Shown piece by piece: positions 1 to 64,000 of a DNA stretch of 64,000 bases. This DNA comes from Escherichia phage nepoznato. Position numbers and translations under genes: made by a program. How positions within the stretch are numbered: position 1 is the stretch's first letter; every line of letters begins with the position of its first letter. Where the stretch lies: the sequence record NC_052658.1. The stretch is one strand, 5' to 3'. The notes beneath the pieces were generated by a model. The model did no database searches, was not told the origin of the DNA, and saw nothing but the letters and a program-made list of their open reading frames with translations.

Positions 1-1
1 A

Positions 2-700
2 GATTATGTAGATGGTGTTATTAATTGCGCCGCTTATACGGCTGTAGATAAGGCAGAACATGATTTTGCTACTGCTTTGGCTGTTAATGCGTATGGACCT
101 GCAAATATTGCGGCAGTGTGCAGCAAACTTAAAATTGATTTTGTGCATATTTCTACAGATTATATTTTTAATTATTCTCATCCTATTTTTGAAGATACTA
201 CACCTAACCCAATAAACAATTATGGGTATACGAAAGAACTTGGTGAAAAAATGGTGCGAGGAGTTAACCCAAATGCATATATTATTCGAACAACCTCGGT
301 ATATAGAGAATTTGGAAATAACTTTCTAAAAACCATGTTGTCTCGCTATAATGATGGACAACGTGATTTTATTATTGTTGCTGATCAGTTCTCTTGTCCA
401 ACATATGCTCCAGATTTAGCAGAAGCTATTTTTGAAGTATTAAAAACAGGTTGGTCAAGGTCTGTTAAGACTTACCATTTTGCAGGAAGCCATCTTATTT
501 CTTGGGCGGAGTTTGCGGAAAAGATCTTGACACAGATGCCAGAACCTGTTAAGATATCGGCGGTATCAGCTTCAACCTATAATGCTCCAGCAGCACGTCC
601 GGTGAAGTCACAACTAGTAACCAGTCACTATCTTACAAAATCAGATTTAAATAAAGGTATTGAACAGTCTTTAGCAGTATTACTTAATAAGGAGAGGTAA
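2..700 (+). CDS. RmlD-family dTDP-4-dehydrorhamnose reductase-like sugar nucleotide reductase (5' end outside window)
   Basis: Frame open from window start; motifs HISTDYIF, YGYTKELGE, IVADQFSCPTYAPDLA typical of RmlD. Confidence 0.7.
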   Translation, partial: DYVDGVINCAAYTAVDKAEHDFATALAVNAYGPANIAAVCSKLKIDFVHISTDYIFNYSHPIFEDTTPNPINNYGYTKELGEKMVRGVNPNAYIIRTTSVYREFGNNFLKTMLSRYNDGQRDFIIVADQFSCPTYAPDLAEAIFEVLKTGWSRSVKTYHFAGSHLISWAEFAEKILTQMPEPVKISAVSASTYNAPAARPVKSQLVTSHYLTKSDLNKGIEQSLAVLLNKER

Positions 701-960
701 TGGAATTTGTAATTTTTGGTAAACCTAACTGTCAATTTTGCGAAATGTCAAAACAACTATTAACCATGCGCAATAAACAGTTTGAATATTTAAGTCTTGA
801 TCAAGACTATGATTTAGAATCAATGACTAAAACAGTTGTTGATCTTACCGGAGTTCCTCCACGCACATTTCCACAAATTCTGTCTGAAGTGAACGGGGAG
901 GTAACATACGTAGGCGGTTTTACCGAACTGCGTGATCTCATGGCTCAAATTGCGGAGTAA
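700..960 (+). CDS. nrdC: glutaredoxin-like redoxin (T4 NrdC-like)
   Basis: 86 aa; CQFC active site near N-terminus; C-terminal GGF..L signature; start overlaps upstream stop. Confidence 0.6.
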   Translation: MEFVIFGKPNCQFCEMSKQLLTMRNKQFEYLSLDQDYDLESMTKTVVDLTGVPPRTFPQILSEVNGEVTYVGGFTELRDLMAQIAE

Positions 961-965
961 CAATT

Positions 966-1115
966 ATGAAAAGTAAACAGAAACGTAAGATCTTTTCTCG
1001 TGCTTTGGCAAATGAGCTGAAGTCCAACATAAAGAAAACGAAACCAAAACGTGAAACTTCTCCAGAACATCTGTTGTTTAACGAGTTGGATCACGGAGTA
1101 GGAGACGACGAATAG
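966..1115 (+). CDS. small basic hypothetical protein (about 49 aa)
   Basis: ATG-initiated ORF filling gap between redoxin and lysozyme; below track length cutoff; approximate coordinates. Confidence 0.3.
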   Translation: MKSKQKRKIFSRALANELKSNIKKTKPKRETSPEHLLFNELDHGVGDDE

Positions 1116-1122
1116 GAAGTAA

Positions 1123-1623
1123 ATGGCTAAAGTAGTAGATGAGTTTGATATGCTACGAGTCGATGAAGGACTGAAGCTTACTGTTTATCAAGACCATCTT
1201 GGTTATTGGACAGTCGGCATAGGACACCTTCTGACTAAAATAAAAGATAAAGCAAAGGCTATTCAAATCTTAGATAATCTTCTTGGTCGTAAGACTAATG
1301 GAGTTATCACAGAAAAAGAAGCCCGTCAAATCTTTGCTGACGATGTTGCAAAAGTGAAGAGAGACATAAAAAACAGTGCTATCTTATCACCAATCTATGA
1401 TAAGGTGAGTGATACTCGTAAATTGGGAATAATTAACATGGTTTTCCAGTTGGGGTTAAAAGGTGCTGAAGGGTTTCAAAATAGCTTGACTTTAATCAGC
1501 AATGCATATTATACTCAAGCAGGTAAAAACATGCGTAAAAGCCGATGGTATAGCCAGACGCCAAACCGTGCTGAACGAGTAATTAAAGTTCTGACTTCTG
1601 GAACTTTAGATGCTTACAACTAA
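1123..1623 (+). CDS. e: T4-type lysozyme (endolysin, GH24 muramidase)
   Basis: Near-colinear match to T4 lysozyme blocks: EGLKL..Y.D..GYWTVGIGHLLTK, INMVFQLG, AGF.NSL, KSRWY.QTPNRA.RVI. Confidence 0.9.
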   Translation: MAKVVDEFDMLRVDEGLKLTVYQDHLGYWTVGIGHLLTKIKDKAKAIQILDNLLGRKTNGVITEKEARQIFADDVAKVKRDIKNSAILSPIYDKVSDTRKLGIINMVFQLGLKGAEGFQNSLTLISNAYYTQAGKNMRKSRWYSQTPNRAERVIKVLTSGTLDAYN

Positions 1624-1626
1624 TAA

Positions 1627-1645
1627 AGGGGCTTCGGCCCCTTCT
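1627..1645 (+). terminator. GGGGC-UUCG-GCCCC tetraloop hairpin (mRNA-stabilising or terminator)
   Basis: Perfect 5-bp GC stem with UUCG loop followed by UUCU; same hairpin recurs at 15124. Confidence 0.4.
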
Positions 1646-1660
1646 AAAAGGAGTGCTACT

Positions 1661-2419
1661 ATGGGAAATAAAACCGCAGCTAAAACACAACGGCAGAAAC
1701 TGGCTAATTCAGCAAAGATTGAAAGCCGTTATGCAGCAAAAGCGGTAGGTAATGACGATTACCGTTTAGATGAATTTATGCCTGAAGGGGACCAAAATAA
1801 GATTGTTCAAAGCATGATTTGGAATGATCTGACTGTTGTAAATGCTCCGGCAGGGACTGGTAAAACCTCTGTTGCTTTATGGAAAGCTTTGCAGATGCTT
1901 CGTTCAGGAGACTTCCGTAAACTACTTTTTATCAAGAACCCTACTGAAGTAGGAGATGATCAGATTGGTTTCTTGTCTGGGGATAAAACAGATAAACTAG
2001 CAGCACACTATGAATCTACAAAACGTATTTTCCAGCAATTCATGACAGCCAACAAATTGGAAAACGATATTGGATCAGGTAAGATCGAATTGAATATTCC
2101 TAACTATTTGTTGGGAGCTACCCTGGATAATACAATTGTCATTATTGACGAAGCACAACTTATGTCAACAGAAACACTTAAACTTCTTATTGAACGTGCA
2201 GGTATTAATACGCATGTTATTGTATTAGGCGATGTTCGCCAGACATATGCAATTAAAAAACGTAGCAATGGTCTGCATCAAATTTTGGAACTTTTATATC
2301 CAGAAAATGAAGAAGGTGTTCGTGAGCCAATTGTAGATTTTATTGGATATGTTGAACTGACAACGGACGATAATAAACGTGGACGTTTGTCTAAACTGAT
2401 TACTGAAGTGTTTATTTAA
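1661..2419 (+). CDS. phoH: PhoH-like ATPase
   Basis: Walker A NAPAGTGKTS, Walker B IIDEAQ, PhoH-like KNPTEVGDDQIGFL and HVIVLGDVRQ; start set to ATG 1661 after hairpin. Confidence 0.85.
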   Translation: MGNKTAAKTQRQKLANSAKIESRYAAKAVGNDDYRLDEFMPEGDQNKIVQSMIWNDLTVVNAPAGTGKTSVALWKALQMLRSGDFRKLLFIKNPTEVGDDQIGFLSGDKTDKLAAHYESTKRIFQQFMTANKLENDIGSGKIELNIPNYLLGATLDNTIVIIDEAQLMSTETLKLLIERAGINTHVIVLGDVRQTYAIKKRSNGLHQILELLYPENEEGVREPIVDFIGYVELTTDDNKRGRLSKLITEVFI

Positions 2420-2451
2420 TAACGTGGCAGGGAAGCCATTTATAAGGAGGA

Positions 2452-2955
2452 TTGATGGGTGTAGCAACAATAGCTATCGGAAGAAGCGGTATAGATGAGT
2501 GCTATCAAACGGGACTCGTAAAACCTAACGAATTTCGTCAAATTTGTGTAAACCATATTGAAAAAGAGATTGCTCTTACTTTAGAGAATATGACCCTCCG
2601 AGATAAACTGGAAATGTTTAAATGTTGGTGTCTAGGAGAAGATTGGCTTTTAAACCATTTTCAAGAACTTTCTGATAGTAAAGAAAGCTTGTTTGATTGT
2701 ATAATAGGAATAGCTGGCTCCGATCCCAGCCTTCTGCACATAACAGAAGAAGAGGCGAAGTTACTGTTCTTAAGTAATTTGTTTAATAAGAAAGCACTGC
2801 TTGTTCGTGATTGTAGTGATCTTCTTAATAACCCGCTCGCAACGTCTGATCAAATTTTTGTTGACAAAGAGACACTACGTGCGATAGAATACATCTGCAA
2901 ATATGTGAATGGCGGGAAAGCGGTTCTTAAAACATTAACAGAGGAGGAAGAATAG
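2452..2955 (+). CDS. hypothetical protein
   Basis: 167-aa ORF with RBS AAGGAGG upstream; no recognisable domain. Confidence 0.5.
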   Translation: MMGVATIAIGRSGIDECYQTGLVKPNEFRQICVNHIEKEIALTLENMTLRDKLEMFKCWCLGEDWLLNHFQELSDSKESLFDCIIGIAGSDPSLLHITEEEAKLLFLSNLFNKKALLVRDCSDLLNNPLATSDQIFVDKETLRAIEYICKYVNGGKAVLKTLTEEEE

Positions 2956-3647
2956 TGACGACAATTATTGCAACCAAGAATAAGATTTTGAGTGATGGTA
3001 AGGTAACTTTTGGCGGACGTGTAGATTCTATTAATTTCAAAAAGGTCCGAAAAATTGGAGATTACCTTGTAGGTGGTGCTGGTCGTCTGACCTCCGTGCT
3101 TTCTTTCTTTCAATGGTTTGAACAAAACCTACAGTGCGAAGCAGCACGTGATGCTGTCCCTGGTTTGATGATTCATTCTGATCCAGACAAAGAAGATGAA
3201 GAGTTTATTGCGCTTGTTGTTCATCCAGACGGACGTATTTTCCTGCACGAAGGTAACAATCCAACACGTGCATATCCGATTGATGAAGAATATTATGCAG
3301 TAGGAAGTGGGTCAGACTTTGCTTTAGCTGCTCTTGATGCAGGGGCAACACCAGAACAAGCTATGGAAGTAGCTAAAAAGCGAGATGCTTTTTCTGGTGG
3401 TGAAACATTTATTGAAGAACAAGACGAGATTATTGAATTAACAGACGATGATTTAGAAAACTTCTCCAAAGAAGAATTAATCAATCTTTTGAAATTCGGT
3501 AATCCCTACGGTGAAGAAGAACCTCGTAACGTGGCAGGTAACGAGGCGGATACTGAAGAAAAATCTGTTGCAGAAAACAACTTGACTTCTAAATCTGAAA
3601 ATATTAATCTCGTAAATGTGGCGGATTTCGAAGGAACCGCTATTTAA
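2955..3647 (+). CDS. HslV-like Ntn-hydrolase peptidase
   Basis: N-terminal MTTII (Thr nucleophile after Met), KKVRK, GGAG, AVGSGSDFALAAL blocks matching HslV; acidic C-terminal extension. Confidence 0.55.
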   Translation: MTTIIATKNKILSDGKVTFGGRVDSINFKKVRKIGDYLVGGAGRLTSVLSFFQWFEQNLQCEAARDAVPGLMIHSDPDKEDEEFIALVVHPDGRIFLHEGNNPTRAYPIDEEYYAVGSGSDFALAALDAGATPEQAMEVAKKRDAFSGGETFIEEQDEIIELTDDDLENFSKEELINLLKFGNPYGEEEPRNVAGNEADTEEKSVAENNLTSKSENINLVNVADFEGTAI

Positions 3648-3653
3648 CAAACT

Positions 3654-3672
3654 GCCCCTTCGGGGGCATTTC
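3654..3672 (+). terminator. GCCCC-UUCG-GGGGC tetraloop hairpin
   Basis: GC stem with UUCG loop followed by AUUUCUU, between two plus-strand genes. Confidence 0.4.
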
Positions 3673-3692
3673 TTAAACATAGGAGATTAATA

Positions 3693-4127
3693 ATGTTACA
3701 AGTTCCTGCTAAGTTTGTTGAAGGCGCTATCCACTCTTACCGTCAAACATGTAAGAGGGCAAGAAACTGTTTAGATGGTCTGGTGGCAAAAACCTATACT
3801 GTTGAAAAGAAGAAACGTTGGTTTGGCAAAGATGTTTACGAAGTTAATATTTTTGGTGAACATAAACTAAACCACGATACTCCTGAAAACATGTTAGAAA
3901 TATTTCTAAGAGATGACAAAATATCTCCTATGGATTACCAACTTTTAAAATTTTATGATTCTTCTTTGGCTATTGATAAGTTTGTTGAGGATATTCTGTC
4001 TAGAAAAACAGATAAAAACACTTATCCTCTAGAGGCTGATCAAATAGGATTATTAAACGAGATTTCATCTTTTAAAGAGTTGGATAATATTACAAAAGAG
4101 GAGATTTTAGATGGCATTAGATTATGA
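3693..4127 (+). CDS. hypothetical protein
   Basis: 144-aa ORF, RBS AGGAGA upstream. Confidence 0.5.
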   Translation: MLQVPAKFVEGAIHSYRQTCKRARNCLDGLVAKTYTVEKKKRWFGKDVYEVNIFGEHKLNHDTPENMLEIFLRDDKISPMDYQLLKFYDSSLAIDKFVEDILSRKTDKNTYPLEADQIGLLNEISSFKELDNITKEEILDGIRL

Positions 4128-4620
4128 TCGCCCAACGAGCGATTATTATCCAACACCGCAAAAAGCAATCAATAGTTTGTTTAGTGTTATAGATTTCAAA
4201 AATCTAAAGGAAGAAGGTTGGGTTTTTGCAGAACCTTGCAGAGGTGAAGCTGAAGCGATTTATCGCCATTTTCCTGAAGGTTCAGAATATTGTGAACTTG
4301 AAGAAGGTAAGGATTATTTTAGTCACGAGTGGGAAAATCGTCCCGACATTATAATCACAAACCCTCCATTTAAGTTAGCAATGGAGTTCTTGGAAAAGAG
4401 CTTAAAAGAGGCGGATGTTTGTATTTATCTTCTTCGGTTGGGCTTCTTGGAGTCAAAGAAACGACGAGAGTTCCATCAAAAGAATCCACCGACAAACCTT
4501 ATAGTTCTTTCAGAACGGCCTTCGTTTGTTGCAGGTGGAACAGATAAGACAGCATACGCTTGGTATGTATACGACCCAAAGAATCGTTTGGGCCTCTCTC
4601 AACCATTTTATTTTGTTTAA
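4111..4620 (+). CDS. dam: phage Dam-type DNA N6-adenine methyltransferase
   Basis: N-terminal DYYPTP and catalytic NPPF motif in a 169-aa protein, as in small phage Dam-family methylases. Confidence 0.7.
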   Translation: MALDYDRPTSDYYPTPQKAINSLFSVIDFKNLKEEGWVFAEPCRGEAEAIYRHFPEGSEYCELEEGKDYFSHEWENRPDIIITNPPFKLAMEFLEKSLKEADVCIYLLRLGFLESKKRREFHQKNPPTNLIVLSERPSFVAGGTDKTAYAWYVYDPKNRLGLSQPFYFV

Positions 4621-4632
4621 GGAGTGTGAACT

Positions 4633-4869
4633 ATGGGTAAACTAATTATGACAGTGGCTATTGATTTTGATGAAGTAGATGAAAGCCTCAACCTTTCACT
4701 TTCTACTGATGTAGAGGGTGAAATGGATAATATTGAAGCAGCTACTGCTCTTTTCTTCAAAAAAGCTATTGAAGTTTATGCCGAACATGCTGCAAACCAA
4801 GCAGTAGACTATGGCGGCATCGTGCGAGCTTTGGTTCACTCTACCGAGGACAATGACTGGGAAGACTAA
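4633..4869 (+). CDS. hypothetical acidic protein
   Basis: 78-aa ORF in tandem same-strand array. Confidence 0.45.
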   Translation: MGKLIMTVAIDFDEVDESLNLSLSTDVEGEMDNIEAATALFFKKAIEVYAEHAANQAVDYGGIVRALVHSTEDNDWED

Positions 4870-5072
4870 TGGCTTACAATTATTACTGCATTTATGCACA
4901 TGAAAAGAAAAAAGGTGACACTGGGACTAACGTTTATGCGGAGTCTGAATCTCATGCAAAAGAGATTGGTGCTATCCTTCTATCACGCTGGACTGGAAAT
5001 AATTACAGTGCAGAAGATATGTTTGCAGAAGTAGATTCTGGTATCCAAGAAGACAACATAACAACTACGTGA
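4869..5072 (+). CDS. hypothetical protein
   Basis: 67-aa ORF, ATGA-type overlap with upstream gene. Confidence 0.4.
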   Translation: MAYNYYCIYAHEKKKGDTGTNVYAESESHAKEIGAILLSRWTGNNYSAEDMFAEVDSGIQEDNITTT

Positions 5073-5117
5073 TATACTTATACTCCCTTCTCGGAGGGAG
5101 TATTTTAAGGAGGGATT

Positions 5118-5312
5118 ATGCAGAGCGGAGAAGAACTTTTAGAGAAACAATTCTCAACGCGTCAACAAGCTTTAAGTTATATGGTTTTTCTAAGCAATCT
5201 TGATGTGAATGAGATACTTTTACGGCGCGAAGGTAATTTCTGGAGCGTTAAATATCATGCAACAAGGTCTGTAATCTACCTGGAAGAGGCGGAATTCTCT
5301 TTGGTAGAATGA
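5118..5312 (+). CDS. hypothetical protein
   Basis: 64-aa ORF preceded by hairpin and RBS AAGGAGGG. Confidence 0.45.
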   Translation: MQSGEELLEKQFSTRQQALSYMVFLSNLDVNEILLRREGNFWSVKYHATRSVIYLEEAEFSLVE

Positions 5313-5326
5313 TCCGAGGAGTAGTT

Positions 5327-5899
5327 ATGCGTTCAACTTTCACTGGCAAAATAAACGCTGGTTTGATTTTTACCGCAGTAAGCATTCTTAGCAAAAAGTT
5401 TAAAGTTGTTAACTTACCTGTGTGTGTCGATTTCGATCATGTTTTTGATCCTTCGAACCCCACTCGTTGCATAGTAAGGAGTAATGTTGAAAACCCAACA
5501 GAAAATCTTTTTTATGTAACAAAACCATCTCAAAGCATACTTAACCAGGTTGAGGCGAAATTGATACCTAACGGTAAATATTACTCCTTTTTACCTTGTA
5601 AGTCGGTTGAAGTAGAGAATAGCAGTACTTTCGCTAACAACTTGTCTGTATTCGTTTTCTTTGTTTCGCACGAAGATGAAACAGATGAAATGGTAGCAAC
5701 AGTGAGATCACTTTATGACTCTTTAGGGGTTGTTTATAGACAACAAGTGTGCGAAAATAATAAAGCCTGTGTAGATTTCATTATCAACGGTATTTGTGTT
5801 TGTAGAGTAGAATCTTTTTGGCTGCACGATACATATGTGACTGTAGCAGAGGTTATATCTGAACCAAAATTTAGTCATGCTGTTTCGTTAATAATTTGA
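5327..5899 (+). CDS. hypothetical protein
   Basis: Track ORF 5309-5899; start moved to internal ATG preceded by GAGGAG. Confidence 0.45.
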   Translation: MRSTFTGKINAGLIFTAVSILSKKFKVVNLPVCVDFDHVFDPSNPTRCIVRSNVENPTENLFYVTKPSQSILNQVEAKLIPNGKYYSFLPCKSVEVENSSTFANNLSVFVFFVSHEDETDEMVATVRSLYDSLGVVYRQQVCENNKACVDFIINGICVCRVESFWLHDTYVTVAEVISEPKFSHAVSLII

Positions 5900-5909
5900 G
5901 GAGGAAGGA

Positions 5910-6239
5910 ATGGAAATTACTACAGAACAAGCCCTTATCGACGAGGGTCGTAAAATCTTAGAAAAGCATTTAGGGGAGATTCATAAAACTCCTGGCTATT
6001 TGGGTTGGAGAATTGTTGAAGCTGTAGATTTCCTTCCTCGTAACAGTAAAAGCGTCGAAATGCGATCTCTTTTCTTATTAGTAAAGGTGGATGGGGATAC
6101 ACCTTTTAAAGATGCCGCAGAGCATATTGAAAAAGTTGAAGAGAAAGCTTATGCAGAATTTGCCGATCTTGTTTTAGAACAAGAGATTGAAGGAAAGGTG
6201 AATATTTTTATTTTCTTAGATTTTGAGGAGGATAAGTGA
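5910..6239 (+). CDS. hypothetical protein
   Basis: 109-aa ORF, RBS GGAGGAAGG upstream. Confidence 0.45.
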   Translation: MEITTEQALIDEGRKILEKHLGEIHKTPGYLGWRIVEAVDFLPRNSKSVEMRSLFLLVKVDGDTPFKDAAEHIEKVEEKAYAEFADLVLEQEIEGKVNIFIFLDFEEDK

Positions 6240-6979
6240 TCATACATAGAGAAATTACTGTTAAAAGCGATCAAGATCTTTTTATAATTGGAGATCTACA
6301 CGGTTGTTATAATTTGTATGAAAAAGGAAAGGCAAAGTTAGGTATCCGAGATACAGATGTAGTTGTATCTTTAGGAGATCTTACTGACCGTGGAAAGCAA
6401 AACTTTCGTTGTGTTTTAGAATTTACTCGTAAACACAATCGCTACGCTATTCGTGGAAATCATGAAGACATGATGATTAAAGGTATGCTGGAAGGAGATC
6501 GTAGCTACTTCGAGTGTTGGTATCAAAATGGAGGATATACAGTCCTTGAAGAATGTGGTGAAGAAGGAGCTACAGCCTTAGCAATGATGACAGAAGATTT
6601 ACCTGTTGTTCTCATTGTTAACTACAGAGGCATGAAACTTGCGTTTATTCATGGTGGGTATCCATCTTCTTTGGAATATCTCCCTGTAACAGATATTCCA
6701 GAATACACTTTGAAGATGACAAAAACACAGGAAAACCGTTTTGCTGAAGCACTTATGTGGGACAGAGATATGGTGGACTGTGCTAAAGAGGGAATGAAAC
6801 TTCCTGTTGTGATGGGTGTGGACTATGTGTTTCATGGACACTCTTATGTAAAAACACCTATTATCAATGCGAATCGTGTTTATATGGATACTGGATCTGT
6901 GTTCAATAATAACTTAACATTTGCTTATTTCGATATGGACGGTGGTCTTCAATTTTATTCAACTCTTGAGGAGGATTAA
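6236..6979 (+). CDS. Ser/Thr protein phosphatase (calcineurin-like metallophosphoesterase)
   Basis: Metallophosphatase motifs GDLHGCY, GDLTDRG, GNHED, GHS in order; GTG start overlapping upstream stop. Confidence 0.8.
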   Translation: MIIHREITVKSDQDLFIIGDLHGCYNLYEKGKAKLGIRDTDVVVSLGDLTDRGKQNFRCVLEFTRKHNRYAIRGNHEDMMIKGMLEGDRSYFECWYQNGGYTVLEECGEEGATALAMMTEDLPVVLIVNYRGMKLAFIHGGYPSSLEYLPVTDIPEYTLKMTKTQENRFAEALMWDRDMVDCAKEGMKLPVVMGVDYVFHGHSYVKTPIINANRVYMDTGSVFNNNLTFAYFDMDGGLQFYSTLEED

Positions 6980-7287
6980 TGTATAAGATTACAATTATTC
7001 AAAGTGTAGGTAATATCCGTAAAGAAGTTATCTTAGAAACAGAAGATGTTAATCTTGTTCGTGAGATTGTTTTTAAGGAAGATAACCTGCAAACTGTAGA
7101 ATCGGATGCACCGAATCTTATGGTGGATCAAGAATATTCTGAACTTCGTCGTATTTTTGAAGAGATTCAGAAGAAAGAAACACAACCTACCATAAAACCT
7201 TTTGGTCCTTATGATCCGAGCAATCCTAGCAGTCCTTGGATCATGAGAAATACGGAACCCTATACACCTTTTGAAATTACTTGTTGA
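6979..7287 (+). CDS. hypothetical protein
   Basis: 102-aa ORF with RBS GAGGAGG. Confidence 0.45.
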   Translation: MYKITIIQSVGNIRKEVILETEDVNLVREIVFKEDNLQTVESDAPNLMVDQEYSELRRIFEEIQKKETQPTIKPFGPYDPSNPSSPWIMRNTEPYTPFEITC

Positions 7288-7294
7288 GGTGATT

Positions 7295-7876
7295 ATGGCA
7301 GAACTGTTCTATACGGGAGTTGGAAGTAGAGACATATCTGAAGAAGAGTGGGCTTTGATGGTAGGCATAGGAAAATGGCTTTCAAACCTTGGGTTTAAAT
7401 TAAGGTCTGGGAAGGCAGAGGGTAGTGATTCTGCTTTTGAAACAGGTGTCCAAGAGTCTGAAAATCCTACTAACAAGGAGATTTATGTTCCTTGGGAAAA
7501 TTTCAAAGGTAATCAGATTCCAGGTGATGTTATTGTTCTTGCAAAACCAGATACAATGAACTATGCTATCTCTGTGCAATGGATCAAAGATGTTCACCCA
7601 GCTTATGAAAAGCTTAAGCAGGGTGCTAGAAAATTGCACCAACGTAATGTGCATCAGGTGTTAGGCAGAGATTTGGAGAATCCTGCTCCATCGTGTTTCT
7701 TGTTGGCTTGTGCTAATACTGATAAACATGGGGATGCAAAAGGTGGAACAGCTACGGCTTGGAAGATAGCTAAAGCCAATAATGTTCCTTGTTTAAACAT
7801 TCGTGGGAAAACAAAACAAGAGATTTACGATTTTCTACGACCTTTGGTAATGAGGGCAATAACAAGTGATTCCTAA
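7295..7876 (+). CDS. SLOG/DprA-like Rossmann-fold nucleotide-binding protein
   Basis: GVGSRD ... SGKAEGSDSA ... GGTATAW pattern; start moved to ATG after GAGGTG. Confidence 0.4.
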   Translation: MAELFYTGVGSRDISEEEWALMVGIGKWLSNLGFKLRSGKAEGSDSAFETGVQESENPTNKEIYVPWENFKGNQIPGDVIVLAKPDTMNYAISVQWIKDVHPAYEKLKQGARKLHQRNVHQVLGRDLENPAPSCFLLACANTDKHGDAKGGTATAWKIAKANNVPCLNIRGKTKQEIYDFLRPLVMRAITSDS

Positions 7877-8378
7877 ACGTAAACGTGGTGAACAAAGAAC
7901 AAATTTGGCAGAAATCTTAGATTACAACATGGTTAATGATGTGACAAAAGAAATTCTCCCTATTGTAGAAGATATTCTTCGTAGAGGGTTACGATTCTGC
8001 TCGGATCGGGTACATTTCATGTGGACACATAAAAGTGACTCCGCTTTGAATTTCTATCCTTTAGATTATACTCTGAACAATACAGAGATGAAAGATATCA
8101 ACAAATACTTAATGGGATATAAAGATATAACCGAAACTGTTCTTGGAGAATTGGCAGAGATCTTGGCTAATGATATCCTTAGAAATATTAATAAGGCTCT
8201 TGACAGAAGTCCAGCAGGAGTAGTAGTATCTTTTGCTGTGCCAGATATGGTTAAATATGAGTCTACAATACCTAATAAAGCTTATGCCTTTCTTCGGAGA
8301 GACGTTCGTGGAAATGTGTTGGAGATGGAGTCAAACTACAAGATTGAGGAGGTTTTATGGCAGAGTTCGGATCAGTAA
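7866..8378 (+). CDS. hypothetical protein
   Basis: 170-aa ORF in tandem array. Confidence 0.45.
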   Translation: MIPKRKRGEQRTNLAEILDYNMVNDVTKEILPIVEDILRRGLRFCSDRVHFMWTHKSDSALNFYPLDYTLNNTEMKDINKYLMGYKDITETVLGELAEILANDILRNINKALDRSPAGVVVSFAVPDMVKYESTIPNKAYAFLRRDVRGNVLEMESNYKIEEVLWQSSDQ

Positions 8379-8647
8379 CAAGTTTTGAAAGTAACTTCGT
8401 TACCGCTTGGGAAGCTTGGGATGAAATGGGTGTTGGGGAACTTTATTTTTACAATGTAACACTACGTCCAGAGTATGCTTACCTGGTACCAGAAGGAACA
8501 GTTCAAATTGGCATGTATTTGTCTTCTCAAGACGGTGTTGTTCAATTTGAGTTTTATTCTAACACAACGGACAACGAATTTACATACCGCGCATTTCATG
8601 TCAACATGTCTTTAGGAGAGGAGAAATTTTATGACGACCAAGTTTAA
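8357..8647 (+). CDS. hypothetical protein
   Basis: 96-aa ORF in tandem array. Confidence 0.4.
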   Translation: MAEFGSVTSFESNFVTAWEAWDEMGVGELYFYNVTLRPEYAYLVPEGTVQIGMYLSSQDGVVQFEFYSNTTDNEFTYRAFHVNMSLGEEKFYDDQV

Positions 8648-8828
8648 AACAGTAGAAGAAGCCGTAAAAGCAGCTTATGAGGCTTTAGCGGAAGCAGAGC
8701 AGTTAGCAGATGAGACTGGTAAAGGTTTCCGTTTCTCCCCTGAATATGGGATGGGTGGTTATTATGATCCAGAAGACGAAAATGAGAACACTGGAACAAA
8801 TTGGCATCCATCTTCTTTAAGTTGTTAA
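8631..8828 (+). CDS. hypothetical protein
   Basis: 65-aa ORF with RBS GGAGAGGAG. Confidence 0.4.
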   Translation: MTTKFKTVEEAVKAAYEALAEAEQLADETGKGFRFSPEYGMGGYYDPEDENENTGTNWHPSSLSC

Positions 8829-9109
8829 TAGGAGGTAAAGTGGGAATCGAAGATATCAAAGGTTATAAACCGCATACCGATGACAAAATTGGTAAAGTGA
8901 ATGCTATTAAAGATGCTGAAGTTCGATTAGGATTAATCTTTGATGCTCTAATGTCTGAATTGTGGGCTGAACTGGATGATTGTGAAGATTTGGAAGAGTC
9001 TACCAATATATCCACCCGCCTTGACCAAATTTCAATAGCAAAGACTAAGTTGAAAGAAGCTTCTATGTGGGCCTGTCGTTCCGTTTTCCAACCAGAGGAG
9101 AAATACTAA
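8801..9109 (+). CDS. hypothetical protein (true start possibly GTG near 8840)
   Basis: Track ORF; AGGAGG followed by GTG about 40 nt inside. Confidence 0.4.
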   Translation: MASIFFKLLIGGKVGIEDIKGYKPHTDDKIGKVNAIKDAEVRLGLIFDALMSELWAELDDCEDLEESTNISTRLDQISIAKTKLKEASMWACRSVFQPEEKY

Positions 9110-9327
9110 TGAGTGATCGTAATGTTGAAGAATTAACTGAAAAAGCCCAAGCTATTATGGCTTTAGTGGACGAACTTACAAAAGAAGCTGAAGATGCTGG
9201 TTTTGGTCTTAGTTTAGAAAATGACGCAATCTGTTTTGAAGATTGGCAATCCTCTTCTTGTTATGGTGAAGGTGATGATGGTTTCGTCGTTAATTCTCAA
9301 GGCGTTTGGCACAGTAGTAGCTGTTAA
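9109..9327 (+). CDS. hypothetical acidic protein
   Basis: Track ORF 9067-9327; start moved to ATG after GAGGAG. Confidence 0.4.
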   Translation: MSDRNVEELTEKAQAIMALVDELTKEAEDAGFGLSLENDAICFEDWQSSSCYGEGDDGFVVNSQGVWHSSSC

Positions 9328-9336
9328 GGAGAGATT

Positions 9337-9609
9337 GTGGAGTCTGAAGGCGAACTGCTGATAAAAAAGAAAGTTAAAGAGATGGAACAAGCACAAAGAA
9401 AGTTTCGTAAGGAGATTGAAGAACTTTGTGAACAGTTTCAGGAACAAGCTTGGATAGGTGACTACGGTAACGGAGAAACTTATTACCCTACAGGAACGCC
9501 AGCCGCAGATCACTATATTGATTTCATTTGTGAAGATTATGGTGTAGAGTTGGATGAAAATGGTTTAACCACAAGAGGTGTTTGGATCTCTTCTTCCTCA
9601 ATGTGTTAG
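9337..9609 (+). CDS. hypothetical protein
   Basis: 90-aa ORF followed by intrinsic terminator. Confidence 0.45.
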   Translation: MESEGELLIKKKVKEMEQAQRKFRKEIEELCEQFQEQAWIGDYGNGETYYPTGTPAADHYIDFICEDYGVELDENGLTTRGVWISSSSMC

Positions 9610-9618
9610 TAAATAATA

Positions 9619-9640
9619 ACCCGCTTCGGCGGGTTTTTTA
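9619..9640 (+). terminator. intrinsic terminator
   Basis: ACCCGC-UUCG-GCGGGU hairpin followed by UUUUUU. Confidence 0.7.
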
Positions 9641-9669
9641 TTGACAGAAATCTGGAAGCTTGATAAACT
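9641..9669 (+). promoter_or_regulatory. sigma70-type promoter
   Basis: TTGACA, 17-bp spacer, TAAACT; directly after terminator and before RBS GAGGAG of next gene. Confidence 0.55.
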
Positions 9670-9699
9670 TAACCTATCAACCAATAGAGGAGAAATATT

Positions 9700-10635
9700 A
9701 TGGTGTTAATTGGTAGCCGTGCATTACAAATTCATGCTATGGATATGGGAAAAGACTTGTATCGCCCTTGTGTAGATTTAGATTACCTCTGTACAGAACA
9801 AGAATGGGAAGAATTATCAAAAATGTTCTCTCAAGATGAGTTTGTTGAACTTGTAGAGCGTAAAGGGAACAAGGGCCATGTCAAAATGATAGCTGGTGCA
9901 CATTTGGAATACGATATTGCTTCTCAAGGAGATAGCACAGAAGCTTTGATTAGTTATTGTGAAGACTCTGATGATATTCGTCGAACTTACGCTGGACACG
10001 TTGTTGCTCCTTTAGATGTGCTCTACCTTCTTAAAATGAGTCATCGTTTTAAAAAGGATAGTCCTCACTTCTTTAAAACTATGAAAGATATTCATTTCAT
10101 GCGGTCACTGGGCGCAAAGATCCCAGAAAATCTTAAGAGTATTTATGAGTTGCGTGAGAAAGAAACATACACTTACTCTCATCCAAACTTAAACGTGAGA
10201 AGTAAAGACTTCTTTAAAGGTGATGAGGTTCCGTATGTTTATGATCATGACTCTATTCATGAAGCAATCGCAGTAATGGATGCTCCAGCATATAAATCTT
10301 ATATGAAAGATGGAAGTGAAGTTATGACCAGCAAAGAAAAGTTTTTTGCTCAACCAAAACATGTGCGCCTGTTAGGTGTTTATGAAGAAGCGTGTGTTTT
10401 GGCTTTGGAACGTTCACAAATTCCTTTCGGTGAAGAGATCGGAGGTCCAACCCCTAAGCAAAGTTTTATGATGGCTTTATCTAAAGTTTGCACATCTATC
10501 ACTAGTGGTTGGTTTCGTGAATATGCCTATGAATCCTTCCATGTCGTGATGAAGCTTTATGAAAGTATGGGAGAAGATGATTACATCAAAAGATTCCACG
10601 CTAATAAACACTTACTTAAACCTTTTGAGGAATAG
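9700..10635 (+). CDS. hypothetical protein (311 aa)
   Basis: Long ORF after promoter with RBS; no confident domain. Confidence 0.55.
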   Translation: MVLIGSRALQIHAMDMGKDLYRPCVDLDYLCTEQEWEELSKMFSQDEFVELVERKGNKGHVKMIAGAHLEYDIASQGDSTEALISYCEDSDDIRRTYAGHVVAPLDVLYLLKMSHRFKKDSPHFFKTMKDIHFMRSLGAKIPENLKSIYELREKETYTYSHPNLNVRSKDFFKGDEVPYVYDHDSIHEAIAVMDAPAYKSYMKDGSEVMTSKEKFFAQPKHVRLLGVYEEACVLALERSQIPFGEEIGGPTPKQSFMMALSKVCTSITSGWFREYAYESFHVVMKLYESMGEDDYIKRFHANKHLLKPFEE

Positions 10636-10636
10636 T

Positions 10637-11308
10637 ATGGGGAGGAAATTAGAAAACCTGTCTGGAATGGTATTCAATGGTATAACAGTTCTTGATGTAG
10701 CAATTAAGGAGACTGGATGATCTACAAAATGGAATTGTATTTGTCATTGCGGTGAGAAGTTTGTTACTACAGCCGAAAGATTAAAATCTGGTAAAACTAA
10801 ATCTTGTGGTTGTGAGCGTTACCATTACAAGTTCATTGAGGATAGATATACATATAATTCCTACAATGCCATGATAGACAGGTGCACCAATGAGAACTCA
10901 CCGAATTATCCTAAGTATGGAGGTAGTGGAGTTTCTGTATGCTGTAGATGGTTAGAGAAGGGGGACTTAGGTTTTTTGAATTTCGTTGAGGATATGGGTA
11001 GTAGACCACAAAACACAACCTTAAACAGAATTAATTCTGCTGATGTTTATAGCAAAGAAACCTGTGAGTGGGCTTCACTCGCAATGCAATCTTATGATCA
11101 AAAACTAAGGAAAGATAATCTATCCGGTATTTGTGGGGTAAAATACAGAAAAGATAGGGGCAAATGGATTGCATACATCCGAGTCAATGGAGAGCATATT
11201 AGTTTATACTATGGTAACAGTAAAGAAGAAGCTATTCGTAAACGGAAGGAGGCAGAGATGTTATATTATGATAGGGCTAAGGTGAAACCTTACGAAGGAG
11301 GTTATTGA
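10637..11308 (+). pseudogene. AP2-domain homing-endonuclease-like ORF interrupted by in-frame TGA near 10718
   Basis: Continuous frame from ATG 10637 except one TGA after 27 codons; downstream Cys-rich C.C.CG...SCGC motif and AP2-like GVKYRKDRGKWIAYIRVNGEHISLYYGNSKEEAIRKRKEAE. Confidence 0.4.
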
Positions 11309-11309
11309 T

Positions 11310-11708
11310 ATGGGTTGGTGTGATCAGTCACAAAGTTACTTCAAAGTAACACATGCGGATCTCAACAAAGCAAGAGTGAAGTTGTTGAGTATCGAAAAAG
11401 AAACAGTGGCTATTGACAAACGTCTCCGAGAGAGTAAAGTGGTAATCACTTCTTGGTTTGGACTGAAACGTAAAGTCATGACGCAACGAGAGCATGTAGT
11501 TAAAAATATGCACGGTTGGGCTTGGTTCCACGATATGGCAGAACATTTGGGATACATTTCTCCTGAAGAACATGATCTCTTGGAGTTACGCTACCGCCTT
11601 CCAGATGTAGAAGATTTAGATTTGTGGATCAGTTCAGAACAGATCTTCCTAACAGAAAGTGATTGGCGTAAAGTTATGGCTTGTCTTGAATGGAGGGGTA
11701 ATGAGTAA
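11310..11708 (+). CDS. hypothetical protein
   Basis: 132-aa ORF. Confidence 0.45.
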   Translation: MGWCDQSQSYFKVTHADLNKARVKLLSIEKETVAIDKRLRESKVVITSWFGLKRKVMTQREHVVKNMHGWAWFHDMAEHLGYISPEEHDLLELRYRLPDVEDLDLWISSEQIFLTESDWRKVMACLEWRGNE

Positions 11709-12384
11709 AACAGTTTTGTCTATGTTTGACGGATCTGGGATCATGGTGTTACGTTATGCCGAAGCAGGTCACAAGTGTTTTTGTGTAAACGCTGATGAAG
11801 GGGACCACGGTAAATACGAGGTTAGGATGGAGCACCCAAACATAACCTATGTGAATGCTTGGATAGATTCTACATTCAACCCTGAAGATCATGGAATACC
11901 TAAACCCGATATTATTTTTGGATTTCCACCTTGCACTATGTTAGCAGGTAGTGGTAGCAAACACGAACGCAGCACAGAGGAATTAGATGAAGCTTTAGCT
12001 AATATTCGTGTAGTGGAAGATTTGGGTAACAAATACAATGTTCCTTGGATGATTGAGAACCCAGTAGGTAAACTTTCAACCTTATGGCGTAAACCAGATT
12101 TTTACTTTGATCCTTATGAGTATGGTGGGTATTTGTTTGAAGAGGAAGGAAGCTTTCATCCTAAAATGCCTACCCGTGATGGGTATACAAAGAAAACTTG
12201 TATTTGGCACGGCAATGGTTTTGTTCAACCAGTGAAGAAACCAGTAGATCATATAGGCTGCTTCTGGGGTTGGAAAAGCTTAGGTGGAGCTAGTGCAAAA
12301 ACAAAACAACTTAGATCACTAACCGCACGTGGTTTTGCTCGTGCAGTGTTTTTGTCTAACAATCTTCTAGATAAGGAGAAATAA
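11701..12384 (+). CDS. C5-cytosine methyltransferase-like protein (short)
   Basis: Motif I-like SMFDGSG, motif IV-like GFPPCT, motif VI-like MIENPVG; shorter than canonical C5-MTases. Confidence 0.45.
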   Translation: MSKTVLSMFDGSGIMVLRYAEAGHKCFCVNADEGDHGKYEVRMEHPNITYVNAWIDSTFNPEDHGIPKPDIIFGFPPCTMLAGSGSKHERSTEELDEALANIRVVEDLGNKYNVPWMIENPVGKLSTLWRKPDFYFDPYEYGGYLFEEEGSFHPKMPTRDGYTKKTCIWHGNGFVQPVKKPVDHIGCFWGWKSLGGASAKTKQLRSLTARGFARAVFLSNNLLDKEK

Positions 12385-13034
12385 TGTCAAATTCAAAACC
12401 AGTGGTTGCTTATCAAGTAGATCGTAATGATGGTGAAGGAAGTGTTGTTATTTTCAGTACACACGGTCTTGAGGCTCGTCGAAAAGGTGCATATCGTTTA
12501 GAATGTGAGTTTGAAGACTGCACAAGCCACCGTGTCAAACAATTCGATCAATATGCTGATAAAGGCTTCGTCCCTATCAAAGCCTTACTGGAAGATGGTT
12601 GGTGGGTATATTCTGCTTTTGATGGTGTTAGACTCGACGAACCTGTAGGAGGTCTTGAGGCAGATTTTGATGAATGCGAAGATGGCTTGTATATTGAAGA
12701 GGATCTTGTATTCTCCCTTGACGAGAAAAGTGTGTGGAAGAACTGGGAAGAAATGGAACGTCACGCGCATTTTATCAACAATGCTTTGATTCGTAAAGCT
12801 TGGTTTATGGAGGCGGTGAAGGTAGCGTATCCGCAGTTCACCTTTACAGAGGTTTGGGGCGGTCCACACCACATCACCCATACAGCATTTTTCGACTTCC
12901 CTGGTTCACGTTACAAAGGTAATATAATGTGGGACTGGGATGAGAATAAAGTACCATCTGTTAAAGACTTTCGTTGCTATGTTTGCCAAGGTGATCAAGA
13001 AGCCCTTGACAAATACCTACAAAGTCTGGTATAG
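12384..13034 (+). CDS. hypothetical protein
   Basis: 216-aa ORF, overlapping start/stop with upstream gene. Confidence 0.5.
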   Translation: MSNSKPVVAYQVDRNDGEGSVVIFSTHGLEARRKGAYRLECEFEDCTSHRVKQFDQYADKGFVPIKALLEDGWWVYSAFDGVRLDEPVGGLEADFDECEDGLYIEEDLVFSLDEKSVWKNWEEMERHAHFINNALIRKAWFMEAVKVAYPQFTFTEVWGGPHHITHTAFFDFPGSRYKGNIMWDWDENKVPSVKDFRCYVCQGDQEALDKYLQSLV

Positions 13035-13051
13035 TGCCAACATCTGAACAA

Positions 13052-13080
13052 AGCCTCCTGTTTCAGGGGGCTTTTCTTTT
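13052..13080 (+). terminator. probable intrinsic terminator
   Basis: GC-rich imperfect hairpin (AGCCTCCTG..CAGGGGGCT) followed by T-run. Confidence 0.45.
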
Positions 13081-13092
13081 ATAGGAGGGAAT

Positions 13093-13572
13093 ATGTTTCA
13101 AGTAAATATCAATGTGCATAATAGTTACTCTGATTGTGAAACGTGTGGCTATAATTCATCTAATGTTGTTCGTATTAGTGGCGATTTAGGAGAAGCTTCT
13201 TTTGGAGAAGAAGCAAGTTGCTTTAGTGGTATGGATGCAGAATGGAATGATATTGCACATTGGTTGGTGAGCAAACTAAAAGAAAAAGAGAAACCCTTTC
13301 CTACTCTGCTTGATCGTTCCTTTGTAGAAGATGCAGGTAAAGCATATGCGGATTATGCTTATGCAGACGGGAAATATTTGGAAGATGATAAGGCTAACCA
13401 TTTGCTTTATGTTTATTATGAAGCTGAATCTGCCTACGATAATTATTATAGCATGTCTAACATCCTCCGTCTATTTGCAGAGTTTGATATTTATTTTGAA
13501 GTAGAATTTTCAGAAGATGATACTTACGAATATGATTCTTATGATCCATTTGAGGAGGACGAGGGTGAATGA
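13093..13572 (+). CDS. hypothetical highly acidic protein
   Basis: 159 aa, D/E/Y-rich; RBS AGGAGGG. Confidence 0.5.
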   Translation: MFQVNINVHNSYSDCETCGYNSSNVVRISGDLGEASFGEEASCFSGMDAEWNDIAHWLVSKLKEKEKPFPTLLDRSFVEDAGKAYADYAYADGKYLEDDKANHLLYVYYEAESAYDNYYSMSNILRLFAEFDIYFEVEFSEDDTYEYDSYDPFEEDEGE

Positions 13573-14309
13573 TAGAACGAAAACCCTTACCAGATAGAGA
13601 TTACTTGTTATCAAGGTTTAGTGTGGAGAATGGTCGTCTTGTTTGGAAACCTAAACCTTCTACAACAAAAGAGAACAAAAGGTGGAATAGCAGATACGCA
13701 GGGAAGATTGCAGGGACTATTGATAAAGTTGGTTACTCTCATGTCAAAATAGATGGTATTGTATACTTGGAGCACAGAGTTTGTTTTAAAATGTACCATA
13801 ATTACTGTCCAGATGTTATAGATCATGATGATGGCAATAAGCTTAATAATGCGGAAAGTAATTTATTGGATAGTAACTATTTATTAAATAATAACAATAG
13901 ACATGTGGATGGGTTAGAAGGTATTTATGAAAAGGATGGTGTTTTTCTTTGGGTTATAAACTACAACCAAGAAACTTTCTCTGTTTCAGGTTTCAAAACT
14001 AAAGAGGAAGCTACTGTAGCTAGAGCTTTAGCAAAACAAGAAATTTTGAAAGGATCTTATATCAAAAAAGAAAAGAAGCGTATAGATAACACTTCAGGAT
14101 TAAGTTGTGTGTTTGTGGCAACAAGAGAGAGAACATTCTTTTTCAAGTTTGTGTTTGACAAGACCACGTATTGCAAATATGGTTTCAACGATCCAGAGAG
14201 ATGTGCTATAGCTCTGGAGAAGCTAAGGTTGAAGGTGATGAAAGAAAAATATAAACCTGCAAATAAAAGCATTTGCGAAAAACATAAGGAGGAGATTTAT
14301 GCCGCGTAG
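13569..14309 (+). CDS. free-standing HNH homing endonuclease-like protein
   Basis: GYSHVKIDGIVYLEHRV and IDHDDGNKLNNAESNL motifs typical of HNH nucleases. Confidence 0.6.
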   Translation: MIERKPLPDRDYLLSRFSVENGRLVWKPKPSTTKENKRWNSRYAGKIAGTIDKVGYSHVKIDGIVYLEHRVCFKMYHNYCPDVIDHDDGNKLNNAESNLLDSNYLLNNNNRHVDGLEGIYEKDGVFLWVINYNQETFSVSGFKTKEEATVARALAKQEILKGSYIKKEKKRIDNTSGLSCVFVATRERTFFFKFVFDKTTYCKYGFNDPERCAIALEKLRLKVMKEKYKPANKSICEKHKEEIYAA

Positions 14310-15114
14310 AGTCATATTCATAACTGGCGCAGGACTATCTGTGGATAGCGGTATCCCAGCTTTTAGAACAGATACTTCTTCAGGGGAGGCGTTATGGTCT
14401 TCTTATAATCTTTCTGAAGTCTGTGACATTTTCAACTTCCGTGACGGTTATCAGCAAGAACAAGGTATTCTTGATGCTATGGGCGGTTTAGATGCGGAAG
14501 GATATAACCTCTACCGTAAAACTCACGACTTTTACAATAAACGTCGCGCGGAATTAGAGAAAGTTGACCCGAATCCGGCACATCTTCAGATTGGGGAATG
14601 GTTCAAAAAACATGGTGCAGAAAAGATTATTAACATCACTACTAACGTTGATGACCTCCTTGAACGAGCAGGAGTAGATAGGGAAGAAGTGCTACATGTG
14701 CATGGTTTTCTTCCTGAAATTACTTTTCAAAGAAAAGCTGGACAACCTACAATTGTAAAAGATGTTGGTTATCAAGCCATAGATGTAGATGACTACCATT
14801 ATGTAAAACCTAATGTAATCTTCTTTGGGGAAGCTGCTCCACTTTACACAGATATGTATCATATTTTTGATACACTGACGGCTCAAGATATGGTTATCGT
14901 TGTAGGCTGCTCTAACCAAGTAATCAACTTCAACTGGGAACTCTTCCCTGCCCTGAATATTGGGGTTAAGATGGTTGTAGTTAACCCAGGTTTGAATTTT
15001 GTAGAACAAACTCTCTACGAAGAACGTGGAGTGCTTGTCTACCGAGAGAAAGCAGGAACAGTCTTCAGTGATGAAGGCTTTATCAAAATGGTCGAAGACC
15101 ACTTAAACAAATAA
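14299..15114 (+). CDS. Sir2-family NAD-dependent protein (sirtuin-like)
   Basis: Sirtuin motifs GAGLSVDSGIPAFR, TTNVDDL, HVHG, KPNVIFFGEAAP; no obvious Zn-binding Cys tetrad. Confidence 0.75.
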   Translation: MPRRVIFITGAGLSVDSGIPAFRTDTSSGEALWSSYNLSEVCDIFNFRDGYQQEQGILDAMGGLDAEGYNLYRKTHDFYNKRRAELEKVDPNPAHLQIGEWFKKHGAEKIINITTNVDDLLERAGVDREEVLHVHGFLPEITFQRKAGQPTIVKDVGYQAIDVDDYHYVKPNVIFFGEAAPLYTDMYHIFDTLTAQDMVIVVGCSNQVINFNWELFPALNIGVKMVVVNPGLNFVEQTLYEERGVLVYREKAGTVFSDEGFIKMVEDHLNK

Positions 15115-15123
15115 ACCACTCAA

Positions 15124-15143
15124 GGGGCTTCGGCCCCTTTCTT
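15124..15143 (+). terminator. GGGGC-UUCG-GCCCC hairpin with U-tract
   Basis: Same tetraloop hairpin as at 1627, followed by UUUCUUAUU. Confidence 0.5.
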
Positions 15144-15157
15144 ATTAGGAGAATAAA

Positions 15158-15430
15158 ATGACTGAAGAAATCCGTGATTACTACCTTGCACATTACGTTT
15201 ACTACTTTGCTAATGCTACACAAAAAGGGGAAGGTAATCTTTACTTGGCAACAGGGCATGGAACAGGTGTTAGGAAATCAAATATTGATAATGCCTTGGC
15301 TCAAGTGGCTGCTGGGCTAGAAGATAAACTTAAAACACCTGTAGTTGTAGTGATGCAAAACATAAGTTACCTAGCAAGTTGTACTGAAACCGAATTTAAC
15401 GCGTCTGAAACGCAATCTAACGAAGAATAA
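15158..15430 (+). CDS. hypothetical protein
   Basis: 90-aa ORF, RBS AGGAGA; last gene of plus block. Confidence 0.5.
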   Translation: MTEEIRDYYLAHYVYYFANATQKGEGNLYLATGHGTGVRKSNIDNALAQVAAGLEDKLKTPVVVVMQNISYLASCTETEFNASETQSNEE

Positions 15431-15436
15431 AATAAA

Positions 15437-15462
15437 GGCACCCACTTGGGTGCCTTTCCTAT
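15437..15462 (+). terminator. intrinsic terminator at convergent junction
   Basis: GGCACCC..GGGTGCC hairpin then UUUCCUAUUUU. Confidence 0.65.
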
Positions 15463-15499
15463 TTTAGAGCGTCTCTGTTTGATTTAGGTGGGTTCTAGC

Positions 15500-15730
15500 T
15501 TACTTGTGTAGTGCTCTCTCGTATAACTCAATAATCAATTCATCCTCTACTGTAATACGCGCCATTTGATCCGTCTTAAGGATTGTTGGTTGGTAGTGGT
15601 GCATTTCACTATTGATACTACAATCCCATTCGTCATTACCTAAATACTCTCCTATGTGGATCTTAACCATAAACGGAAACGGGTTATCTACCAAAAATGC
15701 CATACAACCTTCTTCGATTTTATTTAACAC
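15500..15730 (-). CDS. hypothetical protein
   Basis: 76-aa ORF, last on minus block. Confidence 0.4.
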   Translation of the reverse strand: MLNKIEEGCMAFLVDNPFPFMVKIHIGEYLGNDEWDCSINSEMHHYQPTILKTDQMARITVEDELIIELYERALHK

Positions 15731-15754
15731 ACGACCTCCTATTGCTACAGATAT

Positions 15755-15776
15755 GAAAAAACCCGCCGAAGCGGGT
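15755..15776 (-). terminator. intrinsic terminator (minus strand)
   Basis: On minus strand ACCCGC-UUCG-GCGGGU followed by UUUUUU. Confidence 0.6.
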
Positions 15777-15821
15777 TCTATTGCTACGATAGAATCACTA
15801 TCCTATAGTATTGTTTCTGTG

Positions 15822-16103
15822 TCAAGCCTTAGCGTAGAAAAACTTCTCATATTCAGCTTTTGTTACGATTGTGGGGCAACCTTTTGTTCCATCCTCGATA
15901 ACAGGGGCTTCTACCATTCTGGTGTTGAATAAGCAATAATTTCCACGCATGTAAATACCCAGTTTTGTTTCTACGATGTGCTCTTTACTTACACTTGAAA
16001 ACTTAATCTCACCATCGGAGTCTCTTATAGCAATAAGCGCATGTTCGGGCCAATCTTTTCCTTTTGCTCCTAAAGCATTATACAATTCTTGAACGAGTTC
16101 CAT
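15822..16103 (-). CDS. hypothetical protein
   Basis: 93-aa ORF with RBS GGAGG. Confidence 0.5.
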   Translation of the reverse strand: MELVQELYNALGAKGKDWPEHALIAIRDSDGEIKFSSVSKEHIVETKLGIYMRGNYCLFNTRMVEAPVIEDGTKGCPTIVTKAEYEKFFYAKA

Positions 16104-16115
16104 ATGACCTCCTTA

Positions 16116-16316
16116 TTAAATAACAAATTTTTCTTCTTCTGGCTTATCGTAATCTGGAGAATAAACATGTGCGGGATTAAAACCTTTAAAATTTCCGCGA
16201 CCTTTACGTGGACAGTTGAATGTGCGAGCTTGATGATCCCCAAAAGATTTCCCACAATGCATACATTTAAAATCAGTGCGTTTAGTCATGCCATATCTCC
16301 TTTTAAAAGGCTGCAC
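16116..16316 (-). CDS. small Cys-rich (zinc-finger-like) basic protein
   Basis: 66 aa with CMHCG and FNCP Cys pairs. Confidence 0.5.
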   Translation of the reverse strand: MQPFKRRYGMTKRTDFKCMHCGKSFGDHQARTFNCPRKGRGNFKGFNPAHVYSPDYDKPEEEKFVI

Positions 16317-16452
16317 CTATTGAAGATGCAGCTTTGATAGATTATTTAGATGAGTCTAAAATGTCTTTTACTTTTGCCGTGATAACGTCTTGATATTTGT
16401 TAATAAGATAGCCTACAACTACACCTACGATAAATGAAACCATTATTTCTCC

Positions 16453-17061
16453 TTATTTAAGTGGTGAGAGAACAATCTCTCGGTTTTTTAAGAACCAAAG
16501 CATGTCATCTTGATCATAGTCTGATCCCTCTGTAGTAGAATTTTTGATAGAATCAAAAAACCAACGAGGTATGCCAAAACAACTTCCAGATGACTGCACG
16601 TCTTTCTGCGACATTTTAAATGTGATTGGAAAATCACAATTCTCAATCTCTCGGATATCTGCTGAAGATAATATTGTAACTTCAACCAGTTCGTCGTTAG
16701 ATGTAGTATCGTTGTCTTCCTCAATAATGTCAAGTGCTTTTTGCACATCTTTTACATCTAATGTTAAACCTGTGGCTTTCTGAAAAGCCGAAACAAAAAT
16801 GAGAGCTTCTTCAGAGCAAGGGGCTTCCAGCAAATGAGCCATAATAGGTGACAAGCAAATGTTAAGATCTTTGTCATACCAACGAACAATCCACACAGGT
16901 GTTGATCCGTTTTGTTTGTCACGAGCCAAAATTGTAACGTGCTGACCCTCTTCTGGTATATGATACAAACCAGAAAAACCAGGGCCTGTAGTAGATTTTT
17001 TGACACGTGCTACATGTCCCACTTCTAAAGGATCTTTACCATCCCAAATCTTCTCTTCCAT
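16453..17061 (-). CDS. hypothetical protein
   Basis: 202-aa ORF with RBS GGAGG. Confidence 0.55.
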   Translation of the reverse strand: MEEKIWDGKDPLEVGHVARVKKSTTGPGFSGLYHIPEEGQHVTILARDKQNGSTPVWIVRWYDKDLNICLSPIMAHLLEAPCSEEALIFVSAFQKATGLTLDVKDVQKALDIIEEDNDTTSNDELVEVTILSSADIREIENCDFPITFKMSQKDVQSSGSCFGIPRWFFDSIKNSTTEGSDYDQDDMLWFLKNREIVLSPLK

Positions 17062-17069
17062 ATAACCTC

Positions 17070-17333
17070 CTAAATAACATCTTTGAAATAGTGAATCACT
17101 TCAATATTATGATACAAAGTGCTTCGCTCTTTTGTGTACTCTGTTTTAGTAACAAACACTTTTGCAATACCGTACTTATGTGCTGGTAGGTTTGGATTAG
17201 TTTGCATAATTTCTTTCACTACGCTTATAGTTTCGTGCTCGGATTCCCAATAAGTGAAGTAACCCTCACTATCAACGATTAAAGACTCGTTTTCAAGATC
17301 TACAAAACAGAAAAATATTGACGGATGGCTCAT
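17070..17333 (-). CDS. hypothetical protein
   Basis: 87-aa ORF. Confidence 0.5.
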   Translation of the reverse strand: MSHPSIFFCFVDLENESLIVDSEGYFTYWESEHETISVVKEIMQTNPNLPAHKYGIAKVFVTKTEYTKERSTLYHNIEVIHYFKDVI

Positions 17334-17497
17334 TCTTTTTCTTCAACCTTCCTCAAAGCTTTTTGATCGAATATGGCGTGTTGCAATTCCCCGTTTTCAT
17401 CGAACCAAGTTACTTTACAAGATTCACCATAACTTTCTATTACTGTCATTTGTTTGTTTGCACCTTTAAGGCAAACCACATCACCTACTTGCATCAT
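17330..17497 (-). CDS. small YodC/DUF2158-like protein (about 55 aa)
   Basis: Minus ORF MMQVGDVVCLKG..MTV....CKVTWF below track cutoff; approximate coordinates. Confidence 0.35.
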   Translation of the reverse strand: MMQVGDVVCLKGANKQMTVIESYGESCKVTWFDENGELQHAIFDQKALRKVEEKE

Positions 17498-17943
17498 GAT
17501 TGAGTTCCTTTTTGTTTTTCAATAGCTGCACGAATTTCTGCTAAAGGTTCTGCTACCAAGTCTTCAACTTCTTGGATTTGTTCATTCATCACATCACGAA
17601 CCATTTGAATACGCTCTTCAAGGGAAACAGCAAGTTCATCTGCATAAGCCATATTAAGAACGTGGTAGAAATTTTCTTGTGCACTTAAAGCACCAGATAA
17701 CAAATAATCCTGATCTTCCTCTGGTAAAAGCATGTGTTGCTCATATTCAGCAAAAGTGTTTTTGTTAATCTCAAGCAAAGCACCCATCATAACATCATAC
17801 TGATAATCTTTATGACCAGGATTGTTTAAAATAATATCTTCAAAGATATTAAGAAGAATCTTAGTAACAAAAGCATTGTTTTCGGCACCTTCCATCTGAC
17901 GGATTACCGTGATTACTTCTTTTTCTTTAGCGTTTTGGCTCAT
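17494..17943 (-). CDS. hypothetical protein
   Basis: 149-aa ORF. Confidence 0.5.
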   Translation of the reverse strand: MSQNAKEKEVITVIRQMEGAENNAFVTKILLNIFEDIILNNPGHKDYQYDVMMGALLEINKNTFAEYEQHMLLPEEDQDYLLSGALSAQENFYHVLNMAYADELAVSLEERIQMVRDVMNEQIQEVEDLVAEPLAEIRAAIEKQKGTQS

Positions 17944-18133
17944 AGTGTTTCTCCTCTGATTCTATTTCGATATAGCCTGTGGTTTTGCACGGGTTACACT
18001 CGTAAATTTGACCTACATCCGCCATAACATATCCTGCACCACCACAATAGGGGCAAGGCATAGGAGGACAAGGTATGGACGTAGTGATTGTTACGACATT
18101 ATCAATTTCCAACATTTTCGCCATTATTACCAT
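17927..18133 (-). CDS. small Cys-rich zinc-ribbon-like protein
   Basis: 68 aa with CPPMPCPYCGG and CNPC. Confidence 0.45.
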   Translation of the reverse strand: MVIMAKMLEIDNVVTITTSIPCPPMPCPYCGGAGYVMADVGQIYECNPCKTTGYIEIESEEKHYEPKR

Positions 18134-18372
18134 TCCGCTATTAACGTCAAACCAAGTGCATCGTTAAAACGCTCAACATTTGAGTATAGGTATGGAGGGG
18201 TTATTTGCTCTAAAATTTGTGCTGCTTCCACTTGGTGCTCTATGTTTTGAGAAGTTCGGGCATAAACTAAGACACCCATTTTATTCAAAATAAAAACAGA
18301 ATCAGACCCATCCAGCTTATCAACGGCTGCATACATTTTAGTCATATTTTCTCCTGGATTACCATTCAGCAA
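18127..18372 (-). CDS. hypothetical protein, C-terminal LIAEW (paralog of 18359-18574)
   Basis: 81 aa; shares C-terminal LIAEW-stop with neighbour. Confidence 0.4.
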   Translation of the reverse strand: MLNGNPGENMTKMYAAVDKLDGSDSVFILNKMGVLVYARTSQNIEHQVEAAQILEQITPPYLYSNVERFNDALGLTLIAEW

Positions 18373-18574
18373 TAAGACTAGGATTCATAGCAAAAGCTTT
18401 GAAAGTTGTTATGTCATGACTAACATTAAAACTAACGCCTTTTACTTTCTCTAGTATTTGAACTTTCGTCTCTCCGTCCCACGGTAGTATGATAACACCA
18501 TCTTCTGTGATCAACCACCAATGGTTCTCTCCATCTCGTGAATCTTTTGCTTTGTATAGAAAATTGGAACTCAT
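18359..18574 (-). CDS. hypothetical protein, C-terminal LIAEW
   Basis: 71 aa; RBS AGGAGG; first gene after minus-strand promoter. Confidence 0.45.
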   Translation of the reverse strand: MSSNFLYKAKDSRDGENHWWLITEDGVIILPWDGETKVQILEKVKGVSFNVSHDITTFKAFAMNPSLIAEW

Positions 18575-18612
18575 TCTTCCTCCTGTTCGGTATTATTCAC
18601 TTGTGAGACACA

Positions 18613-18641
18613 ATGTAACACAAGCTTTGTGAGTTTGTCAA
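18613..18641 (-). promoter_or_regulatory. sigma70-type promoter for minus block 18574-15500
   Basis: On minus strand TTGACA, 17-bp spacer, TTACAT with TG two nt upstream. Confidence 0.4.
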
Positions 18642-18775
18642 GGATCTAATTACATTCTACAGAAGAAGAGGGTTAATAACTATAGGAATAGTCTTACTAT
18701 AGGTGCAATACTAGTTAAGAGTTAGATTGATAGGTAAGATTTATCTTAAACACATAATTGATAGGTGAACCAGCA

Positions 18776-18840
18776 TTGACTTTTTCAAAAAAATATGGTA
18801 CCCTAAACATATGTTTACGAGCGATAGCGAGTAGTAGATT
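18776..18840 (+). promoter_or_regulatory. conserved promoter-like element, copy A (TTGACT, 17 bp, TGnTACCCT, then CGAGCGATAGCGAGTA box)
   Basis: About 60-bp near-identical copy at 49918; extended -10 with GC-rich discriminator. Confidence 0.4.
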
Positions 18841-18934
18841 TCTATATAATAATGTTTCATGTTACTCACGATAGTGAGGTATGAAACGTAAGTGAAGGTA
18901 GATAAACTATGATCATCTATCTACCATCTATTAA

Positions 18935-19144
18935 TCAGTATAGATCTAATGTTAGACTAACAGTTATCCAACAAACAATAACAGTCCATATAACAAGTAA
19001 TGATCTACAAAATACATCCCATTCAAATACATTGTATGTTAACCATTCTCCCATCACAACAGAAGAACCTAACCAACATCCAACAATAACTATAATCCAA
19101 TAAAAGAATCCTACAGTGGAGTATATAGCAAAAGCTTTTAACAT
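18935..19144 (-). CDS. small hydrophobic membrane protein
   Basis: 69 aa, W/I/V-rich predicted TM segments; strong RBS GGAGGAAAG. Confidence 0.45.
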   Translation of the reverse strand: MLKAFAIYSTVGFFYWIIVIVGCWLGSSVVMGEWLTYNVFEWDVFCRSLLVIWTVIVCWITVSLTLDLY

Positions 19145-19557
19145 CTTTCCTCCAGAAGTTGTTCAACAGTTTGACGAGTATGATTGTCCCAGTAAACCTT
19201 AGTGAAGTCAAGAGTTCCTTGTTCGTTTCTCTTAGTTTCGAAGAAGTATCCGCCTTCTCTTTCTACTCTGTCTCTAATGTGCTCTATGAGGTGCTTTTTA
19301 CAAGATGCTGATAAACAGTAGTCATACTCCCCACGAAGTAACGCTATAGCTGCAAGTCTGTTATCACCAACTTGAGATATTGTCCAAGAAAGCATACTAC
19401 CTTCTATACCTAAAGGTGTTTGTCGGATTGAATATCCACCATACCGACTGATAGAAATTATGGAGAGTGGTTCTCCTGTTAGAGATCTTCCTAATGCACC
19501 TTCTGTTGGACTTCCTTCAATAATACGTTTGAAAAAAGCTTTGATCTTACCTAACAT
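19138..19557 (-). CDS. hypothetical protein
   Basis: 139-aa ORF. Confidence 0.5.
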   Translation of the reverse strand: MLGKIKAFFKRIIEGSPTEGALGRSLTGEPLSIISISRYGGYSIRQTPLGIEGSMLSWTISQVGDNRLAAIALLRGEYDYCLSASCKKHLIEHIRDRVEREGGYFFETKRNEQGTLDFTKVYWDNHTRQTVEQLLEERC

Positions 19558-19701
19558 AAGTCCCCCTTAAAAACTTACTTGTTTAAAGTATCTCTTACTT
19601 GTTCTGCTTGACGTTTAGTAATAAAAGTTCCAACAGAAACATTAAACTCATTGACTACAGAGAACGATCCATCACGATTCTCACGAATATTAAACAACTT
19701 C

Positions 19702-19905
19702 TTACTCATTACTACCTCCTTCAATGCTTTGTGCCGTACCGTCCCAAGACATTAGAATGTTTGCCAATAGTTCACGAGGCTCTTTAAACCAAACTTCCAT
19801 CTCATCTAGAATCTCGTCCGTGTCGTAAGTATAACCTGGAACACCAAGTTCACATTTCTTAAGGTAGCTTTCTAACCAACGGTGATAATTCTTAACCCCA
19901 TTCAT
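19702..19905 (-). CDS. hypothetical protein
   Basis: 67-aa ORF. Confidence 0.45.
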   Translation of the reverse strand: MNGVKNYHRWLESYLKKCELGVPGYTYDTDEILDEMEVWFKEPRELLANILMSWDGTAQSIEGGSNE

Positions 19906-20278
19906 ACTGTGCTACCTTTTCTTTTACCCAATTTACACGATCTTTGTCATAATGTTGAGTGCCAATGAAAAGAGCATTGTGGAAGCTTTCAGCACCGAAA
20001 GGGTAGATTGGATCTAAACCATCTTCTTCAAATAACATTTTTAGTCTCTTTGATGTAGATTTCTTAGTTTCTGAATCGTAGCTTGTGGTTATAAGCCAAT
20101 CTTCCAAACAACGACATAACCCTTGACGAGAATCCCAAGGAAAAACACAATCTCCGACAGGAGCTTGTTCAGCCCATTTCAACCAGCCTTTAAAAAAGTT
20201 ATACAATATGTAGTCTTCAGTGTAATACATTAGCGCCTCCTTTACGTATACAATAACACCCCGCAGAACGGGGTGCAA
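19892..20278 (-). CDS. hypothetical protein, member of GLC.CL/YPF paralog family
   Basis: Shares W..W......GLCRCLEDWL ... YPFG pattern with 21170, 24605, 28158, 31243. Confidence 0.5.
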   Translation of the reverse strand: MHPVLRGVIVYVKEALMYYTEDYILYNFFKGWLKWAEQAPVGDCVFPWDSRQGLCRCLEDWLITTSYDSETKKSTSKRLKMLFEEDGLDPIYPFGAESFHNALFIGTQHYDKDRVNWVKEKVAQYEWG

Positions 20279-20281
20279 CTA

Positions 20282-20893
20282 TTATTTAATCTGTTTAAAA
20301 ATTTCGTTTGGAACGGTACCGTTTAAAATACCTTCTACGATCTCTTGTGCAGATGTGTAAGAGAGTCCAAAAGAAGCTACGCCTAAAATTGCCTCCTTCA
20401 AAGGATCTGGCAGGGGTTCAAAATTACCTGCAACAAAGCCACCTGCACAAGCAGCGCCTTCATCATCCCAGAAAACAACTGCTACATCGTTACCATGCGA
20501 AGTTGTGCGATGTGCAATAACTTCAACTTCTGTTCCTTCTTTAGGAACAGAATAAGAACTGTCCCAAGAATATCTTTCCAAATCAGGAACAAAGATAACC
20601 TTTTCACCTACTGGCGGCAGTTCACAACGATAATACCAAGAATTTTTTTCGTTCATTGTTTTATTTTCCTCCACGTCTTCAAAAGTAACGATCCAATCGT
20701 AGCCGTAAGAAAACGGATATTTTAGATCTAAAGAATAAGTTTGACCTAGATCGTCCTCAACAAGAACCATCCTGTCAAAGTTTGCGATGTTAGGATTATG
20801 TTTAATGACAGGGTATGTTTCCCCTACAGTAAATTGTCCCAAATGGTAAAGTTCATCTCTCCAAGTAATTTGGATATGAGTGCATTGAATCAT
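20282..20893 (-). CDS. hypothetical protein
   Basis: 203-aa ORF. Confidence 0.55.
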   Translation of the reverse strand: MIQCTHIQITWRDELYHLGQFTVGETYPVIKHNPNIANFDRMVLVEDDLGQTYSLDLKYPFSYGYDWIVTFEDVEENKTMNEKNSWYYRCELPPVGEKVIFVPDLERYSWDSSYSVPKEGTEVEVIAHRTTSHGNDVAVVFWDDEGAACAGGFVAGNFEPLPDPLKEAILGVASFGLSYTSAQEIVEGILNGTVPNEIFKQIK

Positions 20894-20897
20894 AAAA

Positions 20898-21170
20898 TCA
20901 CCCCCAAGAAATATTTATATATCTTACAATGTTTGCACTGTCTAAAGCCATGTTTGCACCACACCCACGCTCGCGCCAATAACTAACAATACCTTCACAG
21001 ATACTCTCTTGTATCTTCTTATCACTTGGCATTTCTAGTATAAGACTTGGGTTGTGGATGTTTATGTTATAATATCCTTCCTCTGCGGCTTGAGCTACCA
21101 ATTTACTTACTTTTTCAAAGTACGGGGAATTAGTGGCATCTGCCATTGCTTTTAAGGTTTGTCTATCCAT
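20898..21170 (-). CDS. hypothetical protein
   Basis: 90-aa ORF. Confidence 0.5.
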   Translation of the reverse strand: MDRQTLKAMADATNSPYFEKVSKLVAQAAEEGYYNINIHNPSLILEMPSDKKIQESICEGIVSYWRERGCGANMALDSANIVRYINISWG

Positions 21171-21568
21171 TATTCTGCCTCATCATAGAAGAAATCCAAC
21201 TCTTGTTCCAGTTGTTTAACTCGCTCCTTAACCCACTGTACACGTTTTTCATTAAACATGCAACGTTTTTCCTTACACTCTTGCTCAAAAGATTTTGCTG
21301 TGTTAAACGGGAAAGTTGTATCTAAACCAGCATTTTCAAAACTGGCTAATTGCATACCATAAACAGAATATGCTAAAGAATGATCGGCTCGAAATTCATC
21401 ACTTATATACATACGTAGACCTCGGCATAAGCCAACATCAGCGTAACCACTTTCTCGTGGAAAGAGACGGAGGTGTTCTAACCAATTATTATAGAAATCT
21501 AAAAGAATCCTCTTACACTTCAAATCAATTGTCATAAAAAGTTTCTCCTTCATCGAACAAGTTGGCAA
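21170..21568 (-). CDS. hypothetical protein, GLC.CL/FPFN paralog family
   Basis: FYNNWLEHL..GLCRGL...FPFN pattern. Confidence 0.5.
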   Translation of the reverse strand: MPTCSMKEKLFMTIDLKCKRILLDFYNNWLEHLRLFPRESGYADVGLCRGLRMYISDEFRADHSLAYSVYGMQLASFENAGLDTTFPFNTAKSFEQECKEKRCMFNEKRVQWVKERVKQLEQELDFFYDEAE

Positions 21569-21935
21569 GATTGTTCACCGCAATTTGGGTGGAAAGAAGA
21601 CAACTGTTTGCAGACACATAAGCACGGGCTATTTTGTAAACATAAACTTTCGTATTGCAATCTTCTAAAATCGGAAGACTTTCATCGATAGCATCTATAA
21701 CACTAAACATCACATCTAAAACTTTAATTGTAAGTATTGTATCTATATCTTCGTAACCTTTTTCAATCCGACCTGAATAGAAAGTATAGTCCTCAACAGT
21801 TCGTCGTTTAAATTGGCGCATAAAATCAGAACCATCTGTAGCAGAATTGAACAAATTTTCAAAAAATACCTCCCATCCGGCAAAAAGGGCTGACAGCATG
21901 ATTAAGTGATCTACAGATTCATTTTCTTGTTTCAT
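21525..21935 (-). CDS. hypothetical protein
   Basis: 136-aa ORF. Confidence 0.5.
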   Translation of the reverse strand: MKQENESVDHLIMLSALFAGWEVFFENLFNSATDGSDFMRQFKRRTVEDYTFYSGRIEKGYEDIDTILTIKVLDVMFSVIDAIDESLPILEDCNTKVYVYKIARAYVSANSCLLSTQIAVNNLANLFDEGETFYDN

Positions 21936-21943
21936 ATCCTCTC

Positions 21944-22621
21944 CTATTTAATGTTCAATCTAGCACACAAGCGAGAAACAGTTTTAGCATCCCACTTACC
22001 ACCACGTGCTGTTGCGATTTTCTTACTATTGAATTTTTCAGCAATAGTTTTGTAAGGTGTATTTAAATCTCTAAGGATTTCTAAGCGTTCACGGAATGTC
22101 TCTGCAAAAGCATCTGCTTTAACAGAATTGTATTCCATTTTTCCTTTTCTACGTGCAGCGGCAGTTTTAGGATTAGCACTGCCTAATAAAACACCTTTGC
22201 TTTTTGCTACAGCAAGACCCTTTTTAATACGATCAGCAATACCTCTGACTTCTTGTTCAGCCAAAACAGACAGAAGCTGTATAACCATTTTATCTGCGTC
22301 TGGCATGATGGCTATCTTAACATCGATCATTTCTAGAAGAGTTGCTACGGAGGCGTTGTTACGACCCAAGCGGTCAACTTTAGCTACCAATAAAGTTGCT
22401 CCGGTAGCTTTACACATTTCAACCGCTTTAACCAGTTCCTTACGTTGCTTCCAATCGCCCTTACCAGAATAGTATTCAGAAAATTGACCAATAACTTCAG
22501 CATCAGGCACAGAGTCTAAGAAGTAACGGATATCGTTCTCTTGGCTCTCCATACCATATTGTGCCTCACCTTTTTTCTGTTTAGAAAGACGACTGTAAAC
22601 AACAAACTTTTTCATAACCAC
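21944..22621 (-). CDS. small serine recombinase (resolvase/invertase family)
   Basis: N-terminal VVYSRLS catalytic-Ser region, VAKVDRLGRN, C-terminal HTH-like tail; about 225 aa. Confidence 0.8.
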   Translation of the reverse strand: MVMKKFVVYSRLSKQKKGEAQYGMESQENDIRYFLDSVPDAEVIGQFSEYYSGKGDWKQRKELVKAVEMCKATGATLLVAKVDRLGRNNASVATLLEMIDVKIAIMPDADKMVIQLLSVLAEQEVRGIADRIKKGLAVAKSKGVLLGSANPKTAAARRKGKMEYNSVKADAFAETFRERLEILRDLNTPYKTIAEKFNSKKIATARGGKWDAKTVSRLCARLNIK

Positions 22622-22685
22622 TCCTAAACCATTGCTGTATTCTCACTTTACAAAACGAATAAACACTTGTCAAGGTATTTATTAT

Positions 22686-22898
22686 TTACAGCCATTCTAC
22701 TTTTAAGCAGTATTCTTCGACATGTTGTTTACGCTTGTTTTTGTCTATGTAAGTGTATTCAACAAATGTCCCAAGATAATCCTTGTCCACATTGTGTTGG
22801 CTATTAATTGGACATTTAGTACGACAAACCCGTTGCCACTGACGAAGAATTACGGCTTTGTTTTTAGGATCAAAGGGATGAGGGTAATGTGCCTTCAT
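22686..22898 (-). CDS. hypothetical protein
   Basis: 70-aa ORF. Confidence 0.45.
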   Translation of the reverse strand: MKAHYPHPFDPKNKAVILRQWQRVCRTKCPINSQHNVDKDYLGTFVEYTYIDKNKRKQHVEEYCLKVEWL

Positions 22899-23222
22899 TC
22901 ACGCCTCCTGTTTTAGTCGAAAAATATTTTGAATAACGAGAGATGTATAGTTATCACTTAGTCCCATAAGTTCTACTTCCAAGTTTCGAATATCTTCCAC
23001 CGTAGGAGGATATGTTGGTAAAAATGCTTGAGCATTACCAGATCCAACCTCATTGCTGTAAGCAGTTGTAAAATTGTAAGATACAAAACATGAAACACCT
23101 TTTTGTCGGTACCCGATTAATCGACGAATACACCAGATAAGAGCCAAACCTATGAGAACACCTCCTAAACCAGCTAACAAGAAGGATAAGTTCATAATAG
23201 CTTCGTTAACAACTGCTTGCAT
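22899..23222 (-). CDS. membrane protein (single TM)
   Basis: Hydrophobic stretch LSFLLAGLGGVLIGLALIW. Confidence 0.5.
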   Translation of the reverse strand: MQAVVNEAIMNLSFLLAGLGGVLIGLALIWCIRRLIGYRQKGVSCFVSYNFTTAYSNEVGSGNAQAFLPTYPPTVEDIRNLEVELMGLSDNYTSLVIQNIFRLKQEA

Positions 23223-23232
23223 TCTTTTCTCC

Positions 23233-23580
23233 TTAGTTGTGTAAACCCAAATGTGCTACAACTTCTCTACGATAAGATAACTGCATAGCGATTTTATAGC
23301 CAGGATGAAAACCATTTACATCAATGTCATCAAACCAAACCTCAAATGAACCGTGTTTAAGAGTCATTAAGTTAATATACCATTCAATAGTATAATGATC
23401 GTTAGCAATACCTTCGATGTAAAATTCTCGACAACAGTGAGATAAATCTTCACTTGTTTCACGTTTCCAGTCTTTGATAGCACCCTTCTCTTTGGCTTTA
23501 TTCAGAATGTGGATCAGGTCTTCAACTTGCATATTCTCTCCTTTAGTTCCAACTAATAATAATGTGTTTGATAATCCCAA
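23233..23580 (-). CDS. hypothetical protein
   Basis: 115-aa ORF. Confidence 0.5.
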   Translation of the reverse strand: MGLSNTLLLVGTKGENMQVEDLIHILNKAKEKGAIKDWKRETSEDLSHCCREFYIEGIANDHYTIEWYINLMTLKHGSFEVWFDDIDVNGFHPGYKIAMQLSYRREVVAHLGLHN

Positions 23581-24097
23581 AAATACTGTGCTCTGCGGTT
23601 GCCAATGTTACATCCAAACCTTTTGCACGTAGCATTGTAGCTACAACATTTGCCCCTCTTTTCTGTTCACTTATCTGTTCATAAGAAGAAGGGTTATTGC
23701 ACAAACCAAAACTGGAAGGTTCAAAGTATTTTTCAAACTTCCCTTGTTCCGCACAATCTTCAATCTCTAATAGAACGGCGTCTACCATTTCAGTAAAATG
23801 GGAATTTGCTTGCAGTGCTTTATTACGCAGTTTATCACGTAAACTTCCCGTAGATTCTTCCTGCTCTTCTGTCTGTCCATCTTCACAGAAAGGATGAAGT
23901 TCAGCCCAGTCCCAAGCATCTCCTTCTAAAGCAAATAGAGTGTTGTAATTGAAGAAAGTGCAGCGCGGATATTCCCCGTTGAAAGAATCTTTCAGCAGAA
24001 TATATTTCTTACCGTTTGCATGGAAGAGTTCTCCTTTGATAACCTTACCTACAAGGATATCACTGTTAGTGGAACGGGTGCAAATAAACTTTTTCAT
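23543..24097 (-). CDS. hypothetical protein
   Basis: 184-aa ORF. Confidence 0.5.
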   Translation of the reverse strand: MKKFICTRSTNSDILVGKVIKGELFHANGKKYILLKDSFNGEYPRCTFFNYNTLFALEGDAWDWAELHPFCEDGQTEEQEESTGSLRDKLRNKALQANSHFTEMVDAVLLEIEDCAEQGKFEKYFEPSSFGLCNNPSSYEQISEQKRGANVVATMLRAKGLDVTLATAEHSIFGIIKHIIISWN

Positions 24098-24159
24098 GAT
24101 TTTCTCCTCTTTGTTTCGATGAGATGATTATGACAAAGACAGATCCTTCTGTCAACTAT

Positions 24160-24381
24160 TTATTTCCATTCCCCTTGGTGTTCTTTGATCTCATAAGAGT
24201 AGTATTCGAACATGCTCATACAAACCACACCAGACATTTCTAAACAAAGAGGTTTACTATTATAAAAGGCACTTATCATTCTTCCAGCTTTATCTGCTGA
24301 CTCTTTAGTATCACATCCACAAACTGTTCTCACCCAAGGATCAGGGCCATCATATTTAAGACGCACAATCCACATGATCAT
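24160..24381 (-). CDS. hypothetical protein
   Basis: 73-aa ORF. Confidence 0.45.
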   Translation of the reverse strand: MIMWIVRLKYDGPDPWVRTVCGCDTKESADKAGRMISAFYNSKPLCLEMSGVVCMSMFEYYSYEIKEHQGEWK

Positions 24382-24605
24382 TCTTCCATCTCAAACCATT
24401 CAGGGAACACTTTGCGGAAGACCCGCGTGTTTTCTAAGAGAAATTCCAACTCTTTTTCCAAATCTGCGTTCCAACCGTTTATTTTAACACGGATTGCCAA
24501 TGCACTTGCACGGCGACTCAATTCTTGACAGATTGGATCACGCAGAACTATTGAGTCATAAAACTGACAAACAGCCTCAAGTTCATACCAGTTATAATCC
24601 GACAT
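24378..24605 (-). CDS. hypothetical protein
   Basis: 75-aa ORF. Confidence 0.45.
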   Translation of the reverse strand: MSDYNWYELEAVCQFYDSIVLRDPICQELSRRASALAIRVKINGWNADLEKELEFLLENTRVFRKVFPEWFEMEE

Positions 24606-24931
24606 TATTCATCCTCCTCTGCAATACGATCTCTTACCCAATTAATCCTGTCCACGTTCAGGTGACATACCTCTGCATCTGATTCTAAGACATATGCATC
24701 GTAGTTCTCATTGAAAGGGAGTGCTTGACTCAACCCTTTGTGGTAAAACTGTGCGTGCATTTCATCTGACAAGGTTGTTATAAGGGGATTGTAATTACCT
24801 CTGTGCACATAATCGAACAAGTTGGCACACAAACCACAATCCCGCCGAAAAGGTTTACCATCAGGAGCACCAACATCAATCCATGCTAGATAAATTTTAT
24901 AAAACTCCATCAACCTTGTGCTTGTTTTCAT
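24605..24931 (-). CDS. hypothetical protein, GLC.NL/LPFN paralog family
   Basis: FYKIYLAWI..GAPDGKPF..DCGLCANLFDYV ... LPFN. Confidence 0.5.
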   Translation of the reverse strand: MKTSTRLMEFYKIYLAWIDVGAPDGKPFRRDCGLCANLFDYVHRGNYNPLITTLSDEMHAQFYHKGLSQALPFNENYDAYVLESDAEVCHLNVDRINWVRDRIAEEDE

Positions 24932-25169
24932 TTAGCCACCTCGTTAGTTTTTCTTGCTCTTTGTTTGCGCGTTCTAAGCTTCTGAACTTTAAACAGAGGG
25001 AACGAGAATCCCTACCCATGCACAAGCTTTCATCTAAGCTGTGCTCCCCAACCAACCAAAGAGAGTATGTTTGAACATCTAACCCATAGTTTCTGTCTTT
25101 CCATAATCTCACCCCAAGAACATCAAAAGGAGCTTCCGCGACTAAAGAAAGAAACCGATCTTTATTCAT
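24897..25169 (-). CDS. hypothetical protein
   Basis: 90-aa ORF. Confidence 0.45.
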   Translation of the reverse strand: MNKDRFLSLVAEAPFDVLGVRLWKDRNYGLDVQTYSLWLVGEHSLDESLCMGRDSRSLCLKFRSLERANKEQEKLTRWLNENKHKVDGVL

Positions 25170-25231
25170 ATTACACCACCTTGCTCACGTTGATAATGTA
25201 TGTATACCATACATAAAATAAATGTCAAGGC

Positions 25232-25432
25232 TTATCGACACAGATAGTTGTAACGATCTGCTTTATCCTCGGCTTCAGCAAAGTCAGCAATCAAGGAAGT
25301 TTTGAGTTCTTCCAACTCTTTCACCCAAGAGTCGTAATCGTTCTGTGTTTCTCCAATAGTTTGGAGAAAACAATCGTCGTAGCCAATAGACATGGCTAAC
25401 TCGATAATACGTTCCAGTTTTTCTTCCATCAC
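25232..25432 (-). CDS. hypothetical protein
   Basis: 66-aa ORF. Confidence 0.45.
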   Translation of the reverse strand: MMEEKLERIIELAMSIGYDDCFLQTIGETQNDYDSWVKELEELKTSLIADFAEAEDKADRYNYLCR

Positions 25433-25791
25433 TTCTCTCCTTCTACAGACTTCTGTTTAACATAAAAGTAAGCACCACGAGCAAGATACAAATCATGTTC
25501 AATATCGCTCACAGGAAAACCATCTGGATTTTTAAAACCGTCTTCTACAGCCAAAATGAGAGATCGTAAACTGATAGCTAACAACTCCATTTGATCTTGT
25601 AGTTTTCTATTTTCTGCATAAAGGTTTTTGCATTTTTGTTCTGCATTTTTCCATTGTTCTAATGCATGATCATAGTTTCGCATAAGGATAGCTTTTTCTT
25701 GTTCACGTTTAAAAGTTTCTTCACAAATGAAACCCGTGCCTAAACCAGTTTCTTCATCTTTGACAAACACTTCAACAAAATCTTTAGACAT
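25429..25791 (-). CDS. hypothetical coiled-coil protein
   Basis: Track ORF 25429-25923; start moved to internal ATG preceded by AGGAGA, removing overlap. Confidence 0.45.
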   Translation of the reverse strand: MSKDFVEVFVKDEETGLGTGFICEETFKREQEKAILMRNYDHALEQWKNAEQKCKNLYAENRKLQDQMELLAISLRSLILAVEDGFKNPDGFPVSDIEHDLYLARGAYFYVKQKSVEGEK

Positions 25792-25792
25792 A

Positions 25793-26056
25793 TTATCTCC
25801 TATTTGCTTTTGGATACTCCCAACCCTCTGGGAGATCTTCTTTACACATCCACTCAAAAGGCCAGCGACAATAACTGTGCCACTTTCCATCGAGATACAA
25901 GCAATCTTCATCCACTGGTCCACAAGGGTTGATAACTACAACACACCCTTTTGCTCGCCAATATTGAACTATTTCAGGGTAAAAACAAGAAACGTCGGTC
26001 CACTCCCAAATACGTTCATCATTCAAACGGTATGCTGCTGGCAATGTCTCTTTCAT
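25793..26056 (-). CDS. hypothetical Trp/Cys-rich protein
   Basis: 87-aa ORF. Confidence 0.45.
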   Translation of the reverse strand: MKETLPAAYRLNDERIWEWTDVSCFYPEIVQYWRAKGCVVVINPCGPVDEDCLYLDGKWHSYCRWPFEWMCKEDLPEGWEYPKANRR

Positions 26057-26060
26057 ATTA

Positions 26061-26507
26061 TTAAACCTCTGTCAAAGAGAAACGCCAATCCTTACTACTA
26101 CCTACACCAAGGAAGATATAGTCTCCGGTACTAACGGAATATCTCCAAGCGGGAATCCAATCAGGAATCTCTGGCTTATGGCTGTAGCCATAACGCTCGC
26201 CACTCGAATCTGTTGCAATATAATTAACAAATTCAGGAACCTCTAAAGTTTCACCTTGATACTCTACACGCTTGAAGCCATCTTCCACTTCTTTCTCACC
26301 TTCTACCAGAAGGGCAAGAAGTTTGATGTGAGGGCAAGTGAAATCTTGTCCTGGATAACGTGAACGGATATCTGTTAACAATGCGACTACAGCATCCGAT
26401 AACTCTTTATAATCCTCATATCTTACAAATGTACCTTCTGTCGGATCATCAGGACACAAACGCCAAACATCGTTGCAGTTTACAGCATAATGTCTCATTT
26501 TAGTCAT
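26061..26507 (-). CDS. hypothetical protein
   Basis: 148-aa ORF. Confidence 0.5.
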   Translation of the reverse strand: MTKMRHYAVNCNDVWRLCPDDPTEGTFVRYEDYKELSDAVVALLTDIRSRYPGQDFTCPHIKLLALLVEGEKEVEDGFKRVEYQGETLEVPEFVNYIATDSSGERYGYSHKPEIPDWIPAWRYSVSTGDYIFLGVGSSKDWRFSLTEV

Positions 26508-26579
26508 AAATACCTCTATTCATATATTAAGAAACCCAAAATAATAACCAGAACAATGAAAATGATAGTCTCTATCATA

Positions 26580-26828
26580 TTACCAAGCTGCCACTACCCC
26601 AGTGCGTAGGGTTTCTTCATACCCCCAAATATCTGCACTAAGAGCAACAGCAGTCCATTCTGGGGACCAAGTAAAACCCAACAGATCTGTCATCTTTTCA
26701 GCATCTTTTTTAATGCTTTCTTCATCAGAGAAAACACGGTAAAGATCTTCCAACTCTTTTGTAATCTCTGCACGTTCTTCTTCGGTAATCGGTGTTCCTA
26801 CACGATCAGTAGTAAAAACATTCAGCAT
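26580..26828 (-). CDS. hypothetical protein
   Basis: 82-aa ORF. Confidence 0.45.
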   Translation of the reverse strand: MLNVFTTDRVGTPITEEERAEITKELEDLYRVFSDEESIKKDAEKMTDLLGFTWSPEWTAVALSADIWGYEETLRTGVVAAW

Positions 26829-26837
26829 AATATCCCC

Positions 26838-27236
26838 TTATCGTTGCGTACAATCAGCTTCTAGAGTAAGAACATTCGTTATTGTTTTATCATTTTTTAG
26901 AAATGCAAACCAAGCCAAAGTGTCTCGATACTCTGTGCGCATCATCACAACTTCGGTAGTGCCAATAAACTGCTGTGAACCGTACATAGAACTTCCATCT
27001 TTACTCTTTCCTCCTGTGTTTTGAAGAATACCGCTCATCAAAGCACCACCCGAATTTTTAAGGATAAAAGAGTTATCTTTATTAATGACAACAGAAGCCA
27101 TTTTCTTAGGACCAGAAATCACTTCACCTTTCAGATTTTTAACAACTACATCTGATACACACTCATAAACTTGAGACGCATTTGCTGTTCCAAGAGATGC
27201 AATGAGTAACAATAAACCTACGATAATCTTTTTCAT
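26838..27236 (-). CDS. secreted or lipoprotein-like protein
   Basis: N-terminal signal peptide MKKIIVGLLLLIASLGTANA. Confidence 0.55.
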   Translation of the reverse strand: MKKIIVGLLLLIASLGTANASQVYECVSDVVVKNLKGEVISGPKKMASVVINKDNSFILKNSGGALMSGILQNTGGKSKDGSSMYGSQQFIGTTEVVMMRTEYRDTLAWFAFLKNDKTITNVLTLEADCTQR

Positions 27237-27331
27237 ATAAACTCTCCTCTTTGTTTACCCGATGCGCCCCTGTTGGGCGGAAAGGGTTGTACGCAAAATT
27301 TTTAGCTCCAATCGTCGGGTGTCCCGACTCC

Positions 27332-27538
27332 TTACGCTTTTAATGTTTTAACAGAATGACAAGCTTTGCAAACCATAACCGGAACAAGTTCGTCTCCACT
27401 ATCCGCATAAATCACTGTTTTCTTCATTCTGCCACCACATGAACAATACTCTGTATGATCCGCTGGAATATTAAATATTCCGTAATCACTTTCATACTGT
27501 TTCTTACATATGGACACTGCTTTTGTAAAACAAGACAT
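27332..27538 (-). CDS. small zinc-ribbon-like protein
   Basis: 68 aa with CSCGG and CKACH. Confidence 0.45.
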   Translation of the reverse strand: MSCFTKAVSICKKQYESDYGIFNIPADHTEYCSCGGRMKKTVIYADSGDELVPVMVCKACHSVKTLKA

Positions 27539-27540
27539 AC

Positions 27541-27762
27541 CTACTCCGAAAGAACATTCACTTCGTCAGAGAAAAATACGTAATCACAACCTTCCCAAAC
27601 ATCTTCTTCAAACCACTCCCATCCCTCAACTTTGGACATTTCTTCTATCGTAACAAAGAATGTTGTCATATCATCACTAACAAGATGTGCTTCAACAACA
27701 AAAGGAATCTGAACATTCTCAAAACCAACATAACCCAATACATCACAAACTCTAATTTTCAT
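27541..27762 (-). CDS. hypothetical protein (paralog of 30752-30982)
   Basis: Shared W.W.E....G.DYVFF C-terminal pattern. Confidence 0.45.
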   Translation of the reverse strand: MKIRVCDVLGYVGFENVQIPFVVEAHLVSDDMTTFFVTIEEMSKVEGWEWFEEDVWEGCDYVFFSDEVNVLSE

Positions 27763-27763
27763 A

Positions 27764-27964
27764 TTATGCTCCTTTGTAGATTATGTTGGTGCGTTCACAC
27801 TCTGCCACCAGCAAGCGATTAGCAATGTTGTCCATAGGAACATCAATCTCTACGCTCCAGGCATTGATATACACTTCTTCAATCTTTGCTCCAAGCATTT
27901 GTGCGATCAGAGCAACAGCCCCAGCATATTCAAGTTTAATCTCAATTACCATTTTGCACCTCAA
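27764..27964 (-). CDS. hypothetical protein
   Basis: 66-aa ORF. Confidence 0.4.
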   Translation of the reverse strand: MRCKMVIEIKLEYAGAVALIAQMLGAKIEEVYINAWSVEIDVPMDNIANRLLVAECERTNIIYKGA

Positions 27965-27966
27965 GG

Positions 27967-28167
27967 TTATTTATCTTGCTTATATCTTACAAGGCGATCA
28001 CACTCCAGGTCAAGAAATTTCTCCGCATTTCGTTCATGTTTGAGCACAATACATTGTTCTTTCAAGTCTGTAGCTCTTTGCTGCGCGGCTCCTGGGTCAA
28101 AATCCCAAAGCCATGCGGCGAAAAGAACAACCATAACAATTGCCAAGAAAACAAACACTATAGGCAT
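27967..28167 (-). CDS. small membrane protein
   Basis: Track ORF 27967-28203; start moved to ATG after AGGAGG; hydrophobic IVFVFLAIVMVVLFAAWLW. Confidence 0.4.
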   Translation of the reverse strand: MPIVFVFLAIVMVVLFAAWLWDFDPGAAQQRATDLKEQCIVLKHERNAEKFLDLECDRLVRYKQDK

Positions 28168-28472
28168 TGCACATCCTCCTGTGTAGCATGATCTTTTACC
28201 CATTTTATACGGGCAGCATTCAAATGCAATAGCCCGTTTCTTTGTGCAAAATCATATTTAAACCAGTCTCCGTCATCAAACGGGTATTCTTCAGACAACC
28301 CTGCTTCTCGAAATTGCATTTGCATTTCATAATTTAGGTCATCATAACCACCAGACCAAAGATAGAGGCAACTACATAATCCTTTATCATGCCAGAAAGG
28401 ATTATTATCTGGAGCACCAGCTAATAGCCAGTTATGATATGCCTGATAAAATTCTTTAAGTTCCTCTGACAT
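28158..28472 (-). CDS. hypothetical protein, GLC.CL/YPF paralog family
   Basis: FYQAYHNWLLAGAPDNNPF..DKGLCSCLYLW ... YPFD. Confidence 0.5.
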   Translation of the reverse strand: MSEELKEFYQAYHNWLLAGAPDNNPFWHDKGLCSCLYLWSGGYDDLNYEMQMQFREAGLSEEYPFDDGDWFKYDFAQRNGLLHLNAARIKWVKDHATQEDVQCL

Positions 28473-28664
28473 TTAACCTCCTGTATGCAGTGTTGAAAGA
28501 TACGCAGCAAAAGCATTCTCGGCTGTTTTCACCTCCTCTTCAAGATCTTCACGCTCTGCTGGCGTTAATGCATTCCGCACAGCAGCGTCTGCTTCTCGGA
28601 TTTTTCTTACTAAACGTGAAACATCTTTCAATTGTTGAAAAGTAGCCATAATCTTTCTCCTGTT

Positions 28665-28949
28665 TTAGTTAGTGTCACGCCATTCGGCAATCTCTTCGGC
28701 TAAACGATCACAAGAATCGAAAGCCACTTTACCTTTAGTCTGATTTTCATGTCGTACTTCCTTCAATGCGAGTAATGCGTTCACCAGATTATCAACACCT
28801 TGATCATCCAGTGCGATAACATCGAAGTTAAACCCTGTATCAGTTGGGACTTTACGTTTTATGGTGTAATAGTCTCCTTCATGACGTTCAACATACGCGT
28901 ATGGGTAACTGCTGTTTGGATCATGTTTCACGCGAATAGATGTTTTCAT
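28665..28949 (-). CDS. hypothetical protein
   Basis: 94-aa ORF. Confidence 0.45.
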   Translation of the reverse strand: MKTSIRVKHDPNSSYPYAYVERHEGDYYTIKRKVPTDTGFNFDVIALDDQGVDNLVNALLALKEVRHENQTKGKVAFDSCDRLAEEIAEWRDTN

Positions 28950-28964
28950 GTTTTGTTCTCCTCT

Positions 28965-29216
28965 TTAATCAAACCAGTTGTATTCGGAAGGGTAACGAGC
29001 GTAGTTTGGCTTGTACCCCAGTCTTTTCATCTTAACAGACATACGAGTGAAGCCAAAAGTTGTTTTGCCCTTAGACATAAACTTCTTCCCACTCTTCATT
29101 GGCTTCTTAGGGTTTTTGATCGTCTGGTGTAACGCTCGCGCAAGCCACAAAGTGTATGCGCTAGGCACTTGATTAACTTTCATCTTGTTACCTTTCATCA
29201 TTTCACCTCGGACCAA
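28965..29216 (-). CDS. hypothetical basic protein
   Basis: 83 aa, K-rich. Confidence 0.45.
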   Translation of the reverse strand: MVRGEMMKGNKMKVNQVPSAYTLWLARALHQTIKNPKKPMKSGKKFMSKGKTTFGFTRMSVKMKRLGYKPNYARYPSEYNWFD

Positions 29217-29497
29217 TCAATAGTGATCCACTCATATGCTCCGTTTAGGTCCATTTCTTTATAAACAACAAGCCCACGCTCACGAAGAATTGCTACTGCT
29301 TCATCCATCCATTTCACCTGATTGTAGATTTCCCCTGGGTGGGTAGGGGAATTATCCAGACCAAAATCGGATGGCGTGAAATTCCTTGAAGAGTTTCCCG
29401 CTCGTGCTTCAGCAAAACAAGTCTCGATCACTTCTTCAACAGGGAAGTTGAAGGAAGCTTCTTTTGCAATACGGCGTAACTGTTCAGTCAGATTCAT
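29198..29497 (-). CDS. hypothetical protein
   Basis: 99-aa ORF. Confidence 0.45.
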   Translation of the reverse strand: MNLTEQLRRIAKEASFNFPVEEVIETCFAEARAGNSSRNFTPSDFGLDNSPTHPGEIYNQVKWMDEAVAILRERGLVVYKEMDLNGAYEWITIDWSEVK

Positions 29498-29524
29498 CTT
29501 ATTCTCCTTTCGTTGTGTGAAACA

Positions 29525-29962
29525 TTATAACAGATCTAATGCTTTCAACTCTTCTTTCAATGATTCAAGCAGGTCACATTCAACGTCAATCAGAGATAAC
29601 AAGTGACCAACAATGCCTTCCAGATGTTGATACTCACTATAACTTATAAATTCAGAATTGTAAACAGAAACATCCTTAGTTTCTTTCACAACTTCCCCCG
29701 CAGACACGCAAATAAAAAAGTTACGCTCTCCGCGAGCTAACAATATCTCCCAACTTCTGAACGGATACTGTCCAGCCTCAATAATATCCCCGCTGTCCAA
29801 TAAAGTCAATGAGCAAACAGACCCTGATTCACTAACATCTTCGACGCGGAAACAAGACCCGTCAATCAAAGCCGCCATTTTGAAATTTTCATCAGAGATC
29901 ATAGAGAAAGCTTCACATGCAGCTTTACTTTTGAAACAGTAAACAGCATTAACTTTAAACAT
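29525..29962 (-). CDS. hypothetical protein
   Basis: 145-aa ORF. Confidence 0.5.
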   Translation of the reverse strand: MFKVNAVYCFKSKAACEAFSMISDENFKMAALIDGSCFRVEDVSESGSVCSLTLLDSGDIIEAGQYPFRSWEILLARGERNFFICVSAGEVVKETKDVSVYNSEFISYSEYQHLEGIVGHLLSLIDVECDLLESLKEELKALDLL

Positions 29963-30050
29963 AACATTCCCCTTTTAAACAAAAGACACACCGATGGTAG
30001 CAACAACCAGACGCTTATAAACTTCAACCTCTTCTGTAGGATTAGCCATT

Positions 30051-30503
30051 TTATGCTCTGCCTAGTTCATCATACCATTTCAAAGCGTCTTTTGGAAGCA
30101 TACCAAAATCTTCTTTTAGTTCTTTTTCAATCTCTTCTTTCAGTTCATTCAACACTTGCAGTTGGCGTATTTTCTTCCGTAACAAAGCTTCCCGTTCACT
30201 GTTGCTTGGTGTTACTTCATTTCCTGCTATCATCACATATCCTGTCGGAGAGCAAGGAAGATAGTCATCAATATCTTCTAAAGCATAACGATAATTGGAG
30301 TCCAGGAAGTTTACATGCACACGATCACATCCAAACAAGGTAGCACGGAATACTTCGTAACGAGTTTCAGATAGGATATGTTGCACACAGACAATACCTA
30401 CATCATTTTGCACTGCACAGGTTACATCCAACAAACTTGAATGTTCTTTGACATAATCTGCAACACATTGCACATGTGCTTCCAGTATAGATAGTTGTTT
30501 CAT
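30051..30503 (-). CDS. hypothetical protein
   Basis: 150-aa ORF. Confidence 0.5.
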   Translation of the reverse strand: MKQLSILEAHVQCVADYVKEHSSLLDVTCAVQNDVGIVCVQHILSETRYEVFRATLFGCDRVHVNFLDSNYRYALEDIDDYLPCSPTGYVMIAGNEVTPSNSEREALLRKKIRQLQVLNELKEEIEKELKEDFGMLPKDALKWYDELGRA

Positions 30504-30748
30504 TTTCTACCTCCCCATAATGCTAACATTTTATTGAAAATGGAAACGCGTCGTGCGCGAGATGCCATATCATAATTCATTCTTTCCGTCTCTGCAAGAA
30601 ATTGATCTACTGTAATCAACGCTTTTGTCTTCTCTTTCAGAGTTTGCATATTCATCCATTCACATTCAGAGTACCAATTATCGAAATACAAACTATCAAG
30701 AAGATCCATTGCTGCTTCATTCTGTTGTGGTGTGATCATTGCACACAA
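30500..30748 (-). CDS. hypothetical protein
   Basis: 82-aa ORF. Confidence 0.45.
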   Translation of the reverse strand: MCAMITPQQNEAAMDLLDSLYFDNWYSECEWMNMQTLKEKTKALITVDQFLAETERMNYDMASRARRVSIFNKMLALWGGRK

Positions 30749-30751
30749 CCT

Positions 30752-30982
30752 TTAATAAACAATTTCATATTCGTGAGGAAAGAAAACATAATCTTCTCCT
30801 TCTCGTGCATCTATCTCGTCCCAAAACCATTCCTGCACTTCCATCATCTTCGAGAATCGCACATGAGCAAGTCCACTGTATTCCACCGTAGCTTCCAGCA
30901 CAAGTGGAAATTTTGCATGTGCCAAGCCTTTATAACCACCATCATTCTCAATACGAATTTTCATGCGTTTCATGTTATGCAT
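30752..30982 (-). CDS. hypothetical protein (paralog of 27541-27762)
   Basis: W.W.E....GEDYVFF pattern. Confidence 0.45.
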   Translation of the reverse strand: MHNMKRMKIRIENDGGYKGLAHAKFPLVLEATVEYSGLAHVRFSKMMEVQEWFWDEIDAREGEDYVFFPHEYEIVY

Positions 30983-31184
30983 CCTTCAGACCCTTAATAA
31001 AGTAACGACCAACCGGATTCCCTCGGAAGTATTCGTTAATGAAATCGATAACACACGTTTCACTGCCTGTCACAACGGACGGCTTACAGTTTTGGAATTC
31101 TACAGCTACACGGCTGGCTTTAGCCAGTGCTTGCACACGTGTAGGATTAGTCAAGAACATTGTGACAGTTTTCAAATTCTTCAT
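30975..31184 (-). CDS. hypothetical protein
   Basis: 69-aa ORF. Confidence 0.45.
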   Translation of the reverse strand: MKNLKTVTMFLTNPTRVQALAKASRVAVEFQNCKPSVVTGSETCVIDFINEYFRGNPVGRYFIKGLKDA

Positions 31185-31242
31185 TTCATCTCCTCATTAA
31201 CTGTTTGTTATGCGCGGTATGCAAACTATCATACAAACATCT

Positions 31243-31617
31243 TTATTCAATGCAAGCATTATTTGCATCTTCAATTCTGTCTTTCACCCACTGAAGACGT
31301 AACGTGTTGGTATGACACGCCAAGTTTATACACTCTGAAAGGTAATCCATGCAATCTGCATTGAACGGAAGATTGTAGTCCAGCCCTGCACATGTAAATT
31401 GTTTCCTCATTTCATATTTCAAACGGTCTAACAAATGATCACGCCATCTTCTATCTTCTTCTCTAGTTGTCTCACCAACAAAATCATCTACGTAATCTAC
31501 CAGACAACCACATAAGCCACTCGTTGTGCGATTCATTGCAGGATAGTTGGCAATCCATGCTTTATAGAAGCGAAGCAATGTTGCACTACTCAACGGAACA
31601 TTTTTACTCTCTTGCAC
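31243..31617 (-). CDS. hypothetical protein, GLC.CL/LPFN paralog family
   Basis: FYKAWIANYP...GLCGCLVDYV ... LPFN. Confidence 0.5.
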   Translation of the reverse strand: MQESKNVPLSSATLLRFYKAWIANYPAMNRTTSGLCGCLVDYVDDFVGETTREEDRRWRDHLLDRLKYEMRKQFTCAGLDYNLPFNADCMDYLSECINLACHTNTLRLQWVKDRIEDANNACIE

Positions 31618-31955
31618 GATAATCTCCTCTCATCATTAGCCATCTTTCATGGCAATCATCAATCACCAACATCATACGATCAATCTTCGGCAATTACAAT
31701 CGAATTATCATAGGGGATTCCTATCAATTATCCCATATATACTGATTATTTTTGACACCCCACTCTTGTATAAAAAGTAACCCAAAATATCTACGGGGAG
31801 AGATTATTTCGGGACACCCTGTTTCATGGCAATCATGGCAAGAATATCTAATAGAATCAATATCATATGGCAAAAATCATGGCGTATACGTAAGAAGTGC
31901 TTAACGCGAATTTTCGGGCCGTCAGGTCCACGCAGCGACAATTCCCAAATATCAT

Positions 31956-31979
31956 GCGAATGAGAATAATTATCATTCG
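31956..31979. promoter_or_regulatory. Fur-box-like palindrome
   Basis: GCGAATGAGAATAATTATCATTCG; GATAAT/ATTATC hexamer arrangement. Confidence 0.3.
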
Positions 31980-32137
31980 TATTCAATGACTTATGCAAGG
32001 CTCATGCCAACATAGCGACAAGGTGGGCCACTTGATTATAAATCACACAAACACTTATTTATCAATGGTTTGGCAACTTCATCATATGACGGAACATTGT
32101 CAACTGATCCCGCTCATGACAAGCAGACTATTATTTA

Positions 32138-32156
32138 TATGAGAATGATTATTATT
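32138..32156. promoter_or_regulatory. Fur-box-like element
   Basis: ATGAGAATGATTATTATT. Confidence 0.25.
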
Positions 32157-32213
32157 TAAACGTTTATTAACATAAAAACTAAAATAAATCAAGATTATTC
32201 TGATTTTATTTAC

Positions 32214-32410
32214 GTTTAAGAGAAGGTGCTCAACATCCTACCGGATCGCCGTTGGCAATCCTGCGGATATTTACGCCCCCATGATTAAGGTTTATCTCTT
32301 TTCTTAGTGCTCAACATATCGCGTAGCGATAGTATTCGCCCCCGTGATATTTGCTCTTCTCTTAGTGCTCAACATTCCCGCCTGTGGCGGTAACATTTCG
32401 CCCCCAAAAT
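32214..32410. repeat. three direct iterons: CTTAGTGCTCAACAT box, variable short hairpin, (A)TTTCGCCCCC box
   Basis: Boxes near 32225, 32304 and 32363, each followed 30-40 bp later by CGCCCCC; spacing about 60-70 bp. Confidence 0.6.
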
Positions 32411-32453
32411 TATTGACTTTTATTCTATTATGTGCATAGTGTGCAATGTATCG

Positions 32454-32472
32454 GAATGATGATAATCATCCT
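32454..32472. promoter_or_regulatory. Fur-box-like palindrome
   Basis: GGAATGATGATAATCATCC (GATGAT-A-ATCATC). Confidence 0.3.
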
Positions 32473-32779
32473 CCCATTGCCCCCATAATTATTGCCATGC
32501 TAATTGTTTCCTTATGTAATTATCACAATGACTATTGTTATTGCGCTAATGTTATGATCTTGGTAATTACATATAATGCTAATAATAAGCCAGCGCAATA
32601 AGTGTAAGCGTCATTACGCTTGCAATTATTGCAAGCTACGCAGTAACAAGAAATAACCATCACCGATGGTTATGATTGTTGGGGTGTAGTTGGCTTATTA
32701 TTAGCTCGCTACGTGTCCGGCGTAGCGTGCTAATGATGAGTCTGTAAATGATTCATTGTGTAATGATTTCATTCAGGCA

Positions 32780-32995
32780 CTATTTTGCTAATAGTTATTA
32801 TTTTAATGGTTTCGTTTGTTATTGTTCGTTAGTTGGTTGTTTTGTCGTGTTATCGTTATCTTGCTTAGTATTCATCATGGTTTGATTGTTTGTCGTTATC
32901 AATCATCTTGCTATTATTCCTTTGATTATGATTAGTTTGCTTATTGTTTTATGTTGTTTGTTGGTTAGTTGTTGCGAACTATTATCAACATTATA
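32780..32995. repeat. T/G-skewed low-complexity tract (GTT/TTG-rich, nearly A-free on plus strand)
   Basis: About 200 bp of gtttgttattgttcgttagttggttgttttgtcg... with extreme strand asymmetry. Confidence 0.5.
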
Positions 32996-33030
32996 ATTAT
33001 GCGCTTATATTGCATAGATAATCATGGGTA

Positions 33031-33050
33031 GATGATAATGGTTATCATTG
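33031..33050. promoter_or_regulatory. Fur-box-like element
   Basis: GATGATAATGGTTATCATTG. Confidence 0.25.
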
Positions 33051-33271
33051 CACTAGAAAGGAGGTAAAAGGGTGTTTTTGATGGTTTGTTGTTGGTTGTT
33101 GATCGATTTTAACCGCTCTAAATGGCTCTCTAACAGCCTGTAACCCTGGGAGGTATGGTTATTCGTTTGCTGGTTGATTAGCTCGATACCGCGATTTATT
33201 CAGTTTTGTTCTGTGTCGGTTTTTCATAGGCGGAAGCTATCAATATTGTTCGGGCAAAAATAAAGGGCGCT

Positions 33272-33292
33272 TAGTGCGCCCCTTGTATAATC
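33272..33292 (-). terminator. intrinsic terminator (minus strand) ending the cassette array
   Basis: On minus strand GGGGCGCACUAAGCGCCC hairpin then UUUAUUUUU. Confidence 0.6.
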
Positions 33293-33661
33293 TTACTTTG
33301 TGCTGTTGTAAACGTTATCGCGTTCAACCATCACCGCAAGGCGGATCAGTTGATCAGTTGTATCGCGTAAATTGTCGGGCCATGTTTTACTGTTCCAGCT
33401 ATCCAGGTTTGATTGTATATAGGTTTCAATGGCTTGATCCATATTATCAAACAAGTTTTCCTCCAGGCTCTCGGCTGTTTCACACTGGAAAGCATTAGCG
33501 ACACTATTAATCAATAAGCAAGCCAGTAAATCAGCGTTGCGCCAATTTTTACGGATAGTTTCATCTGTCAGATAACCAACGAGATTAACCTTTGCGCCAG
33601 TGGTGGACGTTGCGATCACTTCTTGCGCTTTTTCAACTGCTTTAATTGCTGATTTGCTCAT
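33293..33661 (-). CDS. hypothetical protein (cassette 1 ORF)
   Basis: Track ORF 33293-33739 runs into the promoter; start moved to ATG (MSKSAIK) after RBS AAAGAGG. Confidence 0.5.
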   Translation of the reverse strand: MSKSAIKAVEKAQEVIATSTTGAKVNLVGYLTDETIRKNWRNADLLACLLINSVANAFQCETAESLEENLFDNMDQAIETYIQSNLDSWNSKTWPDNLRDTTDQLIRLAVMVERDNVYNSTK

Positions 33662-33677
33662 CTTCTTTTCCTCTTTG

Positions 33678-33739
33678 TGGGCTTGCTGTATTGCTCGCCC
33701 TACGTGATAAATAATAATATAAGGGTGATCCCGTGTCAA
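33678..33739 (-). promoter_or_regulatory. PeSL-like early promoter with weak leader hairpin (unit 1)
   Basis: Minus strand TTGACA, 17 bp, TATTAT, TATCACGTAGG, weak GC hairpin, RBS. Confidence 0.5.
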
Positions 33740-33877
33740 TAGGTAGAATTGTAAAGATTTGATAGTTTATCTCTTTGATGCTTTGTTGTTTGATAGATGT
33801 TAGCTATCAATATATAGCGGGGTCGTCCGGTGATTATCTTCCCTGTTTCCAGTGCCGCCCGTTCAATAAGCATAACA

Positions 33878-33905
33878 AAAAACAGGACAAAAACAAGCCC
33901 TGTTT
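33878..33905 (-). terminator. probable intrinsic terminator (minus strand)
   Basis: ACAGG...CCUGU hairpin followed by U-run on minus strand. Confidence 0.35.
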
Positions 33906-33913
33906 TGTAAAGA

Positions 33914-34117
33914 TTAGATGATCTGCATATCTTCCACGATAATTTCTAATTTCCAAACAAGATGATCTAAGCTCCCTGATAAAAATGATTCCGATACATA
34001 ACCGCCATCGGACACCGTAGCAAGGATCTCGCCATTTGCTTGCTCTTTGATTTGAACATCCAGGCGGTTAGCCTTTGCTTTGTTCAGGACGGCGATCAGG
34101 CGGTTAGCTGTAGTCAT
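33914..34117 (-). CDS. hypothetical protein (cassette 2 ORF)
   Basis: Start moved to internal ATG (MTTANRL) 20 nt after leader hairpin. Confidence 0.5.
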   Translation of the reverse strand: MTTANRLIAVLNKAKANRLDVQIKEQANGEILATVSDGGYVSESFLSGSLDHLVWKLEIIVEDMQII

Positions 34118-34140
34118 GATGTTTCTCTCTTCTGTTGTGA

Positions 34141-34197
34141 GCGGCACTATTGCCGCCCTACGTGATAAACTTTACTACCTGTTGCGCCTGCTGTCAA
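34141..34197 (-). promoter_or_regulatory. PeSL-like early promoter with leader stem-loop (unit 2)
   Basis: Minus strand TTGACA, 17 bp, TAAAGT, TATCACGTAGG, GCGGCA-AUAG-UGCCGC. Confidence 0.6.
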
Positions 34198-34198
34198 A

Positions 34199-34303
34199 CT
34201 ATTTTTTCTTTGCTTCCATTCGTCTAAGGTTACGGCTTGACTTGTTACGCAAGGCGCTCAAATCATCATAACCTTTAAAAGGTTGCATATTGTTCGGATT
34301 CAT
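34199..34303 (-). CDS. small basic protein (about 34 aa)
   Basis: Minus ORF MNPNNMQPFKGYDDL... with RBS AAGGGG; stop abuts -35 of unit 2; approximate. Confidence 0.3.
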   Translation of the reverse strand: MNPNNMQPFKGYDDLSALRNKSSRNLRRMEAKKK

Positions 34304-34313
34304 GCTACGCCCC

Positions 34314-34592
34314 TTAACGGTTATAAACGTCGTGAATAGTGATAAAGGCGCTACGACCATAAGCCGCCAAATCGGGATTGATCCAAGTGTTATCTAACAG
34401 TGTTTCAAGGACGATAGAATCATCATGAATAGCATCATAGAAATCAGGATGTATGATCGTTTCAATATCGTCCGGTGTTAGTTCCCAATTAAGGTTGCAA
34501 ACCGCTAAAACGTCTACCAATAACTTCCAATCTTGCAAATTAGTGGTTAATACTGTTTTCATTTCTTCGGTAGTGAGTTTAACGATGGTCAT
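34314..34592 (-). CDS. hypothetical acidic protein (cassette 3 ORF)
   Basis: 92-aa ORF about 20 nt after leader hairpin. Confidence 0.5.
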   Translation of the reverse strand: MTIVKLTTEEMKTVLTTNLQDWKLLVDVLAVCNLNWELTPDDIETIIHPDFYDAIHDDSIVLETLLDNTWINPDLAAYGRSAFITIHDVYNR

Positions 34593-34612
34593 GATATTTT
34601 CTCTTTTTGATG

Positions 34613-34673
34613 AGGCGGAAAGTGTTCCCGCTCTCGATGTGAAACATTATACAACACTAAAAACTGATTGCAA
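34613..34673 (-). promoter_or_regulatory. PeSL-like early promoter with leader stem-loop (unit 3)
   Basis: Minus strand TTGCAA, 16 bp, TATAAT, TTTCACATCGAGA, GCGGGAA..TTCCGCC hairpin. Confidence 0.55.
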
Positions 34674-34683
34674 GTGTTTTTAA

Positions 34684-35013
34684 TTATCGCTTGCTATTCT
34701 CTTTCTCTACTTCCCCGATAGCATCGCAAAATTGATTGATAACATCAGGGTGAACGTCAATAGCGTCAAACAATCCGCTATTAGTTGCATTTTGTAAAGC
34801 AATAGACAATTCAGCCAGGGCGTTCAATTGTTTTACACGGAATTGATCGCGGATTGAATCCATATATTCCATCACTGCACTTTCCAGTGTTTCCCATGTA
34901 GTCGCTGCACCTTCGCCTACAGTTACATCCCACAAATTAGACTCGATTTGAGTCAGTACTACAGTTGGGCGACCAGCAACAACACTGCGGGCTAATTCGA
35001 TTTCATTAAACAT
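34684..35013 (-). CDS. hypothetical protein (cassette 4 ORF)
   Basis: 109-aa ORF. Confidence 0.5.
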   Translation of the reverse strand: MFNEIELARSVVAGRPTVVLTQIESNLWDVTVGEGAATTWETLESAVMEYMDSIRDQFRVKQLNALAELSIALQNATNSGLFDAIDVHPDVINQFCDAIGEVEKENSKR

Positions 35014-35020
35014 TTTATTT

Positions 35021-35079
35021 TCCTCTTTGTGGGGAGAACTATTCTCCCCTTCATGTAAAACAGTCTACAGGTTTATTTC
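35021..35079 (-). promoter_or_regulatory. PeSL-like early promoter with leader stem-loop (unit 4)
   Basis: Minus strand TTGACA, 16 bp, TAGACT, TTTTACATGAA, GGGGAGAA-UAG-UUCUCCCC. Confidence 0.6.
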
Positions 35080-35089
35080 TCAATGTCAA

Positions 35090-35269
35090 CTATTTATTAT
35101 CGGGATTGTAAGCCAGGACCGCGCCACTTGCTTTCACCGCCCCAGCCTCATAGCTGCGTAAATCTTCCTCGGTGATATTCATTGCGATCACTTCCTCGAC
35201 CTCTACGCCAGTAGCAAGGGCGATCTCTTTGATGATATTTGATGTTTTGATAATGTCGATAGTTTTCAT
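35090..35269 (-). CDS. hypothetical protein
   Basis: Track ORF 35090-35317; start moved to ATG (MKTIDIIK) after AAGGGG. Confidence 0.45.
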   Translation of the reverse strand: MKTIDIIKTSNIIKEIALATGVEVEEVIAMNITEEDLRSYEAGAVKASGAVLAYNPDNK

Positions 35270-35279
35270 AGTAAGCCCC

Positions 35280-35399
35280 TTACAGAAGAATAGCCGCGAT
35301 GGTTGAAATGAAAGCAATAACAGCGACGATGATCATCATGTTTTTACCTTCGGTTACTGCTACGTTTTCGGTGCTGTATTCTACGGTATATTTGCTCAT
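35280..35399 (-). CDS. small tail-anchored membrane peptide (about 39 aa; cassette 5 ORF)
   Basis: MSKYTVEYSTENVAVTEGKNMMIIVAVIAFISTIAAILL; first ORF after unit 5 leader. Confidence 0.4.
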   Translation of the reverse strand: MSKYTVEYSTENVAVTEGKNMMIIVAVIAFISTIAAILL

Positions 35400-35415
35400 C
35401 TTTCTACCCTCGTTT

Positions 35416-35475
35416 GTGGTTGGCTGTTGTCGCCGCCCTATGTATTTAATATACACTACCACGGCAGCATTGCAA
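35416..35475 (-). promoter_or_regulatory. PeSL-like early promoter with weak leader hairpin (unit 5)
   Basis: Minus strand TTGCAA, 16 bp, TATATT, TACATAGG, GC-rich leader. Confidence 0.5.
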
Positions 35476-35488
35476 GTTTATTTTGCAA

Positions 35489-35779
35489 TTATTTTTCTTC
35501 TGTAAAAAGCCCATCATTAACAACGGCGGCGATGATTTCACGGGCCATTGATTCGGGAAACGGTAGGCTATAATCCTGGCTTGTTTCATCTTCGCAAGAT
35601 ACCCAATGATAAGCTAATGAATAATACCCCTTAGAAACGGTTTTCAGGCTAACAATGATCACGGTGTTTTGTTCGTTGGTAAACGTCGCCGTGATGGTCT
35701 GGTCGTTTTGCACCATATCCATCAAACGGGCGTTATCATTTACCAGGGAAAACATTAGCACGGTGTTAGCTTTACTCAT
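35489..35779 (-). CDS. hypothetical protein (cassette 6 ORF)
   Basis: Start moved to ATG (MSKANTV) 20 nt after leader hairpin. Confidence 0.5.
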   Translation of the reverse strand: MSKANTVLMFSLVNDNARLMDMVQNDQTITATFTNEQNTVIIVSLKTVSKGYYSLAYHWVSCEDETSQDYSLPFPESMAREIIAAVVNDGLFTEEK

Positions 35780-35799
35780 GATTGCATCCTCAAAGGGGC

Positions 35800-35854
35800 G
35801 CGGCACCATTGCCGCCCTACACGATAACTATAACACAATGTAAAACAGGATCAA
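35800..35854 (-). promoter_or_regulatory. PeSL-like early promoter with leader stem-loop (unit 6)
   Basis: Minus strand TTGATC, 16 bp, TATAGT, ATCGTGTAGG, GCGGCA-AUGG-UGCCGC. Confidence 0.55.
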
Positions 35855-36057
35855 CCTTTATTTTTCCACGGTGTCAGCTTGTTAATCATTGGTGATAAAT
35901 AGCGTTTACCAACGTAAAACAGTACGCCAACTGATGCAACGGCGGCGACCTCATGCATAGCCGACGGGAAACGGGTATCATAATAAGATCCAATAATAGC
36001 GATAGCGGCAACGGCTGCAACGTCGATAATGATTTTTTCTTGTTTTGCGGTGATCAT
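35851..36057 (-). CDS. small membrane protein (cassette 7 ORF)
   Basis: 68 aa with hydrophobic AAVAAIAIIGS and VAAVASVGVLFYVG segments. Confidence 0.5.
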   Translation of the reverse strand: MITAKQEKIIIDVAAVAAIAIIGSYYDTRFPSAMHEVAAVASVGVLFYVGKRYLSPMINKLTPWKNKG

Positions 36058-36079
36058 AATATTTACCTTTTTGTATGGT

Positions 36080-36136
36080 GGGGAACTATTCCCCGCCTGA
36101 TGTAATACAGTTTAACAGGTCCGGTTATGGTGTCAA
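36080..36136 (-). promoter_or_regulatory. PeSL-like early promoter with leader stem-loop (unit 7)
   Basis: Minus strand TTGACA, 16 bp, TAAACT, TATTACATCAGGC, GGGGAA-UAG-UUCCCC. Confidence 0.6.
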
Positions 36137-36142
36137 CCGTTT

Positions 36143-36328
36143 TTAAAGATATTTTATGCTAATAACGTTTTCCGGTTTAACCTTGTTATAATGTGCATCA
36201 ACATAGATCAAACCATCGTCAGAAAAGCCCAGGATCACGCCCTGCGCAATAAAACCGTATTCGTCACGGTAACGCACGGCTATTTTTAATGTTGCGCTGT
36301 ACGCTGTTTTAAGCTCGTTTAAAGTCAT
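36143..36328 (-). CDS. hypothetical protein
   Basis: 61-aa ORF after a terminator-like hairpin and RBS GAGGAT. Confidence 0.45.
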   Translation of the reverse strand: MTLNELKTAYSATLKIAVRYRDEYGFIAQGVILGFSDDGLIYVDAHYNKVKPENVISIKYL

Positions 36329-36357
36329 TTTTGTTTATCCTCTACATGTAAAAAGAA

Positions 36358-36381
36358 AGGGCGCTTGGTGCGCCCTTGTTA
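36358..36381 (-). terminator. intrinsic terminator or attenuator inside the array
   Basis: On minus strand AAGGGCGCACCAAGCGCCCUU then UUCUUUUU; near-identical to 33272 hairpin. Confidence 0.5.
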
Positions 36382-36383
36382 TG

Positions 36384-36530
36384 TTAATCCTCTAAATCCA
36401 TCCAATTATATTTGTCACTCTTCCCGCGCTTTGTTTTATTACGCTTGTCGCCTTTGCGGATCACTTCCTCGTTCCAGGCCTTGCGGATCTTGGAAGATTG
36501 AATTTTTTCTGCGCGATTAGATGTATTCAT
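36384..36530 (-). CDS. small basic protein (about 48 aa; cassette 8 ORF)
   Basis: MNTSNRAEKIQSSKIRKAWNEEV...; RBS AAGAGGAAAC; below track cutoff. Confidence 0.4.
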   Translation of the reverse strand: MNTSNRAEKIQSSKIRKAWNEEVIRKGDKRNKTKRGKSDKYNWMDLED

Positions 36531-36550
36531 TTTGTTTCCTCTTCATATGA

Positions 36551-36603
36551 GCGGCACCATTGCCGCTATATTGTTAATTTAAACTGTTTTGTAAAATTGT
36601 CAA
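36551..36603 (-). promoter_or_regulatory. PeSL-like early promoter with leader stem-loop (unit 8)
   Basis: Minus strand TTGACA, 16 bp, TAAATT, GCGGCA-AUGG-UGCCGC. Confidence 0.55.
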
Positions 36604-36609
36604 GGTTTA

Positions 36610-36960
36610 TCATTCATAAGAGCAAGCAAGGATCACGCCTGCAATATAAAGCCAATAATTTTCCCTTTCTCGTTGGATTTTATCATCGCGGCTATTCTCT
36701 TTAATGTATCCCCAGGATGTTAACAGGCGATCAATTTCCCAATATTCGAAAGCGATATTGATATCTGATGGCAAACCTTGTAACCAACTTGCCAGGGCGC
36801 GGACTATTGATCCGTTATATCGTTTTTGATTATCAGGGTACCAGTACTCTGATTCAAAGCGGCGCATCAGTTCGGCTATCTTCTCTTTTTCGCCAGTGAT
36901 GCCATAGTCGATTGATGCTAGGATGTAACCTTTAATTTCGTTTTGTGCTTTCATGGTCAA
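36610..36960 (-). CDS. hypothetical protein
   Basis: 116-aa ORF immediately downstream of 36967-37188 (co-transcribed). Confidence 0.5.
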   Translation of the reverse strand: MTMKAQNEIKGYILASIDYGITGEKEKIAELMRRFESEYWYPDNQKRYNGSIVRALASWLQGLPSDINIAFEYWEIDRLLTSWGYIKENSRDDKIQRERENYWLYIAGVILACSYE

Positions 36961-36966
36961 TCTCTC

Positions 36967-37188
36967 TTATTTACTTACAACCAGTTGATAACCGTTTTCT
37001 ACATTGCTAAACACTGTTAGCCCGTCGTCGCGCTCACTCATCAACAAGCAAGGCGATAACATGCGTTCGGCAGCTTTACACTCATTATAAGCGGCAGTGA
37101 TGTCTCCTGCTGCCTTGTCTTCTGTAGTAAATGTCTCGTTTACGTAAACCTGACCAGCAACAACGGCGACAATAGCAAAAGTAATCAT
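36967..37188 (-). CDS. hypothetical protein (cassette 9 ORF)
   Basis: 73-aa ORF with N-terminal hydrophobic segment. Confidence 0.5.
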   Translation of the reverse strand: MITFAIVAVVAGQVYVNETFTTEDKAAGDITAAYNECKAAERMLSPCLLMSERDDGLTVFSNVENGYQLVVSK

Positions 37189-37221
37189 GATGTTTCCTTG
37201 TTAATAGTGGTTTCTCTTCTC

Positions 37222-37259
37222 TATAGCGCCCATTATAAAGCGCTATAACGAAAAGTCAA
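37222..37259 (-). promoter_or_regulatory. sigma70 promoter with -10 inside an 8-bp-arm palindrome (operator-like; unit 9)
   Basis: Minus strand TTGACT, 16 bp, TATAAT; TATAGCGC-N10-GCGCTATA inverted repeat spans the -10. Confidence 0.55.
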
Positions 37260-37262
37260 CGA

Positions 37263-37430
37263 TTATTTTTTAAGGCTTAAAGTACCTAACTTGTCAGCAT
37301 GACGCAGACCAGGGAAGATCCATTTGCCTGATTCATCTTTTACCGGAGCTTTAAGCGTAGCGCCCAGGTTGGCGGCGTTAACTTTACGTGCAACGTTGCG
37401 AGCGGCTTCACGGGTAGCGCAAGTGATCAT
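37263..37430 (-). CDS. small protein (about 55 aa; cassette 10 ORF)
   Basis: MITCATREAARNVARKVNAANLG...; 20 nt after unit 10 hairpin; below track cutoff. Confidence 0.35.
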   Translation of the reverse strand: MITCATREAARNVARKVNAANLGATLKAPVKDESGKWIFPGLRHADKLGTLSLKK

Positions 37431-37454
37431 GATGTTTTCCTCTTCTCTTTGTTA

Positions 37455-37516
37455 GGCGGTGGACCATTCCGCCGCCTTGATGTAATACAGTTTACTCTTT
37501 TTCTTTCCGGTGTCAA
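37455..37516 (-). promoter_or_regulatory. PeSL-like early promoter with leader stem-loop (unit 10)
   Basis: Minus strand TTGACA, 16 bp, TAAACT, TATTACATCAAGG, 9-bp stem with G-U wobble and AUGG loop. Confidence 0.6.
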
Positions 37517-37526
37517 CAATCTTTTT

Positions 37527-37754
37527 TCAGATTAATTCATCCAGGCATAACAGGCGATCAACGTTGAGATCGGTTAGGCTGATGGTTGGCACCTGGTAGG
37601 ATTCGATGTACTCAACGCTCGACCATTGCCCGAAGTTAGCGACCGCCCAGCTATTCAAGGAAGAGTGAAGATCATCCCCTTTCTTCTCGGTGATAACTGC
37701 TACTACCTGGGAAGTGCCAACGGTGCCGGATACGCGAACAATATTGATAGCCAT
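37527..37754 (-). CDS. hypothetical protein (cassette 11 ORF)
   Basis: 75-aa ORF 20 nt after leader hairpin. Confidence 0.5.
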   Translation of the reverse strand: MAINIVRVSGTVGTSQVVAVITEKKGDDLHSSLNSWAVANFGQWSSVEYIESYQVPTISLTDLNVDRLLCLDELI

Positions 37755-37777
37755 GATTTTTCTCTCTTCTGTTAGGC

Positions 37778-37832
37778 GGGGCGCTTGTCGCCCCTATGTG
37801 ATACATCTTACACTAATTTTAAACGTTGTCAA
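37778..37832 (-). promoter_or_regulatory. PeSL-like early promoter with leader stem-loop (unit 11)
   Basis: Minus strand TTGACA, 16 bp, TAAGAT, TATCACATAGG, GGGCGACAAGCGCCCC hairpin. Confidence 0.6.
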
Positions 37833-37927
37833 ATTATTTTCTATTTCTTCCGTAATAGCCCAATTTATGATCTAAGCTAAAACGTTTTGTTAGATAGGTA
37901 GAACGATGTTTCATTTTTATATCTCCT

Positions 37928-38167
37928 TTACATTCCAACCATCGCGGCGCGGATCGCTGTAGTGCTATACTTGAAACCGTCTGGAGTTTTATCTTGTCCA
38001 GTTTGTTCCAGGAATAACATCATATCACGGGCAGCATCATTACGATTAGTATTAGCGGCGATAAATTCTTTCGCCAACCGATATAACGATTCATCGTTAT
38101 TAATCCAAAGGCTTACATTCCAATGAGTTTTATTTTTGTGACCTAAGAACATTTTTGATTTAGCCAT
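37928..38167 (-). CDS. hypothetical protein (cassette 12 ORF)
   Basis: 79-aa ORF. Confidence 0.5.
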   Translation of the reverse strand: MAKSKMFLGHKNKTHWNVSLWINNDESLYRLAKEFIAANTNRNDAARDMMLFLEQTGQDKTPDGFKYSTTAIRAAMVGM

Positions 38168-38192
38168 GATGTTAATCTCTTTTTTCAGTGAG

Positions 38193-38251
38193 GCGGGAAG
38201 TGTTCCCGCTCTCTATGTAATACAGTTTACTCTTTTTATTCGTGCTGTCAA
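38193..38251 (-). promoter_or_regulatory. PeSL-like early promoter with leader stem-loop (unit 12)
   Basis: Minus strand TTGACA, 16 bp, TAAACT, TATTACATAGAGA, GCGGGAA-CAC-UUCCCGC. Confidence 0.6.
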
Positions 38252-38257
38252 TGCTTT

Positions 38258-38623
38258 TTATAAATCTTTTTTACGTTTAACATCGCTCGCATGACTGTAT
38301 ACAGTGATCCCATTATCACGGCAAAAACGGGAAAGATACGCGCCGCGTGAAAACTCTTTACCTTCCATATTAATAACCTTGCTAAATTCTTCCAGGGCGA
38401 CGGTATCAAAATGATCACCATAACCATATTGAAACGGAACGTTAACCACCTCGATCAGTTTACCGCCGATCTCAACGTCAACCATTAAAGAAAAATATGT
38501 ATTACCGTAGGACTGTTGAAACCAACGACGGGCGCTAATATGCACCGCCTCAATGCTGGATAGTTCAATTTTAGCCGTGTCAGCCAGGGTAGCATAAGAG
38601 GAAACATTAATATTAATAGCCAT
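38258..38623 (-). CDS. hypothetical protein (cassette 13 ORF)
   Basis: 121-aa ORF. Confidence 0.5.
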   Translation of the reverse strand: MAININVSSYATLADTAKIELSSIEAVHISARRWFQQSYGNTYFSLMVDVEIGGKLIEVVNVPFQYGYGDHFDTVALEEFSKVINMEGKEFSRGAYLSRFCRDNGITVYSHASDVKRKKDL

Positions 38624-38645
38624 GATGATAACCTTTTTATTGTTG

Positions 38646-38701
38646 GCGGCACCATTGCCGCCCTACGTGATAAACTATAACAGAATTTTAAACAATGTCA
38701 A
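38646..38701 (-). promoter_or_regulatory. PeSL-like early promoter with leader stem-loop (unit 13)
   Basis: Minus strand TTGACA, 16 bp, TATAGT, TATCACGTAGG, GCGGCA-AUGG-UGCCGC. Confidence 0.6.
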
Positions 38702-38711
38702 ACGTTTTTTC

Positions 38712-38957
38712 TTAGTTTGCGAAATATGGCGCGGCGGCTGATGCCGTTAAGCTCCAAGTGATTTGACTATCGATCAAGTATTCTTCATTCTTGATCCGCA
38801 CGGTATCAATCGAGAAGTTACTAAAAGGTTTACTTTTAATTTTACGAACAACCGTTACACGACGGTTATTTTTCATCTCTTTTAACTGAATCCAGGCGAA
38901 ACCTTTTTCATTAACGAAAATTTCATTGTGGTTAGTGATAGATGATAAGTGTTTCAT
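38712..38957 (-). CDS. hypothetical protein (cassette 14 ORF)
   Basis: Start moved to ATG (MKHLSSI); the track N-terminus YHVGRR is just the translated leader. Confidence 0.5.
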   Translation of the reverse strand: MKHLSSITNHNEIFVNEKGFAWIQLKEMKNNRRVTVVRKIKSKPFSNFSIDTVRIKNEEYLIDSQITWSLTASAAAPYFAN

Positions 38958-38980
38958 GATTTTTCTCTCTTCTGTTTTGA

Positions 38981-39040
38981 GCGGTGGACCATTCCGCCGC
39001 CCTACGTGATACATATTACTACTTTTTCAAACGTTGTCAA
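38981..39040 (-). promoter_or_regulatory. PeSL-like early promoter with leader stem-loop (unit 14)
   Basis: Minus strand TTGACA, 16 bp, TAATAT, TATCACGTAGG, 8-bp stem with AUGG loop. Confidence 0.6.
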
Positions 39041-39049
39041 CAATCTTTT

Positions 39050-39331
39050 TCAACTATATGATCCGCACCGTTCGCAATAGTGATCTTCTTCCTCTTCCAC
39101 TACTTGACCGACAAAATGATCAACCTTTGATTTCAGGCTTTTATAATTACTTTCTACTTCCTGTAGTCGTCGTTGGTAGTATTCCAGGGCTTGCACATAT
39201 GCCGCTTGTTCTGTTTTAGCTTGCATCGCTAAATTCATGCCGCGCGTGTCATCATACAACCAATAACCATCATTGCATTCACTGATTGACAGTGTGGGGC
39301 TTAGTTTTTCGTGACGGATAACCTTGCTCAT
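39050..39331 (-). CDS. hypothetical protein with C-terminal Cys pair
   Basis: Track ORF 39050-39364; probable start MSKVIRHEKL; ends CERCGSYS. Confidence 0.45.
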   Translation of the reverse strand: MSKVIRHEKLSPTLSISECNDGYWLYDDTRGMNLAMQAKTEQAAYVQALEYYQRRLQEVESNYKSLKSKVDHFVGQVVEEEEDHYCERCGSYS

Positions 39332-39341
39332 AGTGTGCGCC

Positions 39342-39446
39342 TTATAGAATGATTGAAACAACAATTGCTACAGTGATCCACACTGGAACGGCTAACAAAA
39401 TAGCGTTAATCGTTCCAACCGTCAAGCTATTTCCTTTATTAATCAT
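39342..39446 (-). CDS. small membrane peptide (about 34 aa; cassette 15 ORF)
   Basis: MINKGNSLTVGTINAILLAVPVWITVAIVVSIIL; RBS AAGAGG; approximate. Confidence 0.35.
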   Translation of the reverse strand: MINKGNSLTVGTINAILLAVPVWITVAIVVSIIL

Positions 39447-39475
39447 TGTAAGCCTCTTGCATAATTTCACTATGA

Positions 39476-39532
39476 GCGGCACCATTGCCGCCCTACGTGG
39501 TAAATATTATGCCAGTGGCGGCGATATGTCAA
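39476..39532 (-). promoter_or_regulatory. PeSL-like early promoter with leader stem-loop (unit 15)
   Basis: Minus strand TTGACA, 17 bp, TAATAT, TACCACGTAGG, GCGGCA-AUGG-UGCCGC; 42-bp core identical to unit 18. Confidence 0.6.
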
Positions 39533-40086
39533 AGACTATTTTCAAAGTTTTCTAGGGCGATCCTTTTTTCTTCCTCTGTCGGCTGATAATCAGGAAAAGC
39601 ATCAGCACACAACAACGGCGGGATCTCTTCGTACTCTTCCTCTTCCGTTGTCTCCTCGTCTTCCTCCTGGGCTATGGCTGCAATTTTGGCTAATTTTCTT
39701 TCAGCTTGAATCAATTTACCATCAAGTACGTTTTTTGCCATGTTGTAAGCGGTCCAGGTGATGCGCTTACTTTCCAGGGCCTGATCGAGCGCCGCTATCT
39801 TGCTGGGGTATTCATCCAGGACACGAAAAGCCGGATCAACTTTGTACAAAGGATTATCTTTCGCGCCGTCGCTCGCATCTTCCGCACTGGATAAATCAGC
39901 GTTACCATTTGCCAGCCAGCCAGGGCGCACATAACGCGCTTTTATGTTGCCGTTACTACGTGCTAACCTGTTACCTATTTGCTCACCGCTATATCCCGTG
40001 GATTCATCGATAAGATGATCGGGAATGATGCGCGGATCATCTGCTTCATGTTTTACCCAAGACTGGATCACATATTCGCGGCCCAT
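39529..40086 (-). CDS. hypothetical protein with acidic C-terminal region
   Basis: Start moved to ATG (MGREYV) after AGGTGG; co-transcribed with 40088-40345. Confidence 0.5.
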   Translation of the reverse strand: MGREYVIQSWVKHEADDPRIIPDHLIDESTGYSGEQIGNRLARSNGNIKARYVRPGWLANGNADLSSAEDASDGAKDNPLYKVDPAFRVLDEYPSKIAALDQALESKRITWTAYNMAKNVLDGKLIQAERKLAKIAAIAQEEDEETTEEEEYEEIPPLLCADAFPDYQPTEEEKRIALENFENSL

Positions 40087-40087
40087 A

Positions 40088-40345
40088 TTAACCACCTTTT
40101 TTCAACAATCGGCATACTTTAAAAAGACTTGCTGAATCCTTGCAAGGGTAGAAAGATGTACGATAATCACGTACGCCAACCTTGCGGATCTCGATGTTTT
40201 CGCATGTTGTTTGATCAAAGATATTTATTTCATCACGCCCCCTTATATAAACATAGTGGGGATGTATTAACGCATATTTTGCTAATCTGTAAAAAGCGTT
40301 ATCTTTGAACGCGATCACGTGACCTTTTAATTTGATGTAAAACAT
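40088..40345 (-). CDS. hypothetical protein (cassette 16 ORF)
   Basis: 85-aa ORF after RBS AAGGTGG. Confidence 0.5.
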   Translation of the reverse strand: MFYIKLKGHVIAFKDNAFYRLAKYALIHPHYVYIRGRDEINIFDQTTCENIEIRKVGVRDYRTSFYPCKDSASLFKVCRLLKKGG

Positions 40346-40363
40346 TCTACCACCTTACAAATA

Positions 40364-40418
40364 GCGGGAACTATTCCCGCTTTATGTAACATATTAACAA
40401 ATTAGTCGTTAATGTCAA
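40364..40418 (-). promoter_or_regulatory. PeSL-like early promoter with leader stem-loop (unit 16)
   Basis: Minus strand TTGACA, 16 bp, TAATAT, TTACATAAA, GCGGGAA-UAG-UUCCCGC. Confidence 0.6.
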
Positions 40419-40421
40419 GCC

Positions 40422-40694
40422 TTAAAGCAAAAACGCTACATCTTGCGCTTTTAATGTAGTGTCAACCATTTTTGGGCTTTTATAATCAACAAAACGCGCG
40501 GTTTTTTCAATAGCAAAACCGAGATAATCTTGTTTATTGAATTTACATTCTTTCTTAAATGTTTCCCGCGCCACGGTGATCGCTGCGTCCAGGGATAAAC
40601 GCCCGTCAATGTTGATATTTGCGAAAGATCCGCCACCGCTCATAGGTTTACCAGTGGTGCCAGCTACGATCATTGTTGCGCTATATGATGCCAT
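40422..40694 (-). CDS. hypothetical protein (cassette 17 ORF)
   Basis: Start moved to ATG (MASYSATMIV). Confidence 0.5.
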   Translation of the reverse strand: MASYSATMIVAGTTGKPMSGGGSFANINIDGRLSLDAAITVARETFKKECKFNKQDYLGFAIEKTARFVDYKSPKMVDTTLKAQDVAFLL

Positions 40695-40719
40695 GATTAT
40701 AATCTCTCTTCTGTTGTGA

Positions 40720-40780
40720 GCGGCTGAACCATTCCGCCGCCCTATGTGATACATCTTATCAGGTTGTTGGTTGTTGTCAA
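40720..40780 (-). promoter_or_regulatory. PeSL-like early promoter with leader stem-loop (unit 17)
   Basis: Minus strand TTGACA, 16 bp, TAAGAT, TATCACATAGG, 8-bp stem with AUGG loop. Confidence 0.6.
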
Positions 40781-40786
40781 TACTTT

Positions 40787-40984
40787 TTATTCTATTCCTG
40801 CAATCTGATTAACGCGTTTGCATTTTGTAGCGTGCTGGTCTTCTGTAATTACTCCCATTTCTAACAGTGAATCAATGAAAGATAAAACCGTTTCATGATC
40901 ATCCTGGGGATGACTGAACTCAGTAAAACCGTTTACTACCACGTTTATTTGTCCAGCTTTCGCCACAATGTGCAATGTTGCCAT
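40787..40984 (-). CDS. hypothetical protein (cassette 18 ORF)
   Basis: Start moved to ATG (MATLHIV). Confidence 0.5.
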   Translation of the reverse strand: MATLHIVAKAGQINVVVNGFTEFSHPQDDHETVLSFIDSLLEMGVITEDQHATKCKRVNQIAGIE

Positions 40985-41005
40985 GATTTTAACTCCAAAT
41001 AATGA

Positions 41006-41062
41006 GCGGCACCATTGCCGCCCTACGTGGTAAATATTATGCCGCCACCTGGCGAACGTCAA
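41006..41062 (-). promoter_or_regulatory. PeSL-like early promoter with leader stem-loop (unit 18)
   Basis: Minus strand TTGACG, 17 bp, TAATAT, TACCACGTAGG, GCGGCA-AUGG-UGCCGC. Confidence 0.6.
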
Positions 41063-41171
41063 TCACTTTTTCAATCTTTTTTATTTTCTTTTTGCTTGCT
41101 ATATATAAAAGAAAGGGCTATCATCTTTCTACCGCGCCAACCTGGGCGCACATCAAAGAAAGGGCGATACC

Positions 41172-41438
41172 ATGACAAATACTACATTACACCTTATGCA
41201 CTCATTGGGCTGGCAAGGCGGCACGGTGCACCAGGTAGCAAGCGCAACGGGCTTAAAGGTTGAAACCGTTCTCAACCTATCAGATTATAAGGTCGAGGAT
41301 AGTTATCAATTACAAAGTTACACGGGCGGTTTTACCTGGGCGCGTGAAGGTGGGAAAGAAAGCAATATACCACATTGGGGAAAAGGTGATATTCATTTTT
41401 GGCTAGGTGTCCTGACCTGGCAAGAAAACAAAAAATAA
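41172..41438 (+). CDS. hypothetical protein
   Basis: 88-aa plus-strand ORF diverging from the minus array. Confidence 0.45.
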   Translation: MTNTTLHLMHSLGWQGGTVHQVASATGLKVETVLNLSDYKVEDSYQLQSYTGGFTWAREGGKESNIPHWGKGDIHFWLGVLTWQENKK

Positions 41439-41440
41439 TC

Positions 41441-41469
41441 TTGACAAGCCCAGGGATCGGGCTTATACT
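41441..41469 (+). promoter_or_regulatory. sigma70-type promoter with PeSL-like leader, no downstream ORF
   Basis: TTGACA, 17 bp, TATACT, then GTTTTACATACAG and GC-rich hairpins; no plus ORF of 20 aa or more before 42.2 kb. Confidence 0.5.
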
Positions 41470-41477
41470 GTTTTACA

Positions 41478-41600
41478 TACAGAAGAGGAAGCGCCACCCC
41501 CACGGCGTAAAGGCGGGGCTAACATACCAGGGGCACTGGTTGGAAGGTTGATCGCCGGTAGGCTGGGCGCTATATATTTGTAAAGAAATGTAAAGATAAA
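41478..41600 (+). ncRNA. candidate structured non-coding transcript or leader
   Basis: About 80-nt GC-rich segment flanked by GCGCC...GGCGC with internal hairpins, downstream of the consensus promoter; not tRNA-like. Confidence 0.25.
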
Positions 41601-41699
41601 ATAATCGCTTGCTTTCCTGGCTGGATCTGTTATTCTTATTACATGGCGAGGGGACACGGGAGCGCGAGACAAACACCGCCCCTGCGCGTCATTCTCTAA

Positions 41700-41720
41700 A
41701 TGAGAATGATTATCATTTAC
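41700..41720. promoter_or_regulatory. Fur-box-like palindrome (AATGAT-T-ATCATT)
   Basis: GAGAATGATTATCATTTAC; perfect 6-1-6 inverted repeat. Confidence 0.35.
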
Positions 41721-41759
41721 TTTATTAAATAAGAATCAATCTCATTTATAAACCTAAAT

Positions 41760-41778
41760 GCGAATCATTATCATTTGC
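41760..41778. promoter_or_regulatory. Fur-box-like element
   Basis: GCGAATCATTATCATTTGC. Confidence 0.3.
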
Positions 41779-42159
41779 ATTTCCACATGAGAACTCTTCT
41801 CATTCCCATCTGCATAAATTTTTGTAAACTTTAAATTTTGCTTTTGTACTTTCATTTTTGTAAAAGCAAAAAAACTTTAAATACTGTGGGCGCGCAAAAT
41901 TTTTAAAATTTTCCTTGACTTTTGAGTTTTGTTTTGTATCTGACATTTTAAGATAATTTTCCTAAACTTTAAATTTTGGTTTTCAACTTTCACTTTTGTA
42001 AATTCTTAAAAAGTTTAAATAATTTGAGGGATTTTTGAGATAATGGATAGTGGGAATTTGATATAACCTTTAATCTTATTAGTAGACCTTCAGGAACCCA
42101 CCTAGATCGAATCCTGGTGATGCAAACTGAAAAAGACAAGGGTTTGTATAGGACAAAAT

Positions 42160-42195
42160 AATAGGCTCTCTACGGTGCTGTAGGAGCCTTATTTC
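42160..42195 (+). terminator. long hairpin with U-tract at convergent junction
   Basis: AGGCTCTCTAC...GTAGGAGCCT stem followed by TATTTCT. Confidence 0.5.
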
Positions 42196-42244
42196 TGTGC
42201 TACAAAGTGACACCTTTGTTCTAAAAATGAAAAAAGTTAAAATA

Positions 42245-42787
42245 TCACAAATATCGTCTTTGCGGTATTTTGTCTGGGAAAAGTATTTCGATCAGTTTGT
42301 TATGATATTTACCTAAAAGATTTTGCCCTTTCCAGTTGACCGGATTTAGCACCCCTGGTTCATACATCCCCATTCCAATTCCGTAAACCTTATCGTAGGG
42401 GCTTGCTTCAACAAACGTTTTGTATTGGTAAAGGTGTAAGTCTGCATACAAATCTGGATTCTGTACATATTTCAAGCATAAACCTCGCATAACAATACGC
42501 TCACGGTTCTCTTCCCATACGTTGTTATCAAAATCCGACACTGCCCTACCCATACGTTTGTAATAAGCTTGGATCTTCTCATCTTTCCGTATCAAACTAT
42601 GAGTCAGAATAGCCTGTGCAGTGTTGTGGTCATTAAAAAGCAAAGCTTTACGCCACATCATATATTGTTCGACACAATTAAATGTTTGATTGTAACCTGG
42701 TTCGGTTTCTGTAAAGGGTGCAATATACCAATTACTAAACACATCTTTATGTGAAAAGAAGAATACATAATCATCAGTTATTCGCAT
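42245..42787 (-). CDS. NADAR-domain (YbiA-like, DUF1768) protein
   Basis: FFFSHKDVFSNWY, EQYMMWRKA, YGIGMG and WKGQNLLGKYHNKL blocks matching the NADAR/YbiA family. Confidence 0.7.
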   Translation of the reverse strand: MRITDDYVFFFSHKDVFSNWYIAPFTETEPGYNQTFNCVEQYMMWRKALLFNDHNTAQAILTHSLIRKDEKIQAYYKRMGRAVSDFDNNVWEENRERIVMRGLCLKYVQNPDLYADLHLYQYKTFVEASPYDKVYGIGMGMYEPGVLNPVNWKGQNLLGKYHNKLIEILFPDKIPQRRYL

Positions 42788-42998
42788 TTTTCATACTCTC
42801 CAAAATTTCACGTTGCCCTTTCTGATAGGCTTTCATCAGGACCACTTTAAGGTTTGTCTCCAAAAGATCTTCATTGTAGTTATACCGCTCCACAACATAT
42901 GTCAATTCATCATAAAGATCAAGAACGGGGTAGAATACAGGGTTATCTGCTAAACGTGCCATAGTTTCTCCTTTGTTAGTCCATCCACCAGTAGCCAT
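42774..42998 (-). CDS. hypothetical protein
   Basis: 74-aa ORF. Confidence 0.45.
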   Translation of the reverse strand: MATGGWTNKGETMARLADNPVFYPVLDLYDELTYVVERYNYNEDLLETNLKVVLMKAYQKGQREILESMKNANN

Positions 42999-43341
42999 AA
43001 ACTGCGTCTGCGTCGATGAGTTTGTGTTTGTTGTTCCGCATGTAGTCTAAGATAAGTAGACGTTTATTGTATCTGGAGAGATTATGACCCTCTTTTCCGC
43101 CATAGTCAAAATATTTTGCAAGATCTTTACACTCAAACAAAATCAGTTCGGGAGTTTCTTCACACTGGTCTGTCTGGTACACTTGACGAATGATCATGTA
43201 TACATCATCGTCTTCCGCTAAATGCTCTACTGGTCCACATCCAGCAGGAACAAATTCATAGTCCCATCGGATCAGATGTTTCTCTACTGCTTCAAAGAAA
43301 TCCATCCTTTCGTTGCGCATAATTTGAACGTCAACTAACAT
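42976..43341 (-). CDS. hypothetical protein
   Basis: 121-aa ORF. Confidence 0.45.
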   Translation of the reverse strand: MLVDVQIMRNERMDFFEAVEKHLIRWDYEFVPAGCGPVEHLAEDDDVYMIIRQVYQTDQCEETPELILFECKDLAKYFDYGGKEGHNLSRYNKRLLILDYMRNNKHKLIDADAVYGYWWMD

Positions 43342-44519
43342 GTTTCCTCCTGTAATGTTCCACCATAAAGTTTATAAATGTTTTGTATTGATGCCATGCA
43401 AGATAACTCCGCTGTCTCTGTGTAGCCATCTGGCATAGCATATTTGCTCACTGCTTCCGTGTGAAGGACACGCTTACAACGCTTTTCTGCATCTTTGCAT
43501 TGCTTCACAGTAGGGAAGTGCCACACTTGGCCCTGTTTCATAGTAAACACATTACGACTATTTTGTTCTTTGATACGGCGATTACTATTATTAGCAATAC
43601 CAAACTTCAGTGCACAGATAATATCTTGCTCATCGTAAATATAATTAATGTAGGCTTGTTGTTGATTTTTGTTAGCACACTGCGGACAACCTTGTCCTAT
43701 GTTTAAAAGGTTGTTTGCAGTTCCTTTTTGTTCCCCATGACTCTTACATACATATTTAAACTTACCTATAGAAGATGGTTTGGTAATCCATCCTATCCAA
43801 ACATACCCTTTCTTTTCTATTTTCTTTCTTACTTTATACGTAATCTGTTCCGCTGTATACCTATAAGATGCAGAGCAACGGCAGGGTAAGTGTCCATATT
43901 TAAGATTGCTACGCGTCATATAAAACTTACCATCACATAGTCCAGCTTTAACATATTCATCATGAGAACAAACAGGACACTGAACCATCCATACCGGATC
44001 ACACCCTTTACGTTCCCCCGTGTTGGTGAAAATAGTGCCTTCCTTAAACTTCCCTGTAGAAAAGAAATCTGCAATATGTTGATCGTCGGGTATTGTTTGT
44101 GACCTCCTTGTGTTCTCATACCTACATATAAGACAACCACTGCCATGTTTAAAACTATCAAAACTACATGTATTCCATTCATGACCATACCTACAACGTA
44201 GCATCATTTTCGTACGCGCACCTTTAAACGGTTCTACGATACCTATGATGGTAATCCCCTTAGCTTCCGCTATTGGTTTACATTCAGTAAGGTATGTTTT
44301 TAAATCTTTAATTTGACCTGCACACATAGGACAACCACTACCACGTTTAAAACTGTTAATACTTGTAGTATCCCATTTATAACCACAATGACACAACAAA
44401 TCAAGTTTTGTATTAACCCCTTTCCATTCTCCCGTCCATCCTAAGATTTGGATTTGCTTACTCTCTGCTATGGGTTGACACTCTTCTTTATATTGTTCCC
44501 ATGATTTTGGTGCTGCCAT
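43335..44519 (-). CDS. Cys-rich protein with three tandem zinc-ribbon-like repeats
   Basis: Three repeats of GW.G......L.C.CG..W.T....F..GSGC..C in 394 aa; function unknown, possibly nuclease-associated. Confidence 0.5.
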   Translation of the reverse strand: MAAPKSWEQYKEECQPIAESKQIQILGWTGEWKGVNTKLDLLCHCGYKWDTTSINSFKRGSGCPMCAGQIKDLKTYLTECKPIAEAKGITIIGIVEPFKGARTKMMLRCRYGHEWNTCSFDSFKHGSGCLICRYENTRRSQTIPDDQHIADFFSTGKFKEGTIFTNTGERKGCDPVWMVQCPVCSHDEYVKAGLCDGKFYMTRSNLKYGHLPCRCSASYRYTAEQITYKVRKKIEKKGYVWIGWITKPSSIGKFKYVCKSHGEQKGTANNLLNIGQGCPQCANKNQQQAYINYIYDEQDIICALKFGIANNSNRRIKEQNSRNVFTMKQGQVWHFPTVKQCKDAEKRCKRVLHTEAVSKYAMPDGYTETAELSCMASIQNIYKLYGGTLQEETC

Positions 44520-44554
44520 CTGTTGCTCCTCTTATTAATCTGATATCCATACAA

Positions 44555-44580
44555 GAGAAAACCCGCCGAAGCGGGTTTAA
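44555..44580 (-). terminator. intrinsic terminator (minus strand)
   Basis: On minus strand AACCCGC-UUCG-GCGGGUU followed by UUCUC. Confidence 0.5.
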
Positions 44581-44594
44581 TAAATCTCAACTTA

Positions 44595-45734
44595 TTAGAA
44601 CACGCTACCTAATGTGGTGGAACGTTGTGTTACAGGCTCCAGCACCACTCGCAGAGTGTTTCCTGGTGTAGTGCTCATCACCAGAATCTTACCACCTTCA
44701 ATCAGATCACAAGTTAGACCATCAGCAGTTGCACACAGATCAATATGTGGGTCGCCATCTTCATCCAGGATAACATAACTGTTGGTTTCCATTGCTTCCA
44801 CTTCATCATCTTTCAAACTTTGCAGATAGATGTTCAGGGAACAAGCACCCGACAAAAACTTAGTAGGGGTGAAGTCGTGCCAGTTATTGATCCAATTCAC
44901 CTTCAGGGTTTTGCCATTAGCTACGATAGAAGCCACATTCCATTTAGCATCGTTGCCTAAAGAAATACCCATCATTTCCAGACATTCTTTAAAAGTCATT
45001 TTTGGATAGAAATTCAATTCTTCTACAATACCTTGAATAACATCAAAAGACAACTCTGTGCTAACATCCCATAAACGTTGGAAGTTATCTACGTGTTTTT
45101 TATTTACCAAGTTCTTATCCAAGTAATCTAACATAGTTTCACTAGACAGTTTATCGTAATTGAAACTGTAATAGATACGACTAGGACGGTTTACAAAATA
45201 TTCCGAGATATAGCCACTATTTTTAGTGAGGATGTAAAGTTTATTTCCACTTCCTGTTCCATCCAACAAGGTCAACAGTGCTTCCTGATCTTCTTTCTTA
45301 GCGTACACTTTATCAAATTCGTCAAATAAAACAACAGCACGATCTGTAATTTTACTCATAAATTCTAAGAAGCCAGCATCTGTGTAAGGCTGTGTAACCA
45401 AAATGGTTGGAATACCTAAACCTTCTGTGGACATTAGAGACATGCTAATCAGTTTAGCTAACATCGTCTTACCACTGCCCTTTGTCCCTGTCAGTAACAC
45501 CCCAGTATTTTTACCTTCTTTACTACGACGAGCAAATGTTTTAATAACATGTGCGGCGCGGTCTTTAGTTTCCCCATAAAGAGTGTTCGGAAGAGAGAAA
45601 CTTTCGCCACGCACTAAAGAGTAGTTACCGTGCGGATCGCAGTTGACAACCCAAACTCCAGCAGGAAGTTTATTAGCTTCAACACCATATTCCTTATTTA
45701 CAACAGCCACATCTCCAAAAATAGTGTATTTCAT
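44595..45734 (-). CDS. AAA-type ATPase
   Basis: Walker A GTKGSGKT, Walker B VLFDEFDK. Confidence 0.6.
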   Translation of the reverse strand: MKYTIFGDVAVVNKEYGVEANKLPAGVWVVNCDPHGNYSLVRGESFSLPNTLYGETKDRAAHVIKTFARRSKEGKNTGVLLTGTKGSGKTMLAKLISMSLMSTEGLGIPTILVTQPYTDAGFLEFMSKITDRAVVLFDEFDKVYAKKEDQEALLTLLDGTGSGNKLYILTKNSGYISEYFVNRPSRIYYSFNYDKLSSETMLDYLDKNLVNKKHVDNFQRLWDVSTELSFDVIQGIVEELNFYPKMTFKECLEMMGISLGNDAKWNVASIVANGKTLKVNWINNWHDFTPTKFLSGACSLNIYLQSLKDDEVEAMETNSYVILDEDGDPHIDLCATADGLTCDLIEGGKILVMSTTPGNTLRVVLEPVTQRSTTLGSVF

Positions 45735-46090
45735 TAGAACGTTTCTCCTTTTAAAATAATTACTGTAAACTTTGCAGTTTTTTCACTCTTAATATTCTTG
45801 ATTAATAAGTACTCTCCTCCAGGTGCATCTTTGTATTGTTTAATAGCTACTATTTCATTTTTGCAAGTAGCTATAATCGAATAAAAAGGACGTTCCGTGT
45901 TATCTTCTTTTCCTGTATATGCCTCAACATCTTTGCACTCTTCTAGAACACCATTCCCAGGTGTATAGTAAAACTTGTTGCCTGTGATCACAACATCTTT
46001 ACCAATATCCGTTTTAACTGCTACAAATTTTTGAGCGTAAGTGGTGAAGCTTACGGTAGCCAGCAATGTGGCTAAGATTAATTTTTTCAT
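45734..46090 (-). CDS. secreted or lipoprotein-like protein
   Basis: Start moved to ATG after GGAGGG; signal peptide MKKLILATLLATVSFTTYA. Confidence 0.5.
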   Translation of the reverse strand: MKKLILATLLATVSFTTYAQKFVAVKTDIGKDVVITGNKFYYTPGNGVLEECKDVEAYTGKEDNTERPFYSIIATCKNEIVAIKQYKDAPGGEYLLIKNIKSEKTAKFTVIILKGETF

Positions 46091-46104
46091 AAACTTCCCT
46101 CCTA

Positions 46105-46269
46105 TTCCCACAACATACAAATCGCAGCGACAAACATGTTAGCAACAGCCGCACCAAGAACTATAAACATCGCCAGTTCAGAAAAATATTCACCAACCAG
46201 AGGGGATACTATTGCACAGAGTAGTCCCAATGTCAAACACAAGTTGATGATGAAGTTTAAAATCATATT
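46105..46269 (-). CDS. small membrane protein (about 54 aa)
   Basis: MILNFIINLCLTLGLLCAIVSPLV...; below track cutoff; approximate. Confidence 0.3.
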
Positions 46270-46275
46270 CTCTCC

Positions 46276-46467
46276 TTACAACCAACCCTTTGCCTGGTAG
46301 CCTTTAGAAAATCCATCTTCCCATTCTTCGAATTCCTTTTTGTGTGTCTTTGGACAATATGGATTTACTTTATTAAACATACCAAACTTGAACCCTGCGG
46401 TATACCCCTTCTTAAAAGCTATTGATTCTAAAGAGATCATATTCTTTCTCCTCTTAGAACTCGACAA
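46276..46467 (-). CDS. hypothetical protein
   Basis: 63-aa ORF. Confidence 0.45.
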   Translation of the reverse strand: MSSSKRRKNMISLESIAFKKGYTAGFKFGMFNKVNPYCPKTHKKEFEEWEDGFSKGYQAKGWL

Positions 46468-46705
46468 TGATTTTGTCTAAGTGTTCTGCTTCAACTTGGG
46501 ATAATGTTAACACCTGCACCAAACCTCTGTCAATACCAATTTTAATGACTTGCAAATAATCACCAAAAAGATCTGATAAAGAAATAGCATGTTCCGTAAC
46601 TACAATAACTTCATTACCTTTAGTGTATTCTTTCCACACCCGACCACATTTATAAATGTAATCTTTTTGATCTTCAGTAATCATTTTAGGTTTGATACTT
46701 AGCAT
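46454..46705 (-). CDS. hypothetical protein
   Basis: 83-aa ORF. Confidence 0.45.
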   Translation of the reverse strand: MLSIKPKMITEDQKDYIYKCGRVWKEYTKGNEVIVVTEHAISLSDLFGDYLQVIKIGIDRGLVQVLTLSQVEAEHLDKIIVEF

Positions 46706-47043
46706 TAAAGACTCCCGTATTCTGGTTCAATATTATGTTTACGACAAATAGTATCCCAACGTTCATTACCAAAACTTCTTCCATGTAGAGCGTTAAATGC
46801 GAAATGCTCTGCCAACCACAATACTACATCATCAGGATCTGTGTCAAGTGGAATCCTAAACTCTCGGTCATAACGCATACGCAGAATAAAATCCTTATCA
46901 TCTTCAAGGAGATACATGTGGCTTTTAGCCCGTGATGCCAAATCAAAGAAAGGAGGCTCATCTTTCCAAATGTGACGCTCAACTTCAACACCATGATCAA
47001 CTACCAGAGTAGCGATCACCTCTCTCATCTCTTTACTAAACAT
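46705..47043 (-). CDS. hypothetical protein
   Basis: 112-aa ORF. Confidence 0.45.
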   Translation of the reverse strand: MFSKEMREVIATLVVDHGVEVERHIWKDEPPFFDLASRAKSHMYLLEDDKDFILRMRYDREFRIPLDTDPDDVVLWLAEHFAFNALHGRSFGNERWDTICRKHNIEPEYGSL

Positions 47044-47044
47044 A

Positions 47045-47296
47045 TTAAAGCCCTCCTAATTTAATGGTCCACTCGACACCTGTTGGGTAACTTCCACGGC
47101 AAATCTTACCATCAGAATGCCAGTTGATACTGTCAGGAAAGGTGTGGTTGACTACTTTTTCATGTGGAAGCCAAGCCGTAGGCTTCTCTCCGCCGTTGAT
47201 CCACACAAAACCTGCATCTTCGAGAAGTTCAAGTGCAAATTCCATATCTTTTGCGTCGTATACCGTCATCTTTTGACCTTTTTGGAACTGAATCAT
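47045..47296 (-). CDS. hypothetical protein
   Basis: 83-aa ORF. Confidence 0.45.
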   Translation of the reverse strand: MIQFQKGQKMTVYDAKDMEFALELLEDAGFVWINGGEKPTAWLPHEKVVNHTFPDSINWHSDGKICRGSYPTGVEWTIKLGGL

Positions 47297-47308
47297 ATTA
47301 CCCCCCTA

Positions 47309-47497
47309 TTAACCAATTAGTTCAACTGCTTTGCAGATGTAGATCCAAACCGGAGTGAGCATAAGAGCTATACCAAATACACAATTCCACTTGATTCCCA
47401 TTTCCTCTATTAGAGACATGATTAAGCCAACAGCACTAATAATCAGATAGATCCCTAAGAAAGCCATTGTGAAGAATTCAGACATATTTAGCTCCAA
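47309..47497 (-). CDS. small membrane protein
   Basis: 62 aa, two hydrophobic segments. Confidence 0.45.
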   Translation of the reverse strand: MELNMSEFFTMAFLGIYLIISAVGLIMSLIEEMGIKWNCVFGIALMLTPVWIYICKAVELIG

Positions 47498-47847
47498 AGA
47501 TTATCAAAATAACTAGCGAATAAAAGACGGCCCTCTAACCGTGCCTTCCTTTGATCTTCAGCATACACGATTTCTGGATTACCACTATCAATAAAAGCAT
47601 TCTCCATCTTTTCTAAAATATTTAACCACTCTCTTCTACCTGTCTCCTCTTCTTCATCTGTATACGGCGCACTTCTATTTGGATACAAAACACGCATCAG
47701 TTTAGTGGGGATCATGACAAACGTGCTATTGTTTGCCTTCTCACGGAAGGCTTTAATTCCTGCATAGATTACCTTCCCCAAAACTGCATCCAAATCCATC
47801 AAGTCACTTTCTTCTATTTGAATTTCGTCGTGTACAATTTTCATCAT
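47488..47847 (-). CDS. hypothetical protein
   Basis: 119-aa ORF. Confidence 0.45.
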   Translation of the reverse strand: MMKIVHDEIQIEESDLMDLDAVLGKVIYAGIKAFREKANNSTFVMIPTKLMRVLYPNRSAPYTDEEEETGRREWLNILEKMENAFIDSGNPEIVYAEDQRKARLEGRLLFASYFDNLWS

Positions 47848-48128
47848 GCCTTCTCCCGATCTGCATCTAATTTCGACAAGAAAGCTGTATACTCTTCCGA
47901 ACCTTGGTGTAAAAACATGCGATAAGAGCTTACCAGTTTCTTGGTCGTTGTATAACGTTCCATTTCCCCAACAACACCTCCACCTAGTGTGTAGAGCACA
48001 ATACCTTCAACTCCAACATGGGTTACTACTTCAACCAAATCTGTGTTATCCCAATGGTAGTTAGGTGACACAATAAGATCGCCAACTGTCAGTTTAATGT
48101 TTGCTGCTTCGTCTTGTGAATAATACAT
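47844..48128 (-). CDS. hypothetical protein
   Basis: 94-aa ORF. Confidence 0.45.
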   Translation of the reverse strand: MYYSQDEAANIKLTVGDLIVSPNYHWDNTDLVEVVTHVGVEGIVLYTLGGGVVGEMERYTTTKKLVSSYRMFLHQGSEEYTAFLSKLDADREKA

Positions 48129-48140
48129 TTTGTTCTCCTC

Positions 48141-48434
48141 TCACATTAAGACACGTTTTGTATCGATGGGTGCATTATCAAACATGTTAAGAACATTGTC
48201 AAGCAGTTTTACTAATTCATTTGTAATTTGTTCTTTTGAACGGGAGGAAGTGAGCACTTTGCTTTCACCAACGATATGCATAACTTTTATAGGGGCATCT
48301 AAAATAATGTTGTGTTGACGATCCTCTTCAAAAGAAGCCAACCATTTCTCATTGTTACCGTGCAAGGCTACAATCACACCAAAACCGTTAATTGTTTCAG
48401 AAATATTCTTAGTTGCTAAAGTAATGTTCATCAT
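48141..48434 (-). CDS. hypothetical protein
   Basis: 97-aa ORF, first gene of minus block. Confidence 0.45.
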   Translation of the reverse strand: MMNITLATKNISETINGFGVIVALHGNNEKWLASFEEDRQHNIILDAPIKVMHIVGESKVLTSSRSKEQITNELVKLLDNVLNMFDNAPIDTKRVLM

Positions 48435-48490
48435 CTACCTCTCTTGTTAATGTTCATACATGATACCTGAAAATAATTTCAGATCAAGTA

Positions 48491-48518
48491 TTGACATACT
48501 TTTTAATCTTGTTAAGAT
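48491..48518 (+). promoter_or_regulatory. sigma70-type promoter for plus block
   Basis: TTGACA, 16 bp, TAAGAT, upstream of RBS AAGGAG and ATG 48549. Confidence 0.55.
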
Positions 48519-48548
48519 CAACTCCTACCAAACAAAAGGAGAAAACAA

Positions 48549-48992
48549 ATGCAAAACATCCAAAACATCAAACTAACTTGGCCCGAAGCTAAAGAAGCAA
48601 TGAAGGAAGGTAGACGTGTTGAGCACCGCCATTTTTGTGGTGGCGAATGGTTTGAGATGCGAGATGGTGTTATTCTCGACGAACAAGGTTATAACATGGA
48701 AACTTGGTTCAGAGGGGAAGCTTGGCAGGAAGAGGGTTGGTCTGTAATTGAAAAAGAAGACAGTAAGGAAGAAGGCGTGTTGTCTAATGTAGAACGCAAG
48801 ATGAGGGAAACAAAGATACCTGCTTTGGATTTTGTATACCTGGAAGAACTTGTGGCAGCATCTTTTGTAGCAGGAAATCTTTGGAATACACCTGTTAGCC
48901 GACTGGAGAACCAAAATAACCCATCTGCTCGTAATCACAAGCTTTATAAGGGTAAAGGTCACAACAAATTAAAGAAAGGAAAGAAGAAATGA
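48549..48992 (+). CDS. DUF2829-like protein (Tad2-like candidate) with basic C-terminal tail
   Basis: N-terminal LTWPEAKEAMKEGRRVEHRHF..W resembles the DUF2829 signature; C-terminal K-rich tail. Confidence 0.45.
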   Translation: MQNIQNIKLTWPEAKEAMKEGRRVEHRHFCGGEWFEMRDGVILDEQGYNMETWFRGEAWQEEGWSVIEKEDSKEEGVLSNVERKMRETKIPALDFVYLEELVAASFVAGNLWNTPVSRLENQNNPSARNHKLYKGKGHNKLKKGKKK

Positions 48993-49138
48993 TCTACAAA
49001 AACAAGTTCACTGGTTGTCTCCGTAAATTTATCAATAAGAAAGGGTATGTTTCTCTTGACAAGGGTGTTACGTGGGTGCAAAATGGCACTTCAGAACAAC
49101 TGATCAAGGCTTTACCTTACTATGAGGAGGTTTTATGA
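48989..49138 (+). CDS. small hypothetical protein (about 49 aa)
   Basis: MIYKNKFTGCLRKFINKKGY...; below track cutoff; approximate. Confidence 0.3.
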   Translation: MIYKNKFTGCLRKFINKKGYVSLDKGVTWVQNGTSEQLIKALPYYEEVL

Positions 49139-49395
49139 CACTTTATCACGTAACTACAGAAGGCGACTGTGAAGGCCGCACTACAAAAGATTTGGGGTAT
49201 GTTGAAGCAGATTCACCTGAACATGCTATCAAATACCTGCATTCCATTGGGAAGTATGCGGGTTATGAGTATACTATCTACGAGGTTGAAATTATTAACC
49301 TTATACAAGTGGCAACTCCTATGGCAGAGTTGAAACATCTTAAGGCAAAAGTAAGACCTGGTATAGTGTCCGATTACAAAGGGGAAGTAAAGTGA
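49135..49395 (+). CDS. hypothetical protein
   Basis: 86-aa ORF with RBS GAGGAGG. Confidence 0.45.
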   Translation: MTLYHVTTEGDCEGRTTKDLGYVEADSPEHAIKYLHSIGKYAGYEYTIYEVEIINLIQVATPMAELKHLKAKVRPGIVSDYKGEVK

Positions 49396-49604
49396 GTGGA
49401 TGGATTAAAGTATCTGGTACCGAGGATGTTCCTATCGGAGAGTGGCTTGTAATCATGGCAAACGGCAAGAAGGGATTCTGTGAAGTTAACAAAACACGCA
49501 ATGGCACGATAGCTGTTATCAATGGTCATTTTTATTTTGACTTGGCACCTGTGATCGCATACCATGCACTACCAACATATGAAGAGGAGATTAACAATGG
49601 CTAA
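49392..49604 (+). CDS. hypothetical protein
   Basis: 70-aa ORF. Confidence 0.45.
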   Translation: MSGWIKVSGTEDVPIGEWLVIMANGKKGFCEVNKTRNGTIAVINGHFYFDLAPVIAYHALPTYEEEINNG

Positions 49605-49914
49605 CAAAGAACCACATGTATATACTGCACTGGTAAAGCACTTGAACAAAGAACGTAACAGGATCATTGCAGATTATCGTAAATTTAAACGTAGTAGTCT
49701 AAATCGTAAATACATGCCACATGCAGCTTTTGACGCTACACGTGCAGTATTTCGTGCAAAGATTGCGGAAATGGATAATCTGCTTAAGCTTGCACGATTA
49801 TCTATTCATGCATCCAAAGTAACAGGAGTCACTCACTTCTTTGACTTCGATACTAAAGCACTATATGCACCAGAAGCAGGTGAACAATTGATTTATCTAC
49901 TTACCAAAAAATAA
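49597..49914 (+). CDS. hypothetical protein
   Basis: Track ORF 49564-49914; start moved to ATG after GAGGAG. Confidence 0.45.
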   Translation: MANKEPHVYTALVKHLNKERNRIIADYRKFKRSSLNRKYMPHAAFDATRAVFRAKIAEMDNLLKLARLSIHASKVTGVTHFFDFDTKALYAPEAGEQLIYLLTKK

Positions 49915-49917
49915 GTG

Positions 49918-49980
49918 TTGACTTTTTTCAAAAAATATGCTACCCTAACCCCGAAGGGTCGAGCGATAGCGAGTATAGAT
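49918..49980 (+). promoter_or_regulatory. conserved promoter-like element, copy B (TTGACT, 17 bp, TGnTACCCT, then CGAGCGATAGCGAGTA box)
   Basis: Near-identical to copy A at 18776. Confidence 0.45.
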
Positions 49981-50090
49981 TATGTAATAGATTAATCTCT
50001 ATCGTTAGATGTTCGAAGAACAGAGATTTAAGTACTTGTTCTTATCGGTAGATGATCGTAAGATCAAGAACAATAATAGGAGAGTGTGTT

Positions 50091-50288
50091 ATGTTAGTCA
50101 GTGAAATACTACCTGACTCTAATGGTAATCAGATCACTATTGATTGGTTTCCTGGTACTGGTACACTAGATCTAACTGCTGAATGGTCTGGTGATATTTA
50201 TGGAGAAGGTGTATTATCATTGTCTACAGAACAAATGATCATCCTTCGTGACTTCTTAATTAGTTTAGATCTAGGAGAAAACAAATGA
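50091..50288 (+). CDS. hypothetical protein
   Basis: Track ORF 50052-50288; start moved to ATG after GGAGAG. Confidence 0.4.
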   Translation: MLVSEILPDSNGNQITIDWFPGTGTLDLTAEWSGDIYGEGVLSLSTEQMIILRDFLISLDLGENK

Positions 50289-50554
50289 GTAAGACTTCTA
50301 TCGAGTTTATCGAGAAATCCCCTGTTCCAAAATTATATCGTTTAGATGAAATTGAACCTATGTCTGTTTTCTACTACTACGATTCAGAAGTAAGTGAACA
50401 AGAACGGGACTACTACTTAGCTACAGATACAGGTGCAGTGTGCTTAACAGGTTCTCGTGCAGGAGAATACATTGTGACTAGTCGTTTTAATGAAGCAGAC
50501 TACTGTTGGGCTAAGGTTGAAACTAAGATTGTCATCAACATCACCAATCATTAA
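50285..50554 (+). CDS. hypothetical protein
   Basis: 89-aa ORF. Confidence 0.45.
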   Translation: MSKTSIEFIEKSPVPKLYRLDEIEPMSVFYYYDSEVSEQERDYYLATDTGAVCLTGSRAGEYIVTSRFNEADYCWAKVETKIVINITNH

Positions 50555-50576
50555 GACTAATCTGATAAAGAGCTAC

Positions 50577-50606
50577 TTGACATGTGCAAAGCTCTTTGTG
50601 TAGAAT
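50577..50606 (+). promoter_or_regulatory. sigma70-type promoter
   Basis: TTGACA, 18 bp, TAGAAT, followed by RBS AAGGAG and ATG 50637. Confidence 0.4.
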
Positions 50607-50636
50607 AAAGATTCACTTACTAAGGAGATTTTATAA

Positions 50637-50834
50637 ATGGCTACAAAGAAACAGAAAATGAAATGTCTTACTCTCACTGAACTGGGTCAAGCTTCCAACT
50701 GCGTTACTGTTGGTAAGATTTATTCTACAGTTCTTGATAAAGACAACAACAGTTTTACTTTCAAAGATGATAACGGAAACCCTCAAGTTGGAATCTACCC
50801 TTCCTGTGCTTTTGGTACTTGGGAAAAAGTGTAA
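50637..50834 (+). CDS. hypothetical protein
   Basis: 65-aa ORF. Confidence 0.45.
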   Translation: MATKKQKMKCLTLTELGQASNCVTVGKIYSTVLDKDNNSFTFKDDNGNPQVGIYPSCAFGTWEKV

Positions 50835-50877
50835 CTAATTAGAGGGTATACTTGTAAATAAGATTAAGGAGGCATTT

Positions 50878-51051
50878 ATGGGAGATAAACAAAGTAACAT
50901 CCGTTACGCTCTTTATGGAAGAATGGGTGCAGATTGTGAATGGATGCTTCTGTCGCAACGTATACCCTCTTACAAAGAGGCTCTTGCGAAAAGAGAACAC
51001 TACAAGCAAACTTGGCGTTTGGTCATCTGTAAGGCTTATGAGGAGGCATAA
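50878..51051 (+). CDS. small hypothetical protein (about 57 aa)
   Basis: MGDKQSNIRYALYGRMGADCEW...; RBS AAGGAGG; below track cutoff; approximate. Confidence 0.35.
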   Translation: MGDKQSNIRYALYGRMGADCEWMLLSQRIPSYKEALAKREHYKQTWRLVICKAYEEA

Positions 51052-51359
51052 TGAGCACATTAACGAAAGCAGTGGAAGTTCACCAGGCATACGAAGAAGC
51101 TGTTAAGGATCATCCAAACCCTTCTTCACTGGTATTTGAAGACTTAAGCCAATACAAGTGGTGTGAAACTCATGATGAAGTCTACTTTTGGAATCCTCCT
51201 AGTTGCGAAGGTAATGTTCATCTGTATAGCTACGAATTGGAATACCGACATGCTGTAGATGAAGATGATAACTACATCATGTTCTACATCAACGATGGGT
51301 GTGGTAGCCAGTGGCACGTTGTCTTCGACAAAAACAAAAAGTCTGACGAGGAGATGTAA
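51051..51359 (+). CDS. hypothetical protein
   Basis: 102-aa ORF. Confidence 0.45.
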   Translation: MSTLTKAVEVHQAYEEAVKDHPNPSSLVFEDLSQYKWCETHDEVYFWNPPSCEGNVHLYSYELEYRHAVDEDDNYIMFYINDGCGSQWHVVFDKNKKSDEEM

Positions 51360-51718
51360 TGAAAAAGTTGCTATTTGTCCTAATGTTGGCGGTGTCTGTC
51401 AGTGCTTCTGCTCGTGACGGCTTCAAGGTTGGGGCAGATCGCACTAAATTCTTCACATGGTTCGGAGGTGAAGCACTTTACCAAGATGGTAAAGATAAAA
51501 TAAAATGTAAGTATGTAGAAACATTAAAAGGTGTGGATGATTGGGGTGATGCTTATCAAGCAACAGGCTTCTCTTGTAAGAAACACCTTTACATTGTAGT
51601 AAAAGAGTTTCAAGATATAAATAAACAACTTTTTATTTTAGTAGATCCTAGCAAATTTGATGAACGGACAGCTTATGAAGTTGACATGTTCTTAGAATAC
51701 AAGAAGGAGGAAAAATGA
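51359..51718 (+). CDS. secreted protein
   Basis: Signal peptide MKKLLFVLMLAVSVSASA. Confidence 0.5.
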   Translation: MKKLLFVLMLAVSVSASARDGFKVGADRTKFFTWFGGEALYQDGKDKIKCKYVETLKGVDDWGDAYQATGFSCKKHLYIVVKEFQDINKQLFILVDPSKFDERTAYEVDMFLEYKKEEK

Positions 51719-52077
51719 GAGAAACGATTGTAGATGTTGTTATTAATGGTCAACGTTATGTGCCTGTTGTAGAGAAAGCTGAACCAGACGCTTTAGATGT
51801 TGTTTTTGAAGACGATGATCTTGGAACTGTTACTGTGCGTGAATATTTCAGACGACTGCTCTCTACACTTTGGGAAGAAGAAGACAGTTTCAGTGGAAAA
51901 CGCCCTTTCGGTAACTCTTGCTGGCAGTTCGATTTGATTATTGGTTTGATCGATGCTGGGTACCTGGAAGGTAAAGTTTATCGTGACGAAGATGGTGGTA
52001 TAGAAGATACCGACTATGATCGTGAAGAAGCAGATAAACTCATCCAGGGTCTGATCGCACGTATGTGTTTAGGTTAA
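51715..52077 (+). CDS. hypothetical acidic protein
   Basis: 120-aa ORF. Confidence 0.45.
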   Translation: MRETIVDVVINGQRYVPVVEKAEPDALDVVFEDDDLGTVTVREYFRRLLSTLWEEEDSFSGKRPFGNSCWQFDLIIGLIDAGYLEGKVYRDEDGGIEDTDYDREEADKLIQGLIARMCLG

Positions 52078-52190
52078 ATAGTGAAGGGTATAGTCATGCA
52101 GGGATTGGTAAGGTTCTAAACAGATCTCGCAACTCTGTATCCCACAGGTTAATGCGAAATAAGGTCAACACAAAATAAGAGGAGAATTTT

Positions 52191-52544
52191 TTGAAAAATA
52201 TTATTGATGTAGATGTGTTTGGTATCACAACACTACAAGACAAACAAGCAACATTGTATTACCATAAAAAAGAGGACCAAGCTTACATCTACATCGGGGC
52301 AGAAAAGTTTGGTGTCGGAGATATGGTTTTAAATGTCGAAGGAGATCTTCCTTTAGAACAAAAGTTGAAAGTTTTTCGTTTCACAGGAGATGTTAAACTA
52401 GACGGCGTTATCGCAATCCTACAAGAAGACCATTATTACATGGTAACTTTCGTTACTCCTGCTTTCTCTGGCCTTAATGGAGAAGAAGCTCTTAACGATG
52501 TTATTATCTTAAAGATTGGTAATGCTCTAAACGATGTAAACTAA
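52191..52544 (+). CDS. hypothetical protein
   Basis: 117-aa ORF. Confidence 0.45.
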   Translation: MKNIIDVDVFGITTLQDKQATLYYHKKEDQAYIYIGAEKFGVGDMVLNVEGDLPLEQKLKVFRFTGDVKLDGVIAILQEDHYYMVTFVTPAFSGLNGEEALNDVIILKIGNALNDVN

Positions 52545-52551
52545 AGGGGGA

Positions 52552-53067
52552 GTGAGTATGTTCTTTGATGCAAATTCTCTTTTTGTATCTACAGCAGGGC
52601 AGTCTGCTGTTAATGCAGAATTTGAGGAAAGAGAAGAATGGATTGATAATCACAACTACGATCCAAGTAATTTAAACTGGTGCAGTTTGGATGTTGGTAA
52701 TCTTAGTCGAGATAATGCACTTAGAGCATACTACTCTGTATATACTGTTGACAATCTTTATCAATACTACGTGTTTCGTAGTCTTATTGTTAATCTTAAT
52801 TTAGCTGGACGTTTAAAGAACAATAAGGCATTCACATTGGGACATTATATTCCCTTCCGTAAAGGTGGTGTGCATTTTCCATGTAATTGGATTATTCAAA
52901 CACGAAAAGAAAACAGTTTAGCAGGAGACACCATGCCAAGATTTAAAGATAAGTGGACATGGGAAAAACAAATGGGATACATTAATGCACATTTGCCACC
53001 TAATCTAAAAGAACCTTACGCCAGCAGAGCTAAGGAAATGATGAGGATTGTCAAGAGTTTTTATTAA
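52552..53067 (+). CDS. hypothetical protein (possible His-Me finger nuclease motif)
   Basis: GHYIPFRKGGVHFPCNW...RKEN loosely resembles an HNH core. Confidence 0.35.
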   Translation: MSMFFDANSLFVSTAGQSAVNAEFEEREEWIDNHNYDPSNLNWCSLDVGNLSRDNALRAYYSVYTVDNLYQYYVFRSLIVNLNLAGRLKNNKAFTLGHYIPFRKGGVHFPCNWIIQTRKENSLAGDTMPRFKDKWTWEKQMGYINAHLPPNLKEPYASRAKEMMRIVKSFY

Positions 53068-53081
53068 GAGAGGAGAAATAC

Positions 53082-54674
53082 GTGTCTACACAATTGAGTT
53101 TTACACCTACCGACGAACAATACGCTATTGAAAGTGGGTATCAAGAAAATCGTTTCGTTACAATTCAAGCTAAATCTGGATCAGGTAAAACGTCAACGCT
53201 GTATATGTTGGCTAATGGCACAAATGATAGTATTCTATACTTAGCATTTAACAAAAGTATGGCAGAGGAAGCTCGACGTAAAATGCCGCCCAATGTTATG
53301 TGCCGAACGCTACATTCTATCTGTTACCAGCGTCTTCCACAAAACCTTCGACACAAATTATCTCGTCCAGAAGGTCAATATGTTAACGTAGCTGGCACTG
53401 GTAGTGAGATTGCCAAGAAATTCAAGATTCAGAACTTGATCGATAAGAATGGTAAAGTGCTACTGACTCGTGCAATGATCGGGTTAATGGTAAAACAAAC
53501 TTTAGCTAAATATGAGTTTTCTGACGATGAACATATCGGACATAAACATTTTCCTAAAGTGCACATGTCAGACTTAAAACGTAAAAACATCAACGAACAA
53601 AAACTTATTAACGAAGTTGTTAAATATGCGAAGCAACTTTGGCGTGAGCGTATTGATCCTAAATCAGAAACCATTATGACTCATGACACCTACGTGAAAC
53701 TCTTTGAATTGAGCAAAGAAGACTTAGGATACGATATTATTTTTGGAGATGAATTCCAGGATGTTAACCCTGCATTCCTGTCTATCCTTCGCAATGCTAA
53801 ATCGGCTAAACGTATTGTTGTTGTGGGTGATGAATTTCAGAGTATTTATCAGTTCCGTGGAAGCCAGAACATGATGAAGCAAACGGCTACATATGGGGTT
53901 GAGTTGCCTCTGACAGCTTGTTTTCGCTTTGGTCCTAAAGTTGCGGACATTGCTAATGCGATCCTTTCTGATCGCTCACCTCTGAAGCATCCGCTGGTAG
54001 GCAAAGGTTATGATACTGTCACTGGAAGTTTTCATTCCGATGTGGTAGATTATAGTAAACCTTACACCATTATTTTCCGTAAGAATTTGACCCTGTTGCT
54101 CGAAGCTATGGACCGAATCGCTAACGGAGAAGAGATTATTATTAACGTAGATACCAAAGATTTCATTTCTATGGTCGATAGTGTTAATGCTTTACGTAGA
54201 GGTGATTTGGACAAAGTTAAGCATGAGACAGTTCTACCTTACACTTCTTGGGAAGAATTTGTAGAGTGTGCAGAATCAGATCCTGATGCAAAACGACTTT
54301 TAAACATTGTTGTTTCTGGTAAAGCTAATAATATTGCATACACTTTACGTATGCACCGTAACTCTCCAACGGCTAAAGTTACTTTAACTACAGCCCACAA
54401 ATCAAAAGGTTTGGAATGGGATCAGGTTATTGTTGCAAATGACTTCCCTTCTAATTATGATAAGAAGGGTGAGTGGGTAGGTCTTGAAGAATCAGAACGA
54501 AATCTTCTGTATGTTGCACATACACGTTGTATTAAATGTCTGCAATGGAACCGGACTGTTCAAGAGATTTTAGACATGCATCGTTTAGGTAAGAGCACGG
54601 CTCCTGTATCTGAAGAAGATAAGCTTATAGCTGCCCTTGCTCGTAAGATTAATCAAATCAGAGAGGATCGTTAA
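53082..54674 (+). CDS. UvrD/Rep-family SF1 DNA helicase
   Basis: Walker A AKSGSGKTST, DEFQD, QSIYQFRG, C-terminal VAHTRC motif. Confidence 0.75.
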   Translation: MSTQLSFTPTDEQYAIESGYQENRFVTIQAKSGSGKTSTLYMLANGTNDSILYLAFNKSMAEEARRKMPPNVMCRTLHSICYQRLPQNLRHKLSRPEGQYVNVAGTGSEIAKKFKIQNLIDKNGKVLLTRAMIGLMVKQTLAKYEFSDDEHIGHKHFPKVHMSDLKRKNINEQKLINEVVKYAKQLWRERIDPKSETIMTHDTYVKLFELSKEDLGYDIIFGDEFQDVNPAFLSILRNAKSAKRIVVVGDEFQSIYQFRGSQNMMKQTATYGVELPLTACFRFGPKVADIANAILSDRSPLKHPLVGKGYDTVTGSFHSDVVDYSKPYTIIFRKNLTLLLEAMDRIANGEEIIINVDTKDFISMVDSVNALRRGDLDKVKHETVLPYTSWEEFVECAESDPDAKRLLNIVVSGKANNIAYTLRMHRNSPTAKVTLTTAHKSKGLEWDQVIVANDFPSNYDKKGEWVGLEESERNLLYVAHTRCIKCLQWNRTVQEILDMHRLGKSTAPVSEEDKLIAALARKINQIREDR

Positions 54675-54926
54675 ATGGCAGGGTATCACATAACAAATAT
54701 TAAGAAGCAACCTTATGGCAGCATAGAAAAGATTAAAGAGGAAGTAGAAGAACTTTTTGATGCTGTTGAACAGGATTGCAAAATAATGCAACTTGTTGAA
54801 TTATCAGATATTATAGGTGCTGTCGAGGGAGTTTTAGAACAACAGTTCCCAGATATGACTTTACAAGATTTGATCATTATGTCAAACATTACTAAACGCG
54901 CTTTCCGCACAGGAGGAAGATCATGA
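54675..54926 (+). CDS. MazG-like nucleotide pyrophosphohydrolase-like small protein
   Basis: 83-aa predicted all-alpha protein with EE..E acidic pattern (KEEVEELFDAVEQD, GAVEGVLEQ). Confidence 0.35.
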   Translation: MAGYHITNIKKQPYGSIEKIKEEVEELFDAVEQDCKIMQLVELSDIIGAVEGVLEQQFPDMTLQDLIIMSNITKRAFRTGGRS

Positions 54927-55480
54927 ACGTAGCTGTTATTGCTCAAGCTATTGATTACTATGGACGGTTTGCGGAGATGTTGGAAGTCCCTTATCTTGTA
55001 GATGCAGATATCCTTGCATATACATTACCAGAAGGTAAAGAGGATCGCCCCTTGGGGCATCCTAATGGGAAGTTTTATGTTGCCAGTGCCGAGCAATCAT
55101 TCTTGCAAATGGAAAAGGATGGCTACGAGTTTATCGCTGGTCATCCCTACATGGCCCTGACACCATGTTACCGCACAGAGGAAGTGTTGGATGATTCTCA
55201 CTTCAACATCTTCTTGAAGCTGGAGTTGATTGAGTTCTATCCCAGCTTTGGTGAAGTGAAAGAGTATGCCGAAGAAATGCGATACTTCTTCTGGACCTAC
55301 TACAAAGTCCAAACAAGAATTGTAGAAACAGAAATAGGGCTTGACGTGGAAGACATGAATGGTTTAGAATTAGGGTCATTCGGAACAAGATTGTCCCCAC
55401 AAGATCATCCATATATTTATGCAACAGCCATAGCCGAACCTCGTGCATCTATGGCAATTAACAGGAGGAATCATGATTAA
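54923..55480 (+). CDS. hypothetical protein
   Basis: 185-aa ORF. Confidence 0.45.
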   Translation: MNVAVIAQAIDYYGRFAEMLEVPYLVDADILAYTLPEGKEDRPLGHPNGKFYVASAEQSFLQMEKDGYEFIAGHPYMALTPCYRTEEVLDDSHFNIFLKLELIEFYPSFGEVKEYAEEMRYFFWTYYKVQTRIVETEIGLDVEDMNGLELGSFGTRLSPQDHPYIYATAIAEPRASMAINRRNHD

Positions 55481-56858
55481 TAAATTTGCCCGTAAACAGG
55501 AAGTTGCTGAAGCAGCACGTCGCGCTGGTGTGTATGACAAATTGTGTGAAGGTATTGTGAAGGTGTATGGCTGGGAGGGAGAAGATGATCCAACCTGTTC
55601 AGGTGATTTTGCAATGAACGATATGACCTTCCCATATATTTCCTACAATGTCTCCACTGGTGAAATAAACGGTGTAACCAGCACCAGTGTTGATCGTTAT
55701 CCAGACGCAGAACAAACCACAGGAGGTTACATGTTAGATTTGATTCTTAAGAAATCAGGGTTATTGGGAATCGAAGACGTTTTCGTAGATGCAGATAGTT
55801 TATCATTAGGAGATGTTGTTAAACTACTGGTAGACTTTAGGTTTGCAACAGGTAAAAGCTTCTGGAAGCCAGAAGATGCTGAACGTTTGAAGACAATCGA
55901 TCCAAGTATGTATGAACTGCCACAATATAAAGATAAACAATTCCGCAAGGTTATCTTCTTTGATCGTCAAGCAGGCTTAGATGCAATGCATATTGAAGTT
56001 GGGGATTTACCACGCCCACACTCTGCTGCTACTGGTGATCGCGGCCTTGTAGAAGTCACGGCTCAAGAATTTAAAAATATGTTTGCTGCGAAATACGATG
56101 AAGCTGCGCCTGTGCCAAGTATTGAGGAGCAAGAGGAAGAACAGTTTGTAGCGGAAGATACTGCATTTGAATATCTGCCGAACACAGGTGTTATGCCTTC
56201 GGAAGATTTCGTGCAGGTTCGCTTCAACAATGGTCAAACAGATGTTGCTAAGGGAACAGTGTTCACTTGGAATATCGACAATCTGGAAGAGTGGGCGATT
56301 AAAGAATACTTCATTCTCCCGCGCACGGCAAAATACAACTATAATAATGGTGGACACCGCCCTTGTGGTGGTCACGTAGAAGTTCTCTTTCGTGACGGAA
56401 CTACGGATAGTGGATCGGCTACGCATTTCACTTGGGGTCATGTTGGATATGATCGGGATATTGTTGGTTGGCTTCCAACTAACAACCCTAAACCACGTTA
56501 CCGTAAGCCTCGTAAGAAGCCTCCGGTAGGTAAGAAGAGTGTCGTTCGTGTCCTCTACACTACGCAACAGACCTACACATTTAAAAATGTGGTAGACGTG
56601 CAAGTAACCGAGGAGCGAGTTTATATCCAATATGATCGTGAAGTTACAGAGGGTATCAAAGAATCGGTTACTACCGAAATTGAAAATAAGCTTGTTATGG
56701 CAATCATTGTGGAAGAAAGTAAAGTAGAGAACGGTAAAGCCTATACTGTTCGTGATAGCTTCTTGCGTAATATCGATGGAACCTGGGATTACAATGGACA
56801 CGATGGGACCGCTGTGAAGAACGGTAAGATCATGGGAAGACAATTCCTCTCCAAATGA
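55473..56858 (+). CDS. hypothetical protein (about 461 aa)
   Basis: Track ORF 55443-56858; start moved to ATG after AGGAGG. Confidence 0.5.
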   Translation: MINKFARKQEVAEAARRAGVYDKLCEGIVKVYGWEGEDDPTCSGDFAMNDMTFPYISYNVSTGEINGVTSTSVDRYPDAEQTTGGYMLDLILKKSGLLGIEDVFVDADSLSLGDVVKLLVDFRFATGKSFWKPEDAERLKTIDPSMYELPQYKDKQFRKVIFFDRQAGLDAMHIEVGDLPRPHSAATGDRGLVEVTAQEFKNMFAAKYDEAAPVPSIEEQEEEQFVAEDTAFEYLPNTGVMPSEDFVQVRFNNGQTDVAKGTVFTWNIDNLEEWAIKEYFILPRTAKYNYNNGGHRPCGGHVEVLFRDGTTDSGSATHFTWGHVGYDRDIVGWLPTNNPKPRYRKPRKKPPVGKKSVVRVLYTTQQTYTFKNVVDVQVTEERVYIQYDREVTEGIKESVTTEIENKLVMAIIVEESKVENGKAYTVRDSFLRNIDGTWDYNGHDGTAVKNGKIMGRQFLSK

Positions 56859-56868
56859 TAAAACTTAA

Positions 56869-56895
56869 AGGCGCACTTTGCGCCTTTTTTGATTT
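56869..56895 (+). terminator. intrinsic terminator
   Basis: AAGGCGCA-CUUU-GCGCCUU hairpin followed by UUUUU. Confidence 0.65.
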
Positions 56896-56961
56896 CCCTC
56901 AAAGCTTTTTTCGGTTGAAAGAGGTAGAATAATAGTTCTACTCACAAAATAAGGATTAATA

Positions 56962-57834
56962 ATGAAAGATTTGTACCAAGATGTTTTTTCTTTTTTAGAT
57001 CGCACTTCAGAAACATACACTAGAGAGAATGCAAACAAACCTTCCCACCTTGTTAACACGCACAGGGATCTCTTGGCGGGGATTTTAAGCAAACATATGG
57101 CAATGACACAGATACTGCCAAAAAACTTGTCAGAATGGCATACAGAAGGTTTTGGACATATTCACGACTTGGATTATCTGCTCTCTCCTCTTACAAACTG
57201 TTGTCTTGTTAATTATCAAGATATGTTAGAGAATGGTTTTAAGATCGGTGCTGCACAGATAGAAAAACCAAAATCTATTGGAGTAGCTACTACAGTGCTA
57301 ACTCAAATCATCCAAGCTGTTGCCTCCAGTCAGTATGGAGGTCAGACGTGTGCGCACATTGATAAAGGTCTTAGTCCTTATGTTGAAGCCAGTTTCCTTA
57401 AAAACATGGAGATAACCAAACGTCGCTACGGTTGTTATGCAAGGAAAGAAGCCCTAGAAATGACCGAACAAGATGTATATGACGCTATGCAAACTCTTTT
57501 GTATCAGGTTAACACTTTAATGAGTGTTAATGGACAATCTCCTTTTATTACAATCAGTATGGGTCTGGATACCTCTGTTTTTGGCAGAATGATCACAGCT
57601 AACTATCTTAAAGTGCATAGTAACGGTCTAGGTAAAGATCATGTAACGCCTGTATTCCCTAAAGTTATTTTCTTTTTACAAGAAGGTGTTAACATGAAAC
57701 CTAGTGATCCTAACTACGACCTTAAGCAACAAGCTTTGGCATGTTGTGCTGATCGTATTTATCCAGATTTTATTTCTGTTCCTTTGAACAAAGAAGTTAC
57801 GGGATCAGCAGATGGTACCGTTACGAGTATGGGT
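56962..57834 (+). CDS. nrdD: anaerobic ribonucleoside-triphosphate reductase NrdD, exon 1
   Basis: Colinear with T4 NrdD N-terminal half (NANK, RDL.AGI.SKH, NCCLV, ENGFK.G.AQIE.PKSIGVAT, SPMG); track ORF stop lies inside the intron. Confidence 0.85.
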
Positions 57835-58604
57835 AAACTATAACTGCTCATGTAAAATCTGCCTAAACGGGGGAACTCTCAACAGAGACAATCCCGTGCT
57901 AAACGTAACAGAACTCCCAACACAGAAGAAGGGGGTACTGATATGAGAAAACAAATTCGTGATTTTGAAGGGTATGAAATTGACGAGCTTGGAAATGTTT
58001 ATTGTACCAGGTATAAGGATGAAAGAATCCTTCGCTCGTGGGAAGAAATAAACACAGGATACCAACTTGTCAGAATACGTAAAAACAAGAAAACTGTTTG
58101 CTTTCGGGTGCACAGACTTGTAGCTGAAGCGTTTTTACCCAATCCAGACAATTTACCTTATGTGAAGCATAAAGGTGACAATAGGAAAGACAACAGTGTA
58201 TACAATCTTGAGTGGGGATCTTGTCCAGACAACACGCAAGAGGGTTACGATAATAACTGTTATGCTTTCTACACAAGGTGTCACAGTGTAAAAGCTACTC
58301 ATAAGGCTACTGGTGAAGTTTTTTACTTTAAAAGTCTGAGATGTTGTGCTGACGCTTTAGGGTTGGACAGAAAAAGAATATCTGCAATCTTAAAACAAGG
58401 AGCACCAAATAATTATGATTATGAGTTCTGTTACGAAATGCCTAACGACTAGCTGTGATGAATGTAGCAGCGTAGGGTGTAAGCCTATGACACCCCAAAT
58501 GGTAGACATGCTTTAAGCATGAAGATATAGTCTGATCTGCATGGTGACATGCAGCAGCACGTAATGGTGCGGGAGTGGCCTTGCGAGCCACTTTGAACAT
58601 AATG
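57835..58604 (+). mobile_element. group I intron in nrdD carrying an HNH homing endonuclease ORF
   Basis: 770-bp insertion between SMG and CRSFLS codons; exon 1 ends in T and the insertion ends in G; boundaries inferred from T4 NrdD alignment. Confidence 0.6.
57943..58452 (+). CDS. intron-encoded HNH homing endonuclease
   Basis: GYEIDELGNVY...VHRLVAEAFLPNP...KHKGDNRKDNSVYNLEWG motifs typical of phage HNH endonucleases. Confidence 0.75.
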   Translation: MRKQIRDFEGYEIDELGNVYCTRYKDERILRSWEEINTGYQLVRIRKNKKTVCFRVHRLVAEAFLPNPDNLPYVKHKGDNRKDNSVYNLEWGSCPDNTQEGYDNNCYAFYTRCHSVKATHKATGEVFYFKSLRCCADALGLDRKRISAILKQGAPNNYDYEFCYEMPND

Positions 58605-59546
58605 TGTAGAAGTTTCTTGTCATACTATGCAACAGAGCAAGGAGAAAAATATGATGGACGATTCAACCTTGGAGTAGTTTCTATCAACTTGCCTCTGATT
58701 GCTGCGGAAGCGAGAAGTAAAGGAGAATCTTTCACCGATCTTCTTAATAAACATATGGAGATAGCCTACGATGCTCACATGCTACGTGTAAACCGTATCA
58801 GACATACCAAAGCATCTGAAAACCCTATTCTTTTCATGGAAGGGGCTTTAGCGCGTTTAAATGCCAATGATGAAATTGGTGTTTTGTTTGAAGGTGGTTA
58901 TGCTTCTATTAGTATTGGTTATGTAGGTCTTGCCGAAGCTTTGGAAATCCTTTATCCAGAAGAAAAAGATAAAAAGGAACTTGGTAAAAACATTCTGCAA
59001 CATATGAAAGATGTGTGTGCTGTGTTTAAAGAGCGATCTAAGCTGGCATTTAGTCTCTATGGAACTCCAGCAGAATCTTTGTGCTATAAGTTTGCAACAG
59101 CTTTAAATGAAAAATACCCAGGTTTGGTAGAAAGAGACTATCTTACTAACTCTTTTCATCAACCTGTATGGTTGGTAACAAATCCTTTTGAAAAATGGGA
59201 TTATGAAGCAGGTTTTGCACAGATTAGTAATGGTGGTAACATAAGTTATGTCGAAACACCAAACTTAAAGAATAACTTAGAAGCTTTGGAGACTTTAGTA
59301 GACTACGCTTATGAACATATTCACTATTTTGGTATTAATCAGCCCGTGGATCAATGCTTTAAGTGTGGTTTTCATGGAGAATTTAAGGCAACGGCTAAAG
59401 GGTTTGAGTGTCCTGATTGTGGCAACCATGAAGAAGAAACTATTTCTGTAGTTAGACGTGTATCAGGGTATCTTTCTGCTCCTAATTCACGGCCTTATAA
59501 CAAAGGTAAAATGCAGGAAGTTTTGCAAAGGGAGAAACATCTTTGA
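58605..59546 (+). CDS. nrdD: anaerobic ribonucleoside-triphosphate reductase NrdD, exon 2
   Basis: CRSFLS...NLGVV.INLP, TPAE.LCY.F, Zn-site CFKCG...CPDCG and glycyl-radical motif RVSGYL; joined product about 604 aa. Confidence 0.85.
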   Translation, partial: CRSFLSYYATEQGEKYDGRFNLGVVSINLPLIAAEARSKGESFTDLLNKHMEIAYDAHMLRVNRIRHTKASENPILFMEGALARLNANDEIGVLFEGGYASISIGYVGLAEALEILYPEEKDKKELGKNILQHMKDVCAVFKERSKLAFSLYGTPAESLCYKFATALNEKYPGLVERDYLTNSFHQPVWLVTNPFEKWDYEAGFAQISNGGNISYVETPNLKNNLEALETLVDYAYEHIHYFGINQPVDQCFKCGFHGEFKATAKGFECPDCGNHEEETISVVRRVSGYLSAPNSRPYNKGKMQEVLQREKHL

Positions 59547-60013
59547 ATTTTGCAGGATATGAACCTGTAGATCTTATTAATGGTGAGGGAGTTAGGTGCT
59601 CCCTCTGGGTTAGTGGTTGTAGCCACGGTTGTCGTGGCTGTTTTAACCAGAAAGCCTGGTCTTATTCTTACGGGGAACCGTTTACTCACGAAAATGTAGA
59701 GCAAGTTTTAAAAGATTTGTCAAGACCGTTTGTAAAAGGTTTAACAATTTTAGGAGGAGAACCATTAGATCCGCAGAATATTTACAATGTTAAAAGCCTT
59801 ATAGAAAAGGTTAGAGACGTTTATGGGTCAAGCAAAGATATAATGGTGTATACAGGATATACTTTTGAGGAAGTGCCTTTATATATTAAAAATCTTGTTG
59901 ACATTATTGTAGACGGAAAGTATGAAATAAACAATCCAACTACAAAACCTTTCAGAGGGTCAGATAATCAAAGATTATGGACCAAAACGGCAAGTGGTTG
60001 GCAATCAGATTAA
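59543..60013 (+). CDS. nrdG: anaerobic RNR activating protein NrdG (radical SAM)
   Basis: Cys cluster CSLWVSGCSHGCRGC near N-terminus; directly downstream of nrdD. Confidence 0.85.
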   Translation: MNFAGYEPVDLINGEGVRCSLWVSGCSHGCRGCFNQKAWSYSYGEPFTHENVEQVLKDLSRPFVKGLTILGGEPLDPQNIYNVKSLIEKVRDVYGSSKDIMVYTGYTFEEVPLYIKNLVDIIVDGKYEINNPTTKPFRGSDNQRLWTKTASGWQSD

Positions 60014-60015
60014 CT

Positions 60016-60218
60016 TAGGAGGTTTCATGGTTACATATTTTGCTGTAGGAGATAGAGTAGGGACGGCAGGAGAACTGTTGAAGAACAGTGATCGGGACGT
60101 TAAGGAGATTCTTGCAACCCTTGTGGATATTTTACAAAGAAAAGAGTTGCTTTCTGATCGAGATGTTGCTAAATTACTTGATATCGGAGGAGATGAACTT
60201 CAAAGACTTCCATTTTAA
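60016..60218 (+). CDS. hypothetical protein
   Basis: Track ORF 59994-60218; probable start MVTYFAV after GGAGG. Confidence 0.4.
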
Positions 60219-60233
60219 GTGAGGAGATAAGTA

Positions 60234-60839
60234 ATGCAACATAGTGTAGTAGTCAACATGCCGAATAGTGGGGATAAATCTTTTGGTGTCCCTGCTAAAA
60301 AAGTGTGGAAAGCCCATTTTCATCTTACTTTATCTAACGTTAGTTCTGAAGAGTTGATGAAAGCAGCTAAGATTATTGGTGCCAAATGCACAACAATTGA
60401 TTTACATCGGGATACAAAGTCTCAACGTGATCGTATGTTAACAAAGTATCAAAGCGATCTCGACACTACTTTAATGTTGCAGTGTGTAGAAAAACTTGAG
60501 AATGCAGGTTTCAATGTTGTTCGTTACAAACTGGAACGAATGTTTAAACATGTTGCCTGTGTTCTTTTCATGGATCTAAGTAAAGAAAATTATGGAGAAG
60601 TTCACATTAAGACTTCAGCAAGTGATCCCGAAGTAGAAACAAACTTCTTCCGTATTTCTTCTAATGCTGAAGAAATTGATTACCGATTTTATAATGCTCG
60701 CTTATATTCCGCAGAAGATAAGTTGCGTTTCAATGAAGCGTATGATATGCTCTTGAACAGTGGGATACAGATAAAAGGCTACCACATAGAACAAGTGGTA
60801 GTGGACAGTAATCTTAACTTAGACGCATGGTGGGCTTAA
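60234..60839 (+). CDS. hypothetical protein (one H-x-T-x motif; weak 2H-phosphoesterase resemblance)
   Basis: 201 aa with FHLTL near residue 28; second motif not evident. Confidence 0.45.
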   Translation: MQHSVVVNMPNSGDKSFGVPAKKVWKAHFHLTLSNVSSEELMKAAKIIGAKCTTIDLHRDTKSQRDRMLTKYQSDLDTTLMLQCVEKLENAGFNVVRYKLERMFKHVACVLFMDLSKENYGEVHIKTSASDPEVETNFFRISSNAEEIDYRFYNARLYSAEDKLRFNEAYDMLLNSGIQIKGYHIEQVVVDSNLNLDAWWA

Positions 60840-60840
60840 T

Positions 60841-61497
60841 ATGACTATTAAACATATCTCTTTTGATGTATGGAACACACTGATCACAGCAAACTCCAAT
60901 TACGCAGACATGCGAGCCTGGACTATCGCAAAATATGGAGATATTACGGAAGTGGAAGCAAGAGCAGCTTATAAGAAGATCAAAAAGGAACTGGATAATG
61001 CAGCACTTCAAGGCAAAGCCGAGTGTGCAGCATACGCCTGGGAAAGACTTGGTTCTGAACTTGGGATAACACCTTGGAAGTCTGCAAAGCTTCGTTTCGA
61101 GTGTGAACAGTGGTTCCTTAAGTTTCCACCACACGTAGCCGTGGATCTGCCGATGTACTTGCTGTATCTTTCGGGACGTTATGATTTGAGTATTAAGAGC
61201 AATACCAACTTTATATCAGGGGATATCCTGCGTCGTGCTTGTAAGTTTGATAGTTGGAATTGTTTTGAGTTCACCCATTTCTCGGATGAAGCTTTACTTT
61301 GTAAACCAGATCCGCGATTCTTTGCTCGCACGCTCACATATTCTCCGATCCCTCTGTTAGGGCACGAAGTATTGCACGTAGGCGATAGTGAAGAATATGA
61401 TGGAAAATGTGTTGACTTAGGATTTAACTTCTGTCATATTAAGAACCCTAACGACTTACTAGAGAAACTTAAAAGAGGAGAAATTGTAAATGCGTAA
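60841..61497 (+). CDS. HAD-superfamily hydrolase-like protein
   Basis: Motif I-like FDVWNTL near N-terminus and motif IV-like HVGDSEEYD. Confidence 0.5.
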   Translation: MTIKHISFDVWNTLITANSNYADMRAWTIAKYGDITEVEARAAYKKIKKELDNAALQGKAECAAYAWERLGSELGITPWKSAKLRFECEQWFLKFPPHVAVDLPMYLLYLSGRYDLSIKSNTNFISGDILRRACKFDSWNCFEFTHFSDEALLCKPDPRFFARTLTYSPIPLLGHEVLHVGDSEEYDGKCVDLGFNFCHIKNPNDLLEKLKRGEIVNA

Positions 61498-62317
61498 TCA
61501 AACTCAAATTTTTGCAAATAAATTTGATGACCTGGAAACTGCTACTTTTGATATCCAAGATTATTCAAAATTGAAATTTGGTAGTAACCAAGCCGCGCGT
61601 CGTATGGGTAAAGAATTGGCACTTCAGTTTTTTGCTCAAGTGGCAATGAAACATATTGGGGAACAATTTGTTATCATTCCTTCTCCTTACAACCATGTGC
61701 ATAATGCTGCAACAATGATGACAGATCATTTTATTAATTACTTTAACATGTTGCAATCACAATATAATCAAGGTCGTTCAGCAGAACTGGACATTATTCA
61801 TCGTAAAGTTAGCTATATCAACGATTATGGTTTCTTGGATAAAGCTAGTCGTAAGAAACTTATTGATGGGGATACATTCTACTGCAACAAAGAATTCTGG
61901 GGTGATAAGAAGCTTGTATTCATTGATGATGTAAATATCACTGGAACGCATGAAGACAAACTGATTGAGATTCTTGATGAAAATCAAGTTAAAAATGATG
62001 TTTACTTCCTGTATTTTGCAAAATATGAAGGTAATCAAGCAGATACCGAAGCTAAACTGAATTTTAACTACATTAATACACCAGAAGCGTTTGTTAAAAT
62101 GATTAATGAAGAACGTGATGCACAGTGTCTTGTTCGTCCTATTAAATATCTTATGGGCCAAAATCATGAAGACTTCAAAATCATTCTTAGCCAATTGCCA
62201 CACTACTATGTAGAGCAACTTTTCTTCGGCTGTTTAGCTGAAGGCTACAATCGAATTGCAAAGTATACTGAAAACTTTGAATTCTTGGATCGTTACACAA
62301 AACAACACATTCTGTAA
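61490..62317 (+). CDS. phosphoribosyltransferase-fold protein
   Basis: PRPP-binding-loop-like KKLVFIDDVNITGTHEDK. Confidence 0.5.
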   Translation: MRNQTQIFANKFDDLETATFDIQDYSKLKFGSNQAARRMGKELALQFFAQVAMKHIGEQFVIIPSPYNHVHNAATMMTDHFINYFNMLQSQYNQGRSAELDIIHRKVSYINDYGFLDKASRKKLIDGDTFYCNKEFWGDKKLVFIDDVNITGTHEDKLIEILDENQVKNDVYFLYFAKYEGNQADTEAKLNFNYINTPEAFVKMINEERDAQCLVRPIKYLMGQNHEDFKIILSQLPHYYVEQLFFGCLAEGYNRIAKYTENFEFLDRYTKQHIL

Positions 62318-62331
62318 TAAGGAGCTAAAAA

Positions 62332-62805
62332 ATGCTTAAAATGAAAACAGGTAATCTTATTGATGCCGCTAAAGCAGGTGAAGTAACTGTTATTGCTCAT
62401 TGTTGCAATTGTATGTGTAATATGGGGGCAGGAATTGCTCCGCAAATTAAACGAGCATTCCCTTATGCATATGCGGCGGATTTAGACACAATGGCTGGTG
62501 ATCAGAGTAAGTTAGGTTCTTTTAGTTTAGGGGTGCCAGACGAACAATCAGACCCTTTGGTATATAATCTATACGGGCAATACCGTTACGGATATAATGC
62601 TAAAGGTCGTCAGTTGGACTATGATGCCCTATACGATGCACTAATAGCTATGGCTAATGATTTGCTTCTCCGTGACCAAAAATGTAAGATCGGTTTACCT
62701 ATGATTGGAGCGGGACATGCCGGAGGTAATTGGGCTATCATCCAAGTGATGATTGAAGAAACTTTAGTAAAAACAGGTCACGATGTGACTATTTATAAAC
62801 TTTAA
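62332..62805 (+). CDS. macro-domain protein (ADP-ribose binding/processing)
   Basis: VIAHCCNCMCNMGAGIA and IGLPMIGAGHAGG glycine-rich loops typical of macro domains; 157 aa. Confidence 0.55.
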   Translation: MLKMKTGNLIDAAKAGEVTVIAHCCNCMCNMGAGIAPQIKRAFPYAYAADLDTMAGDQSKLGSFSLGVPDEQSDPLVYNLYGQYRYGYNAKGRQLDYDALYDALIAMANDLLLRDQKCKIGLPMIGAGHAGGNWAIIQVMIEETLVKTGHDVTIYKL

Positions 62806-62817
62806 GAGGAGATTAGT

Positions 62818-63039
62818 ATGGGTGTTTTTGCAGGTATTGTTGCAGTGGTAAGCTTTTTTGTTATTGCTTTTATGCTTAGTTTGATTCCAGCTTGGTTACT
62901 GTTGCTGGCTTACAACTATGTTGCTGAAGTTATGGGTCATGCAGATATCACTGTCCCAGTAACCTTCTGGACCGTGGTTTGTGTTTCGTTTATTCTGGCT
63001 GTATTACGAGGAATCTTTTCCTCTCATTCAACAAAATAA
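62818..63039 (+). CDS. small membrane protein (two TM segments)
   Basis: 73 aa, hydrophobic. Confidence 0.45.
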   Translation: MGVFAGIVAVVSFFVIAFMLSLIPAWLLLLAYNYVAEVMGHADITVPVTFWTVVCVSFILAVLRGIFSSHSTK

Positions 63040-63042
63040 GTG

Positions 63043-63101
63043 TTGACATAGTTCTTAAAAAGAGTAAGATATATCACATGAAGCGGGGAATAGTTCCCCG
63101 C
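63043..63101 (+). promoter_or_regulatory. PeSL-like early promoter with leader stem-loop (plus strand)
   Basis: TTGACA, 16 bp, TAAGAT, TATCACATGAA, GCGGGGAA-UAG-UUCCCCGC, RBS GAGAGGAG, ATG. Confidence 0.6.
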
Positions 63102-63118
63102 AAAGAGAGGAGAAAAGA

Positions 63119-64000
63119 ATGCAACTCGGTTTCCCAATTATTGATGTAGTTGTTTTAGTTGGTATTTTGGCATTGTCTATTGGTATCGATTTCTTTGGTC
63201 ATAAAGAGAATAAAGAAATTGGAATTAAATCTGCTTTGCTTTGGTCTATTTTTTGGATTGCTTTAGCTTTAGGATATTACGCATTCATTTGGGTAGAACA
63301 TGGTAAAGAGTTTGCCGCGCTTTTCCTAAGTGGCTATGTGTTGGAAAAGAGTCTTTCTGTAGATAACCTGATGGTGTTCATGGCAATTTTTGCAAGCTTT
63401 GGAATTAAGAGCACACATCTCCAACATAAGATTTTACTTTGGGGGATTGCAGGAGCCATTGTCTTCCGAGGTATTTTTGTTGCAGCAGGCACCGCTTTGT
63501 TTAACCTTCATTGGTCGGTACAAGTGTTGTTCGGTTTGATTGTAGCTTGGTCTGCCGTAGCTATCATCAAAGGTGGTGACGAAGAAGAGGATATTGATTA
63601 CTCTAAGCATTGGGCTGTTCGTTTAGTAGGTAAAGTTCTGCCTGTGCACAATGCACTGGATGGTGAAAAGTTCATTACCATTAAGAATGGTATTAAATAT
63701 GCAACTCCTGCTCTTCTTTGTGTGTTTGTTATTGAGCTTACAGATATTGTCTTCTCTTTTGATTCAGTTCCGGCTGTGATCGGTGTGACACAAGAACCTC
63801 TGCTGGTTTATTCTGCAATGCTGATGGCTGTTCTTGGTTTACGTGCGCTTTTCTTTGTGTTAAGTGTAGCTGTGAAATATCTGGTTCACTTAGAGAAAGC
63901 TGTTGCTGTGGTTCTGGTGTTTGTTGGTGTTAAACTTATGTATCACCCGTTCGGTGAAACACTTCATGCCAAGTGGTCATTCCTCCCGCATGATATTTCC
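63119..64000 (+). CDS. TerC-family integral membrane protein (3' end outside window)
   Basis: Open frame of 294 codons to window end; multiple TM segments; TerC motifs LSVDN and FSFDSVPAV. Confidence 0.7.
   Translation, partial: MQLGFPIIDVVVLVGILALSIGIDFFGHKENKEIGIKSALLWSIFWIALALGYYAFIWVEHGKEFAALFLSGYVLEKSLSVDNLMVFMAIFASFGIKSTHLQHKILLWGIAGAIVFRGIFVAAGTALFNLHWSVQVLFGLIVAWSAVAIIKGGDEEEDIDYSKHWAVRLVGKVLPVHNALDGEKFITIKNGIKYATPALLCVFVIELTDIVFSFDSVPAVIGVTQEPLLVYSAMLMAVLGLRALFFVLSVAVKYLVHLEKAVAVVLVFVGVKLMYHPFGETLHAKWSFLPHDIS

Follow-up and report, generated by a model that had tools for sequence, protein, structure and literature searches.

The window analysed here, a 64,000-nucleotide stretch of DNA from Escherichia phage nepoznato (NC_052658.1), a phAPEC8-like E. 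coli myophage (Phapecoctavirus), carries five real, separately maintained protein-coding paralogs, P1 to P5, from a phage family that is very large and uncurated. According to structure prediction, each copy encodes a cytoplasmic five-helix domain of ~100 aa that has no solved structural counterpart. We propose, with a probability of about 0.45, that the family represents small binding modules which are made early in infection and act on host components, combining a fixed core with variable specificity regions.

The five genes and their homology

All five ORFs are on the minus strand, within ~12.5 kb of the left terminal repeat of the Phapecoctavirus genome, in a block of small accessory genes. 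The preliminary description had placed their stops correctly, but the starts of P1 and P2 had been over-extended:

P1, 19892..20230, minus strand: 112 aa, ATG at 20230; the earlier TTG at 20278 is over-extended
Hairpin, 20256..20276, minus strand: terminator-like, in the gap between the upstream gene and P1, inside the over-extended P1; 9-bp stem with 6 GC pairs
P2, 21170..21535, minus strand: 121 aa, ATG at 21535; the earlier start at 21568 is over-extended
P3, 24605..24931, minus strand: 108 aa; the copy used for the AF2 model
P4, 28158..28472, minus strand: 104 aa; AGGAGG upstream
P5, 31243..31617, minus strand: 124 aa, GTG start with GAGGAG upstream; the first gene past the terminal repeat

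The revised start of P1 is preceded by AAGGAGG 7 nt upstream, and that of P2 by GAAGGAG; relatives annotate the two genes with 339 and 366 nt, respectively. The upstream extensions of both are hypervariable across orthologs, and the hairpin site within that of P1 carries a terminator annotation in Schickermooser. All copies have intact ORFs, SD sites and tight operon packing. The proteins are acidic (pI 4.54–5.51, net charge -3 to -10), and no signal peptide or transmembrane segment was found in them by eye.

The existence of a five-member paralogous family, as proposed earlier, is borne out by a leave-one-out analysis in which each copy was recovered by an HMM of the other four with E = 1e-15 to 1e-23. 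In BLASTP comparisons with the 680 ORFs of the window, every P1–P5 pair gave E = 6e-20 to 4e-3 and no other ORF fell below E 0.15; HMMs of 5 or 117 family members revealed no sixth copy in the window, the next match being at E ≥ 0.47. Pairwise identity over match columns is 23–41%. Furthermore, all five proteins match the PHROG 2510 profile HMM over their full length, with E = 7.6e-27 (P1), 5.3e-26 (P2), 4.8e-32 (P3), 6.4e-29 (P4) and 2.3e-25 (P5); weaker matches are to PHROG 6418, 27059 and 2176. The homology is thus far above chance by both BLASTP and HMM, and the probability that the motifs are alike by chance is practically nil, being refuted by the leave-one-out values and by PHROG matches of 1e-25 to 1e-32.

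The motifs by which the family had been recognized need some correction. The [YLF]PF[DGN] box occurs in all five copies, but [FY]Y..[WY]L is exact only in P2 and P3, and GLC.CL only in P1, P4 and P5. GLC..L is invariant in the five copies, and N..R[VIL].WV at the C-terminus, which is the strongest box, had not been listed at all. Distances among the paralogs are as large as those to family members of unrelated phages, so the duplications are ancient unless each copy was acquired on its own.

Selection, turnover and the terminal array

The preliminary description saw in the family the signature of an arms race. Its statement that one scaffold was repeatedly duplicated and diverged holds; duplication, divergence and gene turnover of the family are evident. 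Copy-number variation and recombinational shuffling likewise agree with an arms-race family, but a raised dN/dS does not appear. Gene-wide dN/dS per copy is 0.01–0.27, with 0.15 for P1, 0.09 for P2, 0.27 for P3 and 0.01 for P4 (1 variable site, 5 orthologs). The pooled value is 0.16 vs. 0.14 for other genes of the block, as obtained from Nei-Gojobori counts pooled over 5–6 non-independent comparisons. Since these values resemble those of the neighbours, the orthologs bear no signature of positive selection; the family is under purifying selection. The copies may be inhibitors with different targets, as was also proposed.

The number of copies among Stephanstirmvirinae varies from 3 to 9, and in ZCKP1 a 51%-identical allele stands in the place of P3. 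Allele replacement and gene presence/absence are a property of the whole block and not of the family alone: genes are often gained and lost in this highly mosaic region, and the family is outside the conserved core of these phages. Such mosaicism would suit the view that the copies are functionless duplication leftovers or selfish filler ORFs. This is very improbable, however, and is largely refuted by the purifying selection on every copy (dN/dS 0.01–0.27), the ORFs and SD sites being intact in all copies and the family being conserved over very distant phage lineages (~1,800 clusters).

The surroundings of P5 are defined by the following features:

Junction, 31585..31605: recombination junction; in REC, ev052 and Schickermooser, each of the two tandem copies has a 5' end that matches it
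Leader, 31618..31793, minus strand: conserved, with promoter-like sites, upstream of P5
Terminal repeat equivalent, 31902..32230: 329-bp direct repeat in single copy, which marks the physical genome ends

In Schickermooser, positions 1–329 equal 150866–151194; window position 32230 corresponds to its position 1 and window position 31902 to its position 151194. Among relatives, the copies next to the terminus are arranged as a tandem array of 1 to 3 units, which gains and loses units through recombination in a shared 5' segment. P5 itself is a recombinant of two tandem copies that was left by contraction of the array. Its MQESKNVPLSS head comes from the terminus-proximal copy and its body from the second copy. 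The blastn matches overlap at the junction: window 31000–31598/31605 aligns with the second copy, and 31585–32236 with the region upstream of the first. The metagenomic relatives of P5 are mosaics, as are the members of the array.

The P5 region is shared with Justusliebigvirus muut, a phage of a different genus. Window 31181–31793 is 90.8% identical to muut at the nucleotide level, and the protein is 95% identical to the muut copy in tblastn (97% when HMM match columns are compared). Where other block genes match at all, identity is 26–81%, and most of them have no match in muut. Promoter-like hexamers lie near P5 at 31699–31671 and 31832–31803. The sigma-70 scan as a whole is uninformative, since it gave 44 sites vs. 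43.4 expected, which is not above chance. Two other genes, at 29525–29962 and 30051–30503, are those to which the label 'goF mRNA metabolism modulator' of relatives belongs; a goF identity for P1–P5 was therefore rejected.

Predicted structure and conserved residues

The AF2 model of P3 has a pLDDT of 93.6 and consists of five helices. A fold search of the PDB found no counterpart for the family. One natural 2-/3-domain fusion was modelled with a pTM of 0.76, which weakly suggests that the fused domains pack against each other.

Across 172 domains, C35, R95, P72 and F73 (P3 numbering) are each conserved at 99%, followed by N92 (92%), Q61 (81%), E57 (78%), E83 (75%), N74 (71%), N37 (69%) and H90 (68%). 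Position 90 is Tyr in 17% of the domains, and P2 does not have the His. These conserved residues form clusters at the N-terminus of both H2 and H5 and within the H3-H4 loop, and C-N-C-H is the most frequent combination at positions 35/37/89/90. Most of the variability falls at positions 43–56 and 75–88, whereas the frame is conserved. Around an invariant Cys, about ten polar positions are conserved throughout the family; they are suggestive of a common biochemical core and argue against a purely inert scaffold. Together with the 99% Cys, this polar set exceeds what a passive scaffold needs, and a shared ligand would account for it as well as a catalytic activity would.

These residues provide an argument for a different explanation, namely that the family has one shared activity, as a Cys-dependent enzyme or a small-molecule pocket (e.g., a sponge for a nucleotide immune signal), of which the paralogs are specificity variants. 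The 99% conservation of C35, R95, P72 and F73, the further polar residues at 68–92%, their clustering at the H2 and H5 N-termini and in the H3-H4 loop, and the prevalence of C-N-C-H all speak for it, and tandem fusions would fit an oligomeric sponge. On the other hand, neither H90 nor C89 is universal, P2 being without the His, and several of the polar residues could be mere helix caps or salt bridges. A 100-aa all-helical domain also has no match among known enzyme or sponge folds. We consider this explanation rather unlikely. A consistent Cys/His metal site was ruled out because additional Cys residues show no co-variation with C89.

The wider family and its possible role

P1–P5 match both PHROG 2510 and pVOG VOG7392, which are automatically built clusters without function, curated model or structure; the former is annotated 'function unknown', and the latter label is found on muut_111, muut_115 and muut_121, including the muut counterpart of P5. 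An exhaustive HMM search assigned ~1,800 clusters (50% identity) to the family, which is present in at least 253 sequenced phages of many unrelated lineages. It is carried by T4-like, N4-like, T7-like, rV5-like, jumbo and sipho phages of Proteobacteria, where all members are labelled hypothetical. Fusions of 2 or 3 domains account for about one in seven of the top clusters (21/145). The family is thus very widespread in phages of Proteobacteria, yet it has neither a curated family nor a structure.

Searches for a named relative gave little. P1–P5 and 10 distant relatives had no match above the gathering threshold in Pfam-A or NCBIfam, the PADLOC defence HMMs returned only noise (E ≥ 0.0018), and a PDB sequence search with the family found nothing above noise. 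A word-indexed protein search retrieved only 39 close relatives with a 5-sequence profile; a 117-sequence profile gave 16 matches, none with a Pfam domain, and the 2-domain relative P0040 gave 2 matches. Neither these searches nor a cluster look-up turned up an informative name or a fusion with any known domain. GTDB genomes scanned with the family consensus sequence and relative P0172 contained no match. In the literature searched (phrog_2510, Phapecoctavirus paralogs, early genes, anti-defence, transcriptomes), nothing was found on the family, no mention of the multi-copy arrangement or terminal-array dynamics, and no phapecoctavirus transcriptome. Its sole trace there is in two genome papers, which give a phAPEC8 hypothetical protein as the best match of an early gene.

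P1–P5 may be expressed early, to judge from their place by the terminal repeat and from relatives in the early regions of N4-like and T7-like phages. In an N4-like contig, a family member stands directly past gp1 and gp2; in T7-like JG068, it is gene 5, before the primase. Podophages have one copy each, and large broad-host-range myophages have 3–9 diverged copies. The early position beside homologues of N4 gp1 and gp2 could also mean that the family serves the phage's own programme, e.g., as DNA-binding or RNA-polymerase-associated regulators. We regard this as improbable, since multiple diverged copies of variable number are unusual for core regulators and the conserved core of these phages does not include the family. 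Winged-helix/HTH regulators in particular were rejected: no beta wing is predicted, and P1–P5 are all acidic (pI 4.54–5.51), where a basic recognition surface is expected.

The preferred reading, that of early-made binding modules, can be outlined as follows. P1–P5 would be produced as soon as infection begins and would work stoichiometrically as small binders of host components, either host-takeover targets or anti-phage defence proteins. The fold would be fixed by a conserved hydrophobic core and the polar cluster C35, N37, E57, Q61, N74, E83, H90, N92 and R95 (P3 numbering). The specificity of each copy may reside in the hypervariable link between H2 and H3, the front half of H3 and the H4/H4-H5 region, and the 3–9 diverged copies of large myophages would then cover different targets or target variants. 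The place first after the terminus, the multi-copy state and the recombining array make the family a good candidate for a new host-takeover or counter-defence module. Counted against the binding-module reading are a dN/dS not above that of the neighbours, turnover shared by the whole block, a conserved polar set and a 99% Cys beyond the needs of a passive scaffold, a promoter scan at chance level and the lack of similarity to anti-defence proteins in the PDB.

A bolder proposal, possible rather than probable, is that of a structurally unprecedented counter-defence or host-takeover class with a Cys-centred pocket, whose paralogs neutralise different immune systems or signals. The array beside the terminal repeat would serve as a recombination 'accordion', in which the variable H1-H3 cassette is swapped while the 5' head and the 3' tail that flank it stay conserved, giving new specificities. 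If the Cys pocket binds a ligand, this would be a new fold among phage immune-evasion proteins. In any case, an E. coli phage that is easily grown and has five diverged copies is a ready experimental system.

Several known systems invite comparison. In poxvirus Bcl-2-like proteins and T4 Alt/ModA/ModB, viral paralogs on one scaffold have different host targets. P1–P5 resemble this pattern in being a small duplicated scaffold with 23–41% identity under purifying selection; there is no relation in sequence or fold, and the analogy is one of evolutionary pattern only. With Tad1, Tad2, Acb2, Ocr, ArdA and Arn they share small size, cytoplasmic location and a first-entering or early region, some of those proteins being oligomeric. 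No fold or sequence similarity to solved anti-defence proteins (Acb2, Tad1, Tad2, Ocr, ArdA, Arn, AsiA and others) was found in the PDB. DNA-mimic anti-restriction proteins were rejected as well, as the pI of 4.54–5.51 compares with the ~4 or lower needed, the charge is only -3 to -10, and the folds do not match. The Imm and SUKH immunity arrays of polymorphic-toxin loci are also small, with several diverged copies and sometimes tandem fusions; unlike them, P1–P5 have no Pfam Imm/SUKH match and lie in the putative early region of a virulent phage, not in a toxin locus. Finally, P1–P5 are single-domain, unlike the DUF551 and Ead/Ea22-like modular proteins, whose partner modules are likewise without an assigned function. 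Extra C-terminal modules are present in the relatives P0163 and P0172, similar to the Ead/Ea22-like modularity of lambdoid and rV5-like phages, and the family-domain part of P0172 (residues 27–149) matches an Av-05 gene that bears the RefSeq annotation DUF551.

Homology and spread of the family

The five minus-strand ORFs that the preliminary description had taken for one paralogous family are homologous. BLASTP against the window's full set of 680 six-frame ORFs finds significant similarity for each pairing of the five (E = 6e-20 to 4e-3), with no unrelated ORF scoring better than 0.15, and an HMM of any four copies recovers the fifth (E = 2e-15 to 1e-23). The proteins can be aligned along their entire length at pairwise identities of 23-41%, and HMMs from either 5 or 117 family members find exactly five members in the window. 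These BLASTP, leave-one-out and alignment results confirm the family claim, with three corrections. The copies, designated P1 to P5, are as follows.

19892-20230, minus strand: P1
21170-21535, minus strand: P2
24605-24931, minus strand: P3
28158-28472, minus strand: P4
31243-31617, minus strand: P5

All five ORFs exist, but the starts of P1 and P2 had been placed too far upstream. The true starts, ATG 20230 and ATG 21535, have good Shine-Dalgarno sites and agree with the annotation of relatives; the stretches added upstream of them are hypervariable when orthologs are compared, and the P1 stretch contains a terminator-like hairpin, annotated in phage Schickermooser. Of the motifs by which the family had been recognized, C-terminal [YLF]PF[DGN] fits all five copies, whereas GLC.CL fits three and N-terminal [FY]Y..[WY]L two. 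The best-conserved box, C-terminal N..R[VIL].WV, had been overlooked.

P1-P5 match PHROG 2510 (E = 1e-25 to 1e-32) and, more weakly, PHROGs 6418, 27059 and 2176; family members in phage muut bear the label pVOG VOG7392. Pfam, NCBIfam and PADLOC models and PDB sequences give no match, members in other phages are all annotated as hypothetical, and only two incidental table entries were found in the literature. The family is thus known from automatic catalogues (PHROG, pVOG) and otherwise undescribed. When 1.84 billion representative proteins were searched exhaustively with HMMER, 1,817 clusters reached E <= 1e-3, 850 of them E <= 1e-10; 21 of the 145 best have two or three domain copies per polypeptide. 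With one member as query, tblastn matched 674 places in 253 phage records, covering Stephanstirmvirinae, Vequintavirinae, N4-like phages, Rhizobium, Delftia and Achromobacter phages, jumbo Burkholderia and Xanthomonas phages and ~45-kb siphophages. All named hosts are Proteobacteria. In the T4-like Yersinia phage JC221, four consecutive head-to-tail members lie downstream of DNA ligase (L003 3630-4974); this other phage family has undergone a tandem expansion of its own.

Window positions 19000-32000 share 96-97% nucleotide identity with many Phapecoctavirus (Stephanstirmvirinae) Escherichia phages, including vB_EcoM_REC, ESCO5, phAPEC8 and Schickermooser, and the counterparts of P1-P5 are 'hypothetical protein' in every annotated relative. 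The label 'goF mRNA metabolism modulator' was rejected for P1-P5; in two records it tags other genes.

29525-29962, minus strand: goF-labelled in some relatives, no Pfam match here
30051-30503, minus strand: goF-labelled in some relatives, no Pfam match here

In ev052 and ZCKP1, an allele with 53% identity stands in place of the 150-aa goF-labelled gene. Some host labels look doubtful: OP562383.1, 'Acinetobacter phage vB_AbaM_ABPW7', shares 96% identity with the E. coli phage block, and MG065689.1 and MG065645.1 ('Campylobacter phage A110a' and 'A145') match only the P5 region or the family, at ~92% nucleotide identity across a few hundred bases, plus tblastn matches.

Genome end, tandem array and turnover

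The Schickermooser genome carries a 329-bp direct repeat at its two termini. Position 1 of that genome falls at window 32230 and its last base at window 31902; the genome ends are therefore joined within the window.

31902-32230: 329-bp terminal repeat (one copy)
31585-31605: P5 junction, matching both tandem copies in relatives

P5 is the first gene of the left arm, starting 285 nt inward of the repeat boundary, and all five copies lie within ~12.5 kb of this end, in operons whose neighbouring genes overlap or abut. The ~1.7 kb at 31618-33292, which contain the repeat copy, hold no convincing gene; a 64-aa ORF at 31804-31998 has a dN/dS of ~1, and a 129-nt indel relative to Schickermooser lies at 32237-32365.

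At the genome end, one to three copies stand in a tandem array. The terminus-proximal copy always begins MQESKNVPLSS, the following copies M-x-x-N-I-P-L-S-S. P5, the sole array copy in the window, joins a first-copy head to a second-copy body, and this structure is the footprint of a contraction by unequal recombination. Mosaic structure is plain in the metagenomic relatives of P5: P0014 agrees exactly with it at residues 1-11 and over the last ~48 and diverges at 12-76, while two others, P0025 and P0034, combine other halves. P5 with its leader is 91% identical in nucleotides to muut, to which the remaining block has no nucleotide similarity.

Copy number varies from three in Justusliebigvirus muut through five in the window and vB_Ec-G1 and six each in REC, ev052, Schickermooser and ZCKP1 to eight in phiWec190 and nine in phiWec186; a related metagenomic contig carries eight domains in seven genes over 13.6 kb. 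Several copies are swapped in some relatives for alleles 26-52% identical, as is common to many genes of the block, so that the family is not special in this respect. Against the compared loci L001-L009, the left arm at 16000-32000 is mosaic, many genes being missing or present as distant alleles despite ~96% identity elsewhere. P1-P5 resemble each other no more closely than they resemble family members of other origin; therefore either the duplications are old or each copy came in by a separate acquisition.

The preliminary description read the family as an arms-race family, such as inhibitors with different targets. The gene dynamics fit this reading, but dN/dS does not: with corrected starts, the Nei-Gojobori values for P1-P5 are 0.15, 0.09, 0.27, 0.01 and 0.22 (pooled 0.16; other block genes, pooled 0.14), from few and non-independent comparisons among 5-6 relatives. 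No gene-wide positive selection is seen in P1-P5 (0.01-0.27, 5-6 relatives); with so few and interdependent comparisons, selection at particular sites could have gone unseen. Ratios this low show that purifying selection keeps all five genes functional. A single scaffold was duplicated and then diverged, with every copy maintained, in a family of high turnover and recombinational shuffling that adjoins the genome end.

Position and two relatives suggest that P1-P5 are expressed early. One relative, in an N4-like contig, directly follows homologues of N4 gp1 and gp2; the other is gene 5 of the T7-like Burkholderia phage JG068, ahead of primase. A consensus promoter scan stayed at chance level, and no phapecoctavirus transcriptome was found in the literature. 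We rate the family as phage accessory proteins, probably early, enlarged by duplication.

Predicted structure and possible roles

The AlphaFold2 model of P3 (23-sequence alignment; mean pLDDT 93.6, pTM 0.86) has five helices, at 5-19, 34-42, 50-64, 77-85 and 93-107. Foldseek against 350,542 PDB chains gave at best E = 3.3 and TM 0.33, and BFVD returned uncharacterised phage proteins only, all family members, JG068 among them; the fold thus has no solved counterpart. The 172 domains compared keep a hydrophobic frame (L7, F10, Y11, Y14, W17, F28, L34, L38, M58, F62, L67, F73, Y80, W98, V99), together with an unusually large polar set: C35 and R95 (99% each), N92 (92%), Q61 (81%), E57 (78%), S4 (76%), E83 (75%), N74 (71%), N37 (69%) and H90 (68%). 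Indels and variability cluster at 43-56, where H2 connects to H3 and H3 begins, and at 75-88. A consistent metal site is unlikely, since the presence of additional cysteines is not correlated with that of C89. A two-domain relative is modelled with a pTM of 0.76, which, with the natural tandem fusions, hints weakly that family domains may associate with each other.

The most likely role, with a probability of about 0.45, is that of early stoichiometric modules that bind host factors or components of host defences. Each copy would owe its specificity to the variable H2-H3 and H4 regions, and one copy in podophages versus 3-9 in broad-host-range myophages would fit a widened target range. The many conserved polar residues favour instead one biochemical activity, or one ligand-binding pocket, that is common to the family and built around C35 and R95, each paralog being a variant with its own specificity. 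Judged by where they lie, at the N-terminal ends of H2 and H5 and in the loop between H3 and H4, these residues may form one pocket. We regard this main rival as rather unlikely. A regulatory role within the phage is more improbable still, because the proteins are acidic and have no DNA-binding features.

Other genes of the block

27541-27762, minus strand: 73-aa member of a second paralog pair, no Pfam match
30752-30982, minus strand: 76-aa member of the second pair, no Pfam match
23543-24097, minus strand: 184-aa member of a third paralog pair, no Pfam match
29198-29497, minus strand: 99-aa member of the third pair, no Pfam match
24155-24127, minus strand: near-consensus sigma-70 promoter (TTGACA, 17 nt, TG-CATAAT; 11/12 matches), just upstream of gene 23543-24097
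24138-24153: bidirectional hairpin adjoining this sigma-70-like site
21944-22621, minus strand: serine recombinase amid the small genes (Resolvase N-terminal domain, E = 5e-18)
22686-22898, minus strand: 70-aa ORF, full-length match to DUF7202 (E = 1.8e-37)

The second pair (BLASTP E = 1.6e-10) has a common C-terminal motif, W.W..E....EG.DYVFF; in the third (E = 1e-7), the similarity is between the 99-aa protein and the C-terminal half of the 184-aa one. The serine recombinase is annotated in relatives as DNA invertase, resolvase or methionine ABC transporter, the last of which is wrong. 'ABC transporter ATP-binding protein', applied to the DUF7202 ORF in some relatives, is likewise a mislabel. 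This ORF has 78-81% nucleotide identity to a T4-like phage gene, labelled tk.3 in phage AR1, which suggests that Straboviridae and Stephanstirmvirinae have exchanged genetic material.

Follow-up and report, generated by a model that had tools for sequence, protein, structure and literature searches.

A conserved small serine recombinase in the early region of a lytic Phapecoctavirus, possibly acting on a single site of the phage's own DNA

Introduction

The phage protein considered here is best matched, in sequence and in structure, by the small serine recombinases of Tn3/γδ, Sin and β. They have in common with it the catalytic fold, a long helix E and the active-site residues Y, R, S, R, D, R and R, and they are of much the same length. 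Helix E of serine recombinases is the dimer/tetramer and DNA-crossing helix, and resolvases are also known as autorepressors (Tn3 TnpR). The resolvase C terminus is an HTH of about 45 aa with a GR minor-groove arm, whereas that of the phage protein is about 75 aa long, with four helices and a motif of the large-serine-recombinase type; unlike these systems, the phage gene has no adjacent multi-subsite res region and lies in a phage early operon, with no transposon or plasmid context. The large serine recombinases SPβ SprA, Bxb1 and φC31 likewise combine a catalytic domain and helix E with a helical module bearing the ...G..W....V..L motif of PF07508, but they run to about 400–700 aa, with a full recombinase domain, zinc ribbon and coiled coil, whereas the phage protein has 223 aa and was not detected in integrated form. 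The Hin/Gin/Cin/Pin invertases are also small, phage-borne serine recombinases, and theirs is the name often given to the gene; they have inverted sites of about 26 bp and a Hin-type HTH, both of which this phage lacks, and the similarity to them is weak. The Bacillus subtilis YneB family (NF049883) is of similar length (211-aa profile), and likewise uncharacterised. It is the best NCBIfam hit, but at 32.5 against a cut-off of 175 the phage protein is no member, and no NCBIfam model claims it. P1 Cre/lox is a functional analogy only: Cre belongs to the tyrosine recombinases, serves a temperate phage that is carried as a plasmid-prophage and acts at a defined loxP site, whereas the present enzyme is a serine recombinase of a virulent phage. 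Cre/lox cyclises the terminally redundant linear P1 genome and resolves multimers, as res/resolvase does for plasmids.

The gene lies in a window of 64,000 nucleotides from Escherichia phage nepoznato (NC_052658.1), the whole stretch of DNA analysed here. The 5 kb around it are 98.7% identical to Escherichia phage vB_EcoM-Ro121c4YLVW and 96–98% identical to about 60 other phAPEC8-like phages, assigning the genome, by sequence, to Phapecoctavirus, subfamily Stephanstirmvirinae. This replaces the T4-type affiliation given in an initial annotation of the window, whose description of the genome as lytic-looking holds. Use of phapecoctaviruses and their phi92-like relatives in phage therapy and biocontrol has been suggested (for example PMC10282059, PMC10269720). 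To automated safety screens any 'recombinase' or 'integrase' is a lysogeny marker, and a fixed, selected gene with no prophage form helps to interpret such flags. Once its site is found, the enzyme could in addition serve as a compact recombinase tool of a new kind, and the reason for its retention by strictly lytic phages could become clear. The presence of the gene is already public and its role in a strictly lytic phage is a genuine, testable question; the literature searched yielded no experimental work on the Phapecoctavirus recombinase gene, and one paper on the genus states that no recombinase genes were predicted (PMC10269720).

The gene and its product

Two features on the minus strand define the gene.

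21944–22615, minus strand: serine recombinase CDS, 223 aa, with its ATG at 22615 and a TAG stop at 21946–21944
22621–22625, minus strand: Shine–Dalgarno motif AGGAG, 5 nt upstream of the ATG, read from the sequence

A minus-strand ORF is present at exactly 21944–22621, with 225 codons counted from a GTG at 22621, as the initial annotation had it (about 225 aa). Its start probably lies further in: the arrangement AGGAG-N5-ATG at codon 3, two in-frame codons downstream of the GTG, makes a product of 223 aa likely, beginning MKKF at 22615. The ORF sits within a long run of small minus-strand ORFs, confirming its placement among small early ORFs, and its neighbours in the early region include Sir2-like, methyltransferase and phosphatase genes and many small early genes of unknown function. 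It is a real gene, already annotated in GenBank under inconsistent names (serine recombinase, resolvase, DNA invertase, recombinase family protein, hypothetical). Some records misname it 'methionine ABC transporter ATP-binding protein', which is plainly wrong, and the version annotated in the phAPEC8 and Schickermooser records is a 128-aa C-terminal fragment. Three recurrent mis-annotations are corrected here: the transporter name, the truncated 128-aa call and the label 'DNA invertase'.

Catalytic domain and active site

The protein matches Pfam PF00239 (Resolvase) over aa 7–144 (E = 5.4e-18; 65.9 bits against a cut-off of 23.3), PHROG 125 'DNA invertase' (1e-32) and PDB chains of Tn3/γδ resolvase (E about 3e-6). 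These matches predict a serine recombinase far beyond chance, in agreement with the resolvase/invertase-type assignment first made. The catalytic domain is N-terminal, unlike that of the IS607-type serine transposases, in which a MerR-like HTH comes first and the catalytic domain last.

22301–22615, minus strand: predicted catalytic domain, aa 1–105 (alignments, AF2 model, and Foldseek matches to the Sin and γδ catalytic domains)
22583–22585, minus strand: codon of the predicted nucleophile Ser11 (invariant column, aligned to γδ Ser10)
22199–22291, minus strand: predicted long helix E, aa 109–139 (AF2 secondary structure; aligned to resolvase residues ~103–142)

An AlphaFold model built on a 53-sequence alignment (pLDDT 89.2) has a β–α catalytic domain at 1–105, helix E at 109–139 and four C-terminal helices at 149–219. 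Foldseek places the Sin and γδ catalytic domains best, with a probability of 1.0 to those of Sin, γδ and TP901-1, and its longer alignments (about 250 columns) are to the large serine integrases Bxb1 and SPβ. When the protein is aligned with 14 and with 52 relatives, plus γδ resolvase, its residues Y7, R9, S11, Q25, R58, D81, R82 and R85 correspond to γδ Y6, R8, S10, Q19, R45, D67, R68 and R71, and all eight positions are invariant in both the 15- and the 53-sequence alignment. With the catalytic serine and arginines intact and invariant, the enzyme looks catalytically competent. The initial annotation had asked after mutated catalytic residues and missing recombination sites: the former were not seen, the serine and arginines being intact, and no recombination sites were found.

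C-terminal module and family

The remainder of the protein sets it apart from the resolvases.

21959–22171, minus strand: predicted C-terminal four-helix DNA-binding module, aa 149–219 (PF07508, profile search and Foldseek)

PF07508 'Recombinase' matches aa 189–218 below its cut-off (E = 3e-3), covering profile positions 19–48 of 102. A profile of 28 C-termini from the family finds residues 206–244 of SPβ integrase (E = 2e-4) as the sole natural protein; designed helical repeats that scored higher in this search were set aside as spurious. The SPβ match carries the motif ...IA..LN..G..TARGG.W....V.RL, which reads ...TARGGKW...V.RL... in the phage protein. Searched alone as a single sequence, the C-terminal domain has no match in the PDB, resolvase HTHs included. 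On these comparisons the module is a homologue of the opening helices in the large-serine-recombinase 'recombinase domain', and not of the Hin/resolvase type. The protein ends directly after the PF07508-type motif, without the rest of the recombinase domain, zinc ribbon or coiled coil.

This architecture is widespread. A profile search of 1.84 billion representatives returns 3,735 clusters at E ≤ 1e-30; among the 150 best, the majority are 214–240 aa long and matched end to end (profile positions 1–219). A word-indexed search adds 93 relatives of 213–258 aa, many of them on contigs of about 150 kb. Public sources name such ~220-aa relatives generically ('recombinase family protein' or 'DNA invertase Pin-like'). 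The phage protein belongs to this large uncharacterised ~220-aa family of 'Resolvase + truncated recombinase-domain' architecture and is no one-off truncation. As a member of a large, unnamed subfamily of serine recombinases, the gene is of a known kind and holds little surprise for a specialist.

Conservation, distribution and gene position

By tblastn, about 60 phage records encode the 223-aa protein without a single difference. Relative to phage nieznany 18 codons differ and relative to WPEC2 20 codons differ, every one of them synonymously (0 non-synonymous), and neighbouring ORFs in the same comparisons have 94–99% protein identity. Such a ratio, 18–20 synonymous differences to none that alters the protein, amounts to strong purifying selection. 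The exception is Schickermooser, with at least six small indels (19 bp in total) in the catalytic half of the gene; should that sequence hold, the phage can do without the gene in culture.

Orthologues are 74% identical in phiWec-type phages, 57% in Justusliebigvirus (phi92-like), 52–57% in Klebsiella and Serratia relatives, with the Klebsiella phages at 52–55%, 35–38% in Vibrio and Shewanella myoviruses of about 125–150 kb, and 30% in the accessory region of some ICP1 isolates. Among the matches listed, the gene was not detected in Vequintavirinae-sized relatives. The initial suggestion of a mobile-element remnant is countered by the lack of non-synonymous changes and by these orthologues in sister genera and distant marine phages.

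Close relatives all carry the gene at the same place, and comparison with sister genera reveals a second position. In VEcB the block gp054-MTase-gp052-gp051-[recombinase]-gp049-gp048-gp047-NinI-gp045-DprA is syntenic with window positions 3693–7849 (plus strand) and with phiWec181.

5061–5117, plus strand: 'empty slot' between the orthologues of VEcB gp051 and gp049, a spacer with a terminator hairpin only

The recombinase and its promoter occupy the equivalent of this slot in Justusliebigvirus; in the present phage and phiWec181 the recombinase lies 17 kb from the gp051/gp049 slot, on the other strand. In Shewanella phage 1/4 the order is recombinase, small ORF, DprA-like, so of the two positions the one close to DprA is probably the older. 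Because the divergence of the recombinase between genera (57% identity) lies within the range of its flanking genes (38–76%) and junction repeats were found at neither slot, our reading is one old relocation of a vertically inherited gene rather than continuing mobility. The small downstream ORF was rejected as a directionality-factor partner: the VEcB gp049 orthologue remained in the old slot after the recombinase had moved.

These positions also bear on the idea that gene and promoter form a selfish or accessory cassette, moving between slots with little benefit to the phage. Such a cassette would fit the non-orthologous slots in sister genera (17 kb apart and on the other strand relative to VEcB), the accessory region present in only some ICP1 isolates and the heterogeneous neighbourhoods on viral contigs. 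It is improbable nonetheless: 0 of the 18–20 changes being non-synonymous means selection on the protein, its 57% divergence tracks the 38–76% of its flanks, neither junction repeats nor terminal sites are present, and close relatives keep the gene in the same place.

In IMG/VR we find more than 540 relatives, many near contig ends. Clustering the ORFs within 4 kb at the best 80 of these loci gives no universal partner gene; the recurrent neighbours are an ERF annealing protein, DprA-like, DnaA_C-type and HTH_36 replication-initiator-like proteins, a cytosine methyltransferase (Dcm), the large terminase and a tyrosine integrase, this last a separate gene within about 0.5 kb at 8 of the 80 loci. 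In Justusliebigvirus and Shewanella phage 1/4 the recombinase adjoins a DprA-like/NinI block. The company kept by the homologues is one of replication and recombination functions, not of tail genes.

Promoter and upstream spacer

The gene is preceded by a 64-bp spacer that holds a promoter match and an imperfect dyad.

22645–22673, minus strand: σ70-like promoter TTGACA-N17-TAAAGT, matching 10 of 12 consensus positions, in the 64-bp spacer upstream of the gene
20256–20276, minus strand: terminator-like hairpin, probable end of the recombinase transcription unit, also annotated in Schickermooser
22658–22683, no strand assigned: imperfect dyad AATAAATAC-N8-GTGTTTATT, overlapping the −35 hexamer

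The promoter at 22673–22645 is a consensus match only, and a consensus scan of the whole region gives promoter-like matches no more often than chance would. Similar promoters precede the orthologues in VEcB, ICP1, Shewanella phage 1/4 and Vibrio 277E43-1, in spacers of 57–105 bp. The dyad is probably either a chance feature or an operator: the window holds no second copy (about 0.3 would be expected by chance), and no dyad is common to the upstream spacers of VEcB, ICP1, Shewanella phage 1/4, Vibrio 277E43-1 and the present phage. As a crossover site it was discarded, being single in the window and missing from the VEcB, phiWec181, ICP1, Shewanella and Vibrio orthologues. A multi-subsite res region adjoining the gene was not found either; there is only the 64-bp upstream spacer with its one non-conserved dyad, and no downstream spacer.

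A dyad lying over the gene's own −35 hexamer would fit autorepression, and the protein could on this basis have given up recombination to serve mainly as a site-specific DNA-binding regulator or an architectural protein. We think this quite improbable, as residues needed for catalysis alone are invariant across a family of 30–100% identity, and the dyad is not conserved in other genera.

Search for an invertible segment

The initial annotation had proposed that the enzyme might drive an invertible switch and that bracketing inverted repeats of 25–35 bp should be sought. We assembled a composite genome of about 150 kb from the window and positions 5355–91235 of NC_052654, and compared it with itself by short-word BLAST. 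Neither the window nor the composite contains an inverted repeat of 20 bp or more, besides bidirectional terminator hairpins and one 36-bp AT palindrome that sits between divergent units. One imperfect inverted pair (I4, at 20915/23051; 38 nt, 74%) was dismissed: both arms fall within ORFs, their similarity does not exceed chance and the inversion is seen in none of the isolates. The sole repeated family consists of promoter-plus-stem-loop modules at 33–42 kb, in direct orientation. Similar modules of T4-type phages probably recombine by homology, with no site-specific recombinase involved, and nothing ties those found here to the enzyme as its sites.

The whole genome was also compared with all phage records as seven blocks of 22–24 kb. 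In every block 55–64 relatives are co-linear, tail-fibre module included, and the surplus BLAST places are accounted for by record ends and the WPEC records. Apparent large rearrangements in WPEC1/2/4/6 were set aside as chimeric short-read assemblies, the WPEC2 'junctions' being a patchwork of pieces of about 150 bp from scattered loci. An invertible segment should be flipped in a large share of some 60 independent isolates; none is flipped, which disfavours the switch.

A Gin/Hin/Cin-type invertase that flips a phage segment, such as tail-fibre genes or a promoter, would account for the name 'DNA invertase' in PHROG 125 and several GenBank records. It also has a parallel in bacterial relatives whose genes are part of prophages and in some cases adjoin tail or baseplate genes; inverted repeats at three such loci were unconvincing, save for one weak candidate, a 29-nt pair around 861 bp (locus L011). 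With no inverted repeats of the required kind, co-linear isolates, a C-terminal domain that is not a Hin-type HTH and only weak similarity to Gin (E about 0.006–0.01), we consider an invertase very improbable here.

Prophage form and genome ends

A megablast search of 5,426 complete E. coli genomes with window positions 19000–25000 came back empty, and phage authors likewise report no prophage matches (PMC10282059). An integrase that permits rare lysogeny or a plasmid-like carrier state is, on this showing, the least probable role of all, even if the protein belongs to the superfamily of the phage serine integrases, has a related C-terminal module and has many viral-contig relatives near contig ends. 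At 223 aa it lacks the zinc-ribbon and coiled-coil domains used for att-site choice and directionality, and the separate tyrosine integrase at 8 viral loci implies that the small serine recombinase is not the integrase there.

Genomes of Stephanstirmvirinae are reported to end in direct terminal repeats (DTRs; PMC12695924), and PhageTerm assigns a 342-bp DTR to the Justusliebigvirus phage BME3 (PMC12210895). Position 1 of BME3 aligns to window position ~31903, and many independent records begin or end at ~32230; together these locate the DTR equivalent at about 31903–32240. The phiWec181 record, which begins inside a gene, was uninformative about physical termini.

31903–32240, no strand assigned: equivalent of the ~340-bp direct terminal repeat, the physical genome end (BME3 alignment and record ends); a candidate substrate only

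Possible substrates on phage or foreign DNA

Substrate and biological role we infer from the evidence above. Our leading reading, tentative and with a probability of about 0.35, is that the recombinase acts on a single site of the phage's own linear, terminally redundant DNA. Host RNA polymerase would transcribe the gene early from its own promoter, and the enzyme would recombine, conservatively and site-specifically, two copies of one short phage sequence. These copies would exist as a pair only where a linear genome is terminally redundant or where genomes are joined in a concatemer or multimer. The incoming genome with its DTRs might in this way be cyclised or joined at its ends, or replication multimers might be processed; multimer resolution, an option named at the outset, stays among the favoured ideas. 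No recombination site for the enzyme was identified in the window or the ~150-kb composite. Because no repeated candidate site is found in the genome, the simplest model has one site per genome, and a single site would in turn explain why no repeated site is visible. DTR phages like T7 make concatemers without a site-specific recombinase, and our confidence is low because no site was found and such phages do without an enzyme of this sort.

Several observations touch on this reading. In its favour, the homologues keep replication and recombination company and the genome is linear with short DTRs. On the other side, packaging requires concatemers, hence simple 'resolution' would be of no obvious help; the Schickermooser indels, if real, imply dispensability in culture; and Vequintavirinae-sized relatives, among the matches listed, were not seen to carry the gene.

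The main rival, which we regard as unlikely, is action on foreign DNA. The target, which the enzyme might for instance excise, invert or break, could be a conserved site of the host chromosome or belong to a resident prophage or satellite, to a plasmid or to a co-infecting phage, and the purpose would be early host takeover, anti-defence or competition. An early gene with a host-type promoter among unknown small early genes suits such a role, as do the lack of a visible target site in the phage and the gene's apparent dispensability in one laboratory isolate (Schickermooser). Precedents count for it too, since serine recombinases feature in the conflicts between ICP1 and its PLE satellites (PMC9638900, PMC6002521) and host Pin-type invertases alter phage adsorption (PMC12529663). 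Counter-defence genes are, however, usually variable or patchy, whereas some 60 isolates, drawn from many hosts and countries, carry this protein unchanged. The phages with homologues infect Escherichia, Klebsiella, Vibrio and Shewanella, so that no shared host target readily suggests itself. ICP1 Adi was considered as a recombinase precedent and dropped; it is no recombinase and offers a conceptual parallel only.

More specific proposals are doubtful: that a virulent DTR myovirus employs a dedicated early recombinase, acting on a lox-like site that lies within the DTR or close to it, to cyclise or end-join its genome with no need of homologous recombination, or that it wields the enzyme as a weapon that rearranges or breaks a specific site on host or competitor DNA. 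Either role, if true, would be the first function for the ~220-aa 'mini large-serine-recombinase' family. The DTR blocks conserved between Phapecoctavirus and Justusliebigvirus include two palindromes; these resemble the E. coli Fur box and look less like recombinase sites. Packaged DNA extends about 9.3 kb from the recombinase gene itself to the right end.

Relatives of the recombinase in other phages

The serine recombinase gene of nepoznato (window 21944-22615, minus strand) has relatives in several genomes, whose surroundings contain the following features.

L004 (ICP1 isolate 2017_DRC_48) 745-4857: block holding the ICP1 homologue of the recombinase, 251 aa
L011 (contig of the recombinase relative P0071) 21-49 and 911-939: 29-nt inverted pair, 86% complementary
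L001 (Schickermooser) 13938-14600: recombinase copy equivalent to window 21944-22615

The ICP1 homologue belongs to a block of eight genes, located between gp30 and gp41, that have no earlier GP number in their annotations; it is therefore probably an accessory gene of ICP1. In ICP1 and in Vibrio and Shewanella phages, the ribosome-binding site (RBS) of the recombinase gene is paired with the promoter-proximal leader in a stem, and this predicted pairing suggests tight translational control. The inverted pair of L011, each arm of which has an internal dyad (CTGAAATA-N6-TATTTCAG), encloses 861 bp with four small ORFs and is located ~5 kb from P0071, a protein of 258 aa; a large serine recombinase of 448 aa is encoded 1 kb downstream of P0071. 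Some of the top relatives from a search with the 220-aa recombinase profile (P0094-P0102 and others) reach 400-900 aa and give two to seven separate matches to that profile; these proteins are either several recombinase units fused in tandem or the product of merged gene calls.

The Schickermooser copy carries six or more small indels that add up to 19 bp, all in the catalytic half, and the remainder of the gene is ~97% identical. This copy is either a pseudogene or an artefact of sequencing. A C-terminal ORF of 128 aa is the sole part of the recombinase annotated in the Schickermooser record and likewise in that of the related phage phAPEC8, where the gene is intact.

Neighbouring ORFs and errors in related records

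Window 21170-21568: 132-aa ORF, member of a paralogous small early protein family
Window 22686-22898, minus strand: 70-aa ORF upstream of the recombinase

Several further positions in the early block that contains the 132-aa ORF hold copies 30-35% identical to it; the family, VOG7392 in the annotation of the related phage nieznany, spans window 20898-25300 and is also found in Schickermooser. Several GenBank records label the 70-aa ORF 'putative ABC transporter ATP-binding protein', and in those of other relatives the label has shifted to the recombinase, which is there called 'methionine ABC transporter ATP-binding protein'; this labelling is a propagated mis-annotation. The WPEC1, WPEC2, WPEC4 and WPEC6 records, each 155-161 kb long, look like chimeric assemblies: WPEC2 (PV691511.1) has an implausible junction at 6537/6538 and, at 38600-41700, a series of ~150-bp pieces drawn from scattered genome positions.

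A probable genome end and repeats

Window 31903-32240: probable direct terminal repeat (DTR) and physical genome end
Window 31957-31976, 32139-32158, 32444-32462 and 41700-41719: palindromes resembling the Fur box, such as ATGAGAATAATTATCATTCG and GGAATGATGATAATCATCC
Window 32228-32480: direct repeats of ~58 bp, three to four copies, immediately inside the DTR boundary
Window 33600-41100, minus strand: modules of ~60 bp, at least ten copies, bordering small ORF cassettes
NC_052654.1 68902-68937, outside the window: 36-bp near-perfect palindrome, AT-only

The 342-bp PhageTerm-defined DTR of the Justusliebigvirus phage BME3 (PMC12210895) aligns to window 31903-32240, and ~32230 is the start or end point of many records, making this segment the probable DTR and physical genome end. 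Two of the palindromes fall within it and are also kept in BME3 (GATAATGATTATCATT). The Fur-box-like palindromes may point to iron/Fur control or to an architectural function at the end of the genome. The ~58-bp repeats, laid out as GTGCTCAACAT, a variable palindrome and CGCCCCC-N-TGAT, may act as terminase signals or iterons, or represent degenerate promoter modules.

Each ~60-bp module comprises an early-type promoter (TTGACA and a -10 element), a GC-rich 5′-UTR stem-loop (for example, GCGGCAATGGTGCCGC), an RBS and an ATG, an arrangement reminiscent of the cassettes with promoter-early stem-loops in T4-type phages. This region is hypervariable among isolates, and the copies at 39472 and 41002 are 100% identical across 42 nt. 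The AT-only palindrome sits beside a tRNA cluster, within a ~480-bp gap separating divergent transcription units, and may mark an origin or a region of divergent promoters.

What the first reader, a model, noticed from the sequence alone, without database searches (positions are those of the whole stretch)
31956..33050. Non-coding island upstream of the cassette array with Fur-box-like palindromes
The 1.7 kb between the two minus-strand gene blocks has no convincing ORF but several AATGAT-N-ATCATT or GATGAT-A-ATCATC palindromes and GATAAT/ATTATC hexamer runs (near 31956, 32138, 32454, 33031). The E. coli Fur consensus GATAATGATAATCATTATC contains AATGATAATCATT, so these are Fur-box-like. They could be host Fur sites (iron-responsive control) or operators for a phage regulator.
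Basis: partly seen in the sequence, partly recalled or inferred. Interest (0 to 1): 0.55.

Follow-up and report, generated by a model that had tools for sequence, protein, structure and literature searches.

The report
Host Fur boxes at phage genome ends
The palindromes are real, conserved, top-scoring copies of the E. coli iron-repressor (Fur) binding site, placed in the terminal repeat and two non-coding islands of a phAPEC8-like lytic phage, and the same boxes make up unexplained palindromes in phage T5's injection-stop region, so lytic coliphages probably read host iron status or use Fur at their genome ends.

Summary
The window is a Phapecoctavirus (phAPEC8-like) genome. I built a Fur weight matrix de novo from 11 footprinted E. 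coli promoters. Dinucleotide shuffles give 0.008 such hits. The fourth site (32454) is weak and not conserved.

The 'island' is the collapsed genome-end junction. Sites A and B lie inside the ~329-bp direct terminal repeat (31902-32230).

A 149-kb relative has strong hits only in these two islands. The boxes persist at syntenic positions in other genera where the flanks no longer align.

Equivalent boxes occur in rV5-like phages, a 346-kb jumbo contig and T5-like phages. In T5 they are the annotated palindromes E/G/I and direct repeat C of the injection-stop region.

These phages encode no Fur homologue, and no paper in the library links Fur to them.

Best reading: genuine host Fur operators (about 0.8). 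Their function is inferred, most likely iron-dependent gating of non-coding transcription units. None of the strong cassette promoters carries a box.

The parts
31618..33292 (.). Non-coding island 1. It is the collapsed junction of the genome ends: left-end leader 31618-31901, one copy of the terminal repeat, and right-end non-coding DNA 32231-33292.
   Evidence: ORF list. Annotation of anhysbys. Several GenBank records start or end at window 31902-31911 and hold the region twice.
31902..32230 (.). Direct terminal repeat (~329 bp), present once in this assembly. The virion orientation is the window's minus strand. The end motifs TTAACGCGA and TTAAGAGAAnnTGCT|CAACA are conserved in arall and KP2025.
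   Evidence: Both ends of the Schickermooser record read directly. Korf 2019 reports a 328-bp terminal repeat. Alignments.
31959..31983 (.). Fur box A: AATGAGAATAATTATCATT, 21.7 bits, with an overlapping second site offset by 6 bp (31965-31983, 12.4 bits). It lies inside the terminal repeat, 57 bp from the right terminus.
   Evidence: The same position is kept in arall (21.7 bits), KP2025 (AATGCGAATCATTCTCATT, 19.8 bits) and phiWec181.
32138..32156 (.). Fur box B: TATGAGAATGATTATTATT, 18.4 bits. It lies inside the terminal repeat, 74 bp from the other repeat boundary. Only one half-site keeps the contacted C/G.
   Evidence: arall has a perfect TGATAATGATTATCA core at the equivalent place.
32455..32473 (.). 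Exact 13-bp palindrome GATGATAATCATC.
   Evidence: Absent from phiWec181 and PsgM04F in alignment A2.
32578..32745 (+). Conserved multi-hairpin element of about 170 nt, closed by a perfect 15-bp long-range helix (GCTAATAATAAGCCA/TGGCTTATTATTAGC). It is probably a structured RNA on the plus strand and lies upstream of Fur box D.
   Evidence: Inverted repeat I2. Fold z-score -9.4 on the plus strand and -7.4 on the minus strand. 13 of 61 pairs show compensatory changes, and the G-U pairs favour the plus strand. The 124-bp core is the only part of the island that blastn finds in other genera.
32969..32997 (+). Candidate sigma-70 promoter TTGTTG-17-TATAAT. Fur box D would lie at about +27 to +45 of its transcript.
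   Evidence: My promoter scan, 9.8 bits. This is a prediction only; the -10 is TATAGT in Schickermooser.
33031..33049 (.). Fur box D: GATGATAATGGTTATCATT, 18.6 bits, in the right-end non-coding DNA. Apart from position 6 (G in fecI, T here), it differs from the E. coli fecI operator (TATGAGAATGGTTATCATT) only at its outermost base.
   Evidence: Invariant in 5 Phapecoctavirus sequences. KP2025 has TATGAGATTGATTATCATT (18.6 bits) at the aligned position. arall has two boxes 58 bp apart there.
33262..33284 (.). Hairpin that ends the minus-strand gene 33293-33739 and bounds the island. It could also stop plus-strand transcripts.
41441..41469 (+). Strongest promoter-like site of island 2 (TTGACA-17-TATACT), reading towards the Fur array, which starts at about +224. 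A second candidate, TTGCTT-16-TATTCT at 41609-41636, puts the first box at about +57.
   Evidence: 14.5 and 7.1 bits. The promoter, a GC-rich leader and a Fur box form a module that recurs in rV5-like phage and in a jumbo contig.
41699..41804 (.). Array of four Fur boxes at an exact 29-bp period: 41699 (22.5 bits), 41728 (16.1), 41757 (20.7) and 41786 (12.0). It lies in the second non-coding island (41439-42244), about 9.8 kb from the right genome end, and is followed by a 75% A+T repeat-containing stretch (41805-42060).
   Evidence: blastn finds this array in T5-like phages. The 41757 unit is 28/29 identical to the T5 palindrome G unit.

Best explanation
The palindromes are genuine high-affinity operators for the host ferric uptake regulator.

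Proposed mechanism:
- In iron-replete cells, Fe2+-Fur dimers should occupy them. Most sites carry a second site offset by 6 bp, so two dimers per site are likely.
- The collapsed genome holds six to seven strong boxes. A virion molecule holds about nine, because boxes A and B lie in the terminal repeat and so are present at both ends.
- The boxes do not sit on the phage's strong early promoters. They sit in the two non-coding islands, downstream (+27 to +224) of predicted plus-strand promoters. These promoters drive short structured non-coding transcripts running antisense to the main gene direction.
- The most likely function is therefore an iron-dependent gate or roadblock. Bound Fur would limit transcription through these islands: the ncRNA 3' extensions, antisense read-through into the neighbouring early genes, or transcription into the A+T-rich repeat region next to the array. 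Loss of Fur binding in iron-starved hosts would open the gate.

What is shown: sequence identity with Fur operators, enrichment, exclusive placement, conservation, recurrence in unrelated coliphages, and absence of a phage Fur.

What is inferred: that Fur binds, and what the binding does.

My estimates: Fur binds, about 0.8. Given binding, transcriptional gating is the main function, about 0.45.
For: Match to Fur operators:
- A PWM learned without prior consensus from 11 footprinted E. coli promoters gives AATGATAATnATTATCATT (gene list from Chen 2007).
- Its top five hits in the window are exactly the island sites, at 18.4-22.5 bits. The training sites score 10.5-20.2 bits.
- Shuffles give 0.008 hits at 18 bits or more.
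- Control: in 16 kb of the E. coli ent-fep cluster, hits of 12 bits or more fall only in the four known Fur-regulated intergenic regions. One of these is the fepB footprint, whose site was not among the sites the model was built from, although the model was learned on that same fepB-entC intergenic region.

Placement and conservation:
- In the whole 149-kb genome of anhysbys, the six hits of 16 bits or more all lie in the two islands; the next best hit is 13.6 bits.
- Within the genus, 5 of 57 site columns vary against 459 of 1334 elsewhere (p = 2e-5).
- Boxes persist at syntenic positions in Justusliebigvirus arall and Klebsiella phage KP2025, whose flanks are not alignable.

Fur-specific details:
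- The guanine read by Arg57 and the thymines read by Tyr56 (Deng 2015) are kept in both half-sites of A, D, 41699 and 41757.
- Second sites offset by 6 bp are present, as in natural Fur clusters (Chen 2007).
- Box D is nearly identical to the fecI operator.

Common host factor:
- Equivalent boxes occur in rV5-like phage, a 346-kb jumbo contig and T5-like phages.
- No Fur homologue is found in any Stephanstirmvirinae record.
- No T5 first-step-transfer protein has a homologue in this phage.

Gating geometry: strong predicted promoters lie 50-224 nt upstream of boxes in island 2, in rV5-like phage and in the jumbo contig.
Against: - No binding or expression data exist.
- The boxes do not overlap -35/-10 elements, which is where most E. 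coli Fur clusters sit (Chen 2007 reports 83% overlapping promoters).
- A regular 29-bp array of four separate 19-bp palindromes is unusual for host operators. It looks more like iterons or a dedicated binding array.
- For boxes A and B in the terminal repeat I found no conserved promoter.
- In T5 no strong promoter lies close upstream of the array; the nearest strong one is about 1.1 kb away on the other strand.
- No protein-coding gene lies downstream of the gated transcripts, so the regulated output is unknown.
- Promoter calls rest on a matrix I wrote from remembered frequencies.
- Fur is probably not essential for these phages. This is my inference from general knowledge: T5 is routinely grown on fur mutants.
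Confidence: 0.4

Rival explanations
1. Architectural role at the genome ends. Fur, or another protein bound to the boxes, builds a nucleoprotein structure. The phage would use it for DNA entry (an injection pause as at the T5 iss), for end processing or packaging next to the terminal-repeat boundaries, or for origin function. It would not be used for transcriptional control.
For: - Boxes A and B lie 57 and 74 bp from the two terminal-repeat boundaries.
- The T5 boxes lie in the iss region. The calculated first-step-transfer shear point (~9618) falls inside the array, next to paired DnaA boxes that Davison compares to oriC.
- The island 2 array is about 9.8 kb from the right end, close to the T5 first-step length. 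The DNA in between holds about 25 small genes, each with its own strong promoter.
- Four 19-bp palindromes at a fixed 29-bp period next to a 75% A+T repeat region resemble the lambda-type origin layout (the comparison is from my own knowledge).
Against: - In rV5-like phage and the jumbo contig the boxes sit in small promoter-to-terminator units, not obviously at ends.
- No DnaA boxes are present in the window islands.
- No initiator gene lies next to island 2.
- A cytoplasmic protein binding DNA that has already entered does not obviously stop further entry (inference).
- Whether phAPEC8-like phages inject in two steps is unknown.
Confidence: 0.2
2. The boxes are operators or iterons for a phage-encoded DNA-binding protein whose specificity happens to resemble, or mimics, that of Fur. 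Host Fur would be irrelevant.
For: - The array is regular, with a 29-bp period, and unlike host operators.
- Most phage boxes carry G at position 6 of the left half (AATGAGAAT), a minority variant in E. coli (3 of 11 training sites).
- The genome is full of small uncharacterised early proteins.
Against: - No Fur-family protein is found in any Stephanstirmvirinae record.
- T5's first-step-transfer proteins have no homologue here, yet the boxes are shared down to 28/29 identical units.
- Four unrelated phage groups that share only enterobacterial hosts carry them.
- Scores equal the best native operators, and the Fur-typical second site offset by 6 bp is present.
- The search for a phage binder was not exhaustive.
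Confidence: 0.15
3. Fur decoy. Replicating phage DNA, with 6-9 strong boxes per copy and hundreds of copies per cell, titrates Fur. This derepresses the host iron-uptake and iron-sparing regulon, which would feed the phage's iron-dependent ribonucleotide reductases.
For: - The genome carries many very strong boxes that are not tied to promoters.
- The phage encodes aerobic and anaerobic ribonucleotide reductases.
- Multicopy Fur boxes are known to titrate Fur in vivo (the Fur titration assay; established knowledge, mentioned in the papers).
Against: - T5 degrades host DNA within minutes of first-step transfer, so host derepression cannot be the purpose there.
- A decoy would not need conserved syntenic positions, a fixed 29-bp period, or placement behind promoters.
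- The pay-off would have to arrive within a short latent period (inference).
Confidence: 0.12
4. Chance A+T-rich palindromes in A+T-rich non-coding DNA.
For: The island is 63% A+T and rich in other repeats.
Against: Local dinucleotide shuffles of the islands give 0.003 and 0.000 hits at 18 bits or more, against 3 and 2 observed. The sites are conserved across genera.
Confidence: 0.01

Closest known systems
E. coli Fur operators (Fur boxes), for example fecI, entC and fepA-fes; the 19-bp single-dimer 'M9' model of Chen et al. 2007
   Same: Same 9-1-9 palindrome AATGATAATnATTATCATT. Scores equal or exceed those of footprinted sites. The contacted G and T positions are kept. Overlapping sites offset by 6 bp are present. 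Box D matches the fecI operator except at position 6 and at the outermost base.
   Different: Not placed over -35/-10 elements of iron-uptake promoters. They lie in a lytic phage's terminal repeat and non-coding islands. One set forms a 4 x 29-bp array. No iron-related gene is nearby.
Phage T5 'injection stop signal' region (Repeat Region 3): direct repeat C copies 1-4 and palindromes E, G, H and I (Wang 2005 annotation; Davison 2020)
   Same: The units are near-identical (28/29). They score 17.9-22.5 bits as Fur boxes. They lie in a large non-coding region between convergent transcription units, tied to a direct terminal repeat, about 9.5-9.8 kb from a genome end.
   Different: T5's repeat is 10 kb and contains the array. 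Here the repeat is 329 bp with two boxes, and the array lies 9.8 kb inside unique DNA. T5's paired DnaA boxes, IRC/IRD repeats, DRD repeats and nick site have no counterpart here. No T5 A1, A2 or other first-step-transfer protein homologue is found. Two-step injection is not known for this phage.
Promoter, structured leader and Fur box modules of rV5-like phages and a 346-kb jumbo phage contig (undescribed as far as I could find)
   Same: A consensus sigma-70 promoter, a 50-75-nt GC-rich leader, then one to three Fur boxes. This is the same layout as window 41609-41804.
   Different: The number and spacing of boxes differ. The jumbo units end in a terminator straight after the box. The leader sequences differ between groups.
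Lambda-type replication origin (four 19-bp inverted-repeat iterons next to an A+T-rich region)
   Same: Island 2 has four 19-bp palindromes at a fixed spacing followed by 75% A+T DNA with repeats. The comparison is from my own knowledge.
   Different: The sequence is that of a host repressor site, not of an initiator encoded around it. No origin data exist. The same boxes also occur singly.

Membership tests
Fur operator (E. coli Fur regulon cis-element) | Matches the 19-bp palindromic Fur model at the level of footprinted sites | tested here: met
   18.4-22.5 bits for five sites, against 10.5-20.2 bits for 11 native sites. Chance expectation 0.008.
Fur operator (E. coli Fur regulon cis-element) | Conserved guanine (Arg57 contact) and thymines (Tyr56 contact) in each half-site, within an A+T-rich narrow-groove context | tested here: met
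   ATG...CAT is kept in both halves of A, D, 41699 and 41757. Box B keeps it in one half only.
Fur operator (E. coli Fur regulon cis-element) | Clustered overlapping sites offset by 6 bp (hexamer arrays that bind two or more dimers) | tested here: met
   Secondary hits at +6: 31965 (12.4 bits), 41705 (11.5), 41763 (13.1). The same is seen in T5 at 9583 and 9618. Rule from Chen 2007.
Fur operator (E. coli Fur regulon cis-element) | Overlaps a sigma-70 promoter so that bound Fur occludes RNA polymerase | tested here: not met
   No promoter of 10 bits or more overlaps any box. Boxes lie +27 to +224 downstream of predicted promoters, or near none at all. This feature is typical of Fur operators but not universal.
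Fur operator (E. coli Fur regulon cis-element) | Bound by Fe2+/Mn2+-Fur in vitro or in vivo, with iron- or fur-dependent output | not testable with these tools
   Needs EMSA or footprinting, a Fur titration assay, ChIP, and RNA mapping in a fur-deleted host.
T5 iss-region repeat set | Sequence of the DRC / palindrome E, G, I units | tested here: met
   28/29 and 21/22 identities to the palindrome G unit. blastn links the arrays.
T5 iss-region repeat set | Accompanied by paired DnaA boxes in the IRC/IRD inverted repeats, and by DRD repeats | tested here: not met
   No TTWTNCACA in either island. No IRC/IRD or DRD counterparts were seen.
T5 iss-region repeat set | Marks the boundary of first-step DNA transfer, which depends on A1/A2 | not testable with these tools
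   No A1/A2 homologue. The injection mode of this phage is unknown.
Operators of a phage-encoded regulator | A cognate DNA-binding protein encoded by the phage | tested here: inconclusive
   No Fur-family gene in Stephanstirmvirinae. No protein shared with T5's first-step-transfer region. Other folds among about 280 mostly uncharacterised proteins were not screened.
Iteron-type replication origin | Regularly spaced repeats next to an A+T-rich unwinding region, with an initiator gene and origin activity | tested here: inconclusive
   Spacing (29 bp x 4) and the A+T-rich flank (75%) are met for island 2. No initiator gene is adjacent. Origin activity cannot be tested here.

The most novel reading that the evidence does not exclude
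Fur-box arrays are a shared module of lytic enterobacterial phages, several of which carry it in or beside direct terminal repeats. Host Fur would be the missing trans-acting factor at the T5 injection-stop region. By extension, phAPEC8-like phages would also enter in two steps. The right-terminal ~9.8 kb carries about 25 self-promoted small genes and would be a first-step-transfer segment. The 41699-41804 array would be its stop or restart signal, making DNA entry or the early-to-middle switch sensitive to host iron status.
Probability: 0.08. Interest if true: 0.9.

Novelty: new variant of a known kind. Interest (0 to 1): 0.68.

Why it matters
Fur boxes are textbook elements of bacterial iron-uptake promoters. 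Finding them as the strongest and only Fur-type sites of a 150-kb strictly lytic phage is unexpected. They are confined to the terminal repeat and two non-coding islands and are conserved across genera. The same boxes turn up in rV5-like, jumbo and T5-like phages.

In T5 they coincide with the annotated palindromes and direct repeat C of the injection-stop region. A recent analysis of that region called their function 'impossible to guess' and never mentions Fur.

If Fur binds, this gives a concrete and cheap test for a question about 40 years old: T5 first- and second-step transfer in fur-deleted or iron-chelated cells. It would also indicate that lytic coliphages sense host iron, which matters for phage behaviour in the iron-limited gut and for phage therapy. 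Several of these phages use Fur-regulated outer-membrane receptors.

Tried and rejected
- Classical 19-mer GATAATGATAATCATTATC with up to 3 mismatches: only one hit. The phage sites are in the register shifted by 3 bp, so I switched to a learned PWM.
- Rfam, at gathering and E-value thresholds, on the window and on both islands: nothing credible. No tRNAs.
- Small ORF behind a strong Shine-Dalgarno sequence at 33072-33143 (23 aa). Rejected as a gene: Schickermooser has an early stop, phiWec181 has lost the start codons, and KP2025 has no counterpart.
- Promoter overlap. The TTGCAT-18-GATAAT arrangements over boxes A and D score only 6.7 bits and are not conserved for A. No conserved promoter was found inside the terminal repeat.
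- Phage-encoded Fur: none. Proteins shared with T5's first-step-transfer region: none. DnaA boxes in the islands: none.
- blastn of the array against 5,426 E. coli genomes: only four weak hits. One lies 45 bp upstream of a plasmid DAHP-synthase gene (GATGATAATGATAATCATTTAC). Not informative.
- Literature: six searches and three full-text look-ups found no paper that links Fur with T5-like, rV5-like or phAPEC8-like phages. The library lacks most subscription journals, so earlier mention elsewhere cannot be excluded.
- Practical note: loci fetched in parallel did not all reach the Python sandbox. I carried sequences in through DNA alignment.
Full report
**What the window is.** Megablast of 31600-33300 finds 74 phage records at 90-98% identity, nearly all Phapecoctavirus (phAPEC8-like, Stephanstirmvirinae, ~150 kb myophages of E. 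coli). The window has 36-44% G+C, no tRNA and no Rfam family at gathering threshold.

**The observation.**
- The gap between the minus-strand gene 31243-31617 and the minus-strand gene 33293-33739 is 1,675 bp. It has no ORF of 65 aa or more, and most related records annotate nothing there.
  - AATGAGAATAATTATCATT (31959)
  - TATGAGAATGATTATTATT (32138)
  - GATGATAATCATC (32458)
  - GATGATAATGGTTATCATT (33031)
- The repeat finder groups the first, second and fourth as one family (D2).
- The 7-1-7 Fur core TGATAATNATTATCA with up to 2 mismatches occurs 7 times in 64 kb against 0.69 expected. Three hits are in this island and two lie in a second non-coding island near 41.7 kb.

**A Fur matrix that does not depend on my memory.**
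- I took the list of footprinted E. coli Fur targets from Chen et al. 2007 (PMC2189734). I fetched the 11 promoter regions from NC_000913.3.
- A palindromic one-site-per-sequence motif search started from 600 random seeds. It converged on AATGATAATnATTATCATT, the single-dimer register of Chen et al..
- Scanned over the window, the five best hits are 41699 (22.5 bits), 31959 (21.7), 41757 (20.7), 33031 (18.6) and 32138 (18.4). Next come 41728 (16.1) and, lower in the ranking, 41786 (12.0).
- The native training sites score 10.5-20.2 bits, or 8.3-19.2 in leave-one-out.
- In 500 dinucleotide-preserving shuffles the mean number of hits at 18 bits or more is 0.008 (5 observed). At 16 bits or more it is 0.07 (6 observed). 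Shuffling each island on its own gives 0.003 and 0.000.
- Control: in 16 kb of the E. coli ent-fep cluster, hits of 12 bits or more fall only in the four known Fur-controlled intergenic regions. One of these is the fepB footprint, whose site was not among the sites the model was built from, although the model was learned on that same fepB-entC intergenic region.

**What the island really is.**
- Several GenBank records start or end at window 31902-31911 and contain the region twice (Schickermooser, WPEC4/6, BI-EHEC, Mt1B1_P17, KKP 3954).
- Korf et al. 2019 report a 328-bp terminal repeat for Schickermooser. Reading both ends of that record shows the repeat runs from AGCAAGTTCTCTTAAACG to TTCGCGTTA. 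This maps to window 32230 down to 31902.
- The island is therefore the collapsed junction of the genome ends. It consists of the left-end leader (31618-31901), one copy of the direct terminal repeat (31902-32230) and about 1.06 kb of right-end non-coding DNA (32231-33292).
- Boxes A and B lie inside the repeat, 57 and 74 bp from its two boundaries, so they are present at both ends of the virion DNA. Box D lies 800 bp into the right-end DNA.
- The boundary motifs (GCTTAACGCGA, and TTAAGAGAAnnTGCT|CAACA) are conserved in arall and KP2025.

**Exclusive placement and conservation.**
- In the complete 149,335-bp genome of the close relative anhysbys, the only hits of 16 bits or more are three in island 1 and three in island 2. 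The next best hit anywhere is 13.6 bits.
- Among five Phapecoctavirus sequences, 5 of 57 box columns vary against 459 of 1334 other island columns (Fisher p = 2e-5).
- In Justusliebigvirus arall, blastn recognises only a 124-bp block of the island. Even so, the island carries AATGAGAATAATTATCATT (21.7 bits) and a perfect TGATAATGATTATCA core at the positions of A and B, and two boxes 58 bp apart at the position of D.
- The more distant Klebsiella phage KP2025 has AATGCGAATCATTCTCATT (19.8 bits) aligned with A and TATGAGATTGATTATCATT (18.6 bits) aligned with D.
- The sequence drifts but the Fur score is maintained. This is the signature of a selected binding site.

**Is the binder Fur?**
- The co-crystal work of Deng et al. 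2015 shows Arg57 reading a conserved guanine and Tyr56 reading thymines. Lys15 reads the narrow A+T minor groove, and two dimers sit on the classical box.
- The phage boxes keep ATG...CAT in both halves; box B keeps it in one half only.
- Most boxes carry a second site offset by 6 bp (31965, 41705, 41763). Natural Fur clusters show the same 6-bp offset (Chen 2007).
- Box D differs from the fecI operator at position 6 and at its outermost base.
- tblastn with E. coli Fur against 50,697 phage records finds no homologue in any Stephanstirmvirinae phage.

**The same boxes in unrelated phages.**
- blastn of island 2 shows that 41472-41780 is conserved in 360 records from many genera. These include Justusliebigvirus, Klebsiella, Serratia, Proteus, Cronobacter, Salmonella and Pantoea phages and rV5-like Vequintavirinae. 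The array itself hits T5-like phages inside their ~10-kb terminal repeats.
- Yersinia phage phiR2-01 has eight hits of 15-20.7 bits at 9168-9400.
- In T5 (AY587007) the hits are 9473 (17.9 bits), 9577 (22.5) and 9612 (18.9). These are the annotated palindromes E, G and I and direct repeat C copies 1-4 of Repeat Region 3, the 'injection stop signal' region. The calculated first-step shear point is ~9618.
- In the first 50 kb of T5, the only other hit of 13 bits or more is at 231.
- The window unit TAAATGCGAATCATTATCATTTGCATTTC is 28/29 identical to the T5 unit.
- Davison's 2020 analysis of this region in 25 T5-like phages discusses DnaA boxes. [quoted passage not shown] It also does not occur in two recent T5/BF23 papers. 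Searches that combine Fur terms with T5-like, phAPEC8, rV5-like or Stephanstirmvirinae return nothing relevant.
- T5's first-step-transfer proteins (dmp, A1, A2 and others) have no homologue in the window or in anhysbys. What these phages share is the host, not a binder.
The hits include 108-146-kb and ~346-kb contigs, some with two or three boxes 26-69 bp apart.

**Where the boxes sit relative to transcription.**
- With a simple sigma-70 matrix (my own, built from remembered base frequencies), the cassette region 33300-41100 shows 28 minus-strand promoters of 8.5 bits or more, most of them TTGACA-16/17-TAnnnT. None carries a Fur hit of 12 bits or more.
- In the islands no promoter of 10 bits or more overlaps a box.
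- Instead, island 2 has a near-consensus plus-strand promoter (41441-41469, 14.5 bits) and a second candidate (41609-41636). These are followed by a GC-rich leader and then by the four-box array at about +224 and +57. After the array comes 75% A+T repeat-containing DNA and then a hairpin at ~42160-42200 that could act as a terminator in both directions (my reading of the sequence).
- The same layout (consensus promoter, GC-rich leader of 50-75 nt, then Fur box) appears twice in an rV5-like phage. It also appears twice in the 346-kb contig, where TTGCAA-17-TATAAT and TTGACA-17-TATTAT have boxes at about +50 to +78.
- In island 1, box D lies about +27 from a candidate plus-strand promoter (32969-32997). 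It also lies 290 nt downstream of a strongly structured, covarying plus-strand element (see below).
- For boxes A and B, and for T5, I found no convincing nearby promoter.

**Interpretation.**
- I consider it likely (about 0.8) that Fe2+-Fur occupies these sites in iron-replete hosts.
- The most economical function for boxes placed behind promoters of non-coding, antisense-oriented units is a roadblock or gate. It would open when Fur loses iron. It would control ncRNA length, antisense read-through into the flanking early genes, or transcription into the A+T-rich region.
- The rivals are set out separately: an architectural role at the ends, in entry or at an origin; a phage-encoded binder; and a Fur decoy. 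The T5 data argue against the decoy, because the host DNA is destroyed early. The regular 29-bp array and the link to terminal repeats keep the architectural reading alive.

**Comparison and novelty.**
- As sequences these are members of the Fur-operator class. They fail one typical, but not obligatory, feature: promoter overlap.
- Their deployment has not been described in anything I could search. It has three parts: exclusive placement in a lytic phage's terminal repeat and non-coding islands, periodic arrays, and recurrence in four phage groups including the T5 iss region. I therefore file the finding as a new variant of a known kind.
- The link to T5 makes an old open question directly testable.

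Noticed in passing
window 32578-32745 (+): A ~170-nt element folds into three hairpins closed by a perfect 15-bp long-range helix. The fold z-score is -9.4 on the plus strand. Across five sequences from three genera, 13 of 61 pairs show compensatory changes, and the G-U pairs favour the plus strand. Its 124-bp core is the only part of the island that blastn recovers in Justusliebigvirus and Klebsiella phages. It has no Rfam match. It is likely an undescribed structured RNA, or a single-stranded DNA signal, at the right genome end.
   Followed up: partly
window 32225-32410: Three tandem copies of a unit: tctcttAGTGCT|CAACAT, then a variable hairpin whose stems differ but still pair, then TTCGCCCCC. 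The first copy is the terminal-repeat boundary. Schickermooser has one copy. These may be alternative terminase cleavage sites or a variable-number end repeat, so the true repeat length in this phage could exceed 329 bp.
   Followed up: partly
window 41472-41700 (+): A GC-rich segment follows the near-consensus promoter 41441-41469. It is conserved at 70-90% identity in 360 phage records over many genera. The rV5-like phage has two copies of a related hairpin with a GGGAGACAA loop. Single-sequence folding is not exceptional (z = -1.5). It has no Rfam match. It may be a widespread phage ncRNA or a leader RNA of some other kind.
   Followed up: partly
window 33300-41100 (-): The 'cassette array' consists of about 25 small genes, most with their own near-consensus promoter (28 hits of 8.5 bits or more, typically TTGACA-16/17-TAnnnT). 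At the first two cassettes read (33690-33715 and 34155-34175) the promoter is followed by the motif TTATCACGTAGGGCG. The whole block spans the ~9.8 kb between the right genome end and island 2. In layout it resembles the T5 pre-early region, but no proteins are shared.
   Followed up: partly
window 32187-32205: A 9-1-9 palindrome AATCAAGATTATTCTGATT lies inside the terminal repeat and is conserved in arall and partly in KP2025. It resembles the Fur box but has C/G swapped at the contacted position, so it scores only 7.2 bits. It may be a site for a different protein.
   Followed up: no
window 32790-33000: A strongly skewed stretch (T 113, A 40, G 38, C 20 of 211 nt) of TTG/GTT-rich short repeats lies between the structured element and box D. 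It is conserved within the genus.
   Followed up: no
window 41818-41865 and 41963-42010: Two copies of a ~47-bp repeat (AAACTTTAAATTTTGnTTTTnnACTTTCAnTTTTGTAAA) lie 145 bp apart. Each starts at a TAAACT -10-like hexamer, in 75% A+T DNA next to the Fur array. This could be an unwinding element or further small transcription units.
   Followed up: no
window 33072-33143 (+): A strong Shine-Dalgarno sequence (AAGGAGG) is followed by a 23-codon ORF (MFLMVCCWLLIDFNRSKWLSNSL) just after box D. It is truncated in Schickermooser, has lost its start codons in phiWec181 and is absent from KP2025, so it is probably not a gene.
   Followed up: yes
L143 1201-1229 (E. coli plasmid NZ_CP146664.1, 46094-46122): A Fur-box-like sequence GATGATAATGATAATCATTTAC lies 45 bp upstream of a plasmid-borne DAHP synthase gene. 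It is 26/29 identical to the window's 41699 unit. It is presumably an iron-regulated host promoter.
   Followed up: no
L097 and L027 (IMG/VR contig 2595698293_000001, 346 kb): Every small unit in this jumbo-phage stretch is punctuated by the palindrome CAGTACTG, which occurs more than a dozen times in 1.1 kb, often right after the Fur box. This is an unexplained second motif.
   Followed up: no
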